Source: Macrostomum lignano (taxonomy: Eukaryota). Taken from it: a stretch of DNA of 64,000 nt. The position numbers and the translations under genes are program-made. Shown in pieces: positions 1 through 64,000 of the stretch (position 1 is the first letter of the stretch; each line of letters begins with the position of its first letter). The notes under the pieces are model-generated. The model worked only from the letters and a program-made list of their open reading frames with translations. It made no database searches and was not told where the DNA came from. The stretch is from NCBI GenBank assembly GCA_002269645.1, contig NIVC01001130.1, forward strand, positions 248,001-312,000, written 5' to 3'.

Positions 1-1125
1 CACTTTGCCAAAGGACGAATGGAAAGGCTGCATGAGCACCAGTACTTCGAGGCCATGCCAGGTCCGGAAACCGAGCGGGTCATGTTTTTCTACAATGAGG
101 CTCGCGTGGACTGCCTGGCTCGCAGAGAGGAATGGCCTCTGGAGATGAAGGAGTACTTCGTCAATCGTCCTGATCGGCTGTACTTTCGACACACGGTATT
201 TTCGAAACGCGTGAAAAAGTTTGCTCCCCAAAGCGCCCCCGGTGAACACGAGGTGCGTCCGATCAGCAGAATCGAGGAGAAGTTCGCTCGCAATCCGAAT
301 GTTCCGGCCAACGAGGATGTTGCTGAGCGAATATTCGTACTGACAGAGGACCGCATTCAGCTGGTGTACCATACCGACTCCAGCAAGATCGCGGCCAGCA
401 CTCGCGAGTATATAAAGCCACCAAATGCTGACGAGAAAGGCACCGTGATTCTTCTACCGCCAGATAATCACAGCACCTTTCAGGTGGACCCGAATAGGTC
501 AAGCAAAAAGGAAGTCGAAGTCTACCAGCTCATGCTGGACCTTATCGCGATCGAGGAGAAAACCAAGGAGCGCGTGCGGGCCTCGGAGAAAGAGTCTCTC
601 GATATTCTCAATGCCCGATCGCGGGAGGAGGCCGACGCGGAGATGGAAATCAGCCTGTACGACACGGAGAGGAACGAGAAGGCGAAGAAGCACCGCGAAG
701 AGCTGGAGCGCCAGCGCCAGGAGGAACTGATGCGCAACCGCGAGCTGGAACTGGACTACTTGGCGCCGTTCCTTGCTCAGCTGGGCGAGCCAACCAAGAT
801 CACCAAAGAGATCGCGTTCGAGCTGCGCAAGGTCTGTCTGGAGGACTTCAAGCACCGCCTTATTGACATAGCCAATCTCATCCAGAGCCGCTTCGAGAGG
901 CAGAGCGCGGACCTGCAGAAGAAGCAGAGCTGGTACCAGCAGAATCAAGTTAACATGTCGAAGAACGATGAAGAGGAGTACCTGAAGTACTGCAGCGAGG
1001 CCATGTTCAAAATTCAGATCCTTGAGGAGATGCTGCAGCGACACAAGAATATGGCGCCGCACAAATTCCAAGCGCTGGAACTGAAGCTGCGGACCGATCC
1101 CAGGCTGCAGGAGTTCTTGAATTAG
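1..1125 (+). CDS. DRC7: Dynein regulatory complex subunit 7 (DRC7/CCDC135), C-terminal part. The frame is open from base 1, so the gene starts upstream of the window.
   Basis: Recognisable DRC7 C-terminal motifs (FYNEARVDCL, RPDRLYFR, EKFARNP..PANEDVAERIF, LDYLAPFL, CLEDFKHRLIDIANLIQSRFE, EAMFKIQILE). GC3-rich codons. TAG stop at 1123-1125. Confidence 0.85.
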   Translation, partial: HFAKGRMERLHEHQYFEAMPGPETERVMFFYNEARVDCLARREEWPLEMKEYFVNRPDRLYFRHTVFSKRVKKFAPQSAPGEHEVRPISRIEEKFARNPNVPANEDVAERIFVLTEDRIQLVYHTDSSKIAASTREYIKPPNADEKGTVILLPPDNHSTFQVDPNRSSKKEVEVYQLMLDLIAIEEKTKERVRASEKESLDILNARSREEADAEMEISLYDTERNEKAKKHREELERQRQEELMRNRELELDYLAPFLAQLGEPTKITKEIAFELRKVCLEDFKHRLIDIANLIQSRFERQSADLQKKQSWYQQNQVNMSKNDEEEYLKYCSEAMFKIQILEEMLQRHKNMAPHKFQALELKLRTDPRLQEFLN

Positions 1126-1772
1126 ACACAAACTGGCTTAACTCTTGATGTTGCTGATGGAACTTTCTGGGACACACTGTCTTTTTTAATTATTTCGTGT
1201 CATCAATTTCTCTAGCATATGTGCCCTTTGCTACTTATAAAAGTAGCTAGTGTACTTCGTATTTTTTACAGTTTCCGTCTAAAATTTTCATATATTTTAA
1301 ATAAGGAATGTAAGAATTGATGCTCGGAAGTGAACTGATCGACTATTATTAAATTTTTGTTTTCATAACTATTCTGTCAAAATATTTAAATAAAAATACT
1401 GAAAAAAATCGACTGTTTTACAAGCGTCCGCTTTAATTAAGAATTAAATCTTGCAGTCTTTCAACTTGCAGATAAATGCAGATCTTAGCTAGAGAAAAAG
1501 ATCGCAACACTTGTTGTAAAGATACTGCAGGACTGCATGTACTTTTAAATTTTCGCTGATAGAAAATGAAATGCAACACTACAGTGGAGTTAAAGTGCTT
1601 TGAACAAACCACTTCTTCAATTAGATATCAAATTTACAAATTTACTACAGCACGATTGTAAAATTCGTTTTTATTAAATGCTCAAAAAGTGTTACTATAA
1701 AATTAGGGCATAAAAGAGACTAACTGCTGGGCTTTTAACGGAATTAGCTTGGACCACGGGACTCTGGTAAAG

Positions 1773-3020
<1,248 letters not shown>

Positions 3021-3025
3021 GAACC

Positions 3026-3828
<803 letters not shown>

Positions 3829-4626
3829 ATCCATCCATTTACCTTCATAATATTTATAGTTTTCTTGATATACTCGTATAAACAGCGAAACCCATTTTGG
3901 CATAAATTATACACGAAGTAACGCAGTGGGATTTCGCTTTACAATAAATCAGGCACCCAATGTCCCTCGTGAATTCAGAAGCGCCCCCGCAGAAGCAGTT
4001 GCCGTAGTCGGGCCGAGATGCGCTTGATTCAAAAGTCGTAAAACTCTCTGGCAAACAGCAGTCGTCTTCAAAACAAAACCCGGCTAAGAAACCAGGGGGA
4101 AAGGCAAGAGATAAGCTTGAAAAAGCAAATAGACAAGAAAGAGAAGAGAGAAACGAGACTAAACTACGCCGGCACTCGAAACTCGCGCAGCTGCCGCCCA
4201 GATGAGATTCCGGATGAAGGGACGCTGAGGCTGAAGCCTCTCACATGGGCTTTGGCGGTCTGTTTTTTCTCCCTGAGAAGGACGGAAGGAAGGAAGGAAA
4301 GCATTTGGAATCCCGCATTCGTCTCCTGGATAGAGAGAAAAATGCTCTCGAGAATACGGCGCCAAACGGCGTCATGGGATCTTCTGCAAACTTCTAAACG
4401 CCCTACGTATTTCCCCATATTGAGCTTCACTATTCCTCTTTTAACACATATCGTCTTTTTTCTCCCGCCCGATTCCCGTTTAGCCAGGGTCCGGATTGGC
4501 TGCCGGCCATGCCAGCGGGTCTCACGAGCCAGTAAATATAAGAATAGAAGGAGCGCCAATGGCCTGCACTTCTAGATCAAAGAGCTGCTTGAGTTCAGAC
4601 TCAACCCACCAGCATTCCCAGCAGCA

Positions 4627-5902
4627 ATGGGCGCGTCCTTGTCAGCTTATTTGGCCCCTTGTCGGGTGCTGCTTCTCGGGCTGGACAACTGCGGCAAGAC
4701 CACCCTGCTGAGGCAGCTGGTTGCCAGGCACACCTCTGCAGCTGGCGGGACGGGTTCGTCAAAATCAATGTCGGCTTTGGCGACGGCGTCAGACGAAGAC
4801 GAAGCGGCGGCGATGTCGGCAGCGGCGGAGGCCAGCGATACGCGTCGAGTTCTGCCAACTCTCGGCCACTCGTCCGAGATTGTCCGGTTGCCGCAGGGTG
4901 GCCCCGATCTGGTGCTTACAGAGGTAGACTATGGATCAAGGAGATGATCAGGGAGATGATCAGGGAGATGATCAGGGAGGTGATCAGTGAGATGATCAGG
5001 GAGATGATCAGGGAGGTGATCAGGGAGATGATCAGGGAGATGATCAGGGAGATGATCAGGGAGATGATCAGGGAGATGATCAGGGAGATGATCAGGGAGA
5101 TGATCAGGGAGATGATCAGGGAGATGATCAGGGAGATGATCAGGGAGATGATCAGGGAGATGATCAGGGAGATGATCAGGGAGGTGATCAGGGAGATGAT
5201 CAGGGAGGTGATCAGGGAGATGATCAGGGAGATGATCAGGGAGATGATCAGGGAGAGGATCAGGGAGATGATCAGGGAGGTGATCAGGGAGATGATCAGG
5301 GAGATGATCAGGGAGAGGATCAGGGAGATGATCAGGGAGATGATCAGGGAGATGATCAGGGAGAGGATCAGGGAGATGATCAGGGAGATGATCAGGGAGA
5401 GGATCAGGGAGATGATCAGAGAGATGATCAGGGAGGTGATCAGGGAGATGATCAGGGAGATGATCAGGGCGATGATCAGGGCGATGATCAGGGAAATGAT
5501 CAGGGAGATGATCATGAGACGAGTTCCTGCCCTCAGGTCGGTGGCAGTAGGGTCTACCGCGACTTCTGGCGCTACCACGCGCGCCTAGTCGAAGGCGTCG
5601 TATTCGTCGTCGACAGCAACGATCCGGCTAGGCTGGAGGAGGCCCGCCGCTTCCTGTTCGAGGTGGCCACCAGCTGGGAGCTGCTCGGCGCCCCCGTGCT
5701 GGTGTTGGCAAACAAGCAGGACCTGCCGTTCGCTCTGCCCGGCTGGCAGGTGGCGGCCCGGCTGCAGACCGAGCTGCTGGAGCGGCTGGGCCATCCGACT
5801 CACGTCCACCGGACCGTGGGCCTCACCGGGGACGGCCTGGTGACGGCGCTGCACGTCCTGGCAAAGTTCATCAGGCAGAGGAGACGCTCGCCGCCCTGTT
5901 GA
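4627..5902 (+). CDS. Arf/Arl-family small GTPase. Exons 4627-4923 and 5537-5902.
   Basis: MGASLS myristoylation motif; G1 GLDNCGKTT; LPTLG switch I. Splicing GAG|gtagac ... ccctcag|GTCGGT joins in frame to give LTEVGGSRVYRDFWRY, then VFVVDS, G4 ANKQD and TGDGL. Confidence 0.88.
4941..5514. repeat. 12-bp minisatellite (GAGATGATCAGG)n, about 47-48 units, filling the Arl intron
   Basis: Direct reading, with occasional single-base variants. Confidence 0.98.
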
Positions 5903-5998
5903 GACAGCAGGGGCTTTGATTCAGTTGCTGGACAAGTTTCAATTCCCGTAATGCAACCGGCGGCTCTTGCGAAATCATACCCTGTGATTCGGTTCTTG

Positions 5999-6486
5999 CG
6001 TGACAGGCTCGATTGGGTCCGGCTATGGAGTGTGACAGGCTCGATTGGGTCCGGCTATGGAGTGTGACAGGCTCGATTGGTTTGGTTATAGAGTGTGACA
6101 GGCTCGATTGGTTCCAGATATGGAGTGTGACAGGCTCGATTGGGTCCGGCTATGGAGTGTGACAGGCTCGATTGGGTTGGTTATGGAGTGTGACAGGCTC
6201 GATTGGTTTGGTTATGGAGTGTGACAGGCTCGATTGGTTCCAGATATGGAGTGTGACAGGCTCGATTGGGTCCAGATATGGAGTGTGACAGGCTCGATTG
6301 GGTCCAGTTATGGCGTGTGACAGGCTCGATTGGGTCCAGATATGGAGTGTGACAGGCTCGATTGGGTCCGGTTATGGAGTGTGACAGGCTCGATTGGGTC
6401 TGGCTATGGAGTGTGATAGGCTCGATTGGGTCTGGCTATGGAGTGTGACAGGCTCGATTGGGTCCGGCTATGGAGTGTGACAGGCT
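5999..6486. repeat. 32-bp minisatellite (GTGACAGGCTCGATTGGGTCCGGCTATGGAGT), about 15 units
   Basis: GACAGGCTC recurs at 6002, 6034 and onward. Confidence 0.97.
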
Positions 6487-8554
6487 GCTCTCTGCTCGGT
6501 GTATTATTCATTTTAGCTACCAGTTTACCTGTCACGGGACATAAATGCACCTAAAACTAAAACCCTTTCTATTCACTTATACTAGTACAGGTAAATTTAA
6601 AAATGTGTCATTCGTGTGTCCCCATCTGCTATAGTGGTTACGACGCCAACTAAATAGACTGATTCAGAACTCATTCCAATTTCTATTATATTATACAGGA
6701 GCCACTTTAAGTCAACGTGAAAGTCAGAAGTGAAATATTGTAAAAAAAAATTAAATGAATCCCAGCTGCTGTACTTTATTTCGAAAAGCCAGAATCTAGT
6801 CAGAATATCTTTTGCATACCTTGGCTTTCTTCTAGAAGAAGACGAGGCTAGAAGATTTGCAACCAACTGCAATGTGGCAGACGTAAGACGGGATTAGGCT
6901 AATTCTGTGAGACGCTGCCTTATCTCGTCAGCCATGGCTGTCTAGGATCTCATTTCCTCATCTTTTTCTCGCCTCCTTCTTTTCCTGCGCTTCTGGCAGT
7001 TGAGAACGGAACTGAGGTATTGCAATTCACTGGCTTGTACATAAGTCTTTTGCACCCGAAGCAAATACATGCTATATTTGTGTTGACAGCATTAAAATTA
7101 ATTAATATACAGCTACCAAAGCAGATGGACTTGTCGAAGTGTGACTGTTTTAATTGTAGTAGGGGTTTAGTTCAAGCAGTTTTGCTAAAGGCGTTTGCCA
7201 TTCGTCGGGATGAATTATTTTAGTAGCATGAAATCGAGAATAAGCAGTTTTGCTTTTACGCTACTGACAGTAGTTCACCCTCGGGGAAATATCTGAAGTT
7301 GTGGGAATTCGAGTCTTAGCGTATTCCTCCATTAGTAAAAGGCTGTTTAGCCTCGGGAAAAGCATCCGTTCGGGACAATCAGTCAAGGATCCGTTCAGGA
7401 CCGTCCATCAGGACAATATTTCAGAGCCCAAGTCTCAAGCATAAATCGGAAACATAAGGGAGTCTCCCCTTTTGTAAAAGGAAAAATTATAAAATCTAAG
7501 AACATAAGAATCAAGGGTAAGTCCAGGGTAAAATAGGGAGGCTAAGGAGTCTACCACTTAGTCAAAACGGAGTCTACCGAAGAATAGGAATAAATTAGGT
7601 AACATAGGGAAAGACTAAAGGAGTCTACCATTGGTCTAAATAAGAAATCGGAGTCTACCGATGTGCTAACATAGGGCCTAATTGTGTACTTTCTTTTGCA
7701 TATTTGGTTTAATAATATTTCTTTTGTTTGCTTGATTTAAAAAATCTTATATGAAATTGACTCTTGTCTCACTTATTTTAATTTAACATTAATTATAAGG
7801 GGCATTAGTCTGGTGGCAGCGACCTACCAAATAAAAGTACGTAATAGCAGATTAGGTAGAGCAAAGTAACCTAGATCGTAACAACTATTCATTCAAGTTA
7901 AGGTAGCTAGTAAATCTTCTAGCTTAATCTAAGCCCGGAGTCTCTCGAGCTCCAAAAAGAAACCAGTAAACCAGTAGCCTAAACCGCAGGTACCACGCTT
8001 GTCCATAATGAAATTTGTATATTTGAAATCGAGCGGAGTTGATCCTTTAAGACCTGACTAATTGGACTTGAAGTAAGGGAGCGGTCGTTATCGAGGTCTC
8101 CCGACCCAAGGGCTCGTTATTTTACTGGTAGTAATAATTCCTATCGCTGAAAACGAAAAAAAATCTTTTCAAATTCCAATTTTGCATCAAAGTACATTTG
8201 TGGGACTGTCGTTTCTAGCATTAAAAACGACGATTTCGTCATTTGACGGATGACGAAAAAATGACGGAATTTACGCTCGTACGAAAACTTTGAAGAAAGA
8301 AAACGGTCTATGTTTTAAAAGTAGATCACGCAACGTTTAGATTACGAGTGTGGATGTCTTTTATACGAGGGGTGTTCCATAAGTACTTATACTTTTGCAT
8401 GCTGCTCATGAACAACGCAATCAATCATTACAAGTTAGGTGTCTCTGGAAAGCGGCTTTTCCCTTCTACAATTTGCTACCAGAATCATTTGGTTCCGTCA
8501 GTTTTATCAAAAGTTACAACTACATATATAACAAAAGGTCACCCATAGGAAGCA

Positions 8555-8741
8555 CAAGGAGTTCTATAATTAGCAACCTGGAGTGGAAACGTGTTTCAGT
8601 TTTACCTCATGAGGCCAGACTAGCATAGGCAGAGTCAGACAGAGCCATAGATATTCAGTGCTAGCCTTATCTTTACAATTGGCGTGGCCTCATGAGGTAA
8701 AACTCGCTTCCACTCCAGGTTGCTAATTATAGAACTCCTTG
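8555..8741. mobile_element. Short foldback/MITE-like element with about 70-bp imperfect inverted arms
   Basis: CAAGGAGTTCTATAATTAGCAACCTGGAGTGGAA pairs with TTCCACTCCAGGTTGCTAATTATAGAACTCCTTG, and AGTTTTACCTCATGAGGCCA pairs with TGGCCTCATGAGGTAAAACT. Flanks are AGCA and AGTA. Confidence 0.7.
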
Positions 8742-8832
8742 AGTAAGCAGCAAACAATTATCAGATATTCTATAGCTAATTCTAAAAATTATTCGCAGTG
8801 TCCGAGCACGCGCCACATTAAAGCATTCAACA

Positions 8833-10572
8833 ATGCGGAACTTGGCGCAGAGCCTGGACTTCTTCGCCATTAATCTGTGCTTTACAGTTGGCTATTTTGA
8901 CATCTTTAAGTTCCCACTGAGCTCAAACGGGCTGGGCGGCGCCACCTTTGTTGGAGTCTACGCCGCCGTCATGCTCCTGTACGGCATTCCGGCATTCGCC
9001 GACGAGGTCGCCTACCTCATGCCGTGGGACTGCGGCTCTTGCAGCCCGGCTACGCGGAAGTGGCTTCGCAGCTACGAGCTCATCGCCCTGATGCAAGCTA
9101 TTCAAGTTTCTATTGGCGAGGCCGAGGAGAAGCTCAACTTGGCTACTGCTCAGCTATTCACTCTGGCTAACTCTGGCTCAAATAGTCTTCGAATGCTCCC
9201 ATTTTATTCGAAAAACTGTCGGCTACTGGACACCTCCATGACTATCGGACGATTATCGGACGAAAACACGCTGGAGATGCTGGTGCAGCCTTCTTGCATG
9301 AGACGGCCTCGAAACGAGATCGGCTGCCTAATGCAGCTGCTGTTTGCGAATCCCAGTGCAGTCCTATTCTACACTTGTATTATGCTTTCGCTAGTAGTAA
9401 TTTCCTACTTTATTATATTTGGCCGTTCACTGCGAACCTACGGAAAAATCGGTGGGATCTACATAGCACTGGTTGTGCTGTGCATTGCCACTCTGCTGCT
9501 CCACTTTGTTGGGAAGAGCAGGACGGAAGTTGGCGCGCACGATACCAGCTCAGCGCTCGCCACAATGGAAACTACGTTCGCCGGCGCGCTCGTGCTCTGC
9601 ATGCACAGTCTCGGCCTGGCCAACTTTCAAATTAGCGCCATTGGCGGCCGAGCCAATCAGGATGCAAAGCGGAGTTACGTGTCCCTGAGTATCTGCGTCT
9701 GCCTTGCCGACTCGGCGATTTCTGTCGCCTTCACCGGTCTGAGTCACCTAGTCAAATATTCTGTCGTCAAGCTCTGCAACGAGTCTAGCGGAGGCCAATT
9801 CGACTTTGACAGCTACATGTCGTTTCCCGACATGACCGATAAGCTGAGAAACGGCAGCCTCAGTACCCCAGTTTCCGTGTCGGTAATGCAGGGCGCGATG
9901 CAGCTGGCCGAGTCGGTGCTGATGTTCTACGAGACTAGCGGCTTTGTACCATACACCGTTTTCTTACCTTTTAAGGTTGTATTTTCTGGGGGGGGGCTTT
10001 TGTTGTGCCATTAAATTGGTTAAATCACACACATTCATTCGCCATCTAAATGATCTTTTCAGGGAATAATCCTGATGTTCAGCGTATTTCTGATTTGCAT
10101 TCAATTCGTCATAAGCGACCTGCAGGCGATCAGACTGTTCCGCTGTTCGTGGGCAGTGCTCAGCCTGGCGGCGGTGCGGTTTGCCCCGCTGGCTGGAGTC
10201 ACCCTGCTCAGAATGTTCGGCCAGCTGACCAGACTGCCCAGGTACATGCTGCTCGGCGCACCCATCGCTTTCTTTCTGGTAAAGCTTTTCGAGTGCGTTA
10301 CGATTCACCTCGGAAAGGGATTCTCAAGCTACATCCATGATCGCCGGACTCTTCTGAACGAGAAGCAAACGGTGCCGCTGTTCATCTTCAACTGGTACCT
10401 GGCGCCAAGCATGGTATTCCTGTACAACTTCGGCTACCCGGCTGCTTGCGTGGTGTTTATCATCACGGACCAAAAGGAAATGTTAACAATTGGATTCTGC
10501 GTCTGCTTCCTGCTGCTAAACGCTTTGCCAATTGTTCTCACCATTGTAGTTGTGCATGTCTATTGGACCTAA
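8833..10572 (+). CDS. Divergent SLC6 (sodium:neurotransmitter symporter)-fold membrane protein. Probable exons 8833-9975 and 10063-10572.
   Basis: The N-terminus FTVGYFDIFKFP..GLGGATFVGVYAAVMLLYGIPAF aligns with SLC6 TM1-TM2 (AVGLGNVWRFP..GGGAFL.PY...L..GIPLF). Many hydrophobic helices follow. A phase-0 intron (AAG|gttgta ... cttttcag|GGA) joins the two ORFs, but the donor is weak. Confidence 0.7.
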
Positions 10573-11199
10573 TTAGGGTGTTGACTGTTTTTTTTGTTTT
10601 GAAAACGAATCAATTATGCCGAATAAAAGCACCCCCCCTAAACAAAATTCCATTTTTTTGTCCAAATTGTTTTTGCGTCTATTAATTACGCTACGTCTGC
10701 AGCAGAAACAGTTCATAGTCTGGAGTGAAGTAGTGTGACGCTATGCATGAGATAGAGCACGTTCGGTCCCGAATTTTAAAATCCGACTGGAGCATTCACA
10801 GACTAATAATTTTTCTATATAATTAATAATTTTTTGTCATCTTTTATTTGTTTTTTTGTTGTTTTATTTGATTTTTGAGGTTGCAATTTGTTTTATACAG
10901 GGAAATGTGTTTTGGTATGCTTTTGTGGCCTCGCTCTTATCCTCAGGATTTTGCAATCTAGCGATCATGTTATTTAGCTCTTTGCTTTCAATTTTTCAAG
11001 GTGTAAGATCCGACAAAATTTCTTGTGGTTTAGAGTACGTAGCTTTTTAAAAAGTTGCGTAGCTTTGCGCGTAGTTTCTCAAAAGTTTTTGTCCAGATCG
11101 CATTGTAAATTGTTTTCATTCTGCTTTGTTTTTTTGATACAAAAGATTTACTTCCAAGACAGAGTTCTTATAGGAAATGCCAAAAACAAAGGAATGATT

Positions 11200-12700
11200 T
11201 TTATAGGGGGAGAATAGAGGTGACCGACGGGGAACTAACGCGTCTGTCTTGCCTAAGCTCCCGGAGCAAGCGACAACATAAATTCTGGGCCATGCAGTGT
11301 ACGGGAGTTTACCGGGATATTGTTGGGACCAGCTGCTTGCCACCTAGATAGCTGCGGCTCGCCCGAATTTGCTAAAGCGCCAAGAAGTTCTCTCCGACTA
11401 ACTAAAAGAAGAGCCACCAGTTGATGTTGTTCTGCAGCTCTATTAGTCAGCACTGTGATGGAAAACACTGCCACAAATTCGGCTAGTATGGCCCGAGTTG
11501 AATGACACGCGCAGGTCAGAACACACGTCCTTGAGGCAACCCTAAGCCCTAGCAGCTATTCTATACGTGAGCGAGGTAGCAAGGAAACGAAGGACGGGCA
11601 CTGGTGAGCAAGTGGCAGGAAATGAGCTGGGATAGAATCGAACGCCGCTCCAACAATTGAATTAGAGTCGCTGCGCGTGGGATTATAGAGCTCCGCTATG
11701 GGTGATGAGCTTGCCAGAAGTTCGGCCCGGTGCCGCGCGCCAAGACTCCAGATTTTTATTCGTCAACTTTTCTTCTCTTACGCAAAACCTGATTCGATTT
11801 TCAATGAGCGGCCCAGACTGCCGCATAGTTTTCTTATCTCTTTCGCTCTAGCTGTTCCATGTATTTCCTTTAGCTCGTAGATCTCTACCCCAGCGCGTGA
11901 CTGGTTAGTGACGAATCCAGTGCTGCTTTATTGATGGGATGTCGCGCTGGCGTCACTGTGATATCCTTAGTATCTTTTAGGCTATCCAATCATCTTTATA
12001 TATATATTTTCTAACTCTGTGACGTCAATGTTTCTCTCCGTATGCCGAGATGTCTTCTGACTTTAGTAAAAAGAATTTGATACGTTCTGCTCACTGAGGA
12101 GCAACGTAAGCTTATAAAGCAAAGAGCGATTTTGCATTTTAATTCATTTTTTCGAACTTATTACATATGACTGTTACATCAATATACTAGAACTTCTAGA
12201 TCCATGAAGCGGGAGAAAGTGACTAAGGTTCTTAAAGCGTTAAGATTCCACCAAATTTCATGCAGACTAGCGAGGATTCCAAGCTAAACAGCGCAAGAAC
12301 ACGCGCCGAGAGTCTGTTTCCACTAACGTACTCTTGGGTCGTTGTTGAAGTATAAAATTTTGTGCAACTTCAATACGAGCAGCTCAAATAGCGTGCGCTT
12401 CTGATCTGCCTGCCTTTCTTCAAATTCTCCTCGATTGCCCAGCTGTTGGATTAGCTGTGGAGATATCCACTTCTCATTTGCTCCACTCCATTTCACCTCG
12501 CCAATAATTCACTTTCATTGGCGTTCCATGGCAATACTCCGTCGCTTCTCGTCAAGTGTTCTTTGCACAGTGGACAGCAGGAGAGAAAAAGAAGGCTAGC
12601 TTCCTCAAGTCCGCCGAACCACTGAAATTTTAGTCCAACTTTATAAGAAAAGCACTTTAATAATCGCTTCATGTATACGACATGGGGCCTATATATCAGA
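11200..12700 (-). pseudogene. Highly degenerate non-LTR retrotransposon remnant (approximate limits)
   Basis: Minus-strand QLSRWQAAGPNNIP resembles the pre-RT motif K...KAAGPDGIP, and a frameshifted GG(D)LNA-like APE motif lies near 12235. Many stops. Confidence 0.3.
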
Positions 12701-14156
12701 ATAGCAGCGTCTGTGGATAGAAGACTTGATAAACAATATTTGCCCAGAAAGGTTTACACCTGTCTGAAAGCGTGTTGAGGTTCGGCTGCTGAGAACTAAA
12801 CTATGAAGGTAAGCACAACAAGCTGGTCAGTAGGGGGCATAATTTAATATTTTGTGAAAATATCGGCAGCAGTAGCCAAAAAGAAGGTGCAACAGGTTCC
12901 GGATCAGCCAGCGACTCTGTGTGCTAGCTGAGCCACTGGGGGTGTTTGATCCTAAGATTCCACTTAGGCAACTTAGGAGTGGCTTGTTTTATAAAGATAA
13001 AAGTGTGCCTTAGCTGGGAACCAACTTAGGTGTAACCAAGAGTGAGAAAAGACTGAACTTATGGCTGAGGCACAGATTCTATATTACCTAGATGTGTCTC
13101 TGCAGCATTGTCGACTGATTTTCCATGCAAGAATGGCATTCTCGCACTCTTTTGCGTGCAGGAATGGATGTCTATGGTAAAATCTCACTGAAAAAGCATT
13201 AGGCGCAGAAATGCATTCCTGCACGGTTTTGTGCAGGAATGCACGTTGAATCATCCGACAATGGAATTCCTTCACGTTCACTCGTGCGTGAAGGACATCG
13301 TGCACTCGTGCGCTAGCGCGCACTCGTGCAGATGTCATTCCCGCACTCGTGACCGTGCAGGAATATATCATTCGCTAGTGTATTTAGCGGTGGTAGTGCG
13401 CTACGCGCACTATGGTTGCGCTTTATGGTAGTGCGCTACGCGCACTCGTGTTTCAGCCATTGACGCACTTGTCAGCGTGCTAGATTCCTCCATTCGCTAG
13501 TGTATTTAGCGGCCGTCTCCGAGGCACCGAAACCCCCGGGGTTAGGGCCATAGACACTGGCTGCTGCTAATGTCTTGAGAGCAGCAGAAGCTACAGTCTA
13601 TGGTCAAAACCCACAAAACAGCTTGTTGTTCGGCTGGAGAGACCCATCTAAGGGTAATATAAATCTGTGGGTCGCTCTTCCTTAGGCGGAGACCTGAAAA
13701 AACTCAAGGGGGACAAAGCGCATTTCGCCAAAATGCAGAGCCACCTTCTGCGCCCCTCTCTTGGGTCTTTACCCTCCATAATCCGCCCCCTCAACAAATT
13801 TCTGGTTGCACCACTGATAGAACACACTCATGACTGAGTCCTTAGTTTGAACTTAAGTTGAAACTTAAGAGTCAGTCTTAGGACAGTTTTCGAAACAACC
13901 CTCAGGCACATAAACATAAAATTAGGCTATTTTCTATGCTGCATCTTTCACAACAAAAAATTTTCGCATCCTATCGGCTAAGAAGTTAAGTGTGAAGTTT
14001 TTTATTATTTAGAGTCCATCCAAACTCCAGTATACTTTGGTAACCTTGAGTATATCCAGTTAAATTTCGGAAGCCAATACCGTAAGCGCGCGGCACTCGA
14101 GCAAATGTAGGTGAAGTTTATTTAAAACGTTATTAAAGAATTATTTGATTTTTCAG

Positions 14157-14846
14157 TTCCAGATTCTACTATTAGAGTGGCAGCTTCCACTTCTGCTTCT
14201 GCTCCTGCTAGCCTGCTCAAGCAGCCTCGCCTGTTCGTCATCTCAAAGGAAAGCGGACAAGTCCGGCAGCAGTTGCTCCGCCGCCGTGGCCTCAGCCGCC
14301 GCGCACGCTTCAATCGAGTGCAATCCGTTTGAGCGGCCGGCACTGAACTGCAGCGGCGCTGGGGCGGCCTGCCGAGGCTACAAATGCATCTGCTCGGATG
14401 GCGGCCATGTCTACGTCGCCGGACGGGGTTGTCGCGACGTTGACGAGTGCCGCGAACTGCCGCAACCCTGCAAAGGCACCGGCGTCAGCTGTTTAAATGT
14501 CAAAGGCGGCTACCAGTGCATCTGCGACGCCGAAGGTCATCAATACCATCCGTTCAAGGGATGCGGCACTCACAATACGTGCCACTTCCCGTTCAAGTAC
14601 AAGGGCACTTTTTATCACCACTGCATCCGGTCACAGCACCACCGACTGTGGTGCAGCCGTACTGCCGATTACGACAAAGACAAAAAGTTTATCAACTGCG
14701 CGGCCGAGTTTGTCAGCCTGCACTGCCACTTCCCGTTCAAGTTCAAGGGCCGCGAGTACAAATCGTGCATTGGAACAGGCAACGAGAAATGGTGCGCCAC
14801 GACGTACAATTACGATCTGGACAGGCGCTGGGACATCTGCTATTAG
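14157..14846 (+). CDS. Secreted protein: signal peptide, EGF-like, Ca-binding EGF and two fibronectin type II domains. No ATG in this exon.
   Basis: Leu-rich signal peptide; cbEGF DVDECRELPQPC..CLNVKGGYQCIC; FN2 repeats CHFPFKYKG...C.....LWCSRTADYDKDKKFINC and CHFPFKFKG...WCATTYNYDLDRRWDIC. Acceptor ttgatttttcag ends at 14156. Confidence 0.88.
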   Translation, partial: FQILLLEWQLPLLLLLLLACSSSLACSSSQRKADKSGSSCSAAVASAAAHASIECNPFERPALNCSGAGAACRGYKCICSDGGHVYVAGRGCRDVDECRELPQPCKGTGVSCLNVKGGYQCICDAEGHQYHPFKGCGTHNTCHFPFKYKGTFYHHCIRSQHHRLWCSRTADYDKDKKFINCAAEFVSLHCHFPFKFKGREYKSCIGTGNEKWCATTYNYDLDRRWDICY

Positions 14847-16105
14847 TAACTCTGAGTCACTCCAGGTGCAAGGAGAGTGAAATCCTCCATGACATTTTCT
14901 AGGCTATTGTCAGACAAAAAAATTTGAATGAGAAGTATGAAATCATTTTTATCTTATTTTTAATCGGTATCTTTGATCAAAGTTTGAAGGCAAATTTCAA
15001 GGGAAAGAGGGGCGTGGTTTGGTATTACTAACTGTTGACCATTGTGTCGGTGTTGGTGCTTTTATTTTTGTTAATTACACACTACTATCAGTAGTCAGTT
15101 TCAATTGAATCCGACTACAAATAATTTTCAAATTGTCGACATGGATGCAAAAATTTATTGACTTTCATTTTTTTGGACATACAATGACAACAGCAAAATA
15201 CGCTGTCACTCAGTTATTACGTCGTACAGAGAGCCTGGTCTCGGGTGTAGGCGTCGACGCAGGTAGAAGGCCAGTGCATGACTGGCTGCACCTTCAAGAC
15301 CGGAGACGAGCGAGTTTCAAACGCGACACTGCATCGTTGCGCCGGCCCCATCTGTCCAAACGAATTGTTGCCAGGCCAAATCAGTTGCGCCGAGTTGTAC
15401 TGCCTGCAGATGGTGCACAACCTTACCGACGAAAACAGGCCCGCACTCGGCGTTTCGTCGACTGCCTTCCGGCCGATGCCGGTGCCCCAGATACGGTCGC
15501 TTAGGCGCTGGGGCGCACCCTGTGCTGCTACTTTTCCTTGAGACCCTAACTGATGCTGTTGTCGTTGTGTTGTTGTTTTTTTTTCATTTTCGTTGTTGTT
15601 GTTGTTGTCGTGCGTGTGTGCGTTCTGCAGACGTTGCTTCATCGGACCCACGGACAACGGGGTGTGCCGGTCGAAAGAACTTCATACCATTTTCGCTCAC
15701 CTGCAACACTCCAACTAGTGGTCCTTTTCTTCCTCCATACCGCACTCTGTGTACGCGGCGACACGTCCCAAGCCGATTTTCTGCCACCAATAGGCGGTTA
15801 TTTCAGTGACCGCGCGTATTGAAGCTGCGTAAGCGTACATGTAAATTTGACGCTACGACTGCCTGCACTACGATTAACTTTTAAGTTGTAGATCTTCTTG
15901 AAGCGCTCACTGCTACAAGTAGGCACCAGGCATTCAATTGTAAGATTAGTCGGCTTTACATACCTCCAGTCCAGCGGGACCTGCTCCTGGGGGGGAAGAA
16001 GGGGTGGCATCGGCGGTCTCGTTGCCTACAGTGGCCCGTTTGCAGTTAGCAGCAACGAGACCTTCCTGATCGAATCAACGCGCTCCAACTGGACACCGTT
16101 CGAAG

Positions 16106-16395
16106 GGGGTTGTAGCCTAGTGGTTAGAGCATCGAACTCACGACTGAAAGATCGGGAGTTCGATTCTCAACCCACTGGAAACAATAAGACACTTAACTCT
16201 GCATGCTTCAGCTCACCCAGCTGTAAAATGGGTGCCAGCATTAGCTGGGGTAATTGAGGGTGTGTGTGGTAACCCCCCAGTCCTTGGACTGGTGGACTGG
16301 ACAGCCGTATGCAGCCTTCAGATGCGCCGGGCAATAGCTGCGGCTGAGGTGTCGATTGCTCATCTGCCCATTAGGGCAGGTGTAATAAATTATTA
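16106..16395 (+). mobile_element. tRNA-headed SINE, copy 1
   Basis: A box TAGCCTAGTGG, B box AGTTCGATTC, central AAGACACTTAACTC..CACCCAGCTGTAAAATGGG block, TAA-rich tail. Second copy at 34857. Confidence 0.85.
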
Positions 16396-16402
16396 TTTGC
16401 CA

Positions 16403-16950
16403 TTGTTGTTGTTGCTGCTGTTGTTATTGTTGTTGTTGTTGTTATTGTTATTGTTGTTGTTGTTGTTGACTGCGGACCGAGCTCGAAATAACCGGACCAG
16501 GTACCAAACCCCTACCGCTGACAGAGCCAGCGACAAAGGCTGAGCACAGAGGGCCGGACCGAGCCACACTCACCGCCCCTGAGCCAGGAGCGGTGACCGA
16601 TTCCCGGCGCTCTTCGCCGCCCGAAGAACGGGCGTTGCCTCCCCCCCGCGACAAAGACGCGGCGCCGGATAGGGCCTGCTGGTTACCCAGCAGGCTGGGA
16701 GTAAATCCCAGGGGGTATTGTTGTTGTTGCTGTTGTTTTTGTTGTTTTTGTTTTTGTTGTTGTTTTTGTTGTTGTTGTTGCTATTGTTGTTGTTGTTGAT
16801 GTTTTTGCTATTGTTATTGTTGTTGTTGTTGTTGCTGCTGTTGTTATTGTTGTTGTTGTTGTTGTTATTGTTATTGTTGTTGTTGTTGCTGTTGTTTTTG
16901 TTGTTTTTGTTTTTGTTGTTGTCTTTGTTGTTGTTGTTGTTGTTGTTGTT
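16403..16950. repeat. (TTG)n microsatellite interrupted by a GC-rich insert at 16469-16717
   Basis: Direct reading. Confidence 0.95.
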
Positions 16951-17908
16951 ATAAATCAGCCTCCAAGCAATCAAAAAATGTATTTTCCGCTTAAGTGCTA
17001 AAAACTTCTATTCATTCACGTCTATAGATAAATTTTAATAAATTGAAGTCAAACCAGAGCTGGACAGAGACAGAGCAGGTAGTTATGAGAATAATCAATC
17101 CCTCAGTCAGTCTAGAAAAAGCCCTAAGCAACCCCACTCTCTCATCGGCTTAAATCAAGCTCTATGGATCTCAAATTTCCCGAAAAAAATTTATCTTCTT
17201 GCCCCTAGCTACCGGACAAGCTTTCTCTAGAGATGCCGCAACTGACGCAGGTGAAGAGATAAGTTTTGGTGCGGATTTTCGAATTTAATTCGAAGAAATG
17301 ATGAAGAAGGAGCCGCCTGGCCAGCAAGACGAAGGATTTGTCCGACGGGGCGCAGGGAGGAAGAGGAGAGGAGATTATCTCGGCGCTCTCCCGCCGGAGA
17401 TGGCATCGAGGTGTTTGGGGATCCGGGGGAGTCGGCAGCAGCGAGTCAGCTGAGAGGAGGCGGCTTTGGCAACAGCAGCATCTGAGGATTATCGAATTAT
17501 CCTCGCCTGTCCACTTCTCATCTTTCCTACTCCCTCTCCCCCTCCCGCCGTCTCCAGCAAGGGTGTTGTCGCCTTCTCAATGCCACCCCAGACTCCGCAC
17601 TAGATATCCTTAAAAAATTGAAATCCGATAGAGCCTGCTCTTGAGTAGTCGGGTTTGCTGAAGACGAAATTGGTTTTACCAGCGATACCAAGCTAACGTA
17701 GCCAGCCGGGTCTCCTCTGGACAAAATTAAATCTGTTAACTTTATGGACGGCCCCACAACAAGTCAATGCTGGTACTGTAGGATAACTGATACTGATTGA
17801 CACTCGGTACCTTGGCATGGCTAAAAACCACATTTTAACTATCTACAACGAATGGGAACCAATTTCAAAACTGATGAATTGATTGTGGGATCAGATATTT
17901 TACACTGA

Positions 17909-19530
17909 CATCACCTGTTAGACAGAGTCATCACCTGTTAGATAGTGGTAGCACCTGTTAGACAGTGGCACCATCTGTTAGACAGTGGCATCATCTGTTA
18001 GACAATGGCATCATCTGTTAGACAGTGGCATCATCTGTTAGACAGTGGTAGCACCTGTTAGATAGCGGCAGCACCTGTTAGACAGTGGCATCACCTGTTA
18101 GACAGCGGCATTACCTGTTAGACAGTGGCATCATCTGTTAGACAGTGGCATCATCTGTTAGACAGTGGCATCATCTGTTAGACAGTGGTAGCACCTGTTA
18201 GATAGCGGCAGCACCTGTTAGACAGTGGCATCACCTGTTAGACAGCAGCATTACCTGTTAGACAATGGCATCATCTGTTAGACAGTGGCACCATCTGTTA
18301 GACAGTGGCATCATCTGTTAGACAGTGGTAGCACCTGTTAGATAGCGGCAGCACCTGTTAGACAGTGGCATCACCTGTTAGACAGCGGCATTACCTGTTA
18401 GACAGTGGCATCATCTGTTAGACAGTGGCATCATCTGTTAGACAGTGGCATCATCTGTTAGACAGTGGTAGCACCTGTTAGATAGCGGCAGCACCTGTTA
18501 GACAGTGGCATCACCTGTTAGACAGCAGCATTACCTGTTAGACAATGGCATCATCTGTTAGACAGTGGCACCATCTGTTAGACAGTGGCATCATCTGTTA
18601 GACAGTGGCATCATTCTGTTAGACAGTGGCATCATTCTGTTAGACAGAGGCATCATCTGTTAGACAGTGGCATCATTCTGTTAGACAGTGGCATCATTCT
18701 GTTAGACAGTGGCATCATTATGTTAGACAGAGGCATCATCTGTTAGACAGTTGCATCATTCTGTTAGACAGAGGCATCATCTGTTAGACAGTGGCATCAT
18801 TCTGTTAGACAGAGGCATCATCTGTTAGACTGCAGTGGCATCATTCTGTTAGACAGAGGCATCATCTGTTAGACAGTGGCATCATTCTGTTAGACAGTGG
18901 CATCATTCTGTTAAACAGAGGCATCATTCTGTTAGACAGTGGCATCATTCTGTTAGACAGAGGCATCATCTGTTAGACAGTGGCATCATTCTGTTAGACA
19001 GAGGCATCATTCTGTTAAACAGAGGCATCATTCTGTTAGACAGTGGCACCATCTGTTAGACAGTGGCATCATCTGTTAGACAGTGGCATCATTCTGTTAG
19101 ACAGTGGCATCATTCTGTTAGACAGAGGCATCATCTGTTAGACAGTGGCATCATTCTGTTAGACAGTGGCATCATTCTGTTAGACAGTGGCATCATTATG
19201 TTAGACAGAGGCATCATCTGTTAGACAGTGGCATCATTCTGTTAGACAGAGGCATCATCTGTTAGACAGTGGCATCATTCTGTTAGACAGAGGCATCATC
19301 TGTTAGACAGTGGCATCATTCTGTTAGACAGTGGCATCATTCTGTTAAACAGAGGCATCATTCTGTTAGACAGTGGCATCATTCTGTTAGACAGAGGCAT
19401 CATCTGTTAGACAGAGGCATCATTCTGTTAGACAGTGGCATCATTCTGTTAAACAGAGGCATCATTCTGTTAGACAGTGGCATCATTCTGTTAGACAGTG
19501 GCATCATTCTGTTAGACATAAGCATCACTT
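17909..19530. repeat. 20/21-bp minisatellite (CATCATCTGTTAGACAGTGG) with higher-order structure
   Basis: 20-bp units to about 18610, then mixed 20- and 21-bp units. Confidence 0.98.
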
Positions 19531-19894
19531 GTTAGAACAGTGGCAGTGTAGCAAATTCGCTAAAAATATTAAAAAAAGGAGACTCGATGGCCAGAGAGAA
19601 GCAGTGCAGCGAGGAGCATTCACCTACTCTCTCCCCCCTATGCATTTTGAATGGCAGAAAGAAAACGCTTTCCCATTGGCTGCAGCCATGTAACAGGAGA
19701 AATTGCCAGGCGTAGTGTTACACTCCTATTGCCCACAATGGGCCCAGAAAGGCACCAATAGGAAGAATTGGCTTGGATTTGGCACGCTAATACTAGGAGC
19801 TTCTGGAGCTTACAGCTTGCTCCTCTTCTAGCTACAAGCGACAGCAAATGGGCAGCATGTCACTCTGAAGCTCGACAGCAAGCCTCAGAAAAAG

Positions 19895-22800
19895 ATGCAG
19901 CTCCTGCTCCTATTGCTGCTTCTGGTGCTAGCGCCGCTGGAATTGGCGCAAGTAGCGGCAACTCAAACAGCTGGCGAGGACAGCAAGGGCGGCAACTGCT
20001 TCTCCATCCGACAGGGTGGCAGGGTTCGCTACAGCCTGCCGGCATTCAACGGCACCAAGTGAGAATGGCTGGCTGTCTCCTGTCTCAACGTTCTTCTATC
20101 CGTATTTAAAATAAAGTCGCTAAGGTCCTTCTTACCTTCTTACCTAGAGTGACTAGAATCTAGTGACTAGAGTGATAGAATCTGTGGCTGGAGTGACGCA
20201 TCTAGGTAATATAGAATCTGTGGCTGGAGTGACACACTAGGTAATATAGAATCTGTGGCTGGAGTGACACACTAGGTAATATAGAATCTGTGGCTGGAGT
20301 GACACACTAGGTTAAATAGAATCTGTGGCTGGAGTGACACACTAGGTAATATAGAATCTGTGGCTGGAGTGACACACTAGGTAATATAGAATCTGTGGCT
20401 GGAGTGACACACTAGGTAATATAGAATCTGTGGCTGGAGTGACACATCTATAGGTAGTATAGAATCTGTGGCTGGAGTGACACATCTATAGGTAGTATAG
20501 AATCTGTGGCTGGAGTGACACATCTATAGGTAGTATAGAATCTGTGGCTGGAGTGACACATCTATAGGTAGTATAGAATCTGTGGCTGGAGTGACACATC
20601 TATAGGTAGTATAGAATCTGTGGCTGGAGTGACACATCTATAGGTAGTATAGAATCTGTGGCTGGAGTGACACATCTATAGGTAGTATAGAATCTGTGGC
20701 TGGAGTGACACATCTATAGGTAGTATAGAATCTGTGGCTGGAGTGACACATCTATAGGTAATATAGAATCTGTGGCTGGAGTGACACATCTATAGGTAGT
20801 ATAGAATCTGTGGCTGGAGTGACACATCTATAGGTAGTATAGAATCTGTGGCTGGAGTGACACATCTATAGGTAGTATAGAATCTGTGGCTGGAGTGACA
20901 AATCTACGAGCATAGGTGGTATTTCCTATATACTAAAATAGAACCTGTAGTCTAAATTGCATATCAAGCATCAATGTTTCGATGAATTTTTGTCAAATTT
21001 GTCTTGTTTTCTAGTCTTGTTTTCAGCTATAGTTGTAAAAAATGCACGAGGCCTCGTAGAAATCCATCGTATTTCTAAGAAAATCCTGTGTAGATCTGGA
21101 CGGGACGGGAGATCTGGCGAAACAATTAGCATGGAAGAAGAAATTCACACTGTCGGTGGCTATTTATTGGGCATCATCTATAGCTAATGGGATTTTTTAT
21201 ACAGCCGAAATGGACACTGAGCGATGAGGAGCGCATGAGAATGACTCAGCTAAGTGCTGACAGCTGCCCCGCAGTTGATAAAAGCATGAAACTGCGGGAC
21301 TGAGATGAGCTTCTTCCCTGCGCATTAGCCAGGAGAAAAAACCATTTGGAAAACGGTAAAAGTTTCCATCATTTCGCGGGATGGAACAATTTTATCGGCA
21401 CTTTCCGTACGCTTCCGTGGGCACTGCTTCGACACTGATGAGGCGCTAAAAGATGCTGCGACCAACCTGGTTCGAGGGTTGCTCAACGCAGTTCTAGCAG
21501 AAGTGCTGTGCTCTATTTCCATACACAATCTTTGGATAATAAAACTAAAAATTCAAAGTTGATAAACCTTGTAAAGCCATGCAATCTCGAACAAAACCCC
21601 TGCCCTGCAGTTACCATGAAATTAAAATCCGAATTTTACGCCAATTTAATGAAAAGCAACAGAAAAGGTCAGGTTAAAATTAAACTTAATTACAAAACCG
21701 CAACCCCGGATACGCGGAGCTGGACAGATTAATTTTCGCTTCGCTTGGCAACAAAGCTGCCCGCTTAATTAGCCCCGGTTGAGCTTGAGTATTCCTTCGA
21801 ACTAAGGCTAGTTAGATGCTTGGGCCAGACTTGTTGGCTGGCTTGCAGCAGCTGCCACTGCTCACAAGAGAGGAGGGCGGTAAACTAGAGCGAGGTTTCT
21901 TGGCGCTCGGTTCGGGGGATGGTTTTGGCAGCCCAAGAAGGCCAGCAGCGAGTCACTTTCATGGCCGCGGGGCAAAGAGAGGGACAGGGAGAGGTAGAAG
22001 GGGATCTCCACTCCTCTCCCCTGCCCTGCTGGTGATTGCGCAGCGAGGAAGAAAAATGAAATTTTCCACTTCTGCACCGCTGTGCGGTCCGCATCCGCAT
22101 ACAAGTAGCTTATATCTAATTTGATGTTCTGTCCTGCCCCCTTGAAGCTTGGGAAATGGAATAGCGGCTAGTTTTAAGATCTGGGGCTCTCTCTCTCTCT
22201 TAGTCAACAATCTATTACTCAGACTAAACAAAGTTTTGCTTTGTCTTCGGGCTGGCTGTCTTTAACTTTCACGTCATCAAATATGAGCTCAGCTACGAGC
22301 TAAATTCAATATTTAAGGAACAGTTTGCGACATTGAGGTGGAGCCGTACCTGTAGATCTGACAGCTTCCAACATTGAGGTGCAGCCTTACCTGTAGATCT
22401 GACAGCTTCTAACATTGAGGTGCAGCCTTACCTGTAGATCTGACAGCTTCCAACATTGAGGTGGAGCCTTACCTGTAGATCTGACAGCTTCCAACATTGA
22501 GGTGCAGTCTTACCTGTAGAACTGACAGCTTCCAATCAAGACCACACAGCAGCGAGGAGGAGTCAAACAGTCAAACAGTATAGGCCACGCCTACGATAAT
22601 CAGAGACGCCCGCGTCAGTCAGTAGCAGTTCAAGGACTGTGCAAGACTTGTGCCTGTCATAGAACAGTCATGCAGTGCATAAAAGATCTCTGGCTCCAAG
22701 TAGCATTCAACTCCGCGGATGATTATTCTTCATCCATCTAAGAAATCTGAAATCAATACGATTGAATTTCATTTTTCCTGAAAATTGTAAGGAGCTTCCC

Positions 22801-25800
22801 AGGAAAATCCTCCTAGTTGTCAAGTGGGGGCTAGAATGCTTCTGTACAGAAGACAAAAAGGGCCTTTGTTCGCTTCTGTGCGCTAAGATTTAATAATAAT
22901 TATTGAATTATACAATTTTCTTAATTCCACTGCCGCATGTATAGCTTAATAAATAATGATAAAAAAATTTCATTCATAATTCCATTTATCTACGAGCCAT
23001 GCAGTCAAGCAGGATATTTGCCTATCGCTTTGGACAAAGACAAACTGTTTTTTGAAAGGCGACTTCAATCTGCAACAGAGCTGCCCGAAGGAAGAGGACA
23101 GGGTCCGCGAAGAGATAAACGAGATCGCTAGGGGAATATAGAATTATAATAATGAAAAGCGGACCCCGGAGCATGGAAGGGACGACGTTTGCGTTGGGAT
23201 TAAGGAGAGCACAGGCATACAGACAGACACTGCTGCAGCTATTGACTCAAAGAGAATTGTGAGCACAGAGCAGGCGAGTGGCACAGAATCAGCGATCAGA
23301 GCCAGAGCTAATGGACAGTCTGAGCATCTGAGCTGATCAGGACGGGAGGGGGTCAATCGCAAAGTTTGTAGGATCCGAATTCCGCATATATTCCTGCGCC
23401 CTTTCTCTCCAGAGTGTGTCCCAGCTTCCAGAGAGGGGAAAATGATGTAATTTTAGGCGGTTTGGCTGAGGCAAAGGATGTGTTTGCGGCTTCCTGAACA
23501 AGGATTTGGTTTTTAGAACGAGTGGCCACTAGCGACTCAAAAAACACTCGACTGGCGATTGAGGTCCCGTGGTTTTTTATTTCGATCGCTTTTTTGTCAA
23601 TTTACCAAATAATACACATCATTATTCGTAGTCTCAGCGGTAGTTACTTTCTCAGCCTCCCCTGCCTTTTTAGCGCGGTCATCACTCTGAAATTTCTGAG
23701 CTATCACAAGGACGGAGTGATCCTTTACCTGGCTGGCTATCACGGCGACTACATGGGCCTATACCTGAAGGATGGCATACTCAATTATTTCATATTTAAT
23801 CCCAGCCGGTTGGACTGGTCGCTCAGAGGCATTCAAATCAATACCAAAGACCCGCTTGAGATTAACAAAGACTATGCGGTGAGTTATTTCTTGTTGTCGA
23901 ATAGGGACAAGTGTGAACATGACGCGACCTCAATTTCTGTGTCTTTTTACGCACAACAGACAAGCGAGTTTCAGGGCACCATCTCAACACCATTTGGCAT
24001 CTGTTTCAAATTAAAGCCGAATAAAAGCTTGCCATTCACTTGAACTTGATGAAATTAAGCAGTTTTTGCATAAAGTCAATGCTAAGGTTGCTAATGCTGA
24101 GCTTGGCGTAAAGGCGCCAAGAACTTGTCTGCAGCGCCGAAGAGAATTTGAAGTTAATTTAAGAGTAGCTATACTTCTCGGATTATTGTTAACCATTTCG
24201 TCTATCCATAAAAACTAAATGGGAGGGTTTTTTACTGCAAGCTAAAAGTGGAAATTTCCTTCTGAGGTTTAGTTTAATCATCTGCTTGACAACTGGGCAT
24301 TGGATTAAAGAAATTGCCATGCGCGCCACTTGACTTGCGTGACGTTGGCCGATTGCAAGGTGCCGACAATTGGGTGGGGGGGGGCGCAAATTATTTACAC
24401 CAGAATGCCCTGCAGTTTCCCAGTAGTGCCTAAATACAATATGCTTGCATAGTTAGGCCTCTGTGTCGGTTCAGAAAATGAGAATTATCATGAACTGCTT
24501 GTCCTTCAATATCGGGCAATATTAAAACTTCGTGCTCTGATTCCATCCCATATAGCTGCTTGAATGCGGCGTCAGCGTAACTGACTGACACGCCTTCCTC
24601 ACCACTGCTTCTTGAGCGTGCGTGACTCCGATAGCATGGCCTTGTCCCCATCGGGTGGAGTTCTCTCCCCTTCGTCCCCGATCTTAGCATATCCTATTAT
24701 TCATCCGACACAGTTCAAATGAATCATATAGTGGGTCGCGCACGTCTCACAATCGGGGATGAGCATGATGCTTAAAAACGGAGACTAAAACCAAACTACA
24801 GCCGTTGGAAACCCGCTTTGCAAACAGTACGGCATCGATTATTCTAGCACTGCTACAGATAGTGTTATGTTAGTGTATCTCTATACTTCTATTTGCGTTT
24901 TATATTTCCACGCATCTTCTAGTTTGTCCAGCATCCGTTTCAGAGGAAATCAAAGCCACTATGTCGGTGGAGATGCGCCAGCCAGATTAAAATTGGCTTT
25001 GTACTCTCACAATAACAAGAAATTTGACAGGAAGGTTGCTCCCAAAAAGCCTGGGTCCTGTTTGAATTGACTAAAAGGTGAAATCAAGGCTGGGCAAATG
25101 AAGCTCTCTACTTTGATAGAAACCTTTATTAAAGAAGTTCACAGAGTCTTTTTTGGGGGTGGCCTGCCCTTTCATAAATCTGAAATTCGTACAATCTCCA
25201 ACTTTCACTTACAGTTAATAAGCTGGCCCTTATAGCAACAGATGTTAATTGAGGGAAGAGCATAAAATAAGTAGATTTTGGGGATATCAAGCTTTAAAGT
25301 GGTTCACTTGTGGGTACATACATGTATACAGGAAAATATTCACATAACTTCGTATTAATAAAGTTTAACTGTGATCTATGAGGATATTTAAAAAAAATAT
25401 GGTATTATGAATCATGGAACCTTCGAATCAAAGCGCTGTCGAACTAAGTGTACGGCACCCCGACCGAGATCTAAGTCGTCAACAAACGATATAGAAGTAA
25501 TGTTTCGGGTTTTTTTCTCAATAAGCGCCAATACGCGCATAAATATTAATTGTAGATTGACCTTATAGTTAGCTTCTCATTTAAACAAACCAGTTTATCC
25601 GAATCGCGCATCTCAACTTTCCAGGTGGAATTCATGTACAACTTTGCGCAATACCAGAGCTTTCGCAACACCATCTATTTTCTACCGGACTCCGGCTGGA
25701 CAACCGCGAAGTGGAAATATTCGACTATCACATTCCCGATATTCAGTTCAAATCGCCTATCTACCTTGGCGGCGGGCCTTCCGGCTTGGTAATAACCAAT

Positions 25801-28297
25801 TAATCATTTTTTTCATTCGCAGTAGCTACTGATTAATAATATTTCAGCAGGAATAGTCGCAGCAGGCACTAAAAAAATCGTGAACGCGAAAGGCTTCCTC
25901 AATTTTGAAAAACTTTTTTCTTTAGTATCTCGGAAAGGCTTCAAAAAGGTGCTGGACTAGTAACATACTTATAAGTTTGGGTAGTGAGCTAGTATGAAAA
26001 CAGAAGTTTTCCCGGTATCGCATCAGCTCCCTCCTGCAGCTGGATGGTCATCATGCACAGACAGGCCTTGCGTCAGAAGTTAGAAGATTAATAAAGAAAA
26101 AATGCATATGCATGTTTCGCTGAGCATTAAGAAGCGCTGTTTGTTTATGATTCATATAGTTTGACTGCAGATGTACCTACCTGGTAAGTGGGTGTGTAGT
26201 CTTGTTTTTATTTTTGTATGAAGATCCACTGGGTCTTAACAAAGTATTTGGAGCGAGTTAAATGAATCGAACAATATATGAAGTATGGTAATGGAAATTT
26301 AAAAAATCCATGGTATTTGCGTATTTCGGTAAGAAAGGAGTGACTGGTTTGGGGAACTAGACTAATGTACAAATAAAATCAGACAAAGGCTGCCCCTCAG
26401 CGAAAAGTCATCACTTGGCCTCGCAATGCTCTGTTAAAAAAAACAGAAAAGTGGTAGGCTGGCAGTTGAAAGAGGAAAGTGACGACTGCTGCTGCTGCTG
26501 AGTCAGTTTATTATCAGAAAAAGTCTGCAGAGCTGAGTTTGTCAGATAGTTCCAGAGCGCTGGATCCACTGCATGGGGGCGCCTGGGCTCTTGCAGTGTG
26601 CGTGCTGCATGACTGATCGCGAGAGACAAACGCGAGGACAAGGCAACAAAAAAATGAAAAGCGCGATGGCGATGTGACATGTTCGGTGGCCGTGGGACAA
26701 TGCGAACAAACCACATTGAGGGGTTATTGTAATATATTTTTCCGAAAGATAATAGGGTATCTGGAGAAAGAGAGCAAAAAGTGAGGAGAAAATTGGGAGA
26801 TAGCTCGTGAGTAGTATAAATTGGGAAGTCGCCACAGGGAAAGCAGCACCTTCGCAATAACGTACACCACTTTGTATCTGAATCGATTAAAAACTGAATA
26901 ACTGGCAGAAATAAGAATTATTGTTGAAGTCCAGTTCATTTCGTTAGAAAACTGGAAGGGGAAGAACTTCCCATCAAATCGCCTCATAGGGATGCCCCTA
27001 GATGTTTGATGGTCAATGAATATTTATCTTATCTTTCTATAGTAATAACAGCAAGGTTTTACTACTACTTAATAATAATTTCAGCTTATAGGCACCCTGG
27101 CGCAACGTCTTCGGCGATATCGTCCCACACAAACAGCGCCGAGGCAATTCTGGTCTTCCCGTTGATTCCTGAGCAATGCGCCAATGGTGTACGCAGGCAT
27201 ACATTAGTATATACTCTCACACAAGGGTGTACAGCGGCCCTGACTTTCTAATCTAATCGTCAGGCATGTGCACTCTCTGGGCCTTGGAGGGTGCCTTTAA
27301 GGTTGACCGACAAACCCTGGCCAATTACCGCATTTACCGCGGAGCTATTTTCCTCTCCAGGTTTTAGCCTTCTTTCAGGCGCCTCTTCCACATCATTAAA
27401 GAAGTGAGAGCTCTGTTTCCTGGCCAGAAATCTAGATTGAGTTGCGCATGGCTACTGACCAAGGCAAGTCCTCGACTCTTGAACTTGAACGGTCGCTGAA
27501 CCAATTTTAGATTTTGAGCATTTCTCCAGTATACTCAGCCACGTTTTTTAAACTATGAGCAGCGCCGCGACTATCGGGCAATGAGGAGGCTGAGAAAGTA
27601 AACGCAAATTCTCGAGTGGTGAGCCGTTGAAGCGTCCTGAAGCTCCAGCGAGTTTGAAATTGCTCTCTTGAGTTAACAGACAGCTGCGTGGCTGTATTTC
27701 ACTAGCCATCTAGCTCTACAGTATACTCTCCCCACCCTGCCATTACCTCGCCCAGACCAGCCTGCTCACAGCTTCATTAGGGGGGGGGGATCGGGCAGAG
27801 ATGGAGGAGGTTCCCAAGACTCGAGGAGAATGGCAGGAAAGCAGCAGGTTTGCGGATTGCTTTCTCTATATTCCTTTTTTCTCTCCCTTCCACTCTGTGA
27901 CCCCCTTCTTGGTCCACGAGATTTTTTGTTTGGCCCAGCGGCCCAACTGATTCTCCGATCAGTGCGTGAGCATTGCAAACGAATTGCAATAAAAATCATA
28001 TATAGCTTACAGGAAAAACCAGACCAAAATAATATTGCAGCAGTTTATTGAGAATCACGACTGCTAACACTTAGTGAAAAAATATTCATATTTCATCTCG
28101 CGGAATGCAGTGTGCATAAAGTGCACTGAAGACCGAGGCCAAGTCAAACAAGGATTCAAGATCTACACAACTTACATTTATATACCCGCCCGCAGAATCT
28201 GCACGTGCCAGACTTCGAAGGACTCATTAAGGACGTGAGAATTAACGACAACTATGTGAGAACTGCTCACACCAACCAGCGAGTAGGGGAATGCTAA
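19895..28297 (+). CDS. Secreted laminin-G-domain protein. Exons 19895-20058, 23674-23878, (unresolved middle), about 24944-25033 and 28196-28297.
   Basis: Exon 1 encodes MQLLLLLLLLVLAPLELAQVAA..NCFSIRQGGRVRY and ends AA|gtgaga (phase 2). It joins tttttag|C GCG in frame to AVITLKF..KDGVILYLAG..DYMGLYLKDG. Later segments give HYVGG and the terminal PDFEGLIKDVRIND...GEC*, which are typical LamG motifs. One internal exon junction could not be resolved. Confidence 0.6.
20176..20905. repeat. 35-bp then 38-bp minisatellite (ATAGAATCTGTGGCTGGAGTGACACA...)
   Basis: Period 35 (20211 to 20246), then 38 (20459 to 20497). Confidence 0.97.
22330..22533. repeat. 41-bp tandem repeat, about 5 units
   Basis: ACATTGAGGT at 22330, 22371, 22412 and onward. 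Confidence 0.95.
27091..27700 (-). mobile_element. 5'-truncated LINE (RTE-like) remnant. Its 3' end is also found at 30883-30980 and 40382-40540.
   Basis: The minus strand gives degenerate RT C-terminal motifs (NGSPLE.L, LLxxxKTW resembling LLYGxETW). It is followed by a segment with CCCTGGCGCA..GCGAxATxGTCxCACA shared by all three copies, each abutting an A/TAA-rich tail. Confidence 0.45.
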
Positions 28298-29710
28298 ACC
28301 AAAACCGTACTCGGAGCAACAAAACAAACTAAATCTCATGACATAAATCGTAACTAATCTATTTGAACCAATATTCCTGCGCACACGGACAGACTGTAAA
28401 TTGGCAAACAATAAGCAGGTGGTTGAATATGAAAAATTCCTCATTGTCTCTGTGCAAGTATCTGATCTCTCTCTCTCTCTCTTGGTGCAATCAAGGAAAT
28501 TCATTTCTTTGACAGTTAAACCCTGGTCCAGATCTTTGTGTATACAACTGACAGGGAAAGGACACGCCAAGCTGAAAGCAAATAACCCAGAAAATGCGAT
28601 GCAATCTGCACTATTCTGGGAATAAGAAACTGTAAACTGTTTAACTATGCTTCGCTGTGACATATATCTAAACTACTGTAAGTAACAATTTCAGTCCCAT
28701 AAATAAAATGTATAACTTTTTAAATAAAAGCGCATAATAAAATTGTCAAATTAGCAACATAAAATGTTTAGAGCTGTTCATTTCTCCAAAGAACCGGTGG
28801 CTCGCACGCACCGTATATTTGCAAGCATCTATGATAAATACTGTTAAATAAATGCCAGGTTCTACATAAACTACAAAGATAATTATGAAAATTATTGCCA
28901 GTAAAAGTTAAAGCCCAACGCAGACATCAGCGGATGAAGTGCCTGAAATTGAAATAGGTTTTCACCATTTAATTAGCAATAAAATAGTTGAAATATCGTT
29001 AATGATGTACAAGTGGCAAATCAAACTCAGGACTTCTTAGAGGATAGATATCGGTCTGATCATGCTCAGATTCAACAATTGTAAAACAAAGCTCTCATCA
29101 TGTCAACTAACGAGCTAACGCTCGTAATATCGAAAGACAACAAATAGTTTATTAAGGATTGCTCACCTTGTGCTGTAGATTAAATTTAACCAACAGATAT
29201 CTGAAAAAAAGCAAATTGCAGAAGGAATTTTATCCAAAAATAGAGGCATTGTATAGAAAATCTGGTTGAAAGTTCGTTCGTTTGATATTATCAGAACTTC
29301 TTAGAGTTGCGCTACACGAGAATGCAATTTAATTAGGCAATTCTTCAACTAATTGTATTTGTCATCACGCCTATAGAAACATCTATAAACATATTTAATA
29401 ACCACTACAGCCGCTGCCAACGTTGTACAGCACTCACCATTTAGCTCGTACATGTAGCATTTTAGAACATCACAACCTGAAATGAAAAAACGTACATTTT
29501 ATATGCTTGGATAGAATAATATCAGTTATCAATTCACTTAGTCAGTAATACACATATATTCAGGACTTCTTAGAGGATAATGTTATCTGATCATGCTCAG
29601 ATTCAAATATAATATAGTTTCATCATAATCATCATTTTTTAATCATTGGGCAGCAATGATTCACCCAATGTTCGTAATAGCTACCCTACCATAGAAATTC
29701 CTACCTAAGA

Positions 29711-30313
29711 AGCTACTAGACAACCTACTCAGCAACGCTACTAGACAACCTACTGAGCGAAGCTACTAGACAACCTACTGAGCGAAGCTACTAGACAACC
29801 TACTGAGCGAAGCTACTAGACAACCTACCCAGCAAAGCTACTAGACAACCTACTGAGCGAAGCTACTAGACAACCTACTGAGCGAAGCTACTAGACAACC
29901 TACTGAGCGAAGCTACTAGACAACCTACCCAGCAAAGCTACTAGACAACCTACCCAGCAAAGCTACTAGACAACCTACCCAGCAAAGCTACTAGACAACC
30001 TACCCAGCAAATCTACTAGACAACCTACCCAGCATATCTACTAGACAACCTACCCAGCAAAGCTACTAGACAACCTACCCGACAAAGCTACTAGACAACC
30101 TACCCAGCATATCTACTAGACAACCTACCCAGCAAATCTACTAGACAACCTACCCAGCATATACTAGACAACCTACCCAGCAAAGCTACTAGACAACCTA
30201 CCCAGCATATCTACTAGACAACCTACCCATCAAATCTACTAGACAACCTACCCAGCATAATATCTACTAGACAAACTACCCAGCAAAGCTACTAGAGAAC
30301 CTACCCGGCAAAG
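29711..30313. repeat. 25-bp minisatellite (AGCTACTAGACAACCTACCCAGCAA)
   Basis: Direct reading. It abuts the stop codon of the DUF2236 gene. Confidence 0.97.
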
Positions 30314-31700
30314 CTACCGAGCATCACGGAGAGTGTCCGCCAGCCACCAGACGGGCAGATCCAGGTGCATCTGCCGGCAGGCGCGGGCAAAAAGTGCCCG
30401 ATGAAATCGGCGAGGCGCACAGGCCAGCAGGCGGAGCAGGCAGCGCAGCAGGCCGGCCAGGGCTGCGTGGACAACCGGTCGGTAGCCGACGGATGCCAGG
30501 GCGCGTCGGCGCATCGCGTCGGGCGCGGAGGCGGCCTCCAAAAAGACGGCGACCACCGCCGGCGGCGAGAAAGACGAAAGCAGCAGACGCAGCGGAAGCA
30601 GAAGGAATCTTAATAGCAACGGAGAGTGCCGGTCTCCGGCGATCAGGCAGATGCCGGCGGAGAGGGCTTCGGCTAGGGGAAGAAACTGCGGCGGCGGCGC
30701 CTGGAGGGCCGAGATCAGCCTAAGCTGCACATCGCCGCACGCCGATCGACAACTGCATTATTAGTTGAAATGGAATCAATATGCAAAGCCAAGTGATATA
30801 CTGTAGCATTCAAGGGTTGTGCAAAACTTTTACAGTGCTGAGACTGTGGGAGTTCACAATATTAACACTATTATTTACAGGAAGGCTGCGTGCACCCTGG
30901 CGCAACGCCTTCGGCGAAATCGTCTCACAATCAGCGTTGAGGCAATTCTGCCCATTCCGCTGACTCCTGAGCCCTCATGGATTGAATTACATTCACAAGA
31001 CATTCGCAGTCTATTCAGCTGCGTACTAACCGCGCCCAACTCTGCTTAACTTGCAGAGAATAAAGGAGAAACACTGCTACAATTACTCAATTTAATGTGT
31101 ACATAATAGTAGAAACCTTCTGAGATCTCCACTCAGCGCACTGTCGGCCTCGGTCATGCCCAGCGACAAGCTGATCCGGTGCCAATGACGCGCGTAGGCA
31201 GCCAGAATCAGCTGTTGCCGCTCGCCGCCGTCAAGCCGGATGCCGAACATGCGGCTGTGCAGCAGCGCGTAGGCTACAAACGCAGTCTGCACGGTGCGCA
31301 TATCGTCGGCTGGGAAATCTGCGCCAACTCCACGCCGTTCTGGCTGAACAGACGCGGCAGCCACTGCGTGAGCGCGACGCACCGCTACAGACGATTGGCC
31401 AGCTTGACAATTGGGATCGAGCGGATCGCCCAGATGCCAGGCGATCACGTGACGCGCTGTGGATAGATAACGATGAAGCGCTTTAACTGGCTGGTCGGAT
31501 CGGCGCGTAGCGGCCAGCACGGTAGACAGGGGCGCGAGCGATAGGCCGGTCATGAGGGAGAACAGCAGAGCGGCTAGACAGGAGGCGAAGTTGTCGGCCA
31601 GTAGGCAAAAAGCGACACGCTGGTCGGCCTCTGCCAGCAGTCCGTCGCTAGTTGGGGAGCTGCTGCCAGAACGCTGAGAATCATCAGCAGCACCGTCCAT
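30314..31700 (-). CDS. MpaB/rubber-oxygenase catalytic-domain-like (DUF2236) protein, 329 aa. Exons 31700-31117 and 30719-30314.
   Basis: Motifs SLMTGL..VLAAT.RS..P.KA.HRYLSTARHVIAW, VRRAH, DDMRTVQTAF and RHWHRISLSLGM match the pattern of animal DUF2236 proteins. A phase-2 intron (AG|gtttct ... gcagcttag|G) joins the two ORFs in frame. Confidence 0.72.
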
Positions 31701-31852
31701 AATGCCGGGATGCTCACGCTAAATATACGATTTCCAAGAATCCGTGATCTGACAAGACACGAACTTGCTTGCAAGTAACATTCTTGAAGGTCATCCGCCA
31801 TAAGAATAAAACAATTAACGGTTATAAACTCGACTGCTTATTACTAATAATA

Positions 31853-33280
31853 AATACTATAGCTCGCACCCAGAAGTAAAAGCTGATGTGATAAAAACAA
31901 CTCTCAATGTGCGCGCATCACGGGGTGGGCCAGCAAATGGAGACAACTTTTAAAAATAAAAGTTGCAATGCTAGACCACACGTTAAACACGCGTTCAGTA
32001 AGCTGAATAGTCTACCTGCCGTTGTCTCTGTGGATCAGTTTACTTTAAAGTTGTACTGTTCGACAGCAAGTGGGCAGGCACTGAGTAATAATATAGCTTT
32101 TTGCAGCCCATTTGGGCTTACGCGCATTGAATTTAATCCAAGATATGTTTGTCAAAGTAATGGAGCTTTTGTCTATGGTAGCAAGGCTGGCACAGCGGCA
32201 TTTAATTTGGCCCAACAAGCATCAATTTGGTCCATTTAGTTCATTTGCAGCTCAGTCCCAGAATTGTGGACCATATTCTAGGCTGTTGAACGAATGTCAT
32301 TGGCTTGTGATCGAAGCACTCGACGGAGGTGAACACCCAAAGGACATTGCAAGGTTGCTGAATGTAAAAGAAAAGGTGGTTTACAGCATCCAGCAGCGCG
32401 TTGAAACTCTGCCGGCAGAGATTGCCTGCGAAAGGGTGGCAATCGCCAAGGAAAGTTGCTCGAGAGCCTCAGGTCCAACTGCTACTCGATGCAGTGGAGA
32501 CGAACCCTTTGTTGACGTTTCAGAAAATGCAGCAGAAGTTGAGGGAACAGTTCCAGTTGGTTATCAGATTTTGACTATCAGCAGAGCTCTGGAAAAGCAA
32601 CTGAAAATTTTTGGTAGAGAAGCTGACATTCCAGCGGTGCGCAACAACCTGCAGACGGTTGAGAGAAGGCAAGAGTTTGTCCAATGGCTCACGAGTGTTT
32701 GGACCAAATGGATGCTTTTTGGACCAAATTAAATGCGCTGCGCCAGCCTTGGTACCATAGACCAAAGCTCTGTTGCATTGGCAAACGTATCTTGGATTAA
32801 ATTAAATGCGCGTAAGCCCAAATGGGCTGCAAAATGCTATATAATAAAGCTGTTATCATCATTAATTTATTCAAATACTCGCTTATTTCCTCTCACATCC
32901 GGTTCTGTCTATGGCTTTTCTAACCGAGTTGAATGATACACATAGGATTTGTCTATGGCTTTTCCAATCGAGTTAAATGATGACACGAATTTAGATTGTG
33001 TTTTCTAACCGAGTTAAGTATAGGAAATACTATAGCTCCATACCTACAAGTAAAAGATGATGCGATAAAAACAGATCTCAATGTGCGCGCATCACGGGGT
33101 GGGCCAGCAAATGGAGACAACTTTTAAAAATAAAAGTTGCAATGCTAGACCACACGTTAAACACGCGTTCAGTAAGCTGAATAGTCTACCTGCCGTTGTC
33201 TCTGTGGATCAGTTTACTTTAAATTTGTACTGTTCGACAGCAAGTGGGCAGGCACTGGGTAATAATATAATAAAGCTGTT
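31853..33280. repeat. Local duplication: 31853-32093 repeated at about 33026-33270
   Basis: The near-identical block including ATGTGCGCGCATCACGGGGTGGGCCAGC occurs at 31907 and 33081. Confidence 0.93.
32094..32839 (+). mobile_element. Non-autonomous Tc1/mariner-type element, 746 bp, with about 145-bp TIRs and a TA TSD
   Basis: TIRs TAGC(T/A)TTTTGCAGCCCATTTGGGCTTACGCGCA at both ends; TA at 32092-93 and 32840-41. Internal HTH-like GEHPKDIARLLNVKEKVVYSI and RRQEFVQWL remnant, with no DDE domain. Confidence 0.85.
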
Positions 33281-33394
33281 TTTTATTGTTAGTATACTCG
33301 AATAATCGCTCATTTGCTGACACACCTGTTTTGTCTTTTTGTATGGGTTTTCTTTGCACATGTTTCTCTGGGGCTTTTCTAACTGACTTAAGGG

Positions 33395-34150
33395 ATACAC
33401 AAGTGGATTGTCTACAGTTTTCTATCCAAGTTGATGGGTGCAGATGTGGATTGTCTATAGTTTTCCATCCAAGTTGATGAGTTACACATGTGGATTGTCT
33501 ATAGCTTTCCATTCAAGTTGATGGGTGCAGATGTGGATTGTTTATAGTTTTCCATCCAAGTTGATGGGTACACGTGTGGATTGTCTTATGGCTTTCCATT
33601 CAAGTTGATGGGTGCAGATGTGGATTGTTTATAGTTTTCCATCCAAGTTGATGAGTACACGTGTGGATTGTCTTATGGCTTTCCATTCAAGTTGATGAGT
33701 GCAGATGTGGATTGTCTTATGGCTTTCCATTCAAGTTGATGGGTGCAGATGTGGATTGTTTATAGTTTTCCATCCAAGTTGATGAGTACACGTGTGGATT
33801 GTCTATGGTTTTCCATTCAAGTTGATGAGTACACGTGTGGATTGTCTATGGTTTTTCATCCAAGTTGATGAGTGCACGTGTGGATTGTCTATGGCTTTCC
33901 ATTCAAGTTGATGAGTGCACGTGTGGATTGTCTATGGCTTTCCATTCAAGTTGATGAGTGCAGATGTGGATTGTCTATGGCTTTCCATTCAAGTTGATGA
34001 GTGGAGATGTGGAATGTCTATGGCTTTTCAACCAAGTTGATGAGTACACATGTGGATTGTCTATGGTTTTCTAACCGAGTTAAAGAGTGCTCATGTGTAT
34101 TGTCTATGGCTTTTAAAACTTGGTTTAAAAATACACATGCGGATTGTTTA
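33395..34150. repeat. About 43-bp minisatellite (GTGGATTGTCTATGGCTTTCCATTCAAGTTGATGAGTGCACGT)
   Basis: Period 43 (33880 to 33923), with 44-bp variants. Confidence 0.95.
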
Positions 34151-34856
34151 TGGGTTATCTAATGGACGACACATTTGGAGATCTATGACTTTCCTAATTG
34201 CAGTTATAAATCTATAGCTCGTAAAAGCATATATTCGTTCGGATATTTAATAAAGTCGAAAAATACAAGTATTAAACGATAAATACTGTTTCGCACTGAA
34301 AATCCTATAACAATTTAGCTATTAGAATCAATATTTGCCTTATAATCTATTTACAAAAAAACAAAGGCAGTAATAGTTAACTGCAAGTTGCCTTGCATCG
34401 AATTCACGTGTTTATTTAGCACTGAACAATTTTGCAGAGCCAGCCAACTAAAGTACATATTGAGCCACCGTTTCTAAATAATAATGGGCTGGTACACAAT
34501 TATCAAATGAAATTTTCTGTTCGCTTGTATTGAATGCATACTCTTGTACAACAGAGGTCCAAAATGCGATTAAAATAACGGTAGCTACAAGAACGCTTTG
34601 CAAGTTATTAAGATAAGCTACGAGCGTTGTAAAATCAGACGAAATATTTTGCTGCATCCCGCATACATTAGCACAAGAAGGGCCACATTAATGACTTTCA
34701 TTTTAACGTACAGGCCGAGAATTTTTTATTAAACTGACACTTCACAATATATTAATTGTTTGAAATGTCTATGGTCCAAAACTAGATTCACTGGCAATGA
34801 CACTTAAGCAATAACTGGTCATTGCTTGGCAATTGTACCTCTAAAGAACCAGGCTA

Positions 34857-35153
34857 GGGGTTGTAGCCTAGTGATTAGAGCTTCGAACTCACGACTGAAA
34901 GGTCGGGGGTTCGATTCTCGACCCACTCGGAACAATTTGTGTCCTTGAGAAAATATTTAACTCTGCATTGCTTCAGTTCACCCAGCTGTAAAATGGGAGC
35001 TAGCATTAACTCGGGTAATTGAGGGTGTGTGGCAACCCCCAGTCCTTGGACTGACAAGATTTACGCAGCCTTCAGATGCACCGCGCAATAGCTGCGGCTG
35101 AGCTGTCGGTTGCACATCTCTTTATGAGGGCAGGTTTAATTTATTATCATTAT
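34857..35153 (+). mobile_element. tRNA-headed SINE, copy 2
   Basis: Colinear with 16106-16395; B box GGTTCGATTC; GTGTCCTTGAG..CACCCAGCTGTAAAATGGG core. Confidence 0.85.
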
Positions 35154-36086
35154 GAAAGAACCATAGACAAGTCGACCAATAAAGACCCATTGTGACGAAA
35201 AAATAGTCCAGCCAAAACCGAGAGATCTGACGTCACATCGCAAAATCAGGGAAAAGATTGGCCTTCAATGTGGCTAAAAACTTTTTTTGCATTTTATGGA
35301 AAGCGAATGGCCCATCTAGTGCTTGAGGATCTTGTGCTCCAACCGAATGGATCAACTGGATCAAAATGGATCAAGTCTTGAGTCGTTATGGACCTTGACG
35401 ACAATGATTTTCGGAGGTATGTTTTCTAAAAGATCCCGAATAAAAATTCAGTCTGTGTCCTTGGATTTCATGCGCCTGCGAGTCAATGTTCGAGCTCACA
35501 AACAGTGTAGTTCCTCTGCTGAATACTCTGCTTATTGCGAATTTGTTTATTAACTACTCTGGAATGACCCAAAAGTGAGTGACACACGATAAAGTTAAAA
35601 CCTTATGATATACAGTCCGCAAGCTAAAAACACATGAGCAGTAAGCTAAAAACAAAAAACAACAAGTTGAAACAAATATGAGTAGCTATAATACGACTAT
35701 ATATATATACGACTTACAACAAGGACAAGGTGATATATGCAACAATGCGCATAGTTAATATTGATTGCTATTGAAGTGCCAGTCGAGCACAGGTTAGTAG
35801 CACACACGGATATACAGGTAGAAAACTTATATTCATGTATCAATTTTGACATTGAAAAAGAATTATACATAATGACTAACATGAAACGAAAATCAAGAGT
35901 TTAATCTATCTCTCTATACTACTTACAGCAGATAGGCATGCATAGCGAATTGTAAAAAAGTAAGTCTAGCATTTATCATCGGGTTATATTAGCTAGCTAG
36001 AAGAATATTATACATGTAGCTAATATATACACTTGGCAACGTCGCTTGCTTGGCGGAGAGGTAATTAAAAGCTTATTTGTTAGTTC

Positions 36087-39000
36087 TTAACGCTTCCGAC
36101 GACTACTTCTTAATATTGGACGCTTAGACTGAAAAGTTGATTGCTGCAGATTGAACACGTTGCCGCCAGGCGGTTGCTGCTGCCCGTTAAATGTGAAACT
36201 AGATGAAGCTGCCTGTTGCTGCTGAGACTGGCCAGTGAATGCGAAAGCTGGAGTAGATTGTTGCAGCGGTTGCTGCTGTTGCTGTTGGCCTGTGAAAGCA
36301 AAGCTGGGAGTTGGTTGTTGCTGAGGCTTCTGCTGTAGGAGGCCTACAAAAGGCAAAGCTGGACCGGGCTGCTGCTGTTGTTGCGTCTGAGTTGTAAAAG
36401 AGAAACCTGTTGCTGCTGCCTGCTGCTGAGGCGGTTGCTGTGCACCCGAAAAATTGAAGGACAATCCGCTACTAACACTGACTCCACTGGCGCCACCAAA
36501 AGCTCCTAGTGAGGCAAGAGAACCGGGAGCTGATGGCACCTTGCTAGCGGCGCTAAGTAGCTGCTGCTGCTGTTCTTGTTGCTGTCCAAAAGAAAAGATA
36601 GAGAGCGGCTGCTGAGCCTGCGAAGGCTGAGCAGAATTGTTGTTAAACAGAGAGCTTGCCGTAGTCACGGGCTGATTAGGTTGAACAGCTGGAGCTGTGC
36701 CCTGGGGTAGGAATGAAAAGGTTGGCTGCTGCTGCTGTGCCGCTGTAGTGGTAGCTGTAGCTGCACTTGCTGGTTGCGTCATACTTGGAGTTTTCACCCC
36801 ACTAAAAAGACCGCCACCGGTACCGCCTGTAGAACTACTAGACGCAAACAGACTAGTCGTTAGAGACGGCATGGAGACTGTGCTAGCTATGGTAGCAGAT
36901 AACGGAGCGGCATTTGGCTGCGCTGTTGAAGCTGAAGCAAGTGTAAACGGCTGAGCCTGTTGGGATGATGGCGCGCCGAATAGTACGGCTCCGGCCGGGG
37001 CACCGCTAGCGGAAGCCGGGGTCTGAGCGGAAGAGGCCTGACTGAACAGACTGCCAGCACTGGCAGCTCCTATCGAAGAAGTAGCGGTAGTAGCGCCACC
37101 GAAACCACTGAAAGCGAAATTGCCAGATGACGATTTGGTGAGTTGCGACGATGCCGAAGCGGCAGATACGGTAGTTGTGGTCGTTGCTGTTGGCATCAAG
37201 GTAGAGAAGCTGCTTTGTGTGCCGGAGCTGGTAGCTTTCGATAAGGTACTGCCACCAAAGGTAAGGGATGTCTGCAACGGTGTGGTTGCTGGCGCCCGAC
37301 TAGGCAGACTGAACAGCGGTGGTGTCGCCGGGCTCGCCTGCGTGCTAACGGCAGCTGTAGAAGCGGCACTGTTGACTTTAAAGTTAAAACTGGCGGCGCC
37401 GTCGGCTGTAAAGCTAGAGAATGATGGCGGCAATAGCGGGACAGCGGTGGTTGGCGACTGAGTAACTGTTGCAGAAGAAAGTCCAGCGGTAGTGACAGTG
37501 GTGGATGTTACAGGTATGCTAGCAGCAGATTTGCTGCTTGTAAATGAAGGAAAATTAGCAAGAACAGAGCCTATTGTTTTCGGCGGCTGGGACTCAATCT
37601 GTGCACTAGGTTTAGCAGAGGCTTTATCAGCAGATGAAACTGATTGACCAAAGCTAGGCAATGTAAAACTGGGTCCGCCAGTAAATGACTTTGCCTGGCT
37701 AAGAGGCGGCAAGCTGGTAGCAGCGACAGTGGGCACAGTGGTTGTTGCAGCAACCGAGACAGGGGCAGTGGACGACACAGGCTTTGCCAGAGAAGGATTC
37801 AACGAAGCAGCCTGGCCTAGCAAGAATGAAGAAAGCGGCGCAGTTGAAGCAACAGTCGATAAAGAAGCTGTAGTAGTTGCAGCAGAAACTGACGGTTGCA
37901 AGCTAGTTGTTGGCTTAAAGCCACTGCTAGTTGCTTGTCCTAGGAGAAGAGACGGCATAGCTGCAGTTGTGACAGTGGCGGATGTTGTAGATTGACCGAA
38001 ATTTAACGATGGCTGGGGAAGGGTTGACTTGAGTTGATTGCTGGTTGAAGACGCGGTGGAGGCAGCAGTTGCAGGAGGCGTCTGTATGAGAGATAGAAGC
38101 GACGTGCTAGATGTGGTTGCGAGTCCCGTTGCTAACGACAAAGAAGGCGCTGTTATCGGAGCAGTTGTTGCCTGCGGAGCCGAAACTGAGGCAACAGATA
38201 TGGGGGCTACTGGCGCAGCCGGCTGGATGTTGGCTAGCAGACGCCGGATTCGATCGCGTCGGGTCTCCCGACGCTGGCGCTCTCGTTCTCGAGCCTGCCG
38301 CTCAGCCACCAGCCTGGCCGTCGGACTGCTGCCAGACTCTGCAGAAGTTGCCGCGCCTGGCATCGTAGAATCGTCAAGCAGACGCCGGCAGTGCTGCTGC
38401 CTGGCGGCTCTCTCTATACTAGCGACCAGGGCTGACACAGTCATTCGCGGCCGTTGCGGCGATTGTCGCGGCGGAGTTGACGAACGAGACGTCGACTGTG
38501 GCTGAGCTGACGGCGGCCTACCCGAATGCCCTGCGGGCTGCAACAAAGGGGACTGCAAAGGCGACGCTTCTACTGGACGGCTGCTCAGACCATCGGCAGA
38601 GATACTGAGCAGCAAGTCAGCTTGAGCTGCTGGCACGGCAGCGTCTGCCTGGTAATGCAGCGATGGCGACATGGAGATATCAGTTTGGCAAGACTCAGAT
38701 TTATTGCTGACCCCGGCGCCTGCATCAGAGTTCTGCGTGGGCGACAGCAGCACAGAACTGGTAGATGGGGGTATGGATACAAAGCAGGGGGACTCGTTTA
38801 GCCTGTGCGGCTGGTGACGCGGAGTCGGTAAGCCAATCTTAACAGAGTCGGGCAAAACCTCGCCCAGTGATGTCGCTTTAAACACGTCGTCGGTGCTAAG
38901 CTTCTGTCGTTTCTGCTGCAGATGACCATTTTTCTCAAGGTGATCGGGACGTGCCACCTCTGAGGCACTGTTATTGCAATCAAGATCAGCATCAGCGTCA

Positions 39001-39509
39001 TCGCTGACTATCTGCTCGGCAGCGGCGGCGGTGGTGGCCGTGCACGAGGACGACGCAGACGAGGAATTGATTTGCGAAGCGGACCGTTTCCGCGCCTCCA
39101 TGATGCGTAGACCGCGAAGGACACTTTCTCGTTGGTCCGAGTCGCCCAGAATGAAGCCGCCGTTAATAGCGGACGCGCCGGCGCTGGGCTGCCAGAACGG
39201 ACGTGTCCGACGTCCGTGAACATCGGCGGACGCAGCGATCGGAGCGGCTCGAACAGTCAGCACAGAGGATGCCAAAGGTGGCGGCAGTGGCGTAGACCCC
39301 TGCTGGTGCAGCTGGTCGACATGATTGCCGCTGTTGAATACTGACACGGGACTAGTAGTAACTGGCGTCGGTGGCAAAAGCAATCGGACGTTGTTGCTGT
39401 CTTCTATCAAAGAAGAAAAGATGGGCGTTACAGACGCGCCAGATGATGAAGATGCGGCCAAGGCTGACCGCTTTGAGAAGCTGTAATAGCCTGTGGCGCG
39501 GCGCCGCAT
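36087..39509 (-). CDS. FG-repeat nucleoporin, POM121/Nup153-like, 1140 aa, single ORF
   Basis: S/T/A/P/Q-rich C-terminal two-thirds with FG, FGG, FSFT and FNF motifs; basic tail RPILRSSRRKR; QRESVLRGLR..RKRS and QKRQKL resemble the POM121 ETVL.ALKE/NLS region. No Zn fingers or transmembrane helix are visible. Confidence 0.75.
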   Translation of the reverse strand: MRRRATGYYSFSKRSALAASSSSGASVTPIFSSLIEDSNNVRLLLPPTPVTTSPVSVFNSGNHVDQLHQQGSTPLPPPLASSVLTVRAAPIAASADVHGRRTRPFWQPSAGASAINGGFILGDSDQRESVLRGLRIMEARKRSASQINSSSASSSCTATTAAAAEQIVSDDADADLDCNNSASEVARPDHLEKNGHLQQKRQKLSTDDVFKATSLGEVLPDSVKIGLPTPRHQPHRLNESPCFVSIPPSTSSVLLSPTQNSDAGAGVSNKSESCQTDISMSPSLHYQADAAVPAAQADLLLSISADGLSSRPVEASPLQSPLLQPAGHSGRPPSAQPQSTSRSSTPPRQSPQRPRMTVSALVASIERAARQQHCRRLLDDSTMPGAATSAESGSSPTARLVAERQARERERQRRETRRDRIRRLLANIQPAAPVAPISVASVSAPQATTAPITAPSLSLATGLATTSSTSLLSLIQTPPATAASTASSTSNQLKSTLPQPSLNFGQSTTSATVTTAAMPSLLLGQATSSGFKPTTSLQPSVSAATTTASLSTVASTAPLSSFLLGQAASLNPSLAKPVSSTAPVSVAATTTVPTVAATSLPPLSQAKSFTGGPSFTLPSFGQSVSSADKASAKPSAQIESQPPKTIGSVLANFPSFTSSKSAASIPVTSTTVTTAGLSSATVTQSPTTAVPLLPPSFSSFTADGAASFNFKVNSAASTAAVSTQASPATPPLFSLPSRAPATTPLQTSLTFGGSTLSKATSSGTQSSFSTLMPTATTTTTVSAASASSQLTKSSSGNFAFSGFGGATTATSSIGAASAGSLFSQASSAQTPASASGAPAGAVLFGAPSSQQAQPFTLASASTAQPNAAPLSATIASTVSMPSLTTSLFASSSSTGGTGGGLFSGVKTPSMTQPASAATATTTAAQQQQPTFSFLPQGTAPAVQPNQPVTTASSLFNNNSAQPSQAQQPLSIFSFGQQQEQQQQLLSAASKVPSAPGSLASLGAFGGASGVSVSSGLSFNFSGAQQPPQQQAAATGFSFTTQTQQQQQPGPALPFVGLLQQKPQQQPTPSFAFTGQQQQQQPLQQSTPAFAFTGQSQQQQAASSSFTFNGQQQPPGGNVFNLQQSTFQSKRPILRSSRRKR

Positions 39510-39735
39510 CTGAAATGATTAGCGAATCAAATGCACTAGCCATTGTGGAATCAGTCAGAACTGATTGTCTTCTAATCGAGGAAAAAGCGAATATCCACTG
39601 ATCTGAAAACTGATCTTTTAAAAACTTCGAATACACACGGGAGAAGCCGTCTACTTTGTTAAAAAGAATAATTAAGAAACGCAACAGTTTTCAATCCAGA
39701 GACACAAGTTGTCAGGCGGTGTCCGTTATTTGAAA

Positions 39736-39745
39736 TTTATTTATT
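39736..39745 (-). terminator. Overlapping AATAAA polyadenylation signals of RPS3
   Basis: The minus strand reads TAAATAAATAAATTT about 120 nt downstream of the RPS3 stop. Confidence 0.6.
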
Positions 39746-39862
39746 TACTCAACCATTATACTCAGTCGATAATTTCTATCTAGCCAAGCCAAGCAACAGG
39801 CGAACAAAAACCAGCTCAGACAAGTTCGCGCAACACGCAGCTCAATGTTATAATATAACTTT

Positions 39863-41213
39863 TTAAGCCGGCGCCATCATCTCCGCCTGCGGCTTCTGCA
39901 CCTTGTTCTCCGAGTAAGGGACGGCCGGCACAGACTGCTCCTTGGGATCGGCGATGGTCACGTGATCCGGCAGCGGTTTCCTCGGGACGGCGCCGCCTGG
40001 CGGGGCCTCCCAGTTCTGCATGATCTTGACCTGGATGCCGAGCACTCCCTGGCGGAGCTGGACGTGCCGGACGGCCCGATCGATGAAGCGAACAGACGGC
40101 TCGCCGCTGTGGATCATGAAGCCCTCGGTGAATTTCATCGATTTGGCTCGCTGGCCGCGCAGCTTGCCGCTAACGATAACTTCGGCGCCCTTGGCGCCCG
40201 ACTCAATAATGAAGCGCAGGACGCCGTAGCAGGCGCGGCGAACGGCCAGGCCGCCAAGCAGTTTGTAGCGCAGCGACTCGGCCTGCAGGGAGGGGGAAGA
40301 AATACTATACTAACATACCCTCTGTTTAATGTCCTATTACAAAGGAAACACAGCTTCTGCTGATTTAGTTTAGTTTTATTAGAGGCTGCGTGCTCCCTGG
40401 CGCACTTTAAGCGATATTGTCACACAACCCTGCGGCGAGAGGCATTAAGTAAGCAGACATACGCACAGGCACACACTCACACAGGAGTTAGGCATGTACT
40501 CTTCACTGTGCCTTTGCGGTTGGCCCTCAAGCGCGTTCATTTTACGAGCAGAGCCAAGCCGAGATTCCAATTTAGACCCAAATTATTGTGGCTGCACGTC
40601 ACATTAGAGCACTGCACTAGACCACTAGGTTACGCCCCTGTGGCCTCTGATCGAAGCTTCGAAGTAAAAAGCTTTCAGTAGCGCAATAGAATGTTGCAGA
40701 GGCGGTTAAGTGAGACTCTATGGGAGTCTGGACCAGGCATTGTCTAAAAGAAATTCTTCTCTAGTCTCTGAGAAAGTCGATAGGCAGCCAGAGAGGAGGC
40801 AAGCATTAAGCCGCTGCAGGCGCAACACGGATGCCTGCACGGTCACGCAGTGTGTATAACGGTCCTAACTTTCACTAATTGTCAATTTGTCAATAACTTG
40901 CCTGAGCCACGGCTGACAGTCCGCGGTTGGCCATCTTCTCGGCGTAGATCTCAATCTGGCCGTCCTCGAAGCCGAATCGTTTCTGCAGCACGGCGGTCAA
41001 TTCGCGCACTTTTCGGCCCTTCTCGCCTAGCACGCTCTGGGTGCGGGTGGCCAGCACAATGACCTCGATCTTAGCCGGGGTGACGCGCAGTTCGATGCCT
41101 GAGTAGCCATCCTCGGCCAGTTCGCGCTTAAGAAATTCGTCTAGCTCGGCTCGAAACACGCCATTGGCAACGAATGCCCGTTTCTTGCTTGTTACAGCGT
41201 TTTTAGTTGCCAT
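39863..41213 (-). CDS. RPS3: 40S ribosomal protein S3 (uS3), 243 aa. Exons 41213-40902 and 40282-39863, GC-AG intron.
   Basis: [36 protein letters not shown]|[35 protein letters not shown]. The junction is CAG|gcaagt ... ccctgcag|GCC. Confidence 0.98.
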
Positions 41214-41630
41214 GTGGCTGAAGTTTTTAAGAATAGAAATTAAGGATTTGACCCGCTGTCTAAAATTTGCCACCAGCAAAACAATTTCATTTTATCGGCC
41301 GCAATATATTATTAATCAAAATAATCATTTTGACTAATTGGTCCAACTCTAAAACTAAGATGTAATTTACATACGGTTAGAAATCTATAAAGGCAATCCC
41401 TCCAAAACAAACTTTATTAAAGTTTGTTAGACTATAGACTACTATATAGACTATTAAATCATAAGGAACTCCACTTAAAACTAATTGAAAATCATTCATG
41501 AAAATGTTCAACTGTAGTGAGTATTTGCTCAGATATTGAGCATTTCAATTATAGTATCTACAATCCAACTTTATTAGCTATAGCTGGCTCAGCAAGTGAA
41601 TAGAAGTGTAGTATCACACCCGCTAATAAA

Positions 41631-42614
41631 TTGTTCTATGGAAAAGAAAGTCCGAGGATGCGTTCGCCTCGGCCAGAGAAACGCGTCCAAGGACTTTCGG
41701 TCACAGAACAATTTTTTAGTGGGTATGATAAAATTTTATCTCCACTTGTAAGACAAGCGGGTGTGGGGCAGAACCGTAGACTGACTGAATTTTCGTTGTG
41801 GAAGGACCCGCAATTCGTGGAGGCGAGACAGACATTGGATGCTGCTATGAAGGAGACCGTCCGCGAGGGAAACATACCTGGAGTGCAAGCCAGTGAGCCA
41901 ATTTCAACTGAAGTGGAACACGATCTATGGCAACGCGGACAGTTGGGGACTGAGAATCCGAAACTTTTGAGCACTTTAATGTTTTACATCGGCAAGTGCT
42001 TCGCCCTACGAGGTGGAACTGAACTACACGACCTCGAGTACAATAAGGACATTGTCTTGGAAACTGATCTGATTGGTGAGGCACTAGTTTTTAAGGAGAA
42101 CAAAGCCAACAAGAGCAATAATCGTGGGCTGAAGGCCAAGAGAAGCTTGCCTCAACGAGAGCTGCGAGCATATCACACGCATGGCCATGTTAGGTGCCTC
42201 GTCTGCATCTATAATGCTCACGTTGCCAAGCGTCCAAGCGAGTGTCAGGTTTGCAACCTGTTTCTGTCGTGTCTTCGTGCCGAGAGTTCTATCAAGTCTG
42301 GGAAGTGGTACCAGAATGCACCGCTTGGTCGCCACACGCTTGATAACATTGTCAAGGAGATCACGCAAGGAGCTAGCCTGCGCTTCACGAATCAGTCTTT
42401 GCAAAAGACCTGCGCCACAACACTGCATCGAGCCGGATTCGACCGAGGTGACATTGCTTGCGTCACTGCACTCCAGTTCAGCTGTGGAGCAGTACATTCG
42501 GTTCGACCATGGGGACCAGCTTCGTGTTGGGCAGGATGGAAGTGTGACCATCACTTGGGAGTGAGTTGTAAAAGAACTATTATTGACCAAATAGTGACTG
42601 CTAACGAAATGTAA
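41631..42614 (+). pseudogene. Crypton-type tyrosine recombinase (DUF3504/ZMYM-KCTD1-like), frameshifted and catalytically degenerate
   Basis: DPQF..ARQTLDAAMK, E..LW..GQLGTENP, FALRGGTE, RCLVCIY, KWYQNAPLGRHTL, FTNQSLQKTCATTL (canonical TNHSLRAT). The HSSSAVEQY segment carrying the terminal His and Tyr is in another frame after about 42465. No ATG start. Confidence 0.8.
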
Positions 42615-44479
42615 TTTTGGCATGAACTGTATCATCTGTTGTGTTTTTTCATACCTGTTTCCTTTGTTCTATTGTTGGTATTCATTTCAGTCTGTATGGC
42701 TGAATATAAACTTGTTCTCAGTCCTCAGTTTGAGTATGGAGAAATGTTTTCTCAGGCCTAGTTTTCGGGCCTGAGAGCTGAATGCACATGAAAAACTACC
42801 ATAGACCATGACTTCCATGGGAAAAGAAGAGCCTGATTAAACATCCAAGAAACAAAAAGTGGAGATGAAAGAGTTTTGATATTAGTAATTTATTACTTAA
42901 TGCCTGTGTGTGGTGGCTATCCTAATGACTCTTAGTCTATGGCACCACTTTTGCTTTTACACACCGCACTACTCTATGTAGCCCATGGGCACAATCAAAT
43001 AAAAAGGCAACCTTTTTCCTTCAAGACTTGCAATGCACTGCAAGCCACTAAATGCCAATATAAATGGAGCCAAACGAGTCACTGCTGCATATAATATATA
43101 TTTTATTTAAAACAATATAATATCTATACATACAAGTCTTTGTAAGATACCTAGTTTCTAGGTATTTTGTTTCTAGGTATGCTTGTAAATAAGATTCTAT
43201 ATCTACGAGCATATGCACACATTTCATGTGATGAGTATTTTTGAATAAAATGCTGATCTATATAGGTTAAACACAAAAGTAGCTATTCTATGAGCTACCT
43301 GTCAATCAGGGTTTTATAATCTAGGTTCTAGGCCTTTTATGCTTAGGTATAATAATAATTGATTAGTTGAACACCTGCTAGCAGTGGCTAGTATTAACAT
43401 GCAATGGGAGATTGCTTAGGACATTTTAACATTAGGGTGCCTTTGTGCATATGGCAGTAGGGTTGCCACAATTTTTTTAAAGCATTAATTTTTCTATATG
43501 TAAATAGCTTGCCTATACCCTGAACTAGAATTATTTTTCTTTTTCCTTATCCCTTTGCATATAGTTGTTATGTTTTGTTATGATTGTTATGTTTTGTTAT
43601 ATTTTTTCCTATGTTGGCCTATTTTCTCTGTCTTAGCTATGGCACTCTTTTGTTCCTGTCTTTGGCCTTGCTATTATATATTTTTAATTTTAATCCATTT
43701 TTACGCTGTTCTACCTATATTTTCTCATGTTGCCTACTGGCCTTGTCCATATCCTATTTTATGTTTCCACATGTGCAACCCCAAATGTTGGCAATATCAA
43801 TTTTGTTTATATAAATATTTGCCCCAAACGCTAATTGTATTAAAATATCTAAACTAACATACTTCCTTTTTTTCTTTCTTATTGATTTATCTCTTTCCTT
43901 TTTCATTTTGACTATTACTACTACTACTACTATCTTGACAGTTTGTTAGCCTAAATTTTGCCACTCTAGTGGCTAATTCACTTTAAATTTAGCCTTAGCA
44001 CACTGCGGCTCTGCAAGATCCTATCATTTAGTAACCTTATCACAAAATTAATCCTGCTTAACTTCATTAATTATTTATTTGGTACAAAACAATAAAGCTA
44101 AACAAAACCCACATTTGTTCATTAATTAAGCCCATAGCATTATCTTAAGTAATTTTCCCACAGGGTATAAACCAATTGTTCTCAATTCTAAGCAAGCTCT
44201 AAAAATAATATTCTATAATATGTAGATTATAGTCGTGACAGCACTATTCTACTTATAATAGGCATCTGACATATTGACATACATAGCAAATTTGGTGTCA
44301 GAGGACCCAACTTGAATGACCATGCCTATTAATGACTGCTTGACTACAAATAATGACTACCTTCTCCCAAGAACTAAGGACCCAGAAAACAGAGTAGTTA
44401 GGAGAAAATCTTCATTGAGATTAACTATTCAATTTTTGGCTTTTATTTGTGTGAACTCAATACTAGCACCAATTCAAAT

Positions 44480-45120
44480 TCCCCCTTAAGCCTTGACATT
44501 TCTACCATTCCCTCAAGCCTACACATCTTAGAAAACCCCCAAGACTTGACATTTCAGTAGTTCCCCCAAACTTACACATCTTAGAAATACCCCTTAAGCC
44601 TTGACATCTCAGTAATTCCTCCAAGCCTACACATCTGAGCAATCCCTTAAGACTTGACATTTCAGTAATTCCCCAAGCCTACACATCTCAGAAATACCCT
44701 CAATACTTGATGTCTCAGTAATTCCTCCAAGCCTACACATCTCAGCAGTCCCCTAATACTTGATATCTTAGTAATTCCCCAAGCCTACACATCTCAGAAA
44801 TACCACAAGACTTGAAATCTTAGCAATTCCTCTCAAAGCCTTTGCATCTCAGCTGTCTCCCAAGACTTGACATCTCAGAAATTCCTCCCAAAGACTTGAC
44901 ATCTCAGTAATTCCTCCAAGCCTACTTAGTTATTATAGATTATCTAAGAGCTACTATGATATTATTTGAGAGCTACTATGGGGATTATTTGAGAGCTACT
45001 ATGAGATTATTGAAGAGCTGCCATAAGATTATTGCAAAGCTTCTATGAGATTATTGCAAAGCTGCTATGAGATTATTGTTATAGGATTATTGCTATGAGA
45101 TTTTTGCAAAGCTGCTATAA
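44480..45120. repeat. Two degenerate tandem arrays (CTTGACATCTCAGTAATTCC..AAGCCTACACATCT and GAGCTACTATGAGATTATT)
   Basis: Recurring motifs with many substitutions. Confidence 0.8.
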
Positions 45121-45758
45121 TATTATTTTTTGTGGCTTACATGGGGCTTCTTATTTTTTATCTGACACTTTTTAAAGTTTTTTTTAGCTTTTTCTAAACA
45201 TTAAAATTTTTAACAAAAAACTTTTACATTGTAAAAATTTGAACCTACACTGCTGCATTTACAGTTCAGTCTGTTCACCTCAAGGCTAGCTTCCATTGTT
45301 TAGATAACATGAATTTTATAACTTATATATAAATTCAACACTTTCAAACTCCAAGCATAGTAGTTATGACATAATCAATTTCTCAGGCAGCCTGTATCAG
45401 TTTCAAATAAAGTCAACAATATGGTTACACAATCTAAATCTAGCTAGTCTTGAGCAATGCTTCTAAGCAGAGTTACAATTCAGCTGTGACGCAATCTATT
45501 TTAGAATCAGCATTCAACCAGTCAGTTTTTTCTCTAGCATTTTTACAATGCTTTTCAAGACAAAAGAGCTGCTTGACCTTTACAAAAAAGCATGTTTTTC
45601 AAATATTTATTGCCTTTAGCATTGAGCAATTTCTTAGCCAAGATGCAGGTACCAAGATGCGAAAATTTCTGATCAAATGGTGCAAATTTGAAAAAAATCG
45701 GACAATGCATTTGCTTAAACGATGACAATACAGCTATTTTACATGGAGCCAATTGACA

Positions 45759-46430
45759 TCTCTACATATAAAAATCAAAACTCTGTGTGTATGTCTGTGT
45801 GTGGACAATTTTGATTGCTATGGACTCCCAAACCACTTAACCAAATTACACCAAACTTTATACCCACCTTAAACTTACTACGGAGAATGTCTTAGGCTAC
45901 CTTTGAATTTCTTAGACTCAAGTCTTCCTACCTAAAAGTACAAAAAACTGCTTAAAATGCACATTTTTTCACTAAATCCTTCATAGCGCCACTCCACTTC
46001 TACTGATTCTCTTCAAATTTGACACAGACAATCTTTAACTATTTTGGCACAATCATGTAAAATTTGAGTCTCAAAGTTAATCCTGAGCGGTGCTGTGCAC
46101 TTTTAAAGTTAGGCTGTTTTTTTCAGCATAGTAACCACCCTAACCTCCACCCGCCTGCCTCTCTTTCCTGATCCCAATTTGGGCCCAAATGTGTAAAAGG
46201 GTTTCAAAATTGACTAACTTTTAGCTGCCAAAAGTTTGCTCCACATAAAGCAATTAACTTTAAACTTGACACAATTTTTCATTGACTTATTCTCTATCTA
46301 AATGTAAAGTTACAACTCTGTAACTCATTCAGAAAAGAAACTGTAAGCATGTAAAGTTTGTCTGCTTTTTCTGTTGTTAGTGCCACTCACTTACTCATTC
46401 CCCCAGAGCCAGACAAAGGGTCAGGCGATA
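45759..46430 (+). mobile_element. Possible non-autonomous Helitron remnant
   Basis: A|TCTCTACATATAAAAATC..TGTGTGTATGTCTGTG start and a CCAAATTACACCAAACTTT motif typical of such elements. The 3' hairpin/CTAG end is degraded. Confidence 0.3.
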
Positions 46431-46974
46431 GGACTGAATGTACATAGCAAATGTACAGTGTTTTGGAATAACTTTATTTATAGCCTTCTCTGCACGTCGA
46501 GAGTGGAAAGGCTACATTTAGCCATAACAGTTTAGTGAGAAATTCTAACCACTTCCTTCCCTTCTATATTGGCAAACTCTGCAGCAGTTCAACAGTGGAT
46601 GGCAATTGGCAAAAATCAAAGGAATTCAGCATGGTTTGTAAAAGCAAAAGATTTATGAAAAGGCAATGCGATGCAATGCAGTACAGCCCTACTAAATTAG
46701 GCACACCATGGAAATTTTAAGTTTCTTTTAAAGGTACTGAGTAAATTTTAAATGGCCTCCTAAGAAATGCATATTTCCTTGGTTGTTAGACTGATGCAGA
46801 CTGCGGTAGAGCTGAAGATACACAAATTCCTTTCAGGCCTGCAAATTGGCAAGAAAGATGACGTGATCAAAGCATGAGAACTACCATGAGATTAGTACAT
46901 CCCACAAACTGGCTTTTGAAGCAGAGATGGGCAGGCTTTTACCTCAAAGGCCAGATAAAGAATCCAGCTCATGG

Positions 46975-48010
<1,036 letters not shown>

Positions 48011-48309
48011 ATAGAAATTTTAAAGGATCCAAGGGACATAGGGAGAGTCAGGGAGAGGCCAGAGTTTGCCAATACATGTTTTAGAGTCAGACAGAGATTG
48101 CCTAACATTCTGCGGAGTACCCCAGCCAACAATATCAATGTTTGCCTCAAATCCTAATTTTTATACGAATGTGTCCATTTTATCTTTACCTCTATCATAC
48201 TAACTATTAACAAGTTTTTGTGTGTATGGCCTTAGATTTCAGAATACATGCAAAAGTAGTTCCAGGGATTGGAATTCCCCAGGTTCAAAATCTATGGGTT
48301 TCAACAGCT

Positions 48310-48344
<35 letters not shown>

Positions 48345-48577
48345 ATATAGTTTTCATTTTTAGTATATCTGACTGATAGATATATATATACATATAGTTT
48401 TCTTTTTTTAGTATATTTTATTTTTGGCATACATTTTAGGGAAATTTTTGTTTTTGGCATGTATTAGCATATATTTAGCTGAGATAGGATACTTGTTTCA
48501 GCAGCCTCATACTACTATATAATCCAGTCCCTGGTTATCTGCTAATAATAGAGGTCTATTATACAATTTGGAAAAAC

Positions 48578-49051
48578 GAGTATAACTTTGACCATCAACT
48601 TTTTGATCAACTATTCCATCAACTTTTCGTGTTAATAGGATAAATAACTTTATCCATCAACTATTCTGTCAACTATTCTGTCAAGTATTCTGTTAACATT
48701 TCTGTTAACTATTTTGTCAACTTTTCCATGAAGTTTTCTGTTAAATTTTTCTGTGAACTCTTCTGTCAACATTTCCATTTACTATTCCATTAACTTTTCT
48801 GCCAAATATCTCTTCACTTTTCTGTTAACTATTTCATCAACATTTATGCAAATCAAATTTTTTATGTAGTCTGAATAGAAAGTGATATAATTTTTTTGCA
48901 CAAGTGCAGTTTCCTTTGCAATTAATTTTGTTTTAAATTTGCTGAGTATACATATATATATATTATATATACAATATATAACAATATATACAATATATAT
49001 ATATACAATATATATACAATATATATATACAATATATATATATATATATTG

Positions 49052-49100
<49 letters not shown>

Positions 49101-49329
49101 ATAAAAAACACATCCAAATTAATAGTTACTTCAGTCACTTAAGTGACGGCAACTTTCAAAGACCTAAATAAGCAAATAGTACTATTTAGAATAAATAATA
49201 GTTTATGGAATAGTTAATATAAAACTTGATGAGAAAGTTGAGAGAAAAGTTAATAAAAAGTTAACGGAATACTTGATAGAAAAGTTGATGGAAAAGCTGA
49301 CAGAAAAGCTGATGGCCAAAGTTATACTC
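48578..49329. mobile_element. Foldback/Mutator-like TIR element with subterminal repeats and a (TA)n core
   Basis: GAGTATAACTTTGACCATCA pairs with TGATGGCCAAAGTTATACTC. ATTTGGAAAAA is directly repeated on both flanks. TCAACT/AGTTGA repeats are inverted between the arms. Confidence 0.75.
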
Positions 49330-49453
49330 ATTTGGAAAAAGGCCATTTATTGTCACAATATAAAAAGGTCATTTATTGTCACAACATTACCATATTTTTG
49401 AGAATTTTTTACATGCATTTGTAATTATTCAATTTTTGTTTAGGCATACACCT

Positions 49454-50961
49454 GGGCATTTCCGCCAAATAGGGACACAAATTGTGTCCGAGTGTGCAAA
49501 GAAGAAGAAAAATGTTGAAAACAGGAAATCTAACTAGAATTTGTTATTAAATTTCTTTTTTTATCTTGTAGAAGCACAAGAAATTTTCTGGTAACAATAA
49601 AAGTTGCCGATAAAAGTTATACTGATCTAAGAAGACGATTAATACTGTAGGAGAATAAAATTTTATATTGAGGCATAATTGCTTGCTTATAATTAACTTT
49701 CTTTCAGTCAATAATTTTTAATTGTTTCTTAATGCTTTTAATCAACTTTTTAATTCAGATTTTGTTATTTTTGCGCATAAGTTCATACGATATTTTTTAA
49801 CTTTGTCAAAATGTTTTTTTCTGCGCGATATACCGAACGTAAATCTCTAATTTTACTTTTCAGTAACTAGCCGATCACCGTAATTATTCAGAAGTTCCAG
49901 TGCAACTTTGCAAGCAGCAAGAAATGCATATGCTTCCACAATCTAGAGAAAGTTTTTCTGAAGCAATATTACAAGTAAATGTGGGGAAAATTGATTTAAT
50001 ACTATGTAAATTACTATCTACATACTATAGTGCAAAATGTAAATTACATTTTTATTGATAAATAAACAAGAAATTAATGTGAAACTGTTTTATTTTCCAG
50101 CTTTTATACCTAATGATAGTCTTGTAAGACTGATTTTGAGAAAAAAACTAGCAAAAATAAAATAAAGGGTACAACATGAAAATACATCTCGTGTAAGTAG
50201 TGTGCTTACTACATTTAAATGTTAATATTTAAGGTATTTTGACAGATTACGGTTCAGCAGACCACTTTTTGTGAAGCTCTGTATGTCGGCAATCCATAAA
50301 TATATTGTTTTCAGCTGATAAAAAGCACTAAAAAAAATTATTGGGTACAACATGAGTACAATCTTGTGGTTAAGATGTCACATCGAAAAAAAATCAATGT
50401 CTTAGAAAAATGTATTAAGCAAATTCTATTGCTAAAAAATATACTGATACATCATCGCAAAGATGTTTTCCTTCATTTAAGCTAAAAAACGTGAAGATTG
50501 AAAGCCTTATGAGTAAATGAGAGGGTACAACATGAGTACAAATGATGCAAAAACTTACCGTTTATACTTTTTGGTATAGCAAGAAAACTGATAAAAATCA
50601 ATGACTTCTTGCAGGTTTTGTGACGAAAAGGAATGATTTTAACAAAGTTTAATGTGTTTTTTTCATGAAACAAAGAGAATTACTATAAAGAATGTTTTCT
50701 TCGCTCTTTTATTCAATGTTGAAGTTAAAAATTGTGTGTTTGGACATCCAAAAAAGTGGCGTCTACGTAAGTTTAAAATGGTTTTTCAACATTAATTTTG
50801 CCGATTAACAATCTTCAAATAGCTTTAAATTGAGCAAAAGTGGTTGTATTTTTCAGTTTAAGTCCTTGTTTGACTTCAATTAGCTGGCTTAAGCTACAAT
50901 TCATCATTTTCTGTTTGTTGAAGTGTAATTTTCCGATAGTGCCTAATTGGCGGAAATGCCC
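49454..50961. mobile_element. 1.5-kb TIR element with 4-bp TSD ACCT, possibly Sola2-like
   Basis: The left end GGGCATTTCCGCCAAATAGG matches the reverse complement of the right end (GGGCATTTCCGCCAATTAGG). ACCT at 49450-53 and 50962-65. Confidence 0.7.
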
Positions 50962-52057
50962 ACCTAGCATGATCTAGACTATAGCTTAGAACTGATATAT
51001 AGCCTATGTGCAAAGAAATTACATAACAAAAGAATGTTGCATAAGTGGCAATTGTTGCATATTAAAAATTGTTCCTGAATGCATGAAAAAATCAGCACTA
51101 GACATCAGCACTAGCAGCAAAAGAAAGAATTGTTTTGCAATTATAAATGCAGTTAAAATAAGTCCCAAAGTTGACAACTGAAAAATGAACTTAGAAGGAT
51201 CTTCAACACATTGCCCAACAACACTCCCTATTATTGAAGCCAAAATCTCTATTTAGTACTTAGTAGGGCCTATTTGAAATGAATTCGGCAAAGAGGTTTT
51301 TGGTGAAGTCTACATAAGCTAAAGATTGTGTTGTATATATAATTCTATATAACAAATCTAAAAAATATATATTGACGTTAAGCAGCTGTGAGCTAATTGT
51401 TGCAACAAAAAATTAAAACTTATACAATTATAATAATAGCCTGAAAAAAATAGACCCAAATTTTGACAACTTACAATGGGGTGTATATTCTGATCTTGAT
51501 GGTGACATTACCGAGCGCAAAACAAAAGTCAAATTTGTTCACAAAATACTTGTTTATAACTAAAATACAACATTAATAGCAGTAAAAATATTATATCTGT
51601 ATTTTTTCTTTTTTGCACAGTAGCTAAAAGTAAATAATAATAAAAATTCTATTATTTAGCTTGAATAAAAATCAATACACTGCGGTGCTTTTTTAAGTTT
51701 TGTTCCTATGTAGTTTCGTAGAACTTGTAGTACCAAACCAAGTAGTTTATACTTTATAATATGTTTAGGTGAATAGAATCCCTGGTTTTATTCTTTCTCA
51801 ACAGCGAGTAAAAATTTAGTGGTAATTTAGTCAAGTAGCCATTTTCTGGACTAAGTCATTAATTCGTTTTGTTAGAAGATTTACAATAAATACACAATAT
51901 TGCACAATATATTTATCAGATTCTATATCACGATAAAGTTCCTGCAGTTAAAAGCTGAATTTCTTTCGATTTTGATAAATAAAGAACGATATTTTTTATG
52001 ATTGGTTTTTAAAGTTGTAATACTTAGGCAGATTGCTGCCTCCCTGTGGGTTCTGCC

Positions 52058-55000
52058 ATGGGGTGTTTCAGTGGCAAAAAGAATAATGAAAAAACTGATC
52101 AATCAAAAAATATTGAAAAGAAGCTCGAAAAAGAGCGAAAAGATTACAAGTCAACCCATCGACTACTATTATTAGGTATGCTTTTAAATGTATTTATTTT
52201 TATTGGTTTAATCAGCATTCAGTTAAGGTTAGCCTATATAGTCTATTATATTAATGCTTTTTTTGTGAATTGATTTTGATAATATGATAATAGCATACTT
52301 TAATTGTCTAGTTAAATTATTTATAGCAAAATTTGTAGCATCAATTTTCAAAACAATTTAAATATCTAAAATTGAATTATGAAAAATATCCATGGTTTGC
52401 ATCGTGTATTTGTGTATAGTAGGTTTAATGCCACAAAAATGACGAGACCTTGTTTGTATGCCGGGTTTGTATATCAATACAAAAAAATTGTCATTTTTCA
52501 CAATGTATCTTCTGTGTCGTGTATGCTAGGATATACCCTGATGTATGCTGAAAAATAATATGACCTTTATTATATGCCAGGAAATCCTGGCATATGTTGC
52601 CTTTCAAACTATATGATCTAGAAGACTAGTTGGTTTTAATTTAAACTACATTTAGAAAGACAGATATATAATAAATGATATATTAATGAAAGAAAAATAG
52701 CATATTGTTATTTAGTATCATATAAATTTTGTCTTAAGGTTTTTATTAATATTTTTGGCATAACTTTGTATTTTGTTTCTTATTATAAATTATATTCTGG
52801 ATTTTTTAAACTTCTAGTCTTAAATTTAAAAGTAATTAATGATATTTCAATAATGTATTTTCTTTTGAAACCAAAAGCTTCAAGAAAATTTTTTATAAAA
52901 ACAAAATTTTATTTGACCAACACTTACTTATTTCCTTTATTTACTGCTTATACAAAACATATGTAGTATAAATTTTAAATTATATTATAAATTTATATAT
53001 AGTATATACTTGTACACTTAAGGCATCACTAGATAAGTAAAAGTTTCTTATTGCCATTTTGAATGCAAATACTTCTTTGATACAAAAACAAAAAATCTAG
53101 TTACCTTTTATTAATTTTTATATATGTATATATAATATAAAATAATATATTATAAAGTAGTAGCAATTGTATAAAAGGATAATTCTAACAATATTGCCAA
53201 GACTTAGGTAGATGGAAAATATCTTTGTCTATTATGCAATTACAATATTATAGAAACACGGACTACATGGAGAAGATAGACATGTAACTCCTTTATTATA
53301 TATACTCTTCTATACATGGCAATTTCTTTTGTTCTCATTTTTTCTTTGTGTAATATTGTTCAATGTATATCAAGTTAATATATATATCATCATTAAGCAA
53401 TAATTGCAATTGCATAAACTATATACATATATGTACATGTATCATGTATTATAATATACACAAAATATACAACATATCAGCACATGCTTTTGTAGCCCTT
53501 TAAAGTTTTGCAAAATTTCTAAAAAATTCATAGTTATATAAATATGCTATTATATAAAACTTATTAAATCTAAATAAACTTTAAAAAATTATAACAATAT
53601 CATTGATTCATACAAAGTTCTAAGAAAATTAAAATTAGATGATAAATTTCAAAACTGGACACTTAAATGACTTTTGAAAGAAAGTTTTCTAAAATTGAAA
53701 TTTACTTGTCAAAATCTAAGTCACACAAGATAGTAATCTGAAACAGTGAAATGAAGCAGGTTGTTGAATTGCTAATCTAGAAATGCTAGAAAGTAATCCA
53801 AAACTCCAAAAAATAGGAAACTGAAGTTATGCCATTTTTATTATATATTATCTGAAGTTATGAATTTACCTGCTAAATTCCAATCCTGGAATTGTTTTTG
53901 CATATATTCTTGAATCCAAACTCATGTTAAAAGTAAAACAAAAGCTTGTTAACAGCTGGAGATTCGAGTAAATTCGTGTTAAACTAAGATTTGAAGCTTT
54001 TGAACCTTCTCTCTTTTTTTACTCTTATCTGTCTCCTTTTTCTTTTATCCTTCTTTCTTTTCTCTACTTTTTTATAGTCAAAAAGGTGCCATAGAGTGCA
54101 CCAAAACAAATTTTCAGGGAATTTCAAGATGATCTGTTTCATTAAATGAGAAATTATACATTTATAAACTGCAAGTTAGTTTAACTAATAATTGTGTATT
54201 TTATAACAATTTTGCCAAAAACAATTGTGCATCACATGCACTAGAAATCTTAATCTCTGCCATGATTACAAGTATATGCCAAGTGCAACAGGGATCTTTT
54301 GTGTGCACTGATTATTCACCAAGAGCATTGTAGATCCCCTGTATGCACTGTGATTGTATGCTAAGTGCATCTTAGACCCTTATATATACTAAATTTTTCC
54401 CTGGCAAATGCTACCTTCATGACAATGGTATTGTCTTATCTCTTCTTTACTCTTTTTTCTCTCTTCTCTTTCTTCTTTTCCCTATATTCTCTCTTCTCTT
54501 TTCTCTCCTCTCATATCTTTTTTTCTTGTCTTTTTTTACTTTTTTTCTCTTTATTTTCTGTCTACTCTCTTATATCTCTTGTTTATTATATAATAATAAA
54601 CTGAAAGTGTTAAACCTATATAATAGTGTAGTAAGTTAGGCAGCTAGAATAGTTCCCAAAATTTAACCAAACCTCTAGTAAAGAGTGCTAATAAAGTTGA
54701 AGTTTCCTAAACTTCCTAAACTTAAAGTTTCCTAAACAATATATTGCTATATATACTGCACTACTCCTTATTCTAGGCAACTTGCTACTTTCTAGCTTGC
54801 AACTTTCCAGCCAGCAACATTTGGCTGGCAATTTTTTAGCTGGTAAAGTTTGTGCTTCCAGTAGTCATCAATGAATTTAGCCAATAGACTAGGGGGGTAT
54901 AATGGCTATTAATAAATGTGGCTATTAGACCAAGGCTCAGGGGATAAAGTACCAATTAACCTAAAGGATTTGGTGCTAGAGATTGCTTTGAGATTGAAAT

Positions 55001-58000
55001 CTTGTCAAATCCTTAACTATTTCCAATATTACCAAGGTCCAAATTTGAAAAAATAATGTTTGAAAACTATTGCATATAGAAAGAAATCATAAATATGGCA
55101 TATTGAAAAAACAATTTTACATACCATTTCACCCATTATAAGGGTGCCTTATACCCTATGATATGCAAATATTTGTTATTAAGAACATCTTTAGGCTCAT
55201 TCCATATAAGATGGACATTTTTGGAAAATAGAAAAAAGTCAATATTTTTGCTTGCCATTGCCTTATCAGCCAATTTTTTTACCAAATGTTTTTTATGTGT
55301 AATATCTACAATCTAAGAATAAATGAATGATAATATGTTAGATTAGTATGCTATCAAGTGGCAAAAAGTCATTTTCGTAAAAATTTAGACATTTTTCTAA
55401 GCAAAAGACATCATTAAGTTTGTGTACCTTTTAAAAACAAATAGAAAGCTTTGGAAGGTTGAAACAAACTATAGATAAAAGTATAGTACTTGCATCATCA
55501 GATAAAAGTATTGGTGACCAAATAATCTATTATATTTTTAATATATTGGTACCTCAAAGTTACTAAATTGACAGAAAAAAATATGTTACGACCATAATGT
55601 TACGACCATAAGGCTGCCTTTTCTTTTGTATCTTTGTTGCCTTTTTGAGTTTATATATTCTACAAAAAGAGTATGATTACTAAAGATGTTCTGAGTCAAA
55701 TTTTAAAAAATGTATTGCAAAATATCAAAAATAAAAATGTTATAAGACTTTTACCTTTTAGTTTCTATATGTCAAAAATCCTGTTGTTACGACCATAAGT
55801 GCCATTCAAGGTTTAATAGCATCTATACTAATGATGATATCTACATGAAACTCTATAAAAATATTTTTGACAAAATTATCTTTCATTTAAAATATTGGTT
55901 TAGTATATTCTATTATTATATTTCATTTTATAAGTAAAAATAGCCTGTCATGTTACGACCATGCTTATATGGAATGAGCCTTTAATCATTGTAGATTAGA
56001 GCAAATGGGGATCTATGCAGACTAGTTTAGAATCCTTGTTACTAGAATTCTGAACAAAAATTAGACTATTTTAGCACATAGCAATTTTTATGTAACAATT
56101 CTATGATTATATTATATATCCTATGTGGATAAATGAATCAATTAGTACTACGAGCTATATGCACTTGAAAAATAACAAATAAAGTACTAGGAAACCTTCC
56201 TAGTACTTTATTTGATTGGAATTAATATTATTTGTATATTTATTTAGTATATTAGGTTACTTATATTGTAAGTCCATAAACTATCTTTAAAATTTACTCA
56301 AATAAATTTATAATCAATAATAAAACAAATAATCTAAAAATTTTACATAATGCAATTAGCAAAAATCATTGTATTTGTCAATTGCAAGCTTATAAAGTTT
56401 TTTCCTTTGATATACATGGCATAAACCTTAGTAAGGCTAAAACTTTTCTAATATAAGCTTAGCATGATCTTTGCTATGGTATATATGAAATTAAATTTAT
56501 TTTAATACTGTTTTGTAAGATACTTTAATTAGTTTATTAAGCAGAATTACAAGTGAAATTTAGTAAGTTACTCTGTTATTAATTTCAATAATGCAATTAT
56601 TTTAGGAGCTGGAGAATCTGGCAAAAGTACTATTGTTAAACAGATGCGAATTCTGCATATCAATGGCTTCAGTCCAGAGTAAGTAAAAACTTCAACTTAT
56701 TATGATCCTCAGTGTCCTTCAGTTGTGGGTGCCGCTAATCCTCAGTGTCCTTCAGTTGTGGGTGCCGCTAATCCTCAGTGTTCTTCTGTTGTGGGTGCCG
56801 CTAATCCTCAGTGTCCTTCAGTTGTGGGTACCGCTAATCCTCAGTGTCCTTCAGTTGTGGGTACCGCTAATCCTCAGTGTCCTTCAGTTGTGGGTACCGC
56901 TAATCCTCAGTGTCCTTCAGTTGTGGGTACCGCTAATCCTCAGTGTCCTTCAGTTGTGGGTACCGCTAATCCTCAGTGTCCTTCAGTTGTGGGTACCGCT
57001 AATCCTCAGTGTCCTTCAGTTGTGGGTGCCGCTAATCCTCAGTGTCCTTCAGGGGTGGCTACGGGTTGCAGGTGAATCCCCCCACACAGTAGGCCTTTGT
57101 GCATAGCCAATAAAATGTCTATTAGAATTTCCCACAGGAAGTTTTCCCGTTGTGGTTTGCCCGCCGAGGTTTTCCCGCAGGGTTTTCCAGTCGGTATTTC
57201 AAGTCAAATCCAATCCGATTTGAAATCTACTCTAGTCTAGTTCTAATCTAGTCTAGTTCTAATCTAGTCCAACATTGTCTATAGACTAGATTTGACTCGA
57301 AATTCCAACTGGAAAAACTCTCGCGGGAAAACCTCGCTGCGGGAAAATCTTGACGGAGATATCTCGGCGGGCAAACCTCGGTGAAAAACTTTTTTGGGGA
57401 AATTCTCGTGCTCCCCAATAAAATATCTCCACCCCTGCGGCTATGTTTGCCAGAGAAAAGCGCCAGAAAATTATGGACATCAAGAAGAACATCCGCGATG
57501 CAATCCTGTCAATAACTGGCGCTATGAGCAACCTGAGCCCGCCAGTGACGCTGGAGCACGCAGACTACGAAGAGTACATTAACTATGTGCAGAACGAGGC
57601 TACTAAACCGGATTTCGATTATCCGCCGGAGTTTTTCCAATACACTATCAAGCTGTGGAACGATGCCGGGGTGCGGGCCTCGTTTGACCGGTCTAACGAG
57701 TACCAGCTGATCGACTGCGCTAAATAGTGAGTAGTGAAGAACTGCCCATGTTCCAGTTGGCATCAATAGAGAATTAAATTCTTGATTTCAAAACTTTTCA
57801 CACCCACACGATGTAAAAACATTGTTTTTAAGAAGTGAAACTTGAGCCCCTCAAAATGTCTAATATTTGATAAAAGAATGGCTCACATAAAAAATTGTCC
57901 TTTCTAAAATTTCGAAGAGGTTGCTCAATGCAACAAGTTTCGCATGAAAAATGGTGGTAAAAACGGCCCATTTAGTGACAGTCTTAAAATTTTACTTTAC

Positions 58001-61000
58001 AATTGTCATATTTGCCTATTAAAGTGAAACCATTTCTGTCACTATTGTCCACTGATTACTAATGCATACAGTAAGTTATATTTTGCATCCTAACTTCCTA
58101 TGGTTTTAATTACAGTTGCAATGGATTAATCGCAATGTATTCAAAAACAATGTTCTTACATTAATTTGTGGACCACCCTACTGAGCTCATACACAAGCTC
58201 GTCAATACTGTACACAGGCACGCACTCACAACACGCTCACACGGGTGATTAAGCTTATCAATCAGACTTAATTGTGAGTTCGCTACGAATTGTTAATGGA
58301 ATATAAAAAAAAATTTTAAATTGCGTCGTAAATAGCACATCTGTTAGCAGATGCGGCCTGTGTGCGCCCCAGTACGCTAAATATGGGCAAACTATGCTCC
58401 CGTATCTACTTGTGCCTCAGCCGCTGCATCTCTTCTTCCATTCTAGTAACAGGCTGGCCTCTATATGGGAGACGTAGGCGGAGCGCTAATATGGGGGGGA
58501 GACTTTTTTCTCTTTTGGGCCGCCATGCATCCCTTTCTCTCTTCATCATATTTCTTCCCGAGGCGCTCGGGGCTGCCGCAGGCTTAGATCCAACATTTTT
58601 TTAGAAAGGGCCAGGCCGCGGCGGCATGCGGAGAGCAGCGGAGGGGACGCGAACTGTTCGGGAGGTATCGAGAAGGGGAATATTCTCCCTCCCCCCGGCC
58701 GGCTATCCCCAGTTATTTCTCTTCCCTCCCCCCCCCCCTAGCTTAGCTGCACTTTCCCGGCGATTTGCAAATCTGGCAAAGTTCTTGTACGCCTGAATCC
58801 TTCCCCCCCCCCTGGGCTATCCCACTCTCCTCGTGCCCGCAACTCTTGCGTTCCCCTTTCTTTCAGCCTCCCCCCCAGCCTTACTCTGTCTCCTCATATC
58901 TCCCCCCCCGCCCTAAAGTCCAGTTCGTTTCCCCTTGCCTGGGGTGTAGGAACTGCGCCAACCTCTGTCCTATTGGTACTTTATTGCACTGCCGTGTGCG
59001 AAGATCCTCCCTCCTCCTTTCTGCCTTGGGTCTTTTCTAAGACTCTAACTGGCTACCGCACTCTGCGCAGGGATGGTCCCTTGGCTTGATTTGCCCTTCT
59101 TTGCACACCTCAGCTTTTTTTGGCTACAGAACTATCCCAGGGAGCTGCCTTCGGCTCATTACTTATTGCTTCTCCTAAAAGGGAACTTTTGAAGACATTT
59201 TTGGGTATTATTTTAATAGGAAATTTTGTTAGAGAATATCTGCTTGGCCGGGCTTTAAAAACTATGCTATGCTATGCATATGGGGAAAGAGTCTAATTTG
59301 GCAGCTAAAAAAAGGCTGACCAAAATCCCAGAATATGTACTTTTTCAGTACTATATGCATGATTGCATTATTCTTTCTGCCTTCCCTCTCTCGGTCTAAT
59401 TTCTCTCGTTGTACGCTTCTTGGTGTGTCTGCTACAGAAATTTCTCTGCGCCTATAGAAGAGAACCGGAGACAGGGGACTTCTTCTTTTTTTTAGCCTCG
59501 CCACTGCCTATATTTTTCACGCCCTACTGAAGGTGATATGGCTGCAAGCTGTAGGTGGAGTGCAGCGAGACGGCGGTGGAGTAGAGAGGGAAGAATGAAG
59601 GTGAACAAAGTCGAAGGAGATTGAAGCAAGGAAGGGAGGGGTCATGTCAAATATAGCTATGCCTGTATGGCTGAGGGGAGGGGGTCATGTCAAATATAGC
59701 TATGCCTGTATAGCTGAGTGAAGGGGGTCATGTCAAATATAGCTATGCCTGTATAGCTGAGGGGAGGGAGTCATGTCAAATATAGCTATGCCTGTATAGC
59801 TGAGTGAAGGGGGTCATGTCAAATATAGCTATGCCTGTATGGCTGAGGGGAGGGGGTCATGTCAAATATAGCTATGTCTGTATAGCTGAGGGGAGGGGGT
59901 CATGTCAAATATAGCTATGCCTGTATAGCTGAGGGGAGGGGGTCATGTCAAATATAGCTATGCCTGTATAGCTGAGGGGAGGGAGTCATGTCAAATATAG
60001 CTATGCCTGTATAGCTGAGGGGAGGGAGTCATGTCAAATATAGCTATGCCTGTATAGCTGAGGGGAGGGGGTCATGTCAAATATAGCTATGCCTGTATAG
60101 CTGAGGGTAGGGGGTCATGTCAAATATAGCTATGCCTGTATAGCTGAGGGTAGGGAGTCATGTCAAATATAGCTATGCCTGTATGGCTGAGGGGAGGGGT
60201 AATTTCAAATATAGCTATGCCTGTATAGCTGAGGGGAGGGGGTCATGTCAAATATAGCTATGCCTGTATAGCTGAGGGGAGGGGGTCATGTCAAATATAG
60301 CTATGCCTGTATAGCTGAGGGGAGGGGGTCATGTCAAATATAGCTATGCCTGTAAAGCTGAGGGGAGGGGGTAATTTCAAATATAGCTATGCCTGTATAG
60401 CTGAGGGGAGGGGGTCATGTCAAATATAGCTATGCCTCTAAGGCTGAGGGGAGGGGGTAATTTCAAATATAGCTATGCCTGTATAGCTGAGGGGAGGGGG
60501 TCATGTCAAATATAGCTATGCCTGCATAGCTGAGGGTAAGCGGTTTGAGCCTTTTGCGCTAGATACGAAGCTGCATTCCCAGTTATACGAGTAACTGCAA
60601 TAGGCACAGATGCCAGATTCCATAGTATAGTCTGCGTGTAATTTCGACAGCTGAGAAAGCCTCTAGAAATTTAATTAAGTTTTTTTCCCTGGCCACTAGT
60701 GAACGAGCACTTTCTTTTCTTTCCTAGCCTCAGTTTTGCCTCTCCTCTCTGGCATTGATTTGCATACCGGCGGTCTTTGGACTCGTTCATCTCTTCATTT
60801 TTTCGGCTCCGCTCATTTCCTTCTTTGTAATTTGAGAATCGCGCGGCGGCGTTCTTTCACGAATTATGATTATGAAAAAGTGCATTTATTATTTTTTTAT
60901 ATAGAAACTATTGCTGCCTACAAGTCTAGTGGCAATATTGTTACAAGTGTATTCCAGCCATAATAAAGGCATTTTCCAAATCCCGACTCCCTAACAGCTT

Positions 61001-61342
61001 TCTGGACAAAGCCGAAGAGGTCGGTCGCGCCGACTACGAGCCTTCGGAGCAGGACATCCTTCGCTGCCGTGTCCTCACGTCCGGCATCTTTGAGACGAAG
61101 TTCTGCGTTGACAAAGTCCAGTTTCACATGTTCGACGTTGGCGGTCAGCGCGAGGAGCGCAGAAAATGGATTCAGTGCTTTAACGATGTCACCGCAATCA
61201 TCTTTGTGACCGCCTCCTCATCCTACAACATGGTGCTGCGCGAGGATCCGTCTCAAAATCGGCTGAAGGAGAGCCTGGACCTGTTCCAGTCTATCTGGAC
61301 CAACCGGTGAGAGGGGAGCGCTGGGCTGCCGGCACGGCTCGC

Positions 61343-61430
<88 letters not shown>

Positions 61431-63942
61431 GGACAGACGGACGGACGGACAGACAGACAGGCACTAAGATATACGAGCGTATTTCAATTATTGATTTACA
61501 AAGCCACACTTTGATGGAGCTGTGAAAAATGGTTTATTCTGCTTTAAGCCGCAGACTTGACGAAGAAAAGCAGTGATGTCAGACATTCGCAGAAGCTTAG
61601 CGCCAAAATTACAAATAAAGACTTGATTGCCGGGTGTGTGCGGGCGAATACGGCTGAATAAGGTGAGGCAGCTGAGACGGGTTGGATCGGTCTCTGCTCT
61701 GCTCTGCGCACCCTTCCTGGGTCTGGCGGTCGCGTCTTTAATTACGCGTGGCAGAACGGAGGACTCAAGGGCAGGGGTTGCTGGACTGGTCGACTTGCAT
61801 CTTTCTCGCCTCATCGCGGCTGATGATGAAAGGGCGCACTATCTTTTTTTAGCCTGCGACATTCTCTATTTATCCCTCTACTATGGGCTCTCAAGCTGCT
61901 CAGATCTGATCTATGTGCCGTCTATCTCAGGCAGTTTCATCACTTGCTGAATAGTTGGCCTTCTTCCTGTTTTTTTTATTACAATTTTTTATATACTAGT
62001 AGCTGGCGTATCGACTCAATCTATATTTGTACAATCTGTGTATTTATTGGCTATAGATGCACTCGTATGTGTCATTTCTCATCTCTATTTCTGTCTTGTC
62101 TGTCTGTCTGTCCGTTTCTTTCCAGCCTTCTATATTTCTCATCCGCATATTCTTAGCTCCAACGGGCTCGCAGTGCTCTCTTCTTGGCCCGTCCCTGTCA
62201 GATCAGCTAGCCTTATTTTCAGTCCTGTCCGAGCCTCACTCGAAGATTTTGCCTCATTTTTTTCTCTGTGTCTGTCTCGACATCCCAGAGCATCCATGCG
62301 ATCCGCTATTCCTGCAGCCCCACCCCCCCCCCTCTTATTGCAAACTTTTGCGCCTTGCTTGCCAGGGTAGGCTTAAGACTGCTGGGCGACACCGACCGAC
62401 CTTGGTAAGATGGGAGCTTGAGTAGGGATTGAGCCGATTCTTCCCCTTTCCCCCTCTCTCGGAACGTAGGAAAAAAAGAAAGAGAGCAGCAGTCTCAGGG
62501 TTGAAGCGAGAGAGAGAGAGGGAGAGAGTAGCTACTGACTTCGGGTGAAGAAGGCAGCGAAGGAAATTCATTTATCCGAGCCCCTCTCCTTTTCCCCATC
62601 TCTCTCTTTCTCTCTCTCTCTCTTTCTCCCTTTTCTCGCTGCTGTCTTCGCTGTGCTGTCTAGTTGTGCACATATGCGCCTTCTGATTGCCTGGGTCTGC
62701 ATGCATAGCATTATATAGTCTATACAATGGTATATACACATCTCTCTCTGATGCGGCTCTTATGCTGCGATTATATTTCAGGTCTGGGTGTACTTAACCG
62801 ATTATAAATATGCCTCTATTGCTGTCCACCAGTAAGCTGCGATCTCTGTAACCGATTGTGTGTACGACTCTTCTCAGACTAACATCTCAGATCCTCAGGC
62901 TGTGATTCCAACATCTCAGATCCCCAGGCTGTGATTCCAATATCTCAGATCCCCAGGCTGTGATTCCAACACCTCAGATCCTCAGGCTGTGATTCCAACA
63001 CCTCAGATCCTCAGGCTGTGATTCCAACATCTCAGATCCTCAGGCTGTGATTCCAACACCTCAGATCCTCAGGCTGTGATTCCAACACCTCAGATCCTCA
63101 GGCTGTGATTCCAACACCTCAGATCCTCAGGCTGTGATTCCAACATCTCAGATCCCCAGGCTGTGATTCCAACATCTCAGATCCCCAGGCTGTGATTCCA
63201 ACATCTCAGATCCTCAGGCTGTGATTCCAACACCTCAGATCCTCAGGCTGTTAGGAGTTCCAACACCTCAGATCCTCAGACTGTGAGGAATTCCAACATC
63301 TCAGATCCTCAGGCTGTGAGGAGTTCCAACATCTCAGATCCTCAGGCTGTTAGGAGTTCCAACACCTCAGATCCTCAGGCTGTGAGGAATTCCAACATCT
63401 CAGATCCTCAGGCTGTGAGGAGTTCCAACATCTCAGATCCTCAGGCTGTGAGGAGTTCCAACATCTCAGATCCTCAGGCTGTGAGGAGTTCCAACATCTC
63501 AGATCCTCAGGCTGTGAGGAGTTCCAACATCTCAGATCCTCAGGCTGTGAGGAGTTCCAACATCTCAGATCCTCAGGCTGTGAGGAGTTCCAACATCTCA
63601 GATCCTCAGGCTGTGAGGAGTTCCAACATCTCAGATCCTCAGGCTGTGAGGAGTTCCAACATTCCAGATCCTCGAGCTTACTTCCGTAGCCTCTGCTAAC
63701 CTGAATGATTTTTTACTTATTAGGCTTTTCATACCGCAATAGCCAAGCCTTTCAGCTTCAATTGCAGCACATTTCAGCCGTCCCAAACTCGCCAATGATA
63801 AATTCCAGATACCTGCGATCCATCTCCGTGATCCTATTCCTGAATAAGCAGGATCTGCTAGCGGAGAAAATCCTGGCCGGCAAGTCTAAATTAGAGCATT
63901 ACTTTCACGAATACAAGGACTACAATCTGCCTTCGGAAGGTG
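52058..63942 (+). CDS. GNAS: G protein alpha-s subunit. Exons 52058-52175, 56606-56678, 57454-57726, 60998-61306 and 63809-63939 (or 63942). Continues beyond the window.
   Basis: MGCF, HRLLLLG|[85 protein letters not shown]. All junctions are GT-AG with matching phases. Confidence 0.97.
55194..55980. mobile_element. 787-bp MITE with 17-bp perfect TIRs and TTTA TSD
   Basis: GGCTCATTCCATATAAG ... CTTATATGGAATGAGCC; TTTA on both flanks; internal GTTACGACCAT motif seen four times. Confidence 0.8.
56705..57052. repeat. 33-bp minisatellite in GNAS intron 2
   Basis: CTAATCCTCAGTGTCCTTCAGTTGTGGGTACCG, about 10.5 units. Confidence 0.97.
57124..57406. mobile_element. Foldback/MITE-like inverted repeat ending 47 bp before GNAS exon 3
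   Basis: AGAATTTCCC pairs with GGGAAATTCT; GGTTTGCCCGCCGAG with CTCGGCGGGCAAACC; AGTCAAATC with GATTTGACT. No clear TSD. Confidence 0.65.
59636..60538. repeat. 43-bp minisatellite in GNAS intron 3, about 21 units
   Basis: GTCATGTCAAATATAGCTATGCCTGTATAGCTGAGGGGAGGGG. Confidence 0.98.
61343..61460. repeat. (AGAC)n microsatellite
   Basis: Direct reading. Confidence 0.98.
62875..63670. repeat. Minisatellite, 29-bp units changing to 33-bp units at about 63250
   Basis: Core CCAACATCTCAGATCCTCAGGCTGTG followed by ATT (29 bp) or AGGAGTT (33 bp). Confidence 0.97.
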
Positions 63943-64000
63943 GTAAGCAAATTGTTATATTAATTATAATCCCCCGGTTTTTAGGCTAGGTTCAGTTTGA

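What the first reader, a model, noticed from the sequence alone, without database searches (positions are those of the whole stretch)
14145..14250. Signal peptide with no Met: start codon possibly supplied by a spliced leader
Seen: the exon after ttgatttttcag (14156) reads FQILLLEWQLPLLLLLLLACSSSLA in phase 0, as it does after a second CAG at 14162. There is no ATG, and the nearby GT donors at 14107 and 14111 bring in stops rather than a Met. Known: flatworm spliced-leader exons end in AUG, which can act as initiator. Inference: trans-splicing would create MFQILLL..., making secretion of this protein dependent on the SL.
Basis: partly seen in the sequence, partly recalled or inferred. Interest (0 to 1): 0.7.

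Follow-up and report, generated by a model that had tools for sequence, protein, structure and literature searches.

The report
Secreted flatworm gene lacking start codon
A Macrostomum lignano gene for a small secreted EGF/fibronectin-type-II protein has no ATG of its own and most likely takes its start codon from the trans-spliced leader, a mechanism already known in flatworms, but no RNA evidence was reachable to prove it here.

Summary
An intact ORF (window 14115-14846, +) encodes a signal-peptide-like stretch, two EGF-like modules and two FN2 domains. It contains no Met codon.

The window is Macrostomum lignano (NIVC01001130.1:248001-312000). Its 35-nt spliced leader (SL) ends in ATG. Two tandem consensus trans-splice acceptors (tttttcAG|ttcCAG|, ending 14156 and 14162) sit in frame at the 5' end of the ORF. 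Splicing there would give MFQILLLEW... or MILLLEW....

The neighbouring gene is a precedent. Its GenBank CDS starts Met-less directly after an AG, and in two homeologs the first codon is TTG after cag|.

Rivals remain:
- The single-exon paralog's initiator Met lines up with the in-frame TTG at 14145, which could mean a lost ATG and a dead copy.
- An ATG-TAG plus a 46-nt candidate mini-intron lies just upstream.
- Chance-level upstream ATG exons exist, for example ATGAAG|GTAAGC at 12803.

No RNA data or homeologous copy of this gene could be reached.

Verdict: a plausible but unproven new instance of a known flatworm mechanism (Cheng et al. 2006). Probability of SL-supplied AUG about 0.45. Interest modest.

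The parts
14157..14846 (+). Single-exon ORF (229 codons plus TAG, followed by TAA) of an unannotated gene for a secreted EGF-EGF_CA-FN2-FN2 protein. It has no Met codon.
14149..14162 (+). Tandem candidate SL trans-splice acceptors tttttcAG|ttcCAG|. Exon starts would be 14157 or 14163. Both are in frame with the ORF and both match [T/C]TNCAG.
14157..14231 (+). Signal-peptide-like segment FQILLLEWQLPLLLLLLLACSSSLA. It has a hydrophobic core LPLLLLLLLA and S-L-A before the likely cleavage site. It is homologous to the paralog's LLLQPMLPLLLQLLLP...ATA|C.
14145..14147 (+). In-frame TTG codon that lines up, in ungapped register, with the initiator ATG of paralog P0068. It may be a relic of the gene's own start codon.
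   Evidence: phmmer offset +4
14105..14110 (+). ATG-TAG start-stop pair at the end of a possible 5' mini-exon. It falls in frame with the ORF once 14111-14156 is removed.
14111..14156 (+). Candidate 46-nt cis mini-intron (GTGAAGT...tttttcAG). The donor matches the M. lignano consensus GT[G/A]AG. If used in cis, the mRNA is non-productive.
14319..14564 (+). EGF-like module (residues 55-92) and calcium-binding EGF module (residues 94-136, DVDEC...).
14580..14840 (+). Two fibronectin type II domains (residues 142-181 and 190-228).
12803..12813 (+). Best rival upstream cis exon end: ATGAAG|GTAAG, in phase 0, with A at -3 and TATATA at 12690. It would give MK+FQILLL.... About this many such sites are expected by chance.
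36087..39470 (-). Precedent in the same window: the GenBank CDS of the neighbouring gene (1127 aa) starts Met-less at ctcaaAG|CGG, so the SL AUG would be in frame.

Best explanation
The locus is the 5' end of a single-exon Macrostomum lignano gene for a small secreted protein: signal peptide, EGF-like module, Ca-binding EGF module and two FN2 domains. The genomic ORF has no AUG.

Most likely mechanism: the pre-mRNA is SL trans-spliced at tttttcAG| (14156) and/or ttcCAG| (14162). The 35-nt M. lignano SL ends in AUG and joins in frame, so translation starts on the SL AUG. That gives MFQILLLEWQLPLLLLLLLACSSSLA|C... or MILLLEW.... Without the SL, neither the protein nor its signal peptide would be made.

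The TTG at 14145 lines up with the paralog's ATG. This suggests the gene's own start codon decayed after an in-frame acceptor arose 9-15 nt downstream.

Shown: ORF integrity, absence of ATG, organism, SL sequence, frame, motif match, and the precedent next door. Inferred: that this acceptor is actually used in trans, and that the gene is expressed.
For: - Organism: the reconstructed RPS3 is 100% identical to BOX15_Mlig030908g1, and 21,354 nt match NIVC01001130.1 exactly.
- SL sequence: CGGTCTCTTACTGCGAAGACTCAATTTATTGCATG. About 30-39% of genes are trans-spliced, and the acceptor motif is [T/C]TNCAG (PMC8629364; PMC5730564).
- The Macrostomum SL ATG is described as a likely translation start (PMC10468722).
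- The SL AUG serves as initiator in S. mansoni and E. granulosus, and many SL-bearing cDNAs need it.
- The ORF is intact, domain-complete and Met-less.
- The tandem in-frame consensus acceptors are rare, occurring twice in 128 kb.
- Precedent: the neighbouring gene's GenBank CDS is exactly the Met-less translation from an AG|. Its two homeologs start cag|TTG, with an in-frame TAG 15 codons upstream and no genomic ATG. For RPS3, the annotated 5' end also sits at an AG|.
- A start-codon hit as the only lesion in a 690-nt ORF would be an unusual way to find a pseudogene (inference).
Against: - No SL-read, cDNA or annotation evidence exists for this gene.
- Trans-spliced genes in M. lignano are enriched for conserved and neoblast genes, not lineage-specific secreted ones.
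- A consensus donor GTGAAGT lies 46 nt upstream of the acceptor. It would favour cis-splicing if transcription starts upstream of it.
- The paralog has its own ATG and is single-exon.
- With the SL AUG, the n-region carries E and no basic residue.
- No AATAAA lies within 750 nt 3' of the stop.
Confidence: 0.45

Rival explanations
1. Defective gene copy. The ancestral single-exon gene started at 14145 and ATG mutated to TTG. Alternatively, a two-exon form ATG-NAG|46-nt intron|TTC... acquired TAG at codon 2. On this reading the ORF is a very young pseudogene, null allele or homeolog in a hidden-polyploid genome, or the base is an assembly error.
For: - The ungapped phmmer register (query 4-228 against P0068 8-250) puts the paralog's Met exactly on the TTG at 14145.
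- ATG-TAG sits in frame across a consensus 46-nt GT..AG.
- M. lignano carries many redundant copies.
- The gene is absent from GenBank proteins.
- No canonical poly(A) signal was found.
Against: - All 229 codons are open, all FN2/EGF cysteines are kept, and its FN2 domains are better conserved than the paralog's.
- Start loss is only about 2% of possible first disabling hits (inference).
- The N-terminal alignment is mostly leucines, so the register is weak.
- The GenBank set omits many real genes, for example DRC7 here.
Confidence: 0.25
2. An upstream cis-spliced exon supplies the ATG, and the acceptor at 14156 is an ordinary intron end. Candidates are ATGAAG|GTAAGC (12803-12808, giving MK+FQI...), ATG...TGC|GTGAAGG (13261-13287, giving MEFLHVHSC+FQI...) and ATG|GTAAAA (13174-13176).
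For: - These are phase-0 ATG exons with consensus-like donors.
- The 12803 candidate has A at -3, a TATATA about 110 nt upstream and no upstream ATG between.
- Mean M. lignano intron length is about 1.1 kb.
- Flatworm acceptors are often shared between cis- and trans-splicing.
Against: - About 0.5-2 such ATG+donor combinations are expected by chance in 3.5 kb (own estimate).
- The paralog is single-exon with the ATG next to the signal peptide, so this needs several evolutionary steps.
- The nearer strong donor at 14111 would compete.
Confidence: 0.18
3. Non-AUG initiation at the in-frame UUG (14145) on an unspliced mRNA, giving MIFQFQILLLEW....
For: - The TTG is in frame and aligned to the paralog's ATG.
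- Near-cognate initiation is documented in eukaryotes (discussion in PMC9851317).
Against: - The context is poor: T at -3 and A at +4.
- UUG is a weak near-cognate codon (general knowledge).
- The strong acceptor 9 nt downstream would usually be spliced.
Confidence: 0.05

Closest known systems
Flatworm SL 3'-terminal AUG used as initiator methionine (Cheng, Cohen, Ndegwa & Davis 2006, J Biol Chem; 'slORFs', PMC9851317)
   Same: The SL ends in AUG, an acceptor sits in frame at the 5' end of an ORF with no other AUG, and the predicted N-terminus is completed by the SL Met.
   Different: - It was shown experimentally for Schistosoma and inferred for Echinococcus cDNAs; here no cDNA or read evidence exists.
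- The species is the free-living M. lignano, where use of the SL AUG has only been remarked on (PMC10468722).
- The product is a secreted protein whose signal peptide would begin with the SL Met.
Neighbouring M. lignano gene (window 39470-36087, 1127 aa) and its homeologs on NIVC01000834.1 and NIVC01001502.1
   Same: Same genome and contig. The annotated CDS begins Met-less directly after AG, and the homeologs have TTG where this copy has ATG, mirroring the TTG at 14145.
   Different: There the 5' ends come from the SL-read-based TBONE annotation. For the FN2 gene no annotation exists.
M. lignano paralog P0068 (254 aa; NIVC01001029.1, NIVC01003168.1, NIVC01003512.1)
   Same: Same architecture (signal peptide, EGF, EGF_CA, 2 FN2), single exon, 40% identity, homologous signal peptide.
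   Different: It has its own genomic ATG (ctcttgATGTTTCGC) and a basic n-region (MFRRR).
Tandem-FN2 proteins: gelatinase A/B collagen-binding insert, fibronectin gelatin-binding domain, seminal plasma PDC-109/BSP
   Same: Pair of FN2 modules with a conserved Cys/aromatic pattern. PDB hits: 1eak at 1.5e-25 and 1h8p at 5e-10.
   Different: No protease or FN1 modules. EGF modules lie N-terminal instead. The ligand is unknown.

Membership tests
SL-AUG-initiated flatworm mRNAs | The organism's SL exon ends in AUG | tested here: met
   The window is M. lignano. The SL ends ...TTGCATG, followed by GTAAG in the SL RNA gene.
SL-AUG-initiated flatworm mRNAs | The SL is actually joined to this acceptor in mature mRNA | not testable with these tools
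   No RNA-seq or cDNA access. No protein from this ORF is on record. Only the sequence motif [T/C]TNCAG is met, twice.
SL-AUG-initiated flatworm mRNAs | The SL AUG is in frame with the main ORF | tested here: met
   Exon starts 14157 and 14163 are both codon starts of the ORF.
SL-AUG-initiated flatworm mRNAs | No alternative in-frame AUG near the 5' end of the mature mRNA | tested here: met
   0 Met in 229 aa, and no ATG between the TGA at 14112 and the stop.
SL-AUG-initiated flatworm mRNAs | The N-terminus obtained with the SL Met matches that of homologs | tested here: inconclusive
   The paralog's signal peptide aligns, but its Met lies 4 codons upstream of the acceptor, on the TTG at 14145.
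Fibronectin type II domain proteins | Two FN2 modules with 4 Cys each and the FPF...Y...WC...YD.D motif | tested here: met
   Pfam fn2 E 8.7e-28 with 2 stretches. PDB matches to MMP-2, MMP-9, fibronectin and PDC-109. One conserved Trp is Phe in module 1.
Secretory signal peptide | n-, h- and c-regions with small residues at -3 and -1 | tested here: inconclusive
   The h-region LPLLLLLLLA has KD9 3.43, with S-L-A before Cys. The n-region has E and no basic residue. No dedicated predictor was available.
Pseudogene | Frameshifts, internal stops or degraded domain motifs | tested here: not met
   The ORF is open over 243 codons and the domains are intact. The only possible lesion is the missing ATG.

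The most novel reading that the evidence does not exclude
The gene handed its start codon over to the spliced leader. An in-frame acceptor arose just inside the CDS, the genomic ATG then decayed to TTG, and the same thing is seen in the neighbouring gene's homeologs.

The same acceptor can also be cis-spliced to a 5' mini-exon ending in AUG-UAG. The choice between trans- and cis-splicing would then switch production of the secreted protein on or off.
Probability: 0.1. Interest if true: 0.55.

Novelty: new member of a known kind. Interest (0 to 1): 0.3.

Why it matters
If confirmed, this would be a clean case in a transgenesis-ready flatworm model. A secreted protein, including its signal peptide, would exist only on trans-spliced mRNA.

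Together with the neighbouring gene, it would suggest that genomic start codons are repeatedly lost once the SL supplies one.

It also has a practical side. Such genes are missed or marked 'partial' by ATG-dependent annotation: this one is absent from GenBank's M. lignano proteins. The mechanism itself has been known since 2006, so the gain is incremental.

Tried and rejected
- **Exact-product look-ups.** I tried five forms of the ORF: the TTG start, FQILLL..., M+FQILLL..., M+ILLL... and the 127-aa out-of-frame ATG ORF. None is on record.
- **Word-index homolog search.** It found only a fish MMP-9.
- **Spliced RPS3 look-up.** The organism was identified by the permitted homology search instead, and the ids it returned were then looked up.
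- **Other organisms.** A mollusc or annelid was suggested by DRC7 hits at 57-59%, and an acoel (S. roscoffensis) has an SL that ends ...ATAGA, not ATG. Both were rejected after the 100% RPS3 and contig match.
- **SL RNA gene in the window.** None found. Rfam gives only SNORD61.
- **Other copies.** No second copy of the gene lies in the window or in the six fetched loci. The upstream 3.5 kb is not a repeat shared with those loci.
- **Homeologous FN2 copy.** It probably lies about 25 kb from the RPS3 paralogs on NIVC01000834.1 and NIVC01001502.1. I could not reach it with 10-kb flanks and permitted look-ups.
- **Stop-codon readthrough of ATG-TAG.** Considered and rejected: UAG UUC is not a known readthrough context.

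Full report
**1. Observation**

- ttgatttttcag ends at 14156, and the next codons read FQILLLEWQLPLLLLLLLACSSSLA.
- A second CAG ends at 14162 in the same frame.
- The frame is open from 14115 (TGA at 14112-14114) to TAG at 14844-14846, followed directly by TAA.
- There is no ATG anywhere in it. The 229 residues from 14157 contain 0 Met and 23 Cys.
- The GT at 14107 joins a frame with TAA at 14083 and no ATG after it.
- The GT at 14111 (GTGAAGT) joins ATG(14105)-TAG(14108) in frame.

**2. Organism**

The window is repeat-rich eukaryotic DNA with long exons.

A DRC7 exon (19-1125) gave only 57-59% hits, to molluscs and annelids. Ribosomal protein S3 lies on the minus strand: exon 1 at 41213-40902, a GC-AG intron, and exon 2 at 40282-39864. 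It is 100% identical to BOX15_Mlig030908g1 of Macrostomum lignano. The 21,354-nt locus fetched for that protein matches the window exactly.

This places the window at NIVC01001130.1:248001-312000 of assembly GCA_002269645.1 (Mlig_3_7).

**3. What the gene encodes**

Pfam finds two FN2 domains (E 8.7e-28) and a calcium-binding EGF domain. By inspection there is a further EGF-like module (residues 55-92) and an N-terminal hydrophobic segment with S-L-A before a Cys.

The closest solved structures are the FN2 inserts of MMP-2 and MMP-9, the gelatin-binding part of fibronectin, and seminal plasma PDC-109.

An exhaustive profile search found a full-length M. lignano paralog, P0068.
- It is 254 aa, 40% identical, and has the same architecture.
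- It is single-exon and present on three contigs.
- It has a genomic ATG (ctcttgATGTTTCGC).

The product is thus a small secreted EGF/FN2 protein of a lineage-specific family. Its ligand is unknown. A collagen/gelatin-type or phosphorylcholine-type binding role is only an analogy to other FN2 proteins.

**4. The SL premise**

The M. lignano SL is CGGTCTCTTACTGCGAAGACTCAATTTATTGCATG, followed by GTAAG in the SL RNA gene.
- 30-39% of genes are trans-spliced.
- The enriched motif at trans-splice acceptors is [T/C]TNCAG, and cis donors are GT[G/A]AG (PMC8629364, PMC5730564).

Use of the SL AUG as initiator is established in other flatworms.
- S. mansoni: Cheng et al. 2006, as cited in PMC9851317. 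[quoted passage not shown]
- E. granulosus: 143 of 187 SL-bearing clusters are full-length only with the SL ATG. Of 8 such cDNAs listed in that paper's Table 2, 4 have no alternative ATG within 5 codons of the SL (PMC3510090).

In this gene, TTTCAG and TTCCAG are two consecutive matches to the motif, and both are in frame. The tandem motif occurs only twice in 128 kb of the two strands. The single motif occurs once per about 360 nt.

**5. A precedent on the same contig**

GenBank 5'-partial CDSs in this assembly start at AG| acceptors.
- **RPS3** starts one base after cttcAG| and is annotated H+MATKN....
- **The neighbouring 1127-aa gene** has an annotated product that is exactly the translation from window 39470, directly after ctcaaAG|. 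It has no Met, so the SL AUG would be in frame.
- **Its two homeologs** start at tattccAG|TTGCGTCCG.... The codon that is ATG in the window copy is TTG there. An in-frame TAG lies 15 codons upstream, no genomic ATG is present, and the first internal Met is about residue 81.

So M. lignano genes that can only start on the SL AUG appear to exist next door, with the same ATG/TTG theme. This rests on the annotation's 5' ends being SL sites, which is how the TBONE pipeline defines them.

**6. What speaks against a simple reading**

(a) phmmer aligns query residues 4-228 to paralog residues 8-250. In ungapped register, the paralog's Met falls exactly on the in-frame TTG at 14145 (MIFQFQI-LLL against MFRRRLS-LLL). 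This suggests the ancestral start was there and mutated. That is compatible with decay after SL takeover, and equally with a dead copy. The register rests mostly on leucines, and 9 of 64 codons are one step from ATG, so the evidence is weak.

(b) GTGAAGT at 14111 and the acceptor at 14156 define a 46-nt candidate intron. Removing it puts ATG-TAG in frame. If transcription starts upstream of 14111, cis-splicing would give a non-productive mRNA. Short introns do exist here, for example an 87-nt one at 9976-10062.

(c) Upstream phase-0 ATG exons with good donors exist. The best is ATGAAG|GTAAGC at 12803, with A at -3 and TATATA at 12690. By my estimate 0.5-2 such sites are expected by chance in 3.5 kb.

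(d) Trans-spliced genes are enriched for conserved and neoblast genes.

(e) The gene is absent from GenBank proteins. This is weak evidence, because the GenBank set excludes non-coding and repeat-overlapping transcripts and also lacks DRC7.

(f) No AATAAA-type signal lies within 750 nt of the stop.

**7. Weighing**

- An intact, domain-complete ORF whose only defect is the missing ATG is what the SL-AUG model expects.
- It is an unlikely snapshot of a pseudogene, because start loss is about 2% of possible first disabling hits (inference).
- From a single-exon ancestor, the SL route needs only an in-frame acceptor. A cis exon needs a promoter, an ATG, a donor and an acceptor.
- The literature suggests that a sizeable share of flatworm trans-spliced mRNAs use the SL AUG.

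| Explanation | Probability |
|---|---|
| SL-supplied AUG | 0.45 |
| Defective copy or assembly error | 0.25 |
| Upstream cis exon | 0.18 |
| UUG initiation | 0.05 |
| Other | remainder |

**8. Known or new**

The mechanism is known (Cheng et al. 2006). M. lignano's SL ATG has been noted as a probable start codon. At most this is a new, unverified instance in a free-living model flatworm, with the twist that a signal peptide depends on it.

The recurrent ATG-to-TTG pattern and a possible cis/trans switch through an AUG-UAG mini-exon are the only potentially novel angles, and they are speculative.

**9. What would settle it**

- SL-trimmed read starts at NIVC01001130.1:262157 or 262163 in public RNA-seq.
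- SL-primed RT-PCR.
- Comparison with the homeologous copies and with M. cliftonense and M. hystrix orthologs.
- An ATG-less reporter with the acceptors mutated.

None of these could be run with the tools at hand.

Noticed in passing
window 39470-36087 (-); L002 7215; L003 7203: The neighbouring 1127-aa S/T/Q-rich gene is annotated as a Met-less CDS starting directly after AG. Its two homeologs start cag|TTG with no genomic ATG, so the SL AUG seems to be their only possible initiator. The window copy also has catttcAG|ATG 13 codons upstream.
   Followed up: yes
window 40902-40896 (-), RPS3 intron donor: The ribosomal protein S3 gene has a GC-AG intron (GCTCAG|GCAAGT), about 619 nt long. The homeologous copies have a much longer gene span (3.3 kb against 1.35 kb).
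   Followed up: partly
L002 2996-3003 and L003 (RPS3 paralog BOX15_Mlig008787g3): The annotated 'partial' CDS begins at GCC immediately after a genomic ATG (gcaagcATG|GCC). The genomic GCATG equals the SL 3' end, so SL trimming may have clipped a genuine genomic start codon. This could be a systematic annotation artefact.
   Followed up: partly
window 41217 (-): The window RPS3 copy would be trans-spliced at cttcAG|CCACATGG. The SL AUG would then open a 5-codon out-of-frame uORF (AUG CCA CAU GGC AAC UAA) overlapping the real start.
   Followed up: partly
window 29556-29629 (-): C/D-box snoRNA match to SNORD61, just above Rfam's gathering score (44.6 against 43 bits), between a 25-nt tandem array and the 340-aa gene.
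   Followed up: no
window 41631-42614 (+): 327-aa ORF with a DUF3504 domain (E 8e-21), probably transposon-derived. It is not annotated in GenBank.
   Followed up: no
window 4576-5588 (+): An ARF/ARL-like GTPase N-terminus (MGASLS...LLLGLDNCGKTTLL) lies next to a 12-nt tandem array (4934-5514, 48 copies) that reads (MIRE)n in an open frame.
   Followed up: no
window 19-1125 (+): The C-terminal 368 aa of dynein regulatory complex subunit 7 lie in one exon. No M. lignano DRC7 protein is on record, which shows the GenBank gene set is incomplete here.
   Followed up: partly
window 60930-61307 and 63705-63986 (+): Exons of a G-protein alpha subunit (…[14 protein letters not shown]…, …[14 protein letters not shown]…), separated by a 33-nt tandem array.
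   Followed up: no
window 14847-15600 (+): No AATAAA, ATTAAA or similar hexamer lies within 750 nt downstream of the FN2 gene's TAG-TAA stops, so its 3' end is undefined.
   Followed up: partly
L004 4935-5003: The paralog P0068 has a strong pyrimidine tract plus CAG (cctcctgtttttgcttgctcAG) 44 nt upstream of its ATG, and a TATA-like run just before that. It may itself be trans-spliced, with the SL AUG opening a 6-codon uORF.
   Followed up: no

What the first reader, a model, noticed from the sequence alone, without database searches (positions are those of the whole stretch)
39509..39863. Candidate operon: RPS3 followed by the nucleoporin gene via a trans-splice acceptor
Seen: both genes are on the minus strand with only 353 bp between the RPS3 stop and the nucleoporin ATG. 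The RPS3 AATAAA is at about 39740, followed by a U-rich tract (about 39690-39660), a branch-like CTAAT and TTTCAG immediately before the ATG. That leaves about 200 bp for a promoter, first exon and intron. Known: flatworms and nematodes resolve polycistronic pre-mRNA by 3'-end formation coupled to SL trans-splicing, and flatworm SL ends in AUG, which here would be in frame. Inference: a ribosomal-protein/nuclear-pore operon. RPS3 itself has TTCAG 4 nt before its ATG.
Basis: partly seen in the sequence, partly recalled or inferred. Interest (0 to 1): 0.72.

Follow-up and report, generated by a model that had tools for sequence, protein, structure and literature searches.

The report
Flatworm RPS3 / FG-nucleoporin candidate operon
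In the flatworm Macrostomum lignano, a ribosomal protein S3 gene sits 353 bp upstream of an FG-repeat, nucleoporin-like gene that starts at a spliced-leader acceptor; this is an ordinary example of the operons already described genome-wide in this species, and co-transcription is not shown here.

Summary
The sequence features are all at the stated coordinates. The window is Macrostomum lignano assembly Mlig_3_7, contig NIVC01001130.1 (100% match). Published work on this species puts 30% of genes as SL trans-spliced and 15% in operons.

RPS3 (uS3) and the downstream 1140-codon ORF are adjacent on the minus strand, 353 bp apart. Both deposited CDS are 5'-truncated and begin just after an AG. The published pipeline cuts gene models at SL-read peaks, so this is the expected pattern.

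In an old homeologous copy (4-fold divergence about 0.54), a TTCCAG acceptor sits at the same codon. That codon is TTG, so the SL's terminal AUG must start translation there. The next 15 residues form the longest conserved run in the protein.

In this copy, however, the deposited CDS starts 39 nt further down (39470, after CTCAAAG), also in frame with the SL AUG. Two acceptors may therefore be in use.

"Nucleoporin" holds only through the homeolog, which matches Pfam Nucleoporin_FG at 4.6e-28. The window copy has no Pfam hit.

The pair meets the published operational definition of an operon. I could not test for a polycistronic RNA or rule out an internal promoter. Verdict: a new member of a known kind, of low interest.

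The parts
41218..41222 (-). TTCAG trans-splice acceptor of RPS3; first exon nucleotide is 41217
   Evidence: Sequence. The GenBank CDS PAA71880.1 is 5'-partial and starts at 41216 (HMATK...), one nt after the AG. The RPS3 mRNA of a related Macrostomum species carries the SL at its 5' end (L004).
39863..41213 (-). RPS3 (uS3) gene: exon 1 41213-40902, GC-AG intron 40901-40283 (619 nt, donor GCAAGT), exon 2 40282-39863 including the TAA stop
   Evidence: Pfam KH_2 7e-13 and Ribosomal_S3_C 2e-23. 100% identical to M. lignano PAA71880.1. Exon ends mapped. The transcript L004 confirms the ...SAVAQ|AESL... junction.
39736..39749 (-). RPS3 poly(A) signal cluster AGTAAATAAATAAA (AGTAAA plus two AATAAA)
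   Evidence: It is the only stretch of the gap that aligns with the homeolog (TGAGTATAATGGTTGAGTAAATAAATAAATTT versus TGAATACTATGGTTAAAATTAGTAAATTT). That alignment is not significant on its own (56 of 300 shuffles reach the score).
39510..39735 (-). Spacer between the poly(A) signal and the acceptor (candidate intercistronic region or outron). Contains the T-rich tract 39682-39658, a second consensus acceptor TTTCAG 39608-39603, and an out-of-frame ATG at 39543-39541
   Evidence: No GT[AG]AG donor in the gap (expected 0.49). No alignable conservation with the homeolog.
39510..39522 (-). CTAAT branch-like motif (39522-39518) and TTTCAG acceptor (39515-39510) abutting the ATG
   Evidence: The homeolog L002 has TATTCCAG| at the same codon boundary, and its deposited CDS starts exactly there (L002 14215).
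36087..39509 (-). 1140-codon single-exon ORF: S/A/T/P/Q-rich, FG/FxF-bearing, nucleoporin-like protein
   Evidence: No Pfam hit. 7 FG and 9 FxF. The syntenic homeolog hits Pfam Nucleoporin_FG at 4.6e-28 with 39 FG at 14-residue spacing. The N-terminal block R-x-R-A-T/S-GYYSFSKRSA is conserved.
39470..39480 (-). Second, in-frame acceptor CTTCTCAAAG| (AG at 39472-39471), followed by the first base of the deposited GenBank CDS (39470, RSALAAS...)
   Evidence: The exact 1127-aa product 39470..36087 is on record for NIVC01001130.1. The twin copy L006 has the same start. SL-AUG plus CGG UCA reads MRSALAA in frame.

Best explanation
A two-gene operon of the kind already described genome-wide in Macrostomum lignano. 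Transcription starts upstream of RPS3. The RPS3 mRNA gets its 5' end by SL trans-splicing at 41218|41217 and its 3' end after the AGTAAATAAATAAA cluster (about 39720). The polymerase runs on, and about 200 nt later the SL is trans-spliced onto the FG-nucleoporin-like ORF. This happens at TTTCAG|ATG (39510|39509), giving Met-Met-Arg-Arg..., and probably also at CTCAAAG|CGG (39471|39470), giving Met-Arg-Ser-Ala.... Both products are in frame with the SL's terminal AUG. Shown or strongly indicated: the gene identities, the organism, the adjacency, the SL acceptor position and its conservation. Inferred: that both genes come from a single precursor RNA.
For: 1. The window is 100% identical to M. 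lignano NIVC01001130.1.
2. PMC8629364 reports one 35-nt SL ending in ATG, 30% of genes trans-spliced and 15% in operons. Distances between trans-spliced gene pairs are bimodal, with a peak near 100 bp and a 1-kb cut-off after subtracting repeats. The top acceptor motif is [T/C]TNCAG.
3. PMC5730564 states that deposited gene models were cut at SL-read peaks. The deposited CDS of RPS3 and of the downstream gene are both 5'-truncated and start within 0-1 nt of an AG, in this locus and its twin L006.
4. In homeologs L002/L003 the downstream CDS starts right after TATTCCAG at the codon homologous to ATG 39509. That codon is TTG and the next Met is near residue 81. Yet the first 16 codons are 13/16 identical in amino acids, with 7 of the 11 nucleotide differences at third positions. 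By contrast, RPS3 4-fold sites differ at K = 0.54 and the rest of the protein is about 34% identical. The N-terminus is therefore translated, which in the homeolog requires the SL AUG.
5. The gap is 353 nt here. In the homeolog it is 926 nt, of which 695 nt are a 35-bp satellite, leaving 231 nt.
6. Within the stretches compared, only the RPS3/FG-gene pair is shared between the two locus types. The homeolog's Sina and proteasome-alpha flanks have no tblastx hit in the 64-kb window.
7. An out-of-frame ATG at 39543 would burden any unspliced leader.
Against: No RNA evidence for a precursor spanning 39863-39509 could be reached. No TSS or cap data were available. About 200 nt could hold a compact promoter, and by the published estimate about 60% of trans-spliced genes in this species are not in operons. 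RPS3 is expected to be far more highly expressed than a nucleoporin, so a shared promoter would need strong attenuation or differential stability. Non-coding sequence between the homeologs is saturated, so conservation says nothing about promoters. The absence of a cis donor in the gap is not significant (0.49 expected).
Confidence: 0.62

Rival explanations
1. Two independent transcription units. A compact promoter lies in the roughly 200 nt between the RPS3 poly(A) site and the acceptor. The downstream gene is transcribed on its own, and its short outron (which contains the out-of-frame ATG at 39543) is removed by SL trans-splicing.
For: About 60% of trans-spliced M. lignano genes are not assigned to operons. 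Trans-splicing of monocistronic genes to remove upstream AUGs is a discussed function, and an upstream ATG is present at 39543. The homeolog tolerates a 695-bp satellite in the gap. The expected expression levels of a ribosomal protein gene and a nucleoporin gene differ greatly (general knowledge).
Against: The distance falls in the short mode reported for pairs of trans-spliced genes. The pair stays linked while the flanks differ. No promoter evidence of any kind was obtained.
Confidence: 0.3
2. A conventional gene. The downstream ORF is either cis-spliced from a short 5' exon located in the gap, or not spliced at all and translated from ATG 39509.
For: A TTTCAG acceptor serves cis-splicing equally well. 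The window copy has its own ATG.
Against: There is no GT[AG]AG donor in the gap. The deposited CDS are 5'-partial and begin right after an AG in four loci. The homeolog has TTG instead of ATG yet keeps the N-terminal peptide under coding constraint. An out-of-frame ATG 34 nt upstream would interfere with an unspliced leader.
Confidence: 0.05

Closest known systems
Macrostomum lignano operons as defined by Ustyantsev & Berezikov 2021 (PMC8629364) and the multi-gene 'transcriptional units' of Wudarski et al. 2017 (PMC5730564)
   Same: Same species and same single SL. Adjacent same-strand genes, the downstream one starting at a YTNCAG acceptor, with a repeat-adjusted distance well under 1 kb. Two-gene operons are the commonest class (75%). 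A repeat insertion inflates the gap in the homeolog, as those authors describe.
   Different: None in kind. This particular pair is not named in any paper I could search. The deposited model of this copy uses an AAG acceptor 39 nt inside the longest ORF.
Caenorhabditis elegans operons
   Same: 3'-end formation of the upstream gene followed, at short distance, by SL trans-splicing of the downstream gene. Housekeeping genes, including ribosomal protein genes, are often members (general knowledge; Blumenthal & Gleason 2003, cited in PMC8629364).
   Different: C. elegans uses a dedicated SL2 for downstream genes, about 100-nt spacers and a defined U-rich element. M. lignano has one SL. The spacer here is about 200 nt, and the T-rich tract has no tested function.
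SL-donated initiator AUG in flatworms (Cheng et al. 2006, as cited in PMC9851317)
   Same: The SL ends in AUG and is in frame with the ORF at both candidate acceptors. In the homeolog (TTG at codon 1) the SL AUG is the only way to translate the conserved N-terminus.
   Different: The window copy has its own ATG, so the SL AUG would only add one Met at the upstream site. The SL AUG would be essential only for the 39470 site.
FG nucleoporins (Pfam PF13634 Nucleoporin_FG)
   Same: Long disordered S/T/A/P/Q-rich protein with FG and FxF motifs in the C-terminal two thirds and a basic C-terminus. The homeolog is a clear Pfam match.
   Different: The window copy has only 7 FG and no Pfam hit. No relative was found in 1.8 billion representative proteins. 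It cannot be assigned to a named Nup such as Nup153, POM121 or Nup1.

Membership tests
SL-resolved operon (operational definition of PMC8629364) | Immediately adjacent genes, same orientation, no opposite-strand gene between them | tested here: met
   RPS3 ends at 39863 and the next ORF starts at 39509, both on the minus strand. No called gene lies between them in the GenBank record.
SL-resolved operon (operational definition of PMC8629364) | Downstream gene is SL trans-spliced | tested here: met
   The evidence is indirect. The deposited CDS are 5'-partial and start right after an AG in four loci, and the models were cut at SL-read peaks. The acceptor position is conserved, and the homeolog has no ATG yet keeps a constrained N-terminus. 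The SL reads themselves were not seen.
SL-resolved operon (operational definition of PMC8629364) | Repeat-adjusted intergenic distance below 1 kb | tested here: met
   353 nt from stop to ATG (392 nt to 39470), and about 205-250 nt from the likely poly(A) site. The homeolog gap is 926 nt minus a 695-nt satellite, which leaves 231 nt.
SL-resolved operon (mechanistic definition) | One precursor RNA from one promoter spans both genes; no capped TSS in the spacer | not testable with these tools
   No read-level RNA data could be reached.
uS3 / RPS3 | KH_2 domain plus Ribosomal_S3_C domain, and high identity to eukaryotic uS3 | tested here: met
   Pfam 7.3e-13 and 1.8e-23. 64-76% identity to metazoan RPS3 and 100% to the M. 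lignano protein.
FG nucleoporin (Pfam PF13634) | Match to the Nucleoporin_FG repeat profile above the gathering score | tested here: not met
   The window copy gives 0 families even at E <= 10. The syntenic homeolog L002 scores 98.4 bits against a cut-off of 32.2. The window copy is therefore an FG-depleted relative of an FG-Nup-like protein.
FG nucleoporin | Localises to, or functions at, the nuclear pore | not testable with these tools
   No relative with known function was found.
SL-donated start codon (slORF) | SL terminal AUG in frame with the ORF and no genomic ATG at the start | tested here: inconclusive
   The SL AUG is in frame at both 39509 and 39470. A genomic ATG is present at 39509 in the window copy, so the feature is not required at that site. 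It would be required at 39470, and it is required in the homeolog, which has TTG.

The most novel reading that the evidence does not exclude
The FG-nucleoporin-like gene may use two in-frame SL acceptors 39 nt apart (39510|39509 and 39471|39470). Alternative trans-splicing would then make one isoform that carries the protein's longest conserved run (GYYSFSKRSA) and one that lacks it, each initiated at the SL-donated AUG. The older homeolog has lost its own ATG and depends wholly on the SL for its start codon. That would be a clean natural case of the spliced leader setting protein N-termini, inside an operon headed by a ribosomal protein gene.
Probability: 0.3. Interest if true: 0.35.

Novelty: new member of a known kind. 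Interest (0 to 1): 0.2.

Why it matters
It matters little beyond annotation. SL-resolved operons are already catalogued at genome scale in M. lignano, and this pair fits their published definition. Three things are locally useful. First, the true N-terminus of the downstream protein is probably 13 codons longer than the deposited model, or there are two isoforms. Second, its homeolog is a clear case of an SL-donated start codon. Third, because M. lignano has working transgenesis, this short 353-bp spacer would make a convenient test piece for what a flatworm intercistronic region needs.

Tried and rejected
1. Relatives of the downstream protein. Two word-indexed searches (N-terminal 330 aa; an alignment of the two homeolog N-termini at E <= 1) and one full HMMER scan of 1.84 billion representatives all returned nothing. 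The protein is not in that collection, so neither cross-species orthologs nor transcript fragments could be found.
2. Transcript contigs for this locus by exact-protein look-up. The 1140-aa ORF and the 91-aa exon-2 ORF are not on record.
3. Reading 'gN' in the locus tags as position within a transcriptional unit. Rejected: g1 and g4 are RPS3 copies on different contigs.
4. My early idea that the RPS3 homeolog also lacks its own ATG, because the deposited protein starts AASK. Rejected: a genomic ATG is present at L002 9998-10000. The deposited start is not preceded by AG and most likely reflects over-trimming, because the SL end GCATG recurs in the genome (GCATGCAAGCATG|GCC).
5. Conserved promoter or spacer elements between homeologs. 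Local alignments of the gap and of 1.5 kb upstream of RPS3 score no better than shuffles, so this was uninformative.
6. Supplements listing operons or gene ids. None are held, and the gene id is not in any searchable paper.
7. An SL RNA gene in the window or loci. None found with up to 6 mismatches. Rfam found only a snoRNA.
8. The 340-aa gene 4.4 kb further downstream as a third operon member. There is no acceptor motif before its ATG, and the interval is long and repeat- and transposon-rich. Not supported.
Full report
WHAT THE WINDOW IS. The RPS3 protein spliced from the minus strand is 100% identical to Macrostomum lignano PAA71880.1. The contig carrying that protein, NIVC01001130.1 of assembly GCA_002269645.1 (Mlig_3_7), is 100% identical to window 51216..29863 over 21,354 bases. 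The species is one in which SL trans-splicing and operons have been catalogued.

THE OBSERVATION.
- RPS3 stop at 39865-39863.
- Next ATG at 39509, giving a gap of 353 nt.
- AATAAA twice, at 39745-39736, preceded by AGTAAA.
- A T-rich tract at 39682-39658.
- CTAAT at 39522-39518.
- TTTCAG at 39515-39510, abutting the ATG.
- TTCAG at 41222-41218, 4 nt before the RPS3 ATG.

YTNCAG is the published top motif at M. lignano trans-splice sites. It occurs at 0.0028 per nt in this window, and on the minus strand it abuts an ATG only here. The gap also holds a second consensus acceptor (39608-39603) and an out-of-frame ATG (39543). It contains no GT[AG]AG donor, but only 0.49 are expected, so that absence carries little weight.

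THE GENES.
RPS3 (uS3) has KH_2 and Ribosomal_S3_C domains. It has two coding exons, 41213-40902 and 40282-39863, separated by a 619-nt GC-AG intron.

The downstream ORF (39509-36087, 1140 codons, one exon) is S/A/T/P/Q-rich with 7 FG and 9 FxF motifs. It has no Pfam hit even at E <= 10. No relative was found in any protein search.

Its syntenic homeolog (L002/L003) has 39 FG at a 14-residue period and matches Pfam Nucleoporin_FG at 4.6e-28. "Nucleoporin" is thus a fair label for the gene family, but it is not demonstrated for the window copy, which has lost most of its FG motifs.

WHAT IS PUBLISHED FOR THIS SPECIES.
- There is one 35-nt SL, CGGTCTCTTACTGCGAAGACTCAATTTATTGCATG.
- 30% of genes are trans-spliced and 15% are in operons. 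75% of operons have two genes.
- Distances between adjacent trans-spliced genes are bimodal, with a peak near 100 bp once repeats are subtracted.
- The operational definition of an operon is: adjacent, same strand, downstream gene trans-spliced, less than 1 kb apart (PMC8629364).
- The deposited gene models were made by cutting assembled transcriptional units at peaks of SL-trimmed reads and at poly(A) reads. ORFs were then called with TransDecoder (PMC5730564).

EVIDENCE FOR TRANS-SPLICING AT THIS LOCUS.
(a) RPS3. The deposited CDS is 5'-partial, HMATK..., and starts at 41216, one nt after the AG of TTCAG. A 902-nt RNA contig from a related Macrostomum sample (SRR30276804) carries 27 nt of the SL directly on its RPS3 mRNA (L004). 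In the window copy the SL AUG is out of frame and would open a 5-codon uORF overlapping the RPS3 ATG.

(b) Downstream gene, this copy. The exact product on record is 1127 aa, from 39470 to 36087. It begins RSALAAS... immediately after CTTCTCAAAG. The near-identical twin locus on NIVC01000087.1 has the same start. A CDS that starts on a non-ATG codon right after an AG is what a model cut at an SL peak looks like. SL-AUG joined to CGG UCA reads in frame.

(c) Downstream gene, homeologs. In L002 and L003 the deposited CDS starts right after TATTCCAG, at the codon homologous to ATG 39509. That codon is TTG, and the next Met is near residue 81.

Across the two locus types, RPS3 4-fold sites have diverged to K = 0.54 and the FG proteins are only about 34% identical. 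Yet the first 16 codons are 13/16 identical in amino acids, with 7 of the 11 nucleotide differences at third positions (CGG/CGT, CGC/AGA, TAT/TAC, TCA/TCG, TCA/TCC and others). This block is the longest run of invariant residues in the protein. These codons are therefore translated, which in the homeolog requires the SL's AUG. SL-donated initiator codons are known in flatworms (Cheng et al. 2006, as cited in PMC9851317).

The deposited 39470 site may be a second, alternative acceptor. A pipeline that cuts at every SL peak would leave the gene starting at the last one. I could not see the reads, so the relative use of the two sites is unknown.

EVIDENCE ON THE OPERON ITSELF. The pair meets all three published operational criteria. 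The spacing is 353 nt from stop to ATG, or about 205-250 nt from the likely cleavage site to the acceptors. In the homeolog it is 926 nt, of which 695 nt are a 35-bp x 19.9 satellite, leaving 231 nt. That matches the published remark that repeats inflate operon spacers.

The two genes stay together in both locus types, while the homeolog's flanks (a Sina E3 ligase upstream and a proteasome alpha subunit downstream) have no tblastx match anywhere in the 64-kb window. No same-strand gene is called within 10 kb upstream of RPS3, so RPS3 would be the first gene.

What is missing is the defining mechanistic evidence: an RNA that spans both genes, and no capped start in the spacer. Sequence comparison cannot substitute for that evidence. 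Both the spacer and the 1.5 kb upstream of RPS3 are saturated between homeologs.

RIVALS. An independent compact promoter in the roughly 200-nt spacer, with trans-splicing serving only to remove a short outron and its upstream ATG, remains possible. I put it at about 0.3. A conventional cis-spliced or unspliced gene is unlikely, at about 0.05. There is no donor in the gap, the deposited CDS are 5'-partial after an AG in four loci, and the homeolog has no ATG.

COMPARISON AND NOVELTY. This works like, and by the operational test belongs to, the M. lignano operons of Ustyantsev & Berezikov and the multi-gene transcriptional units of Wudarski et al. It resembles C. elegans operons in logic, but with a single SL and a longer spacer. 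The specific pair is not named in any searchable paper. The class is well known, however, and the gene boundaries are already in GenBank. It is a new member of a known kind and of low interest.

The only mildly new points are these. There is probably a pair of in-frame trans-splice acceptors. The homeolog depends on the SL AUG. The deposited model of this copy truncates a conserved N-terminal motif.

LIMITS. All statements about SL usage rest on deposited CDS coordinates, the published description of how those models were built, and comparative sequence analysis. None rest on reads.

Noticed in passing
window 40283-40901 (-): The RPS3 intron is a GC-AG intron (donor GCAAGT). Older UniRef models (A0A1I8GD80, A0A1I8HCH6) use a GT 9 nt upstream and lose the conserved residues VAQ. 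The transcript L004 and other metazoan RPS3 proteins support the GC donor. The homeolog has a GT donor at this position and an extra 298-nt intron.
   Followed up: partly
window 36087-39509 (-) versus L002 14215-17829: The two homeologous FG proteins differ sharply. The homeolog has 39 FG at a strict 14-residue period and is Pfam-positive. The window copy has 7 FG and no Pfam hit, yet keeps a 1140-codon ORF. Overall identity is about 34%, against 95% for the neighbouring RPS3. This could be relaxation or a change of function after duplication.
   Followed up: partly
L002 13483-14177 (and the same stretch in L003): A 35-bp satellite of 19.9 copies (CCCATTGAGTCCCTTTGATCCCTAGCTGAGTAAAT) sits inside the RPS3/FG-gene spacer of the homeolog. 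Each unit carries an AGTAAA-like hexamer.
   Followed up: no
L002 9988-10001: The deposited RPS3 homeolog protein PAA67202.1 starts AASK although a genomic ATG precedes it. The start is not after an AG. The genome reads GCATGCAAGCATG|GCC, repeating the SL's last five bases, so SL trimming probably over-ran. This is a caution for reading trans-splice sites off the deposited models.
   Followed up: partly
window 41197-41217 (-): Joining the SL AUG to the RPS3 exon gives AUG CCA CAU GGC AAC UAA, a 5-codon uORF overlapping the RPS3 start codon. In the related species (L004) the SL AUG opens a 3-codon uORF.
   Followed up: no
window 29556-29629 (-): Rfam match to the C/D-box snoRNA SNORD61 at 44.6 bits (gathering score 43). 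It lies next to a 25-bp tandem array at 29710-30317.
   Followed up: no
window 41631-42614 (+): A 327-codon ORF with Pfam DUF3504 (8e-21) lies about 400 nt upstream of RPS3 on the opposite strand. It is not a called gene in GenBank. From memory, DUF3504 is linked to Crypton-type elements, so this is probably a mobile-element remnant.
   Followed up: partly
window 33398-34114, and 31850-32240 / 32840-33270: A 43-bp tandem array of 16.6 copies, and a pair of roughly 245-bp direct repeats flanking an ORF with a weak HTH_29 hit (32112-32732, +). This looks like a transposon between the FG gene and the next gene.
   Followed up: no
window about 34860-34990 (-): A stretch that looks like the reverse complement of a tRNA 3' half (gggtcgagaatcgaacccccgacc...). 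ARAGORN calls no tRNA in the window, so it is probably a tRNA-derived SINE or pseudogene.
   Followed up: partly
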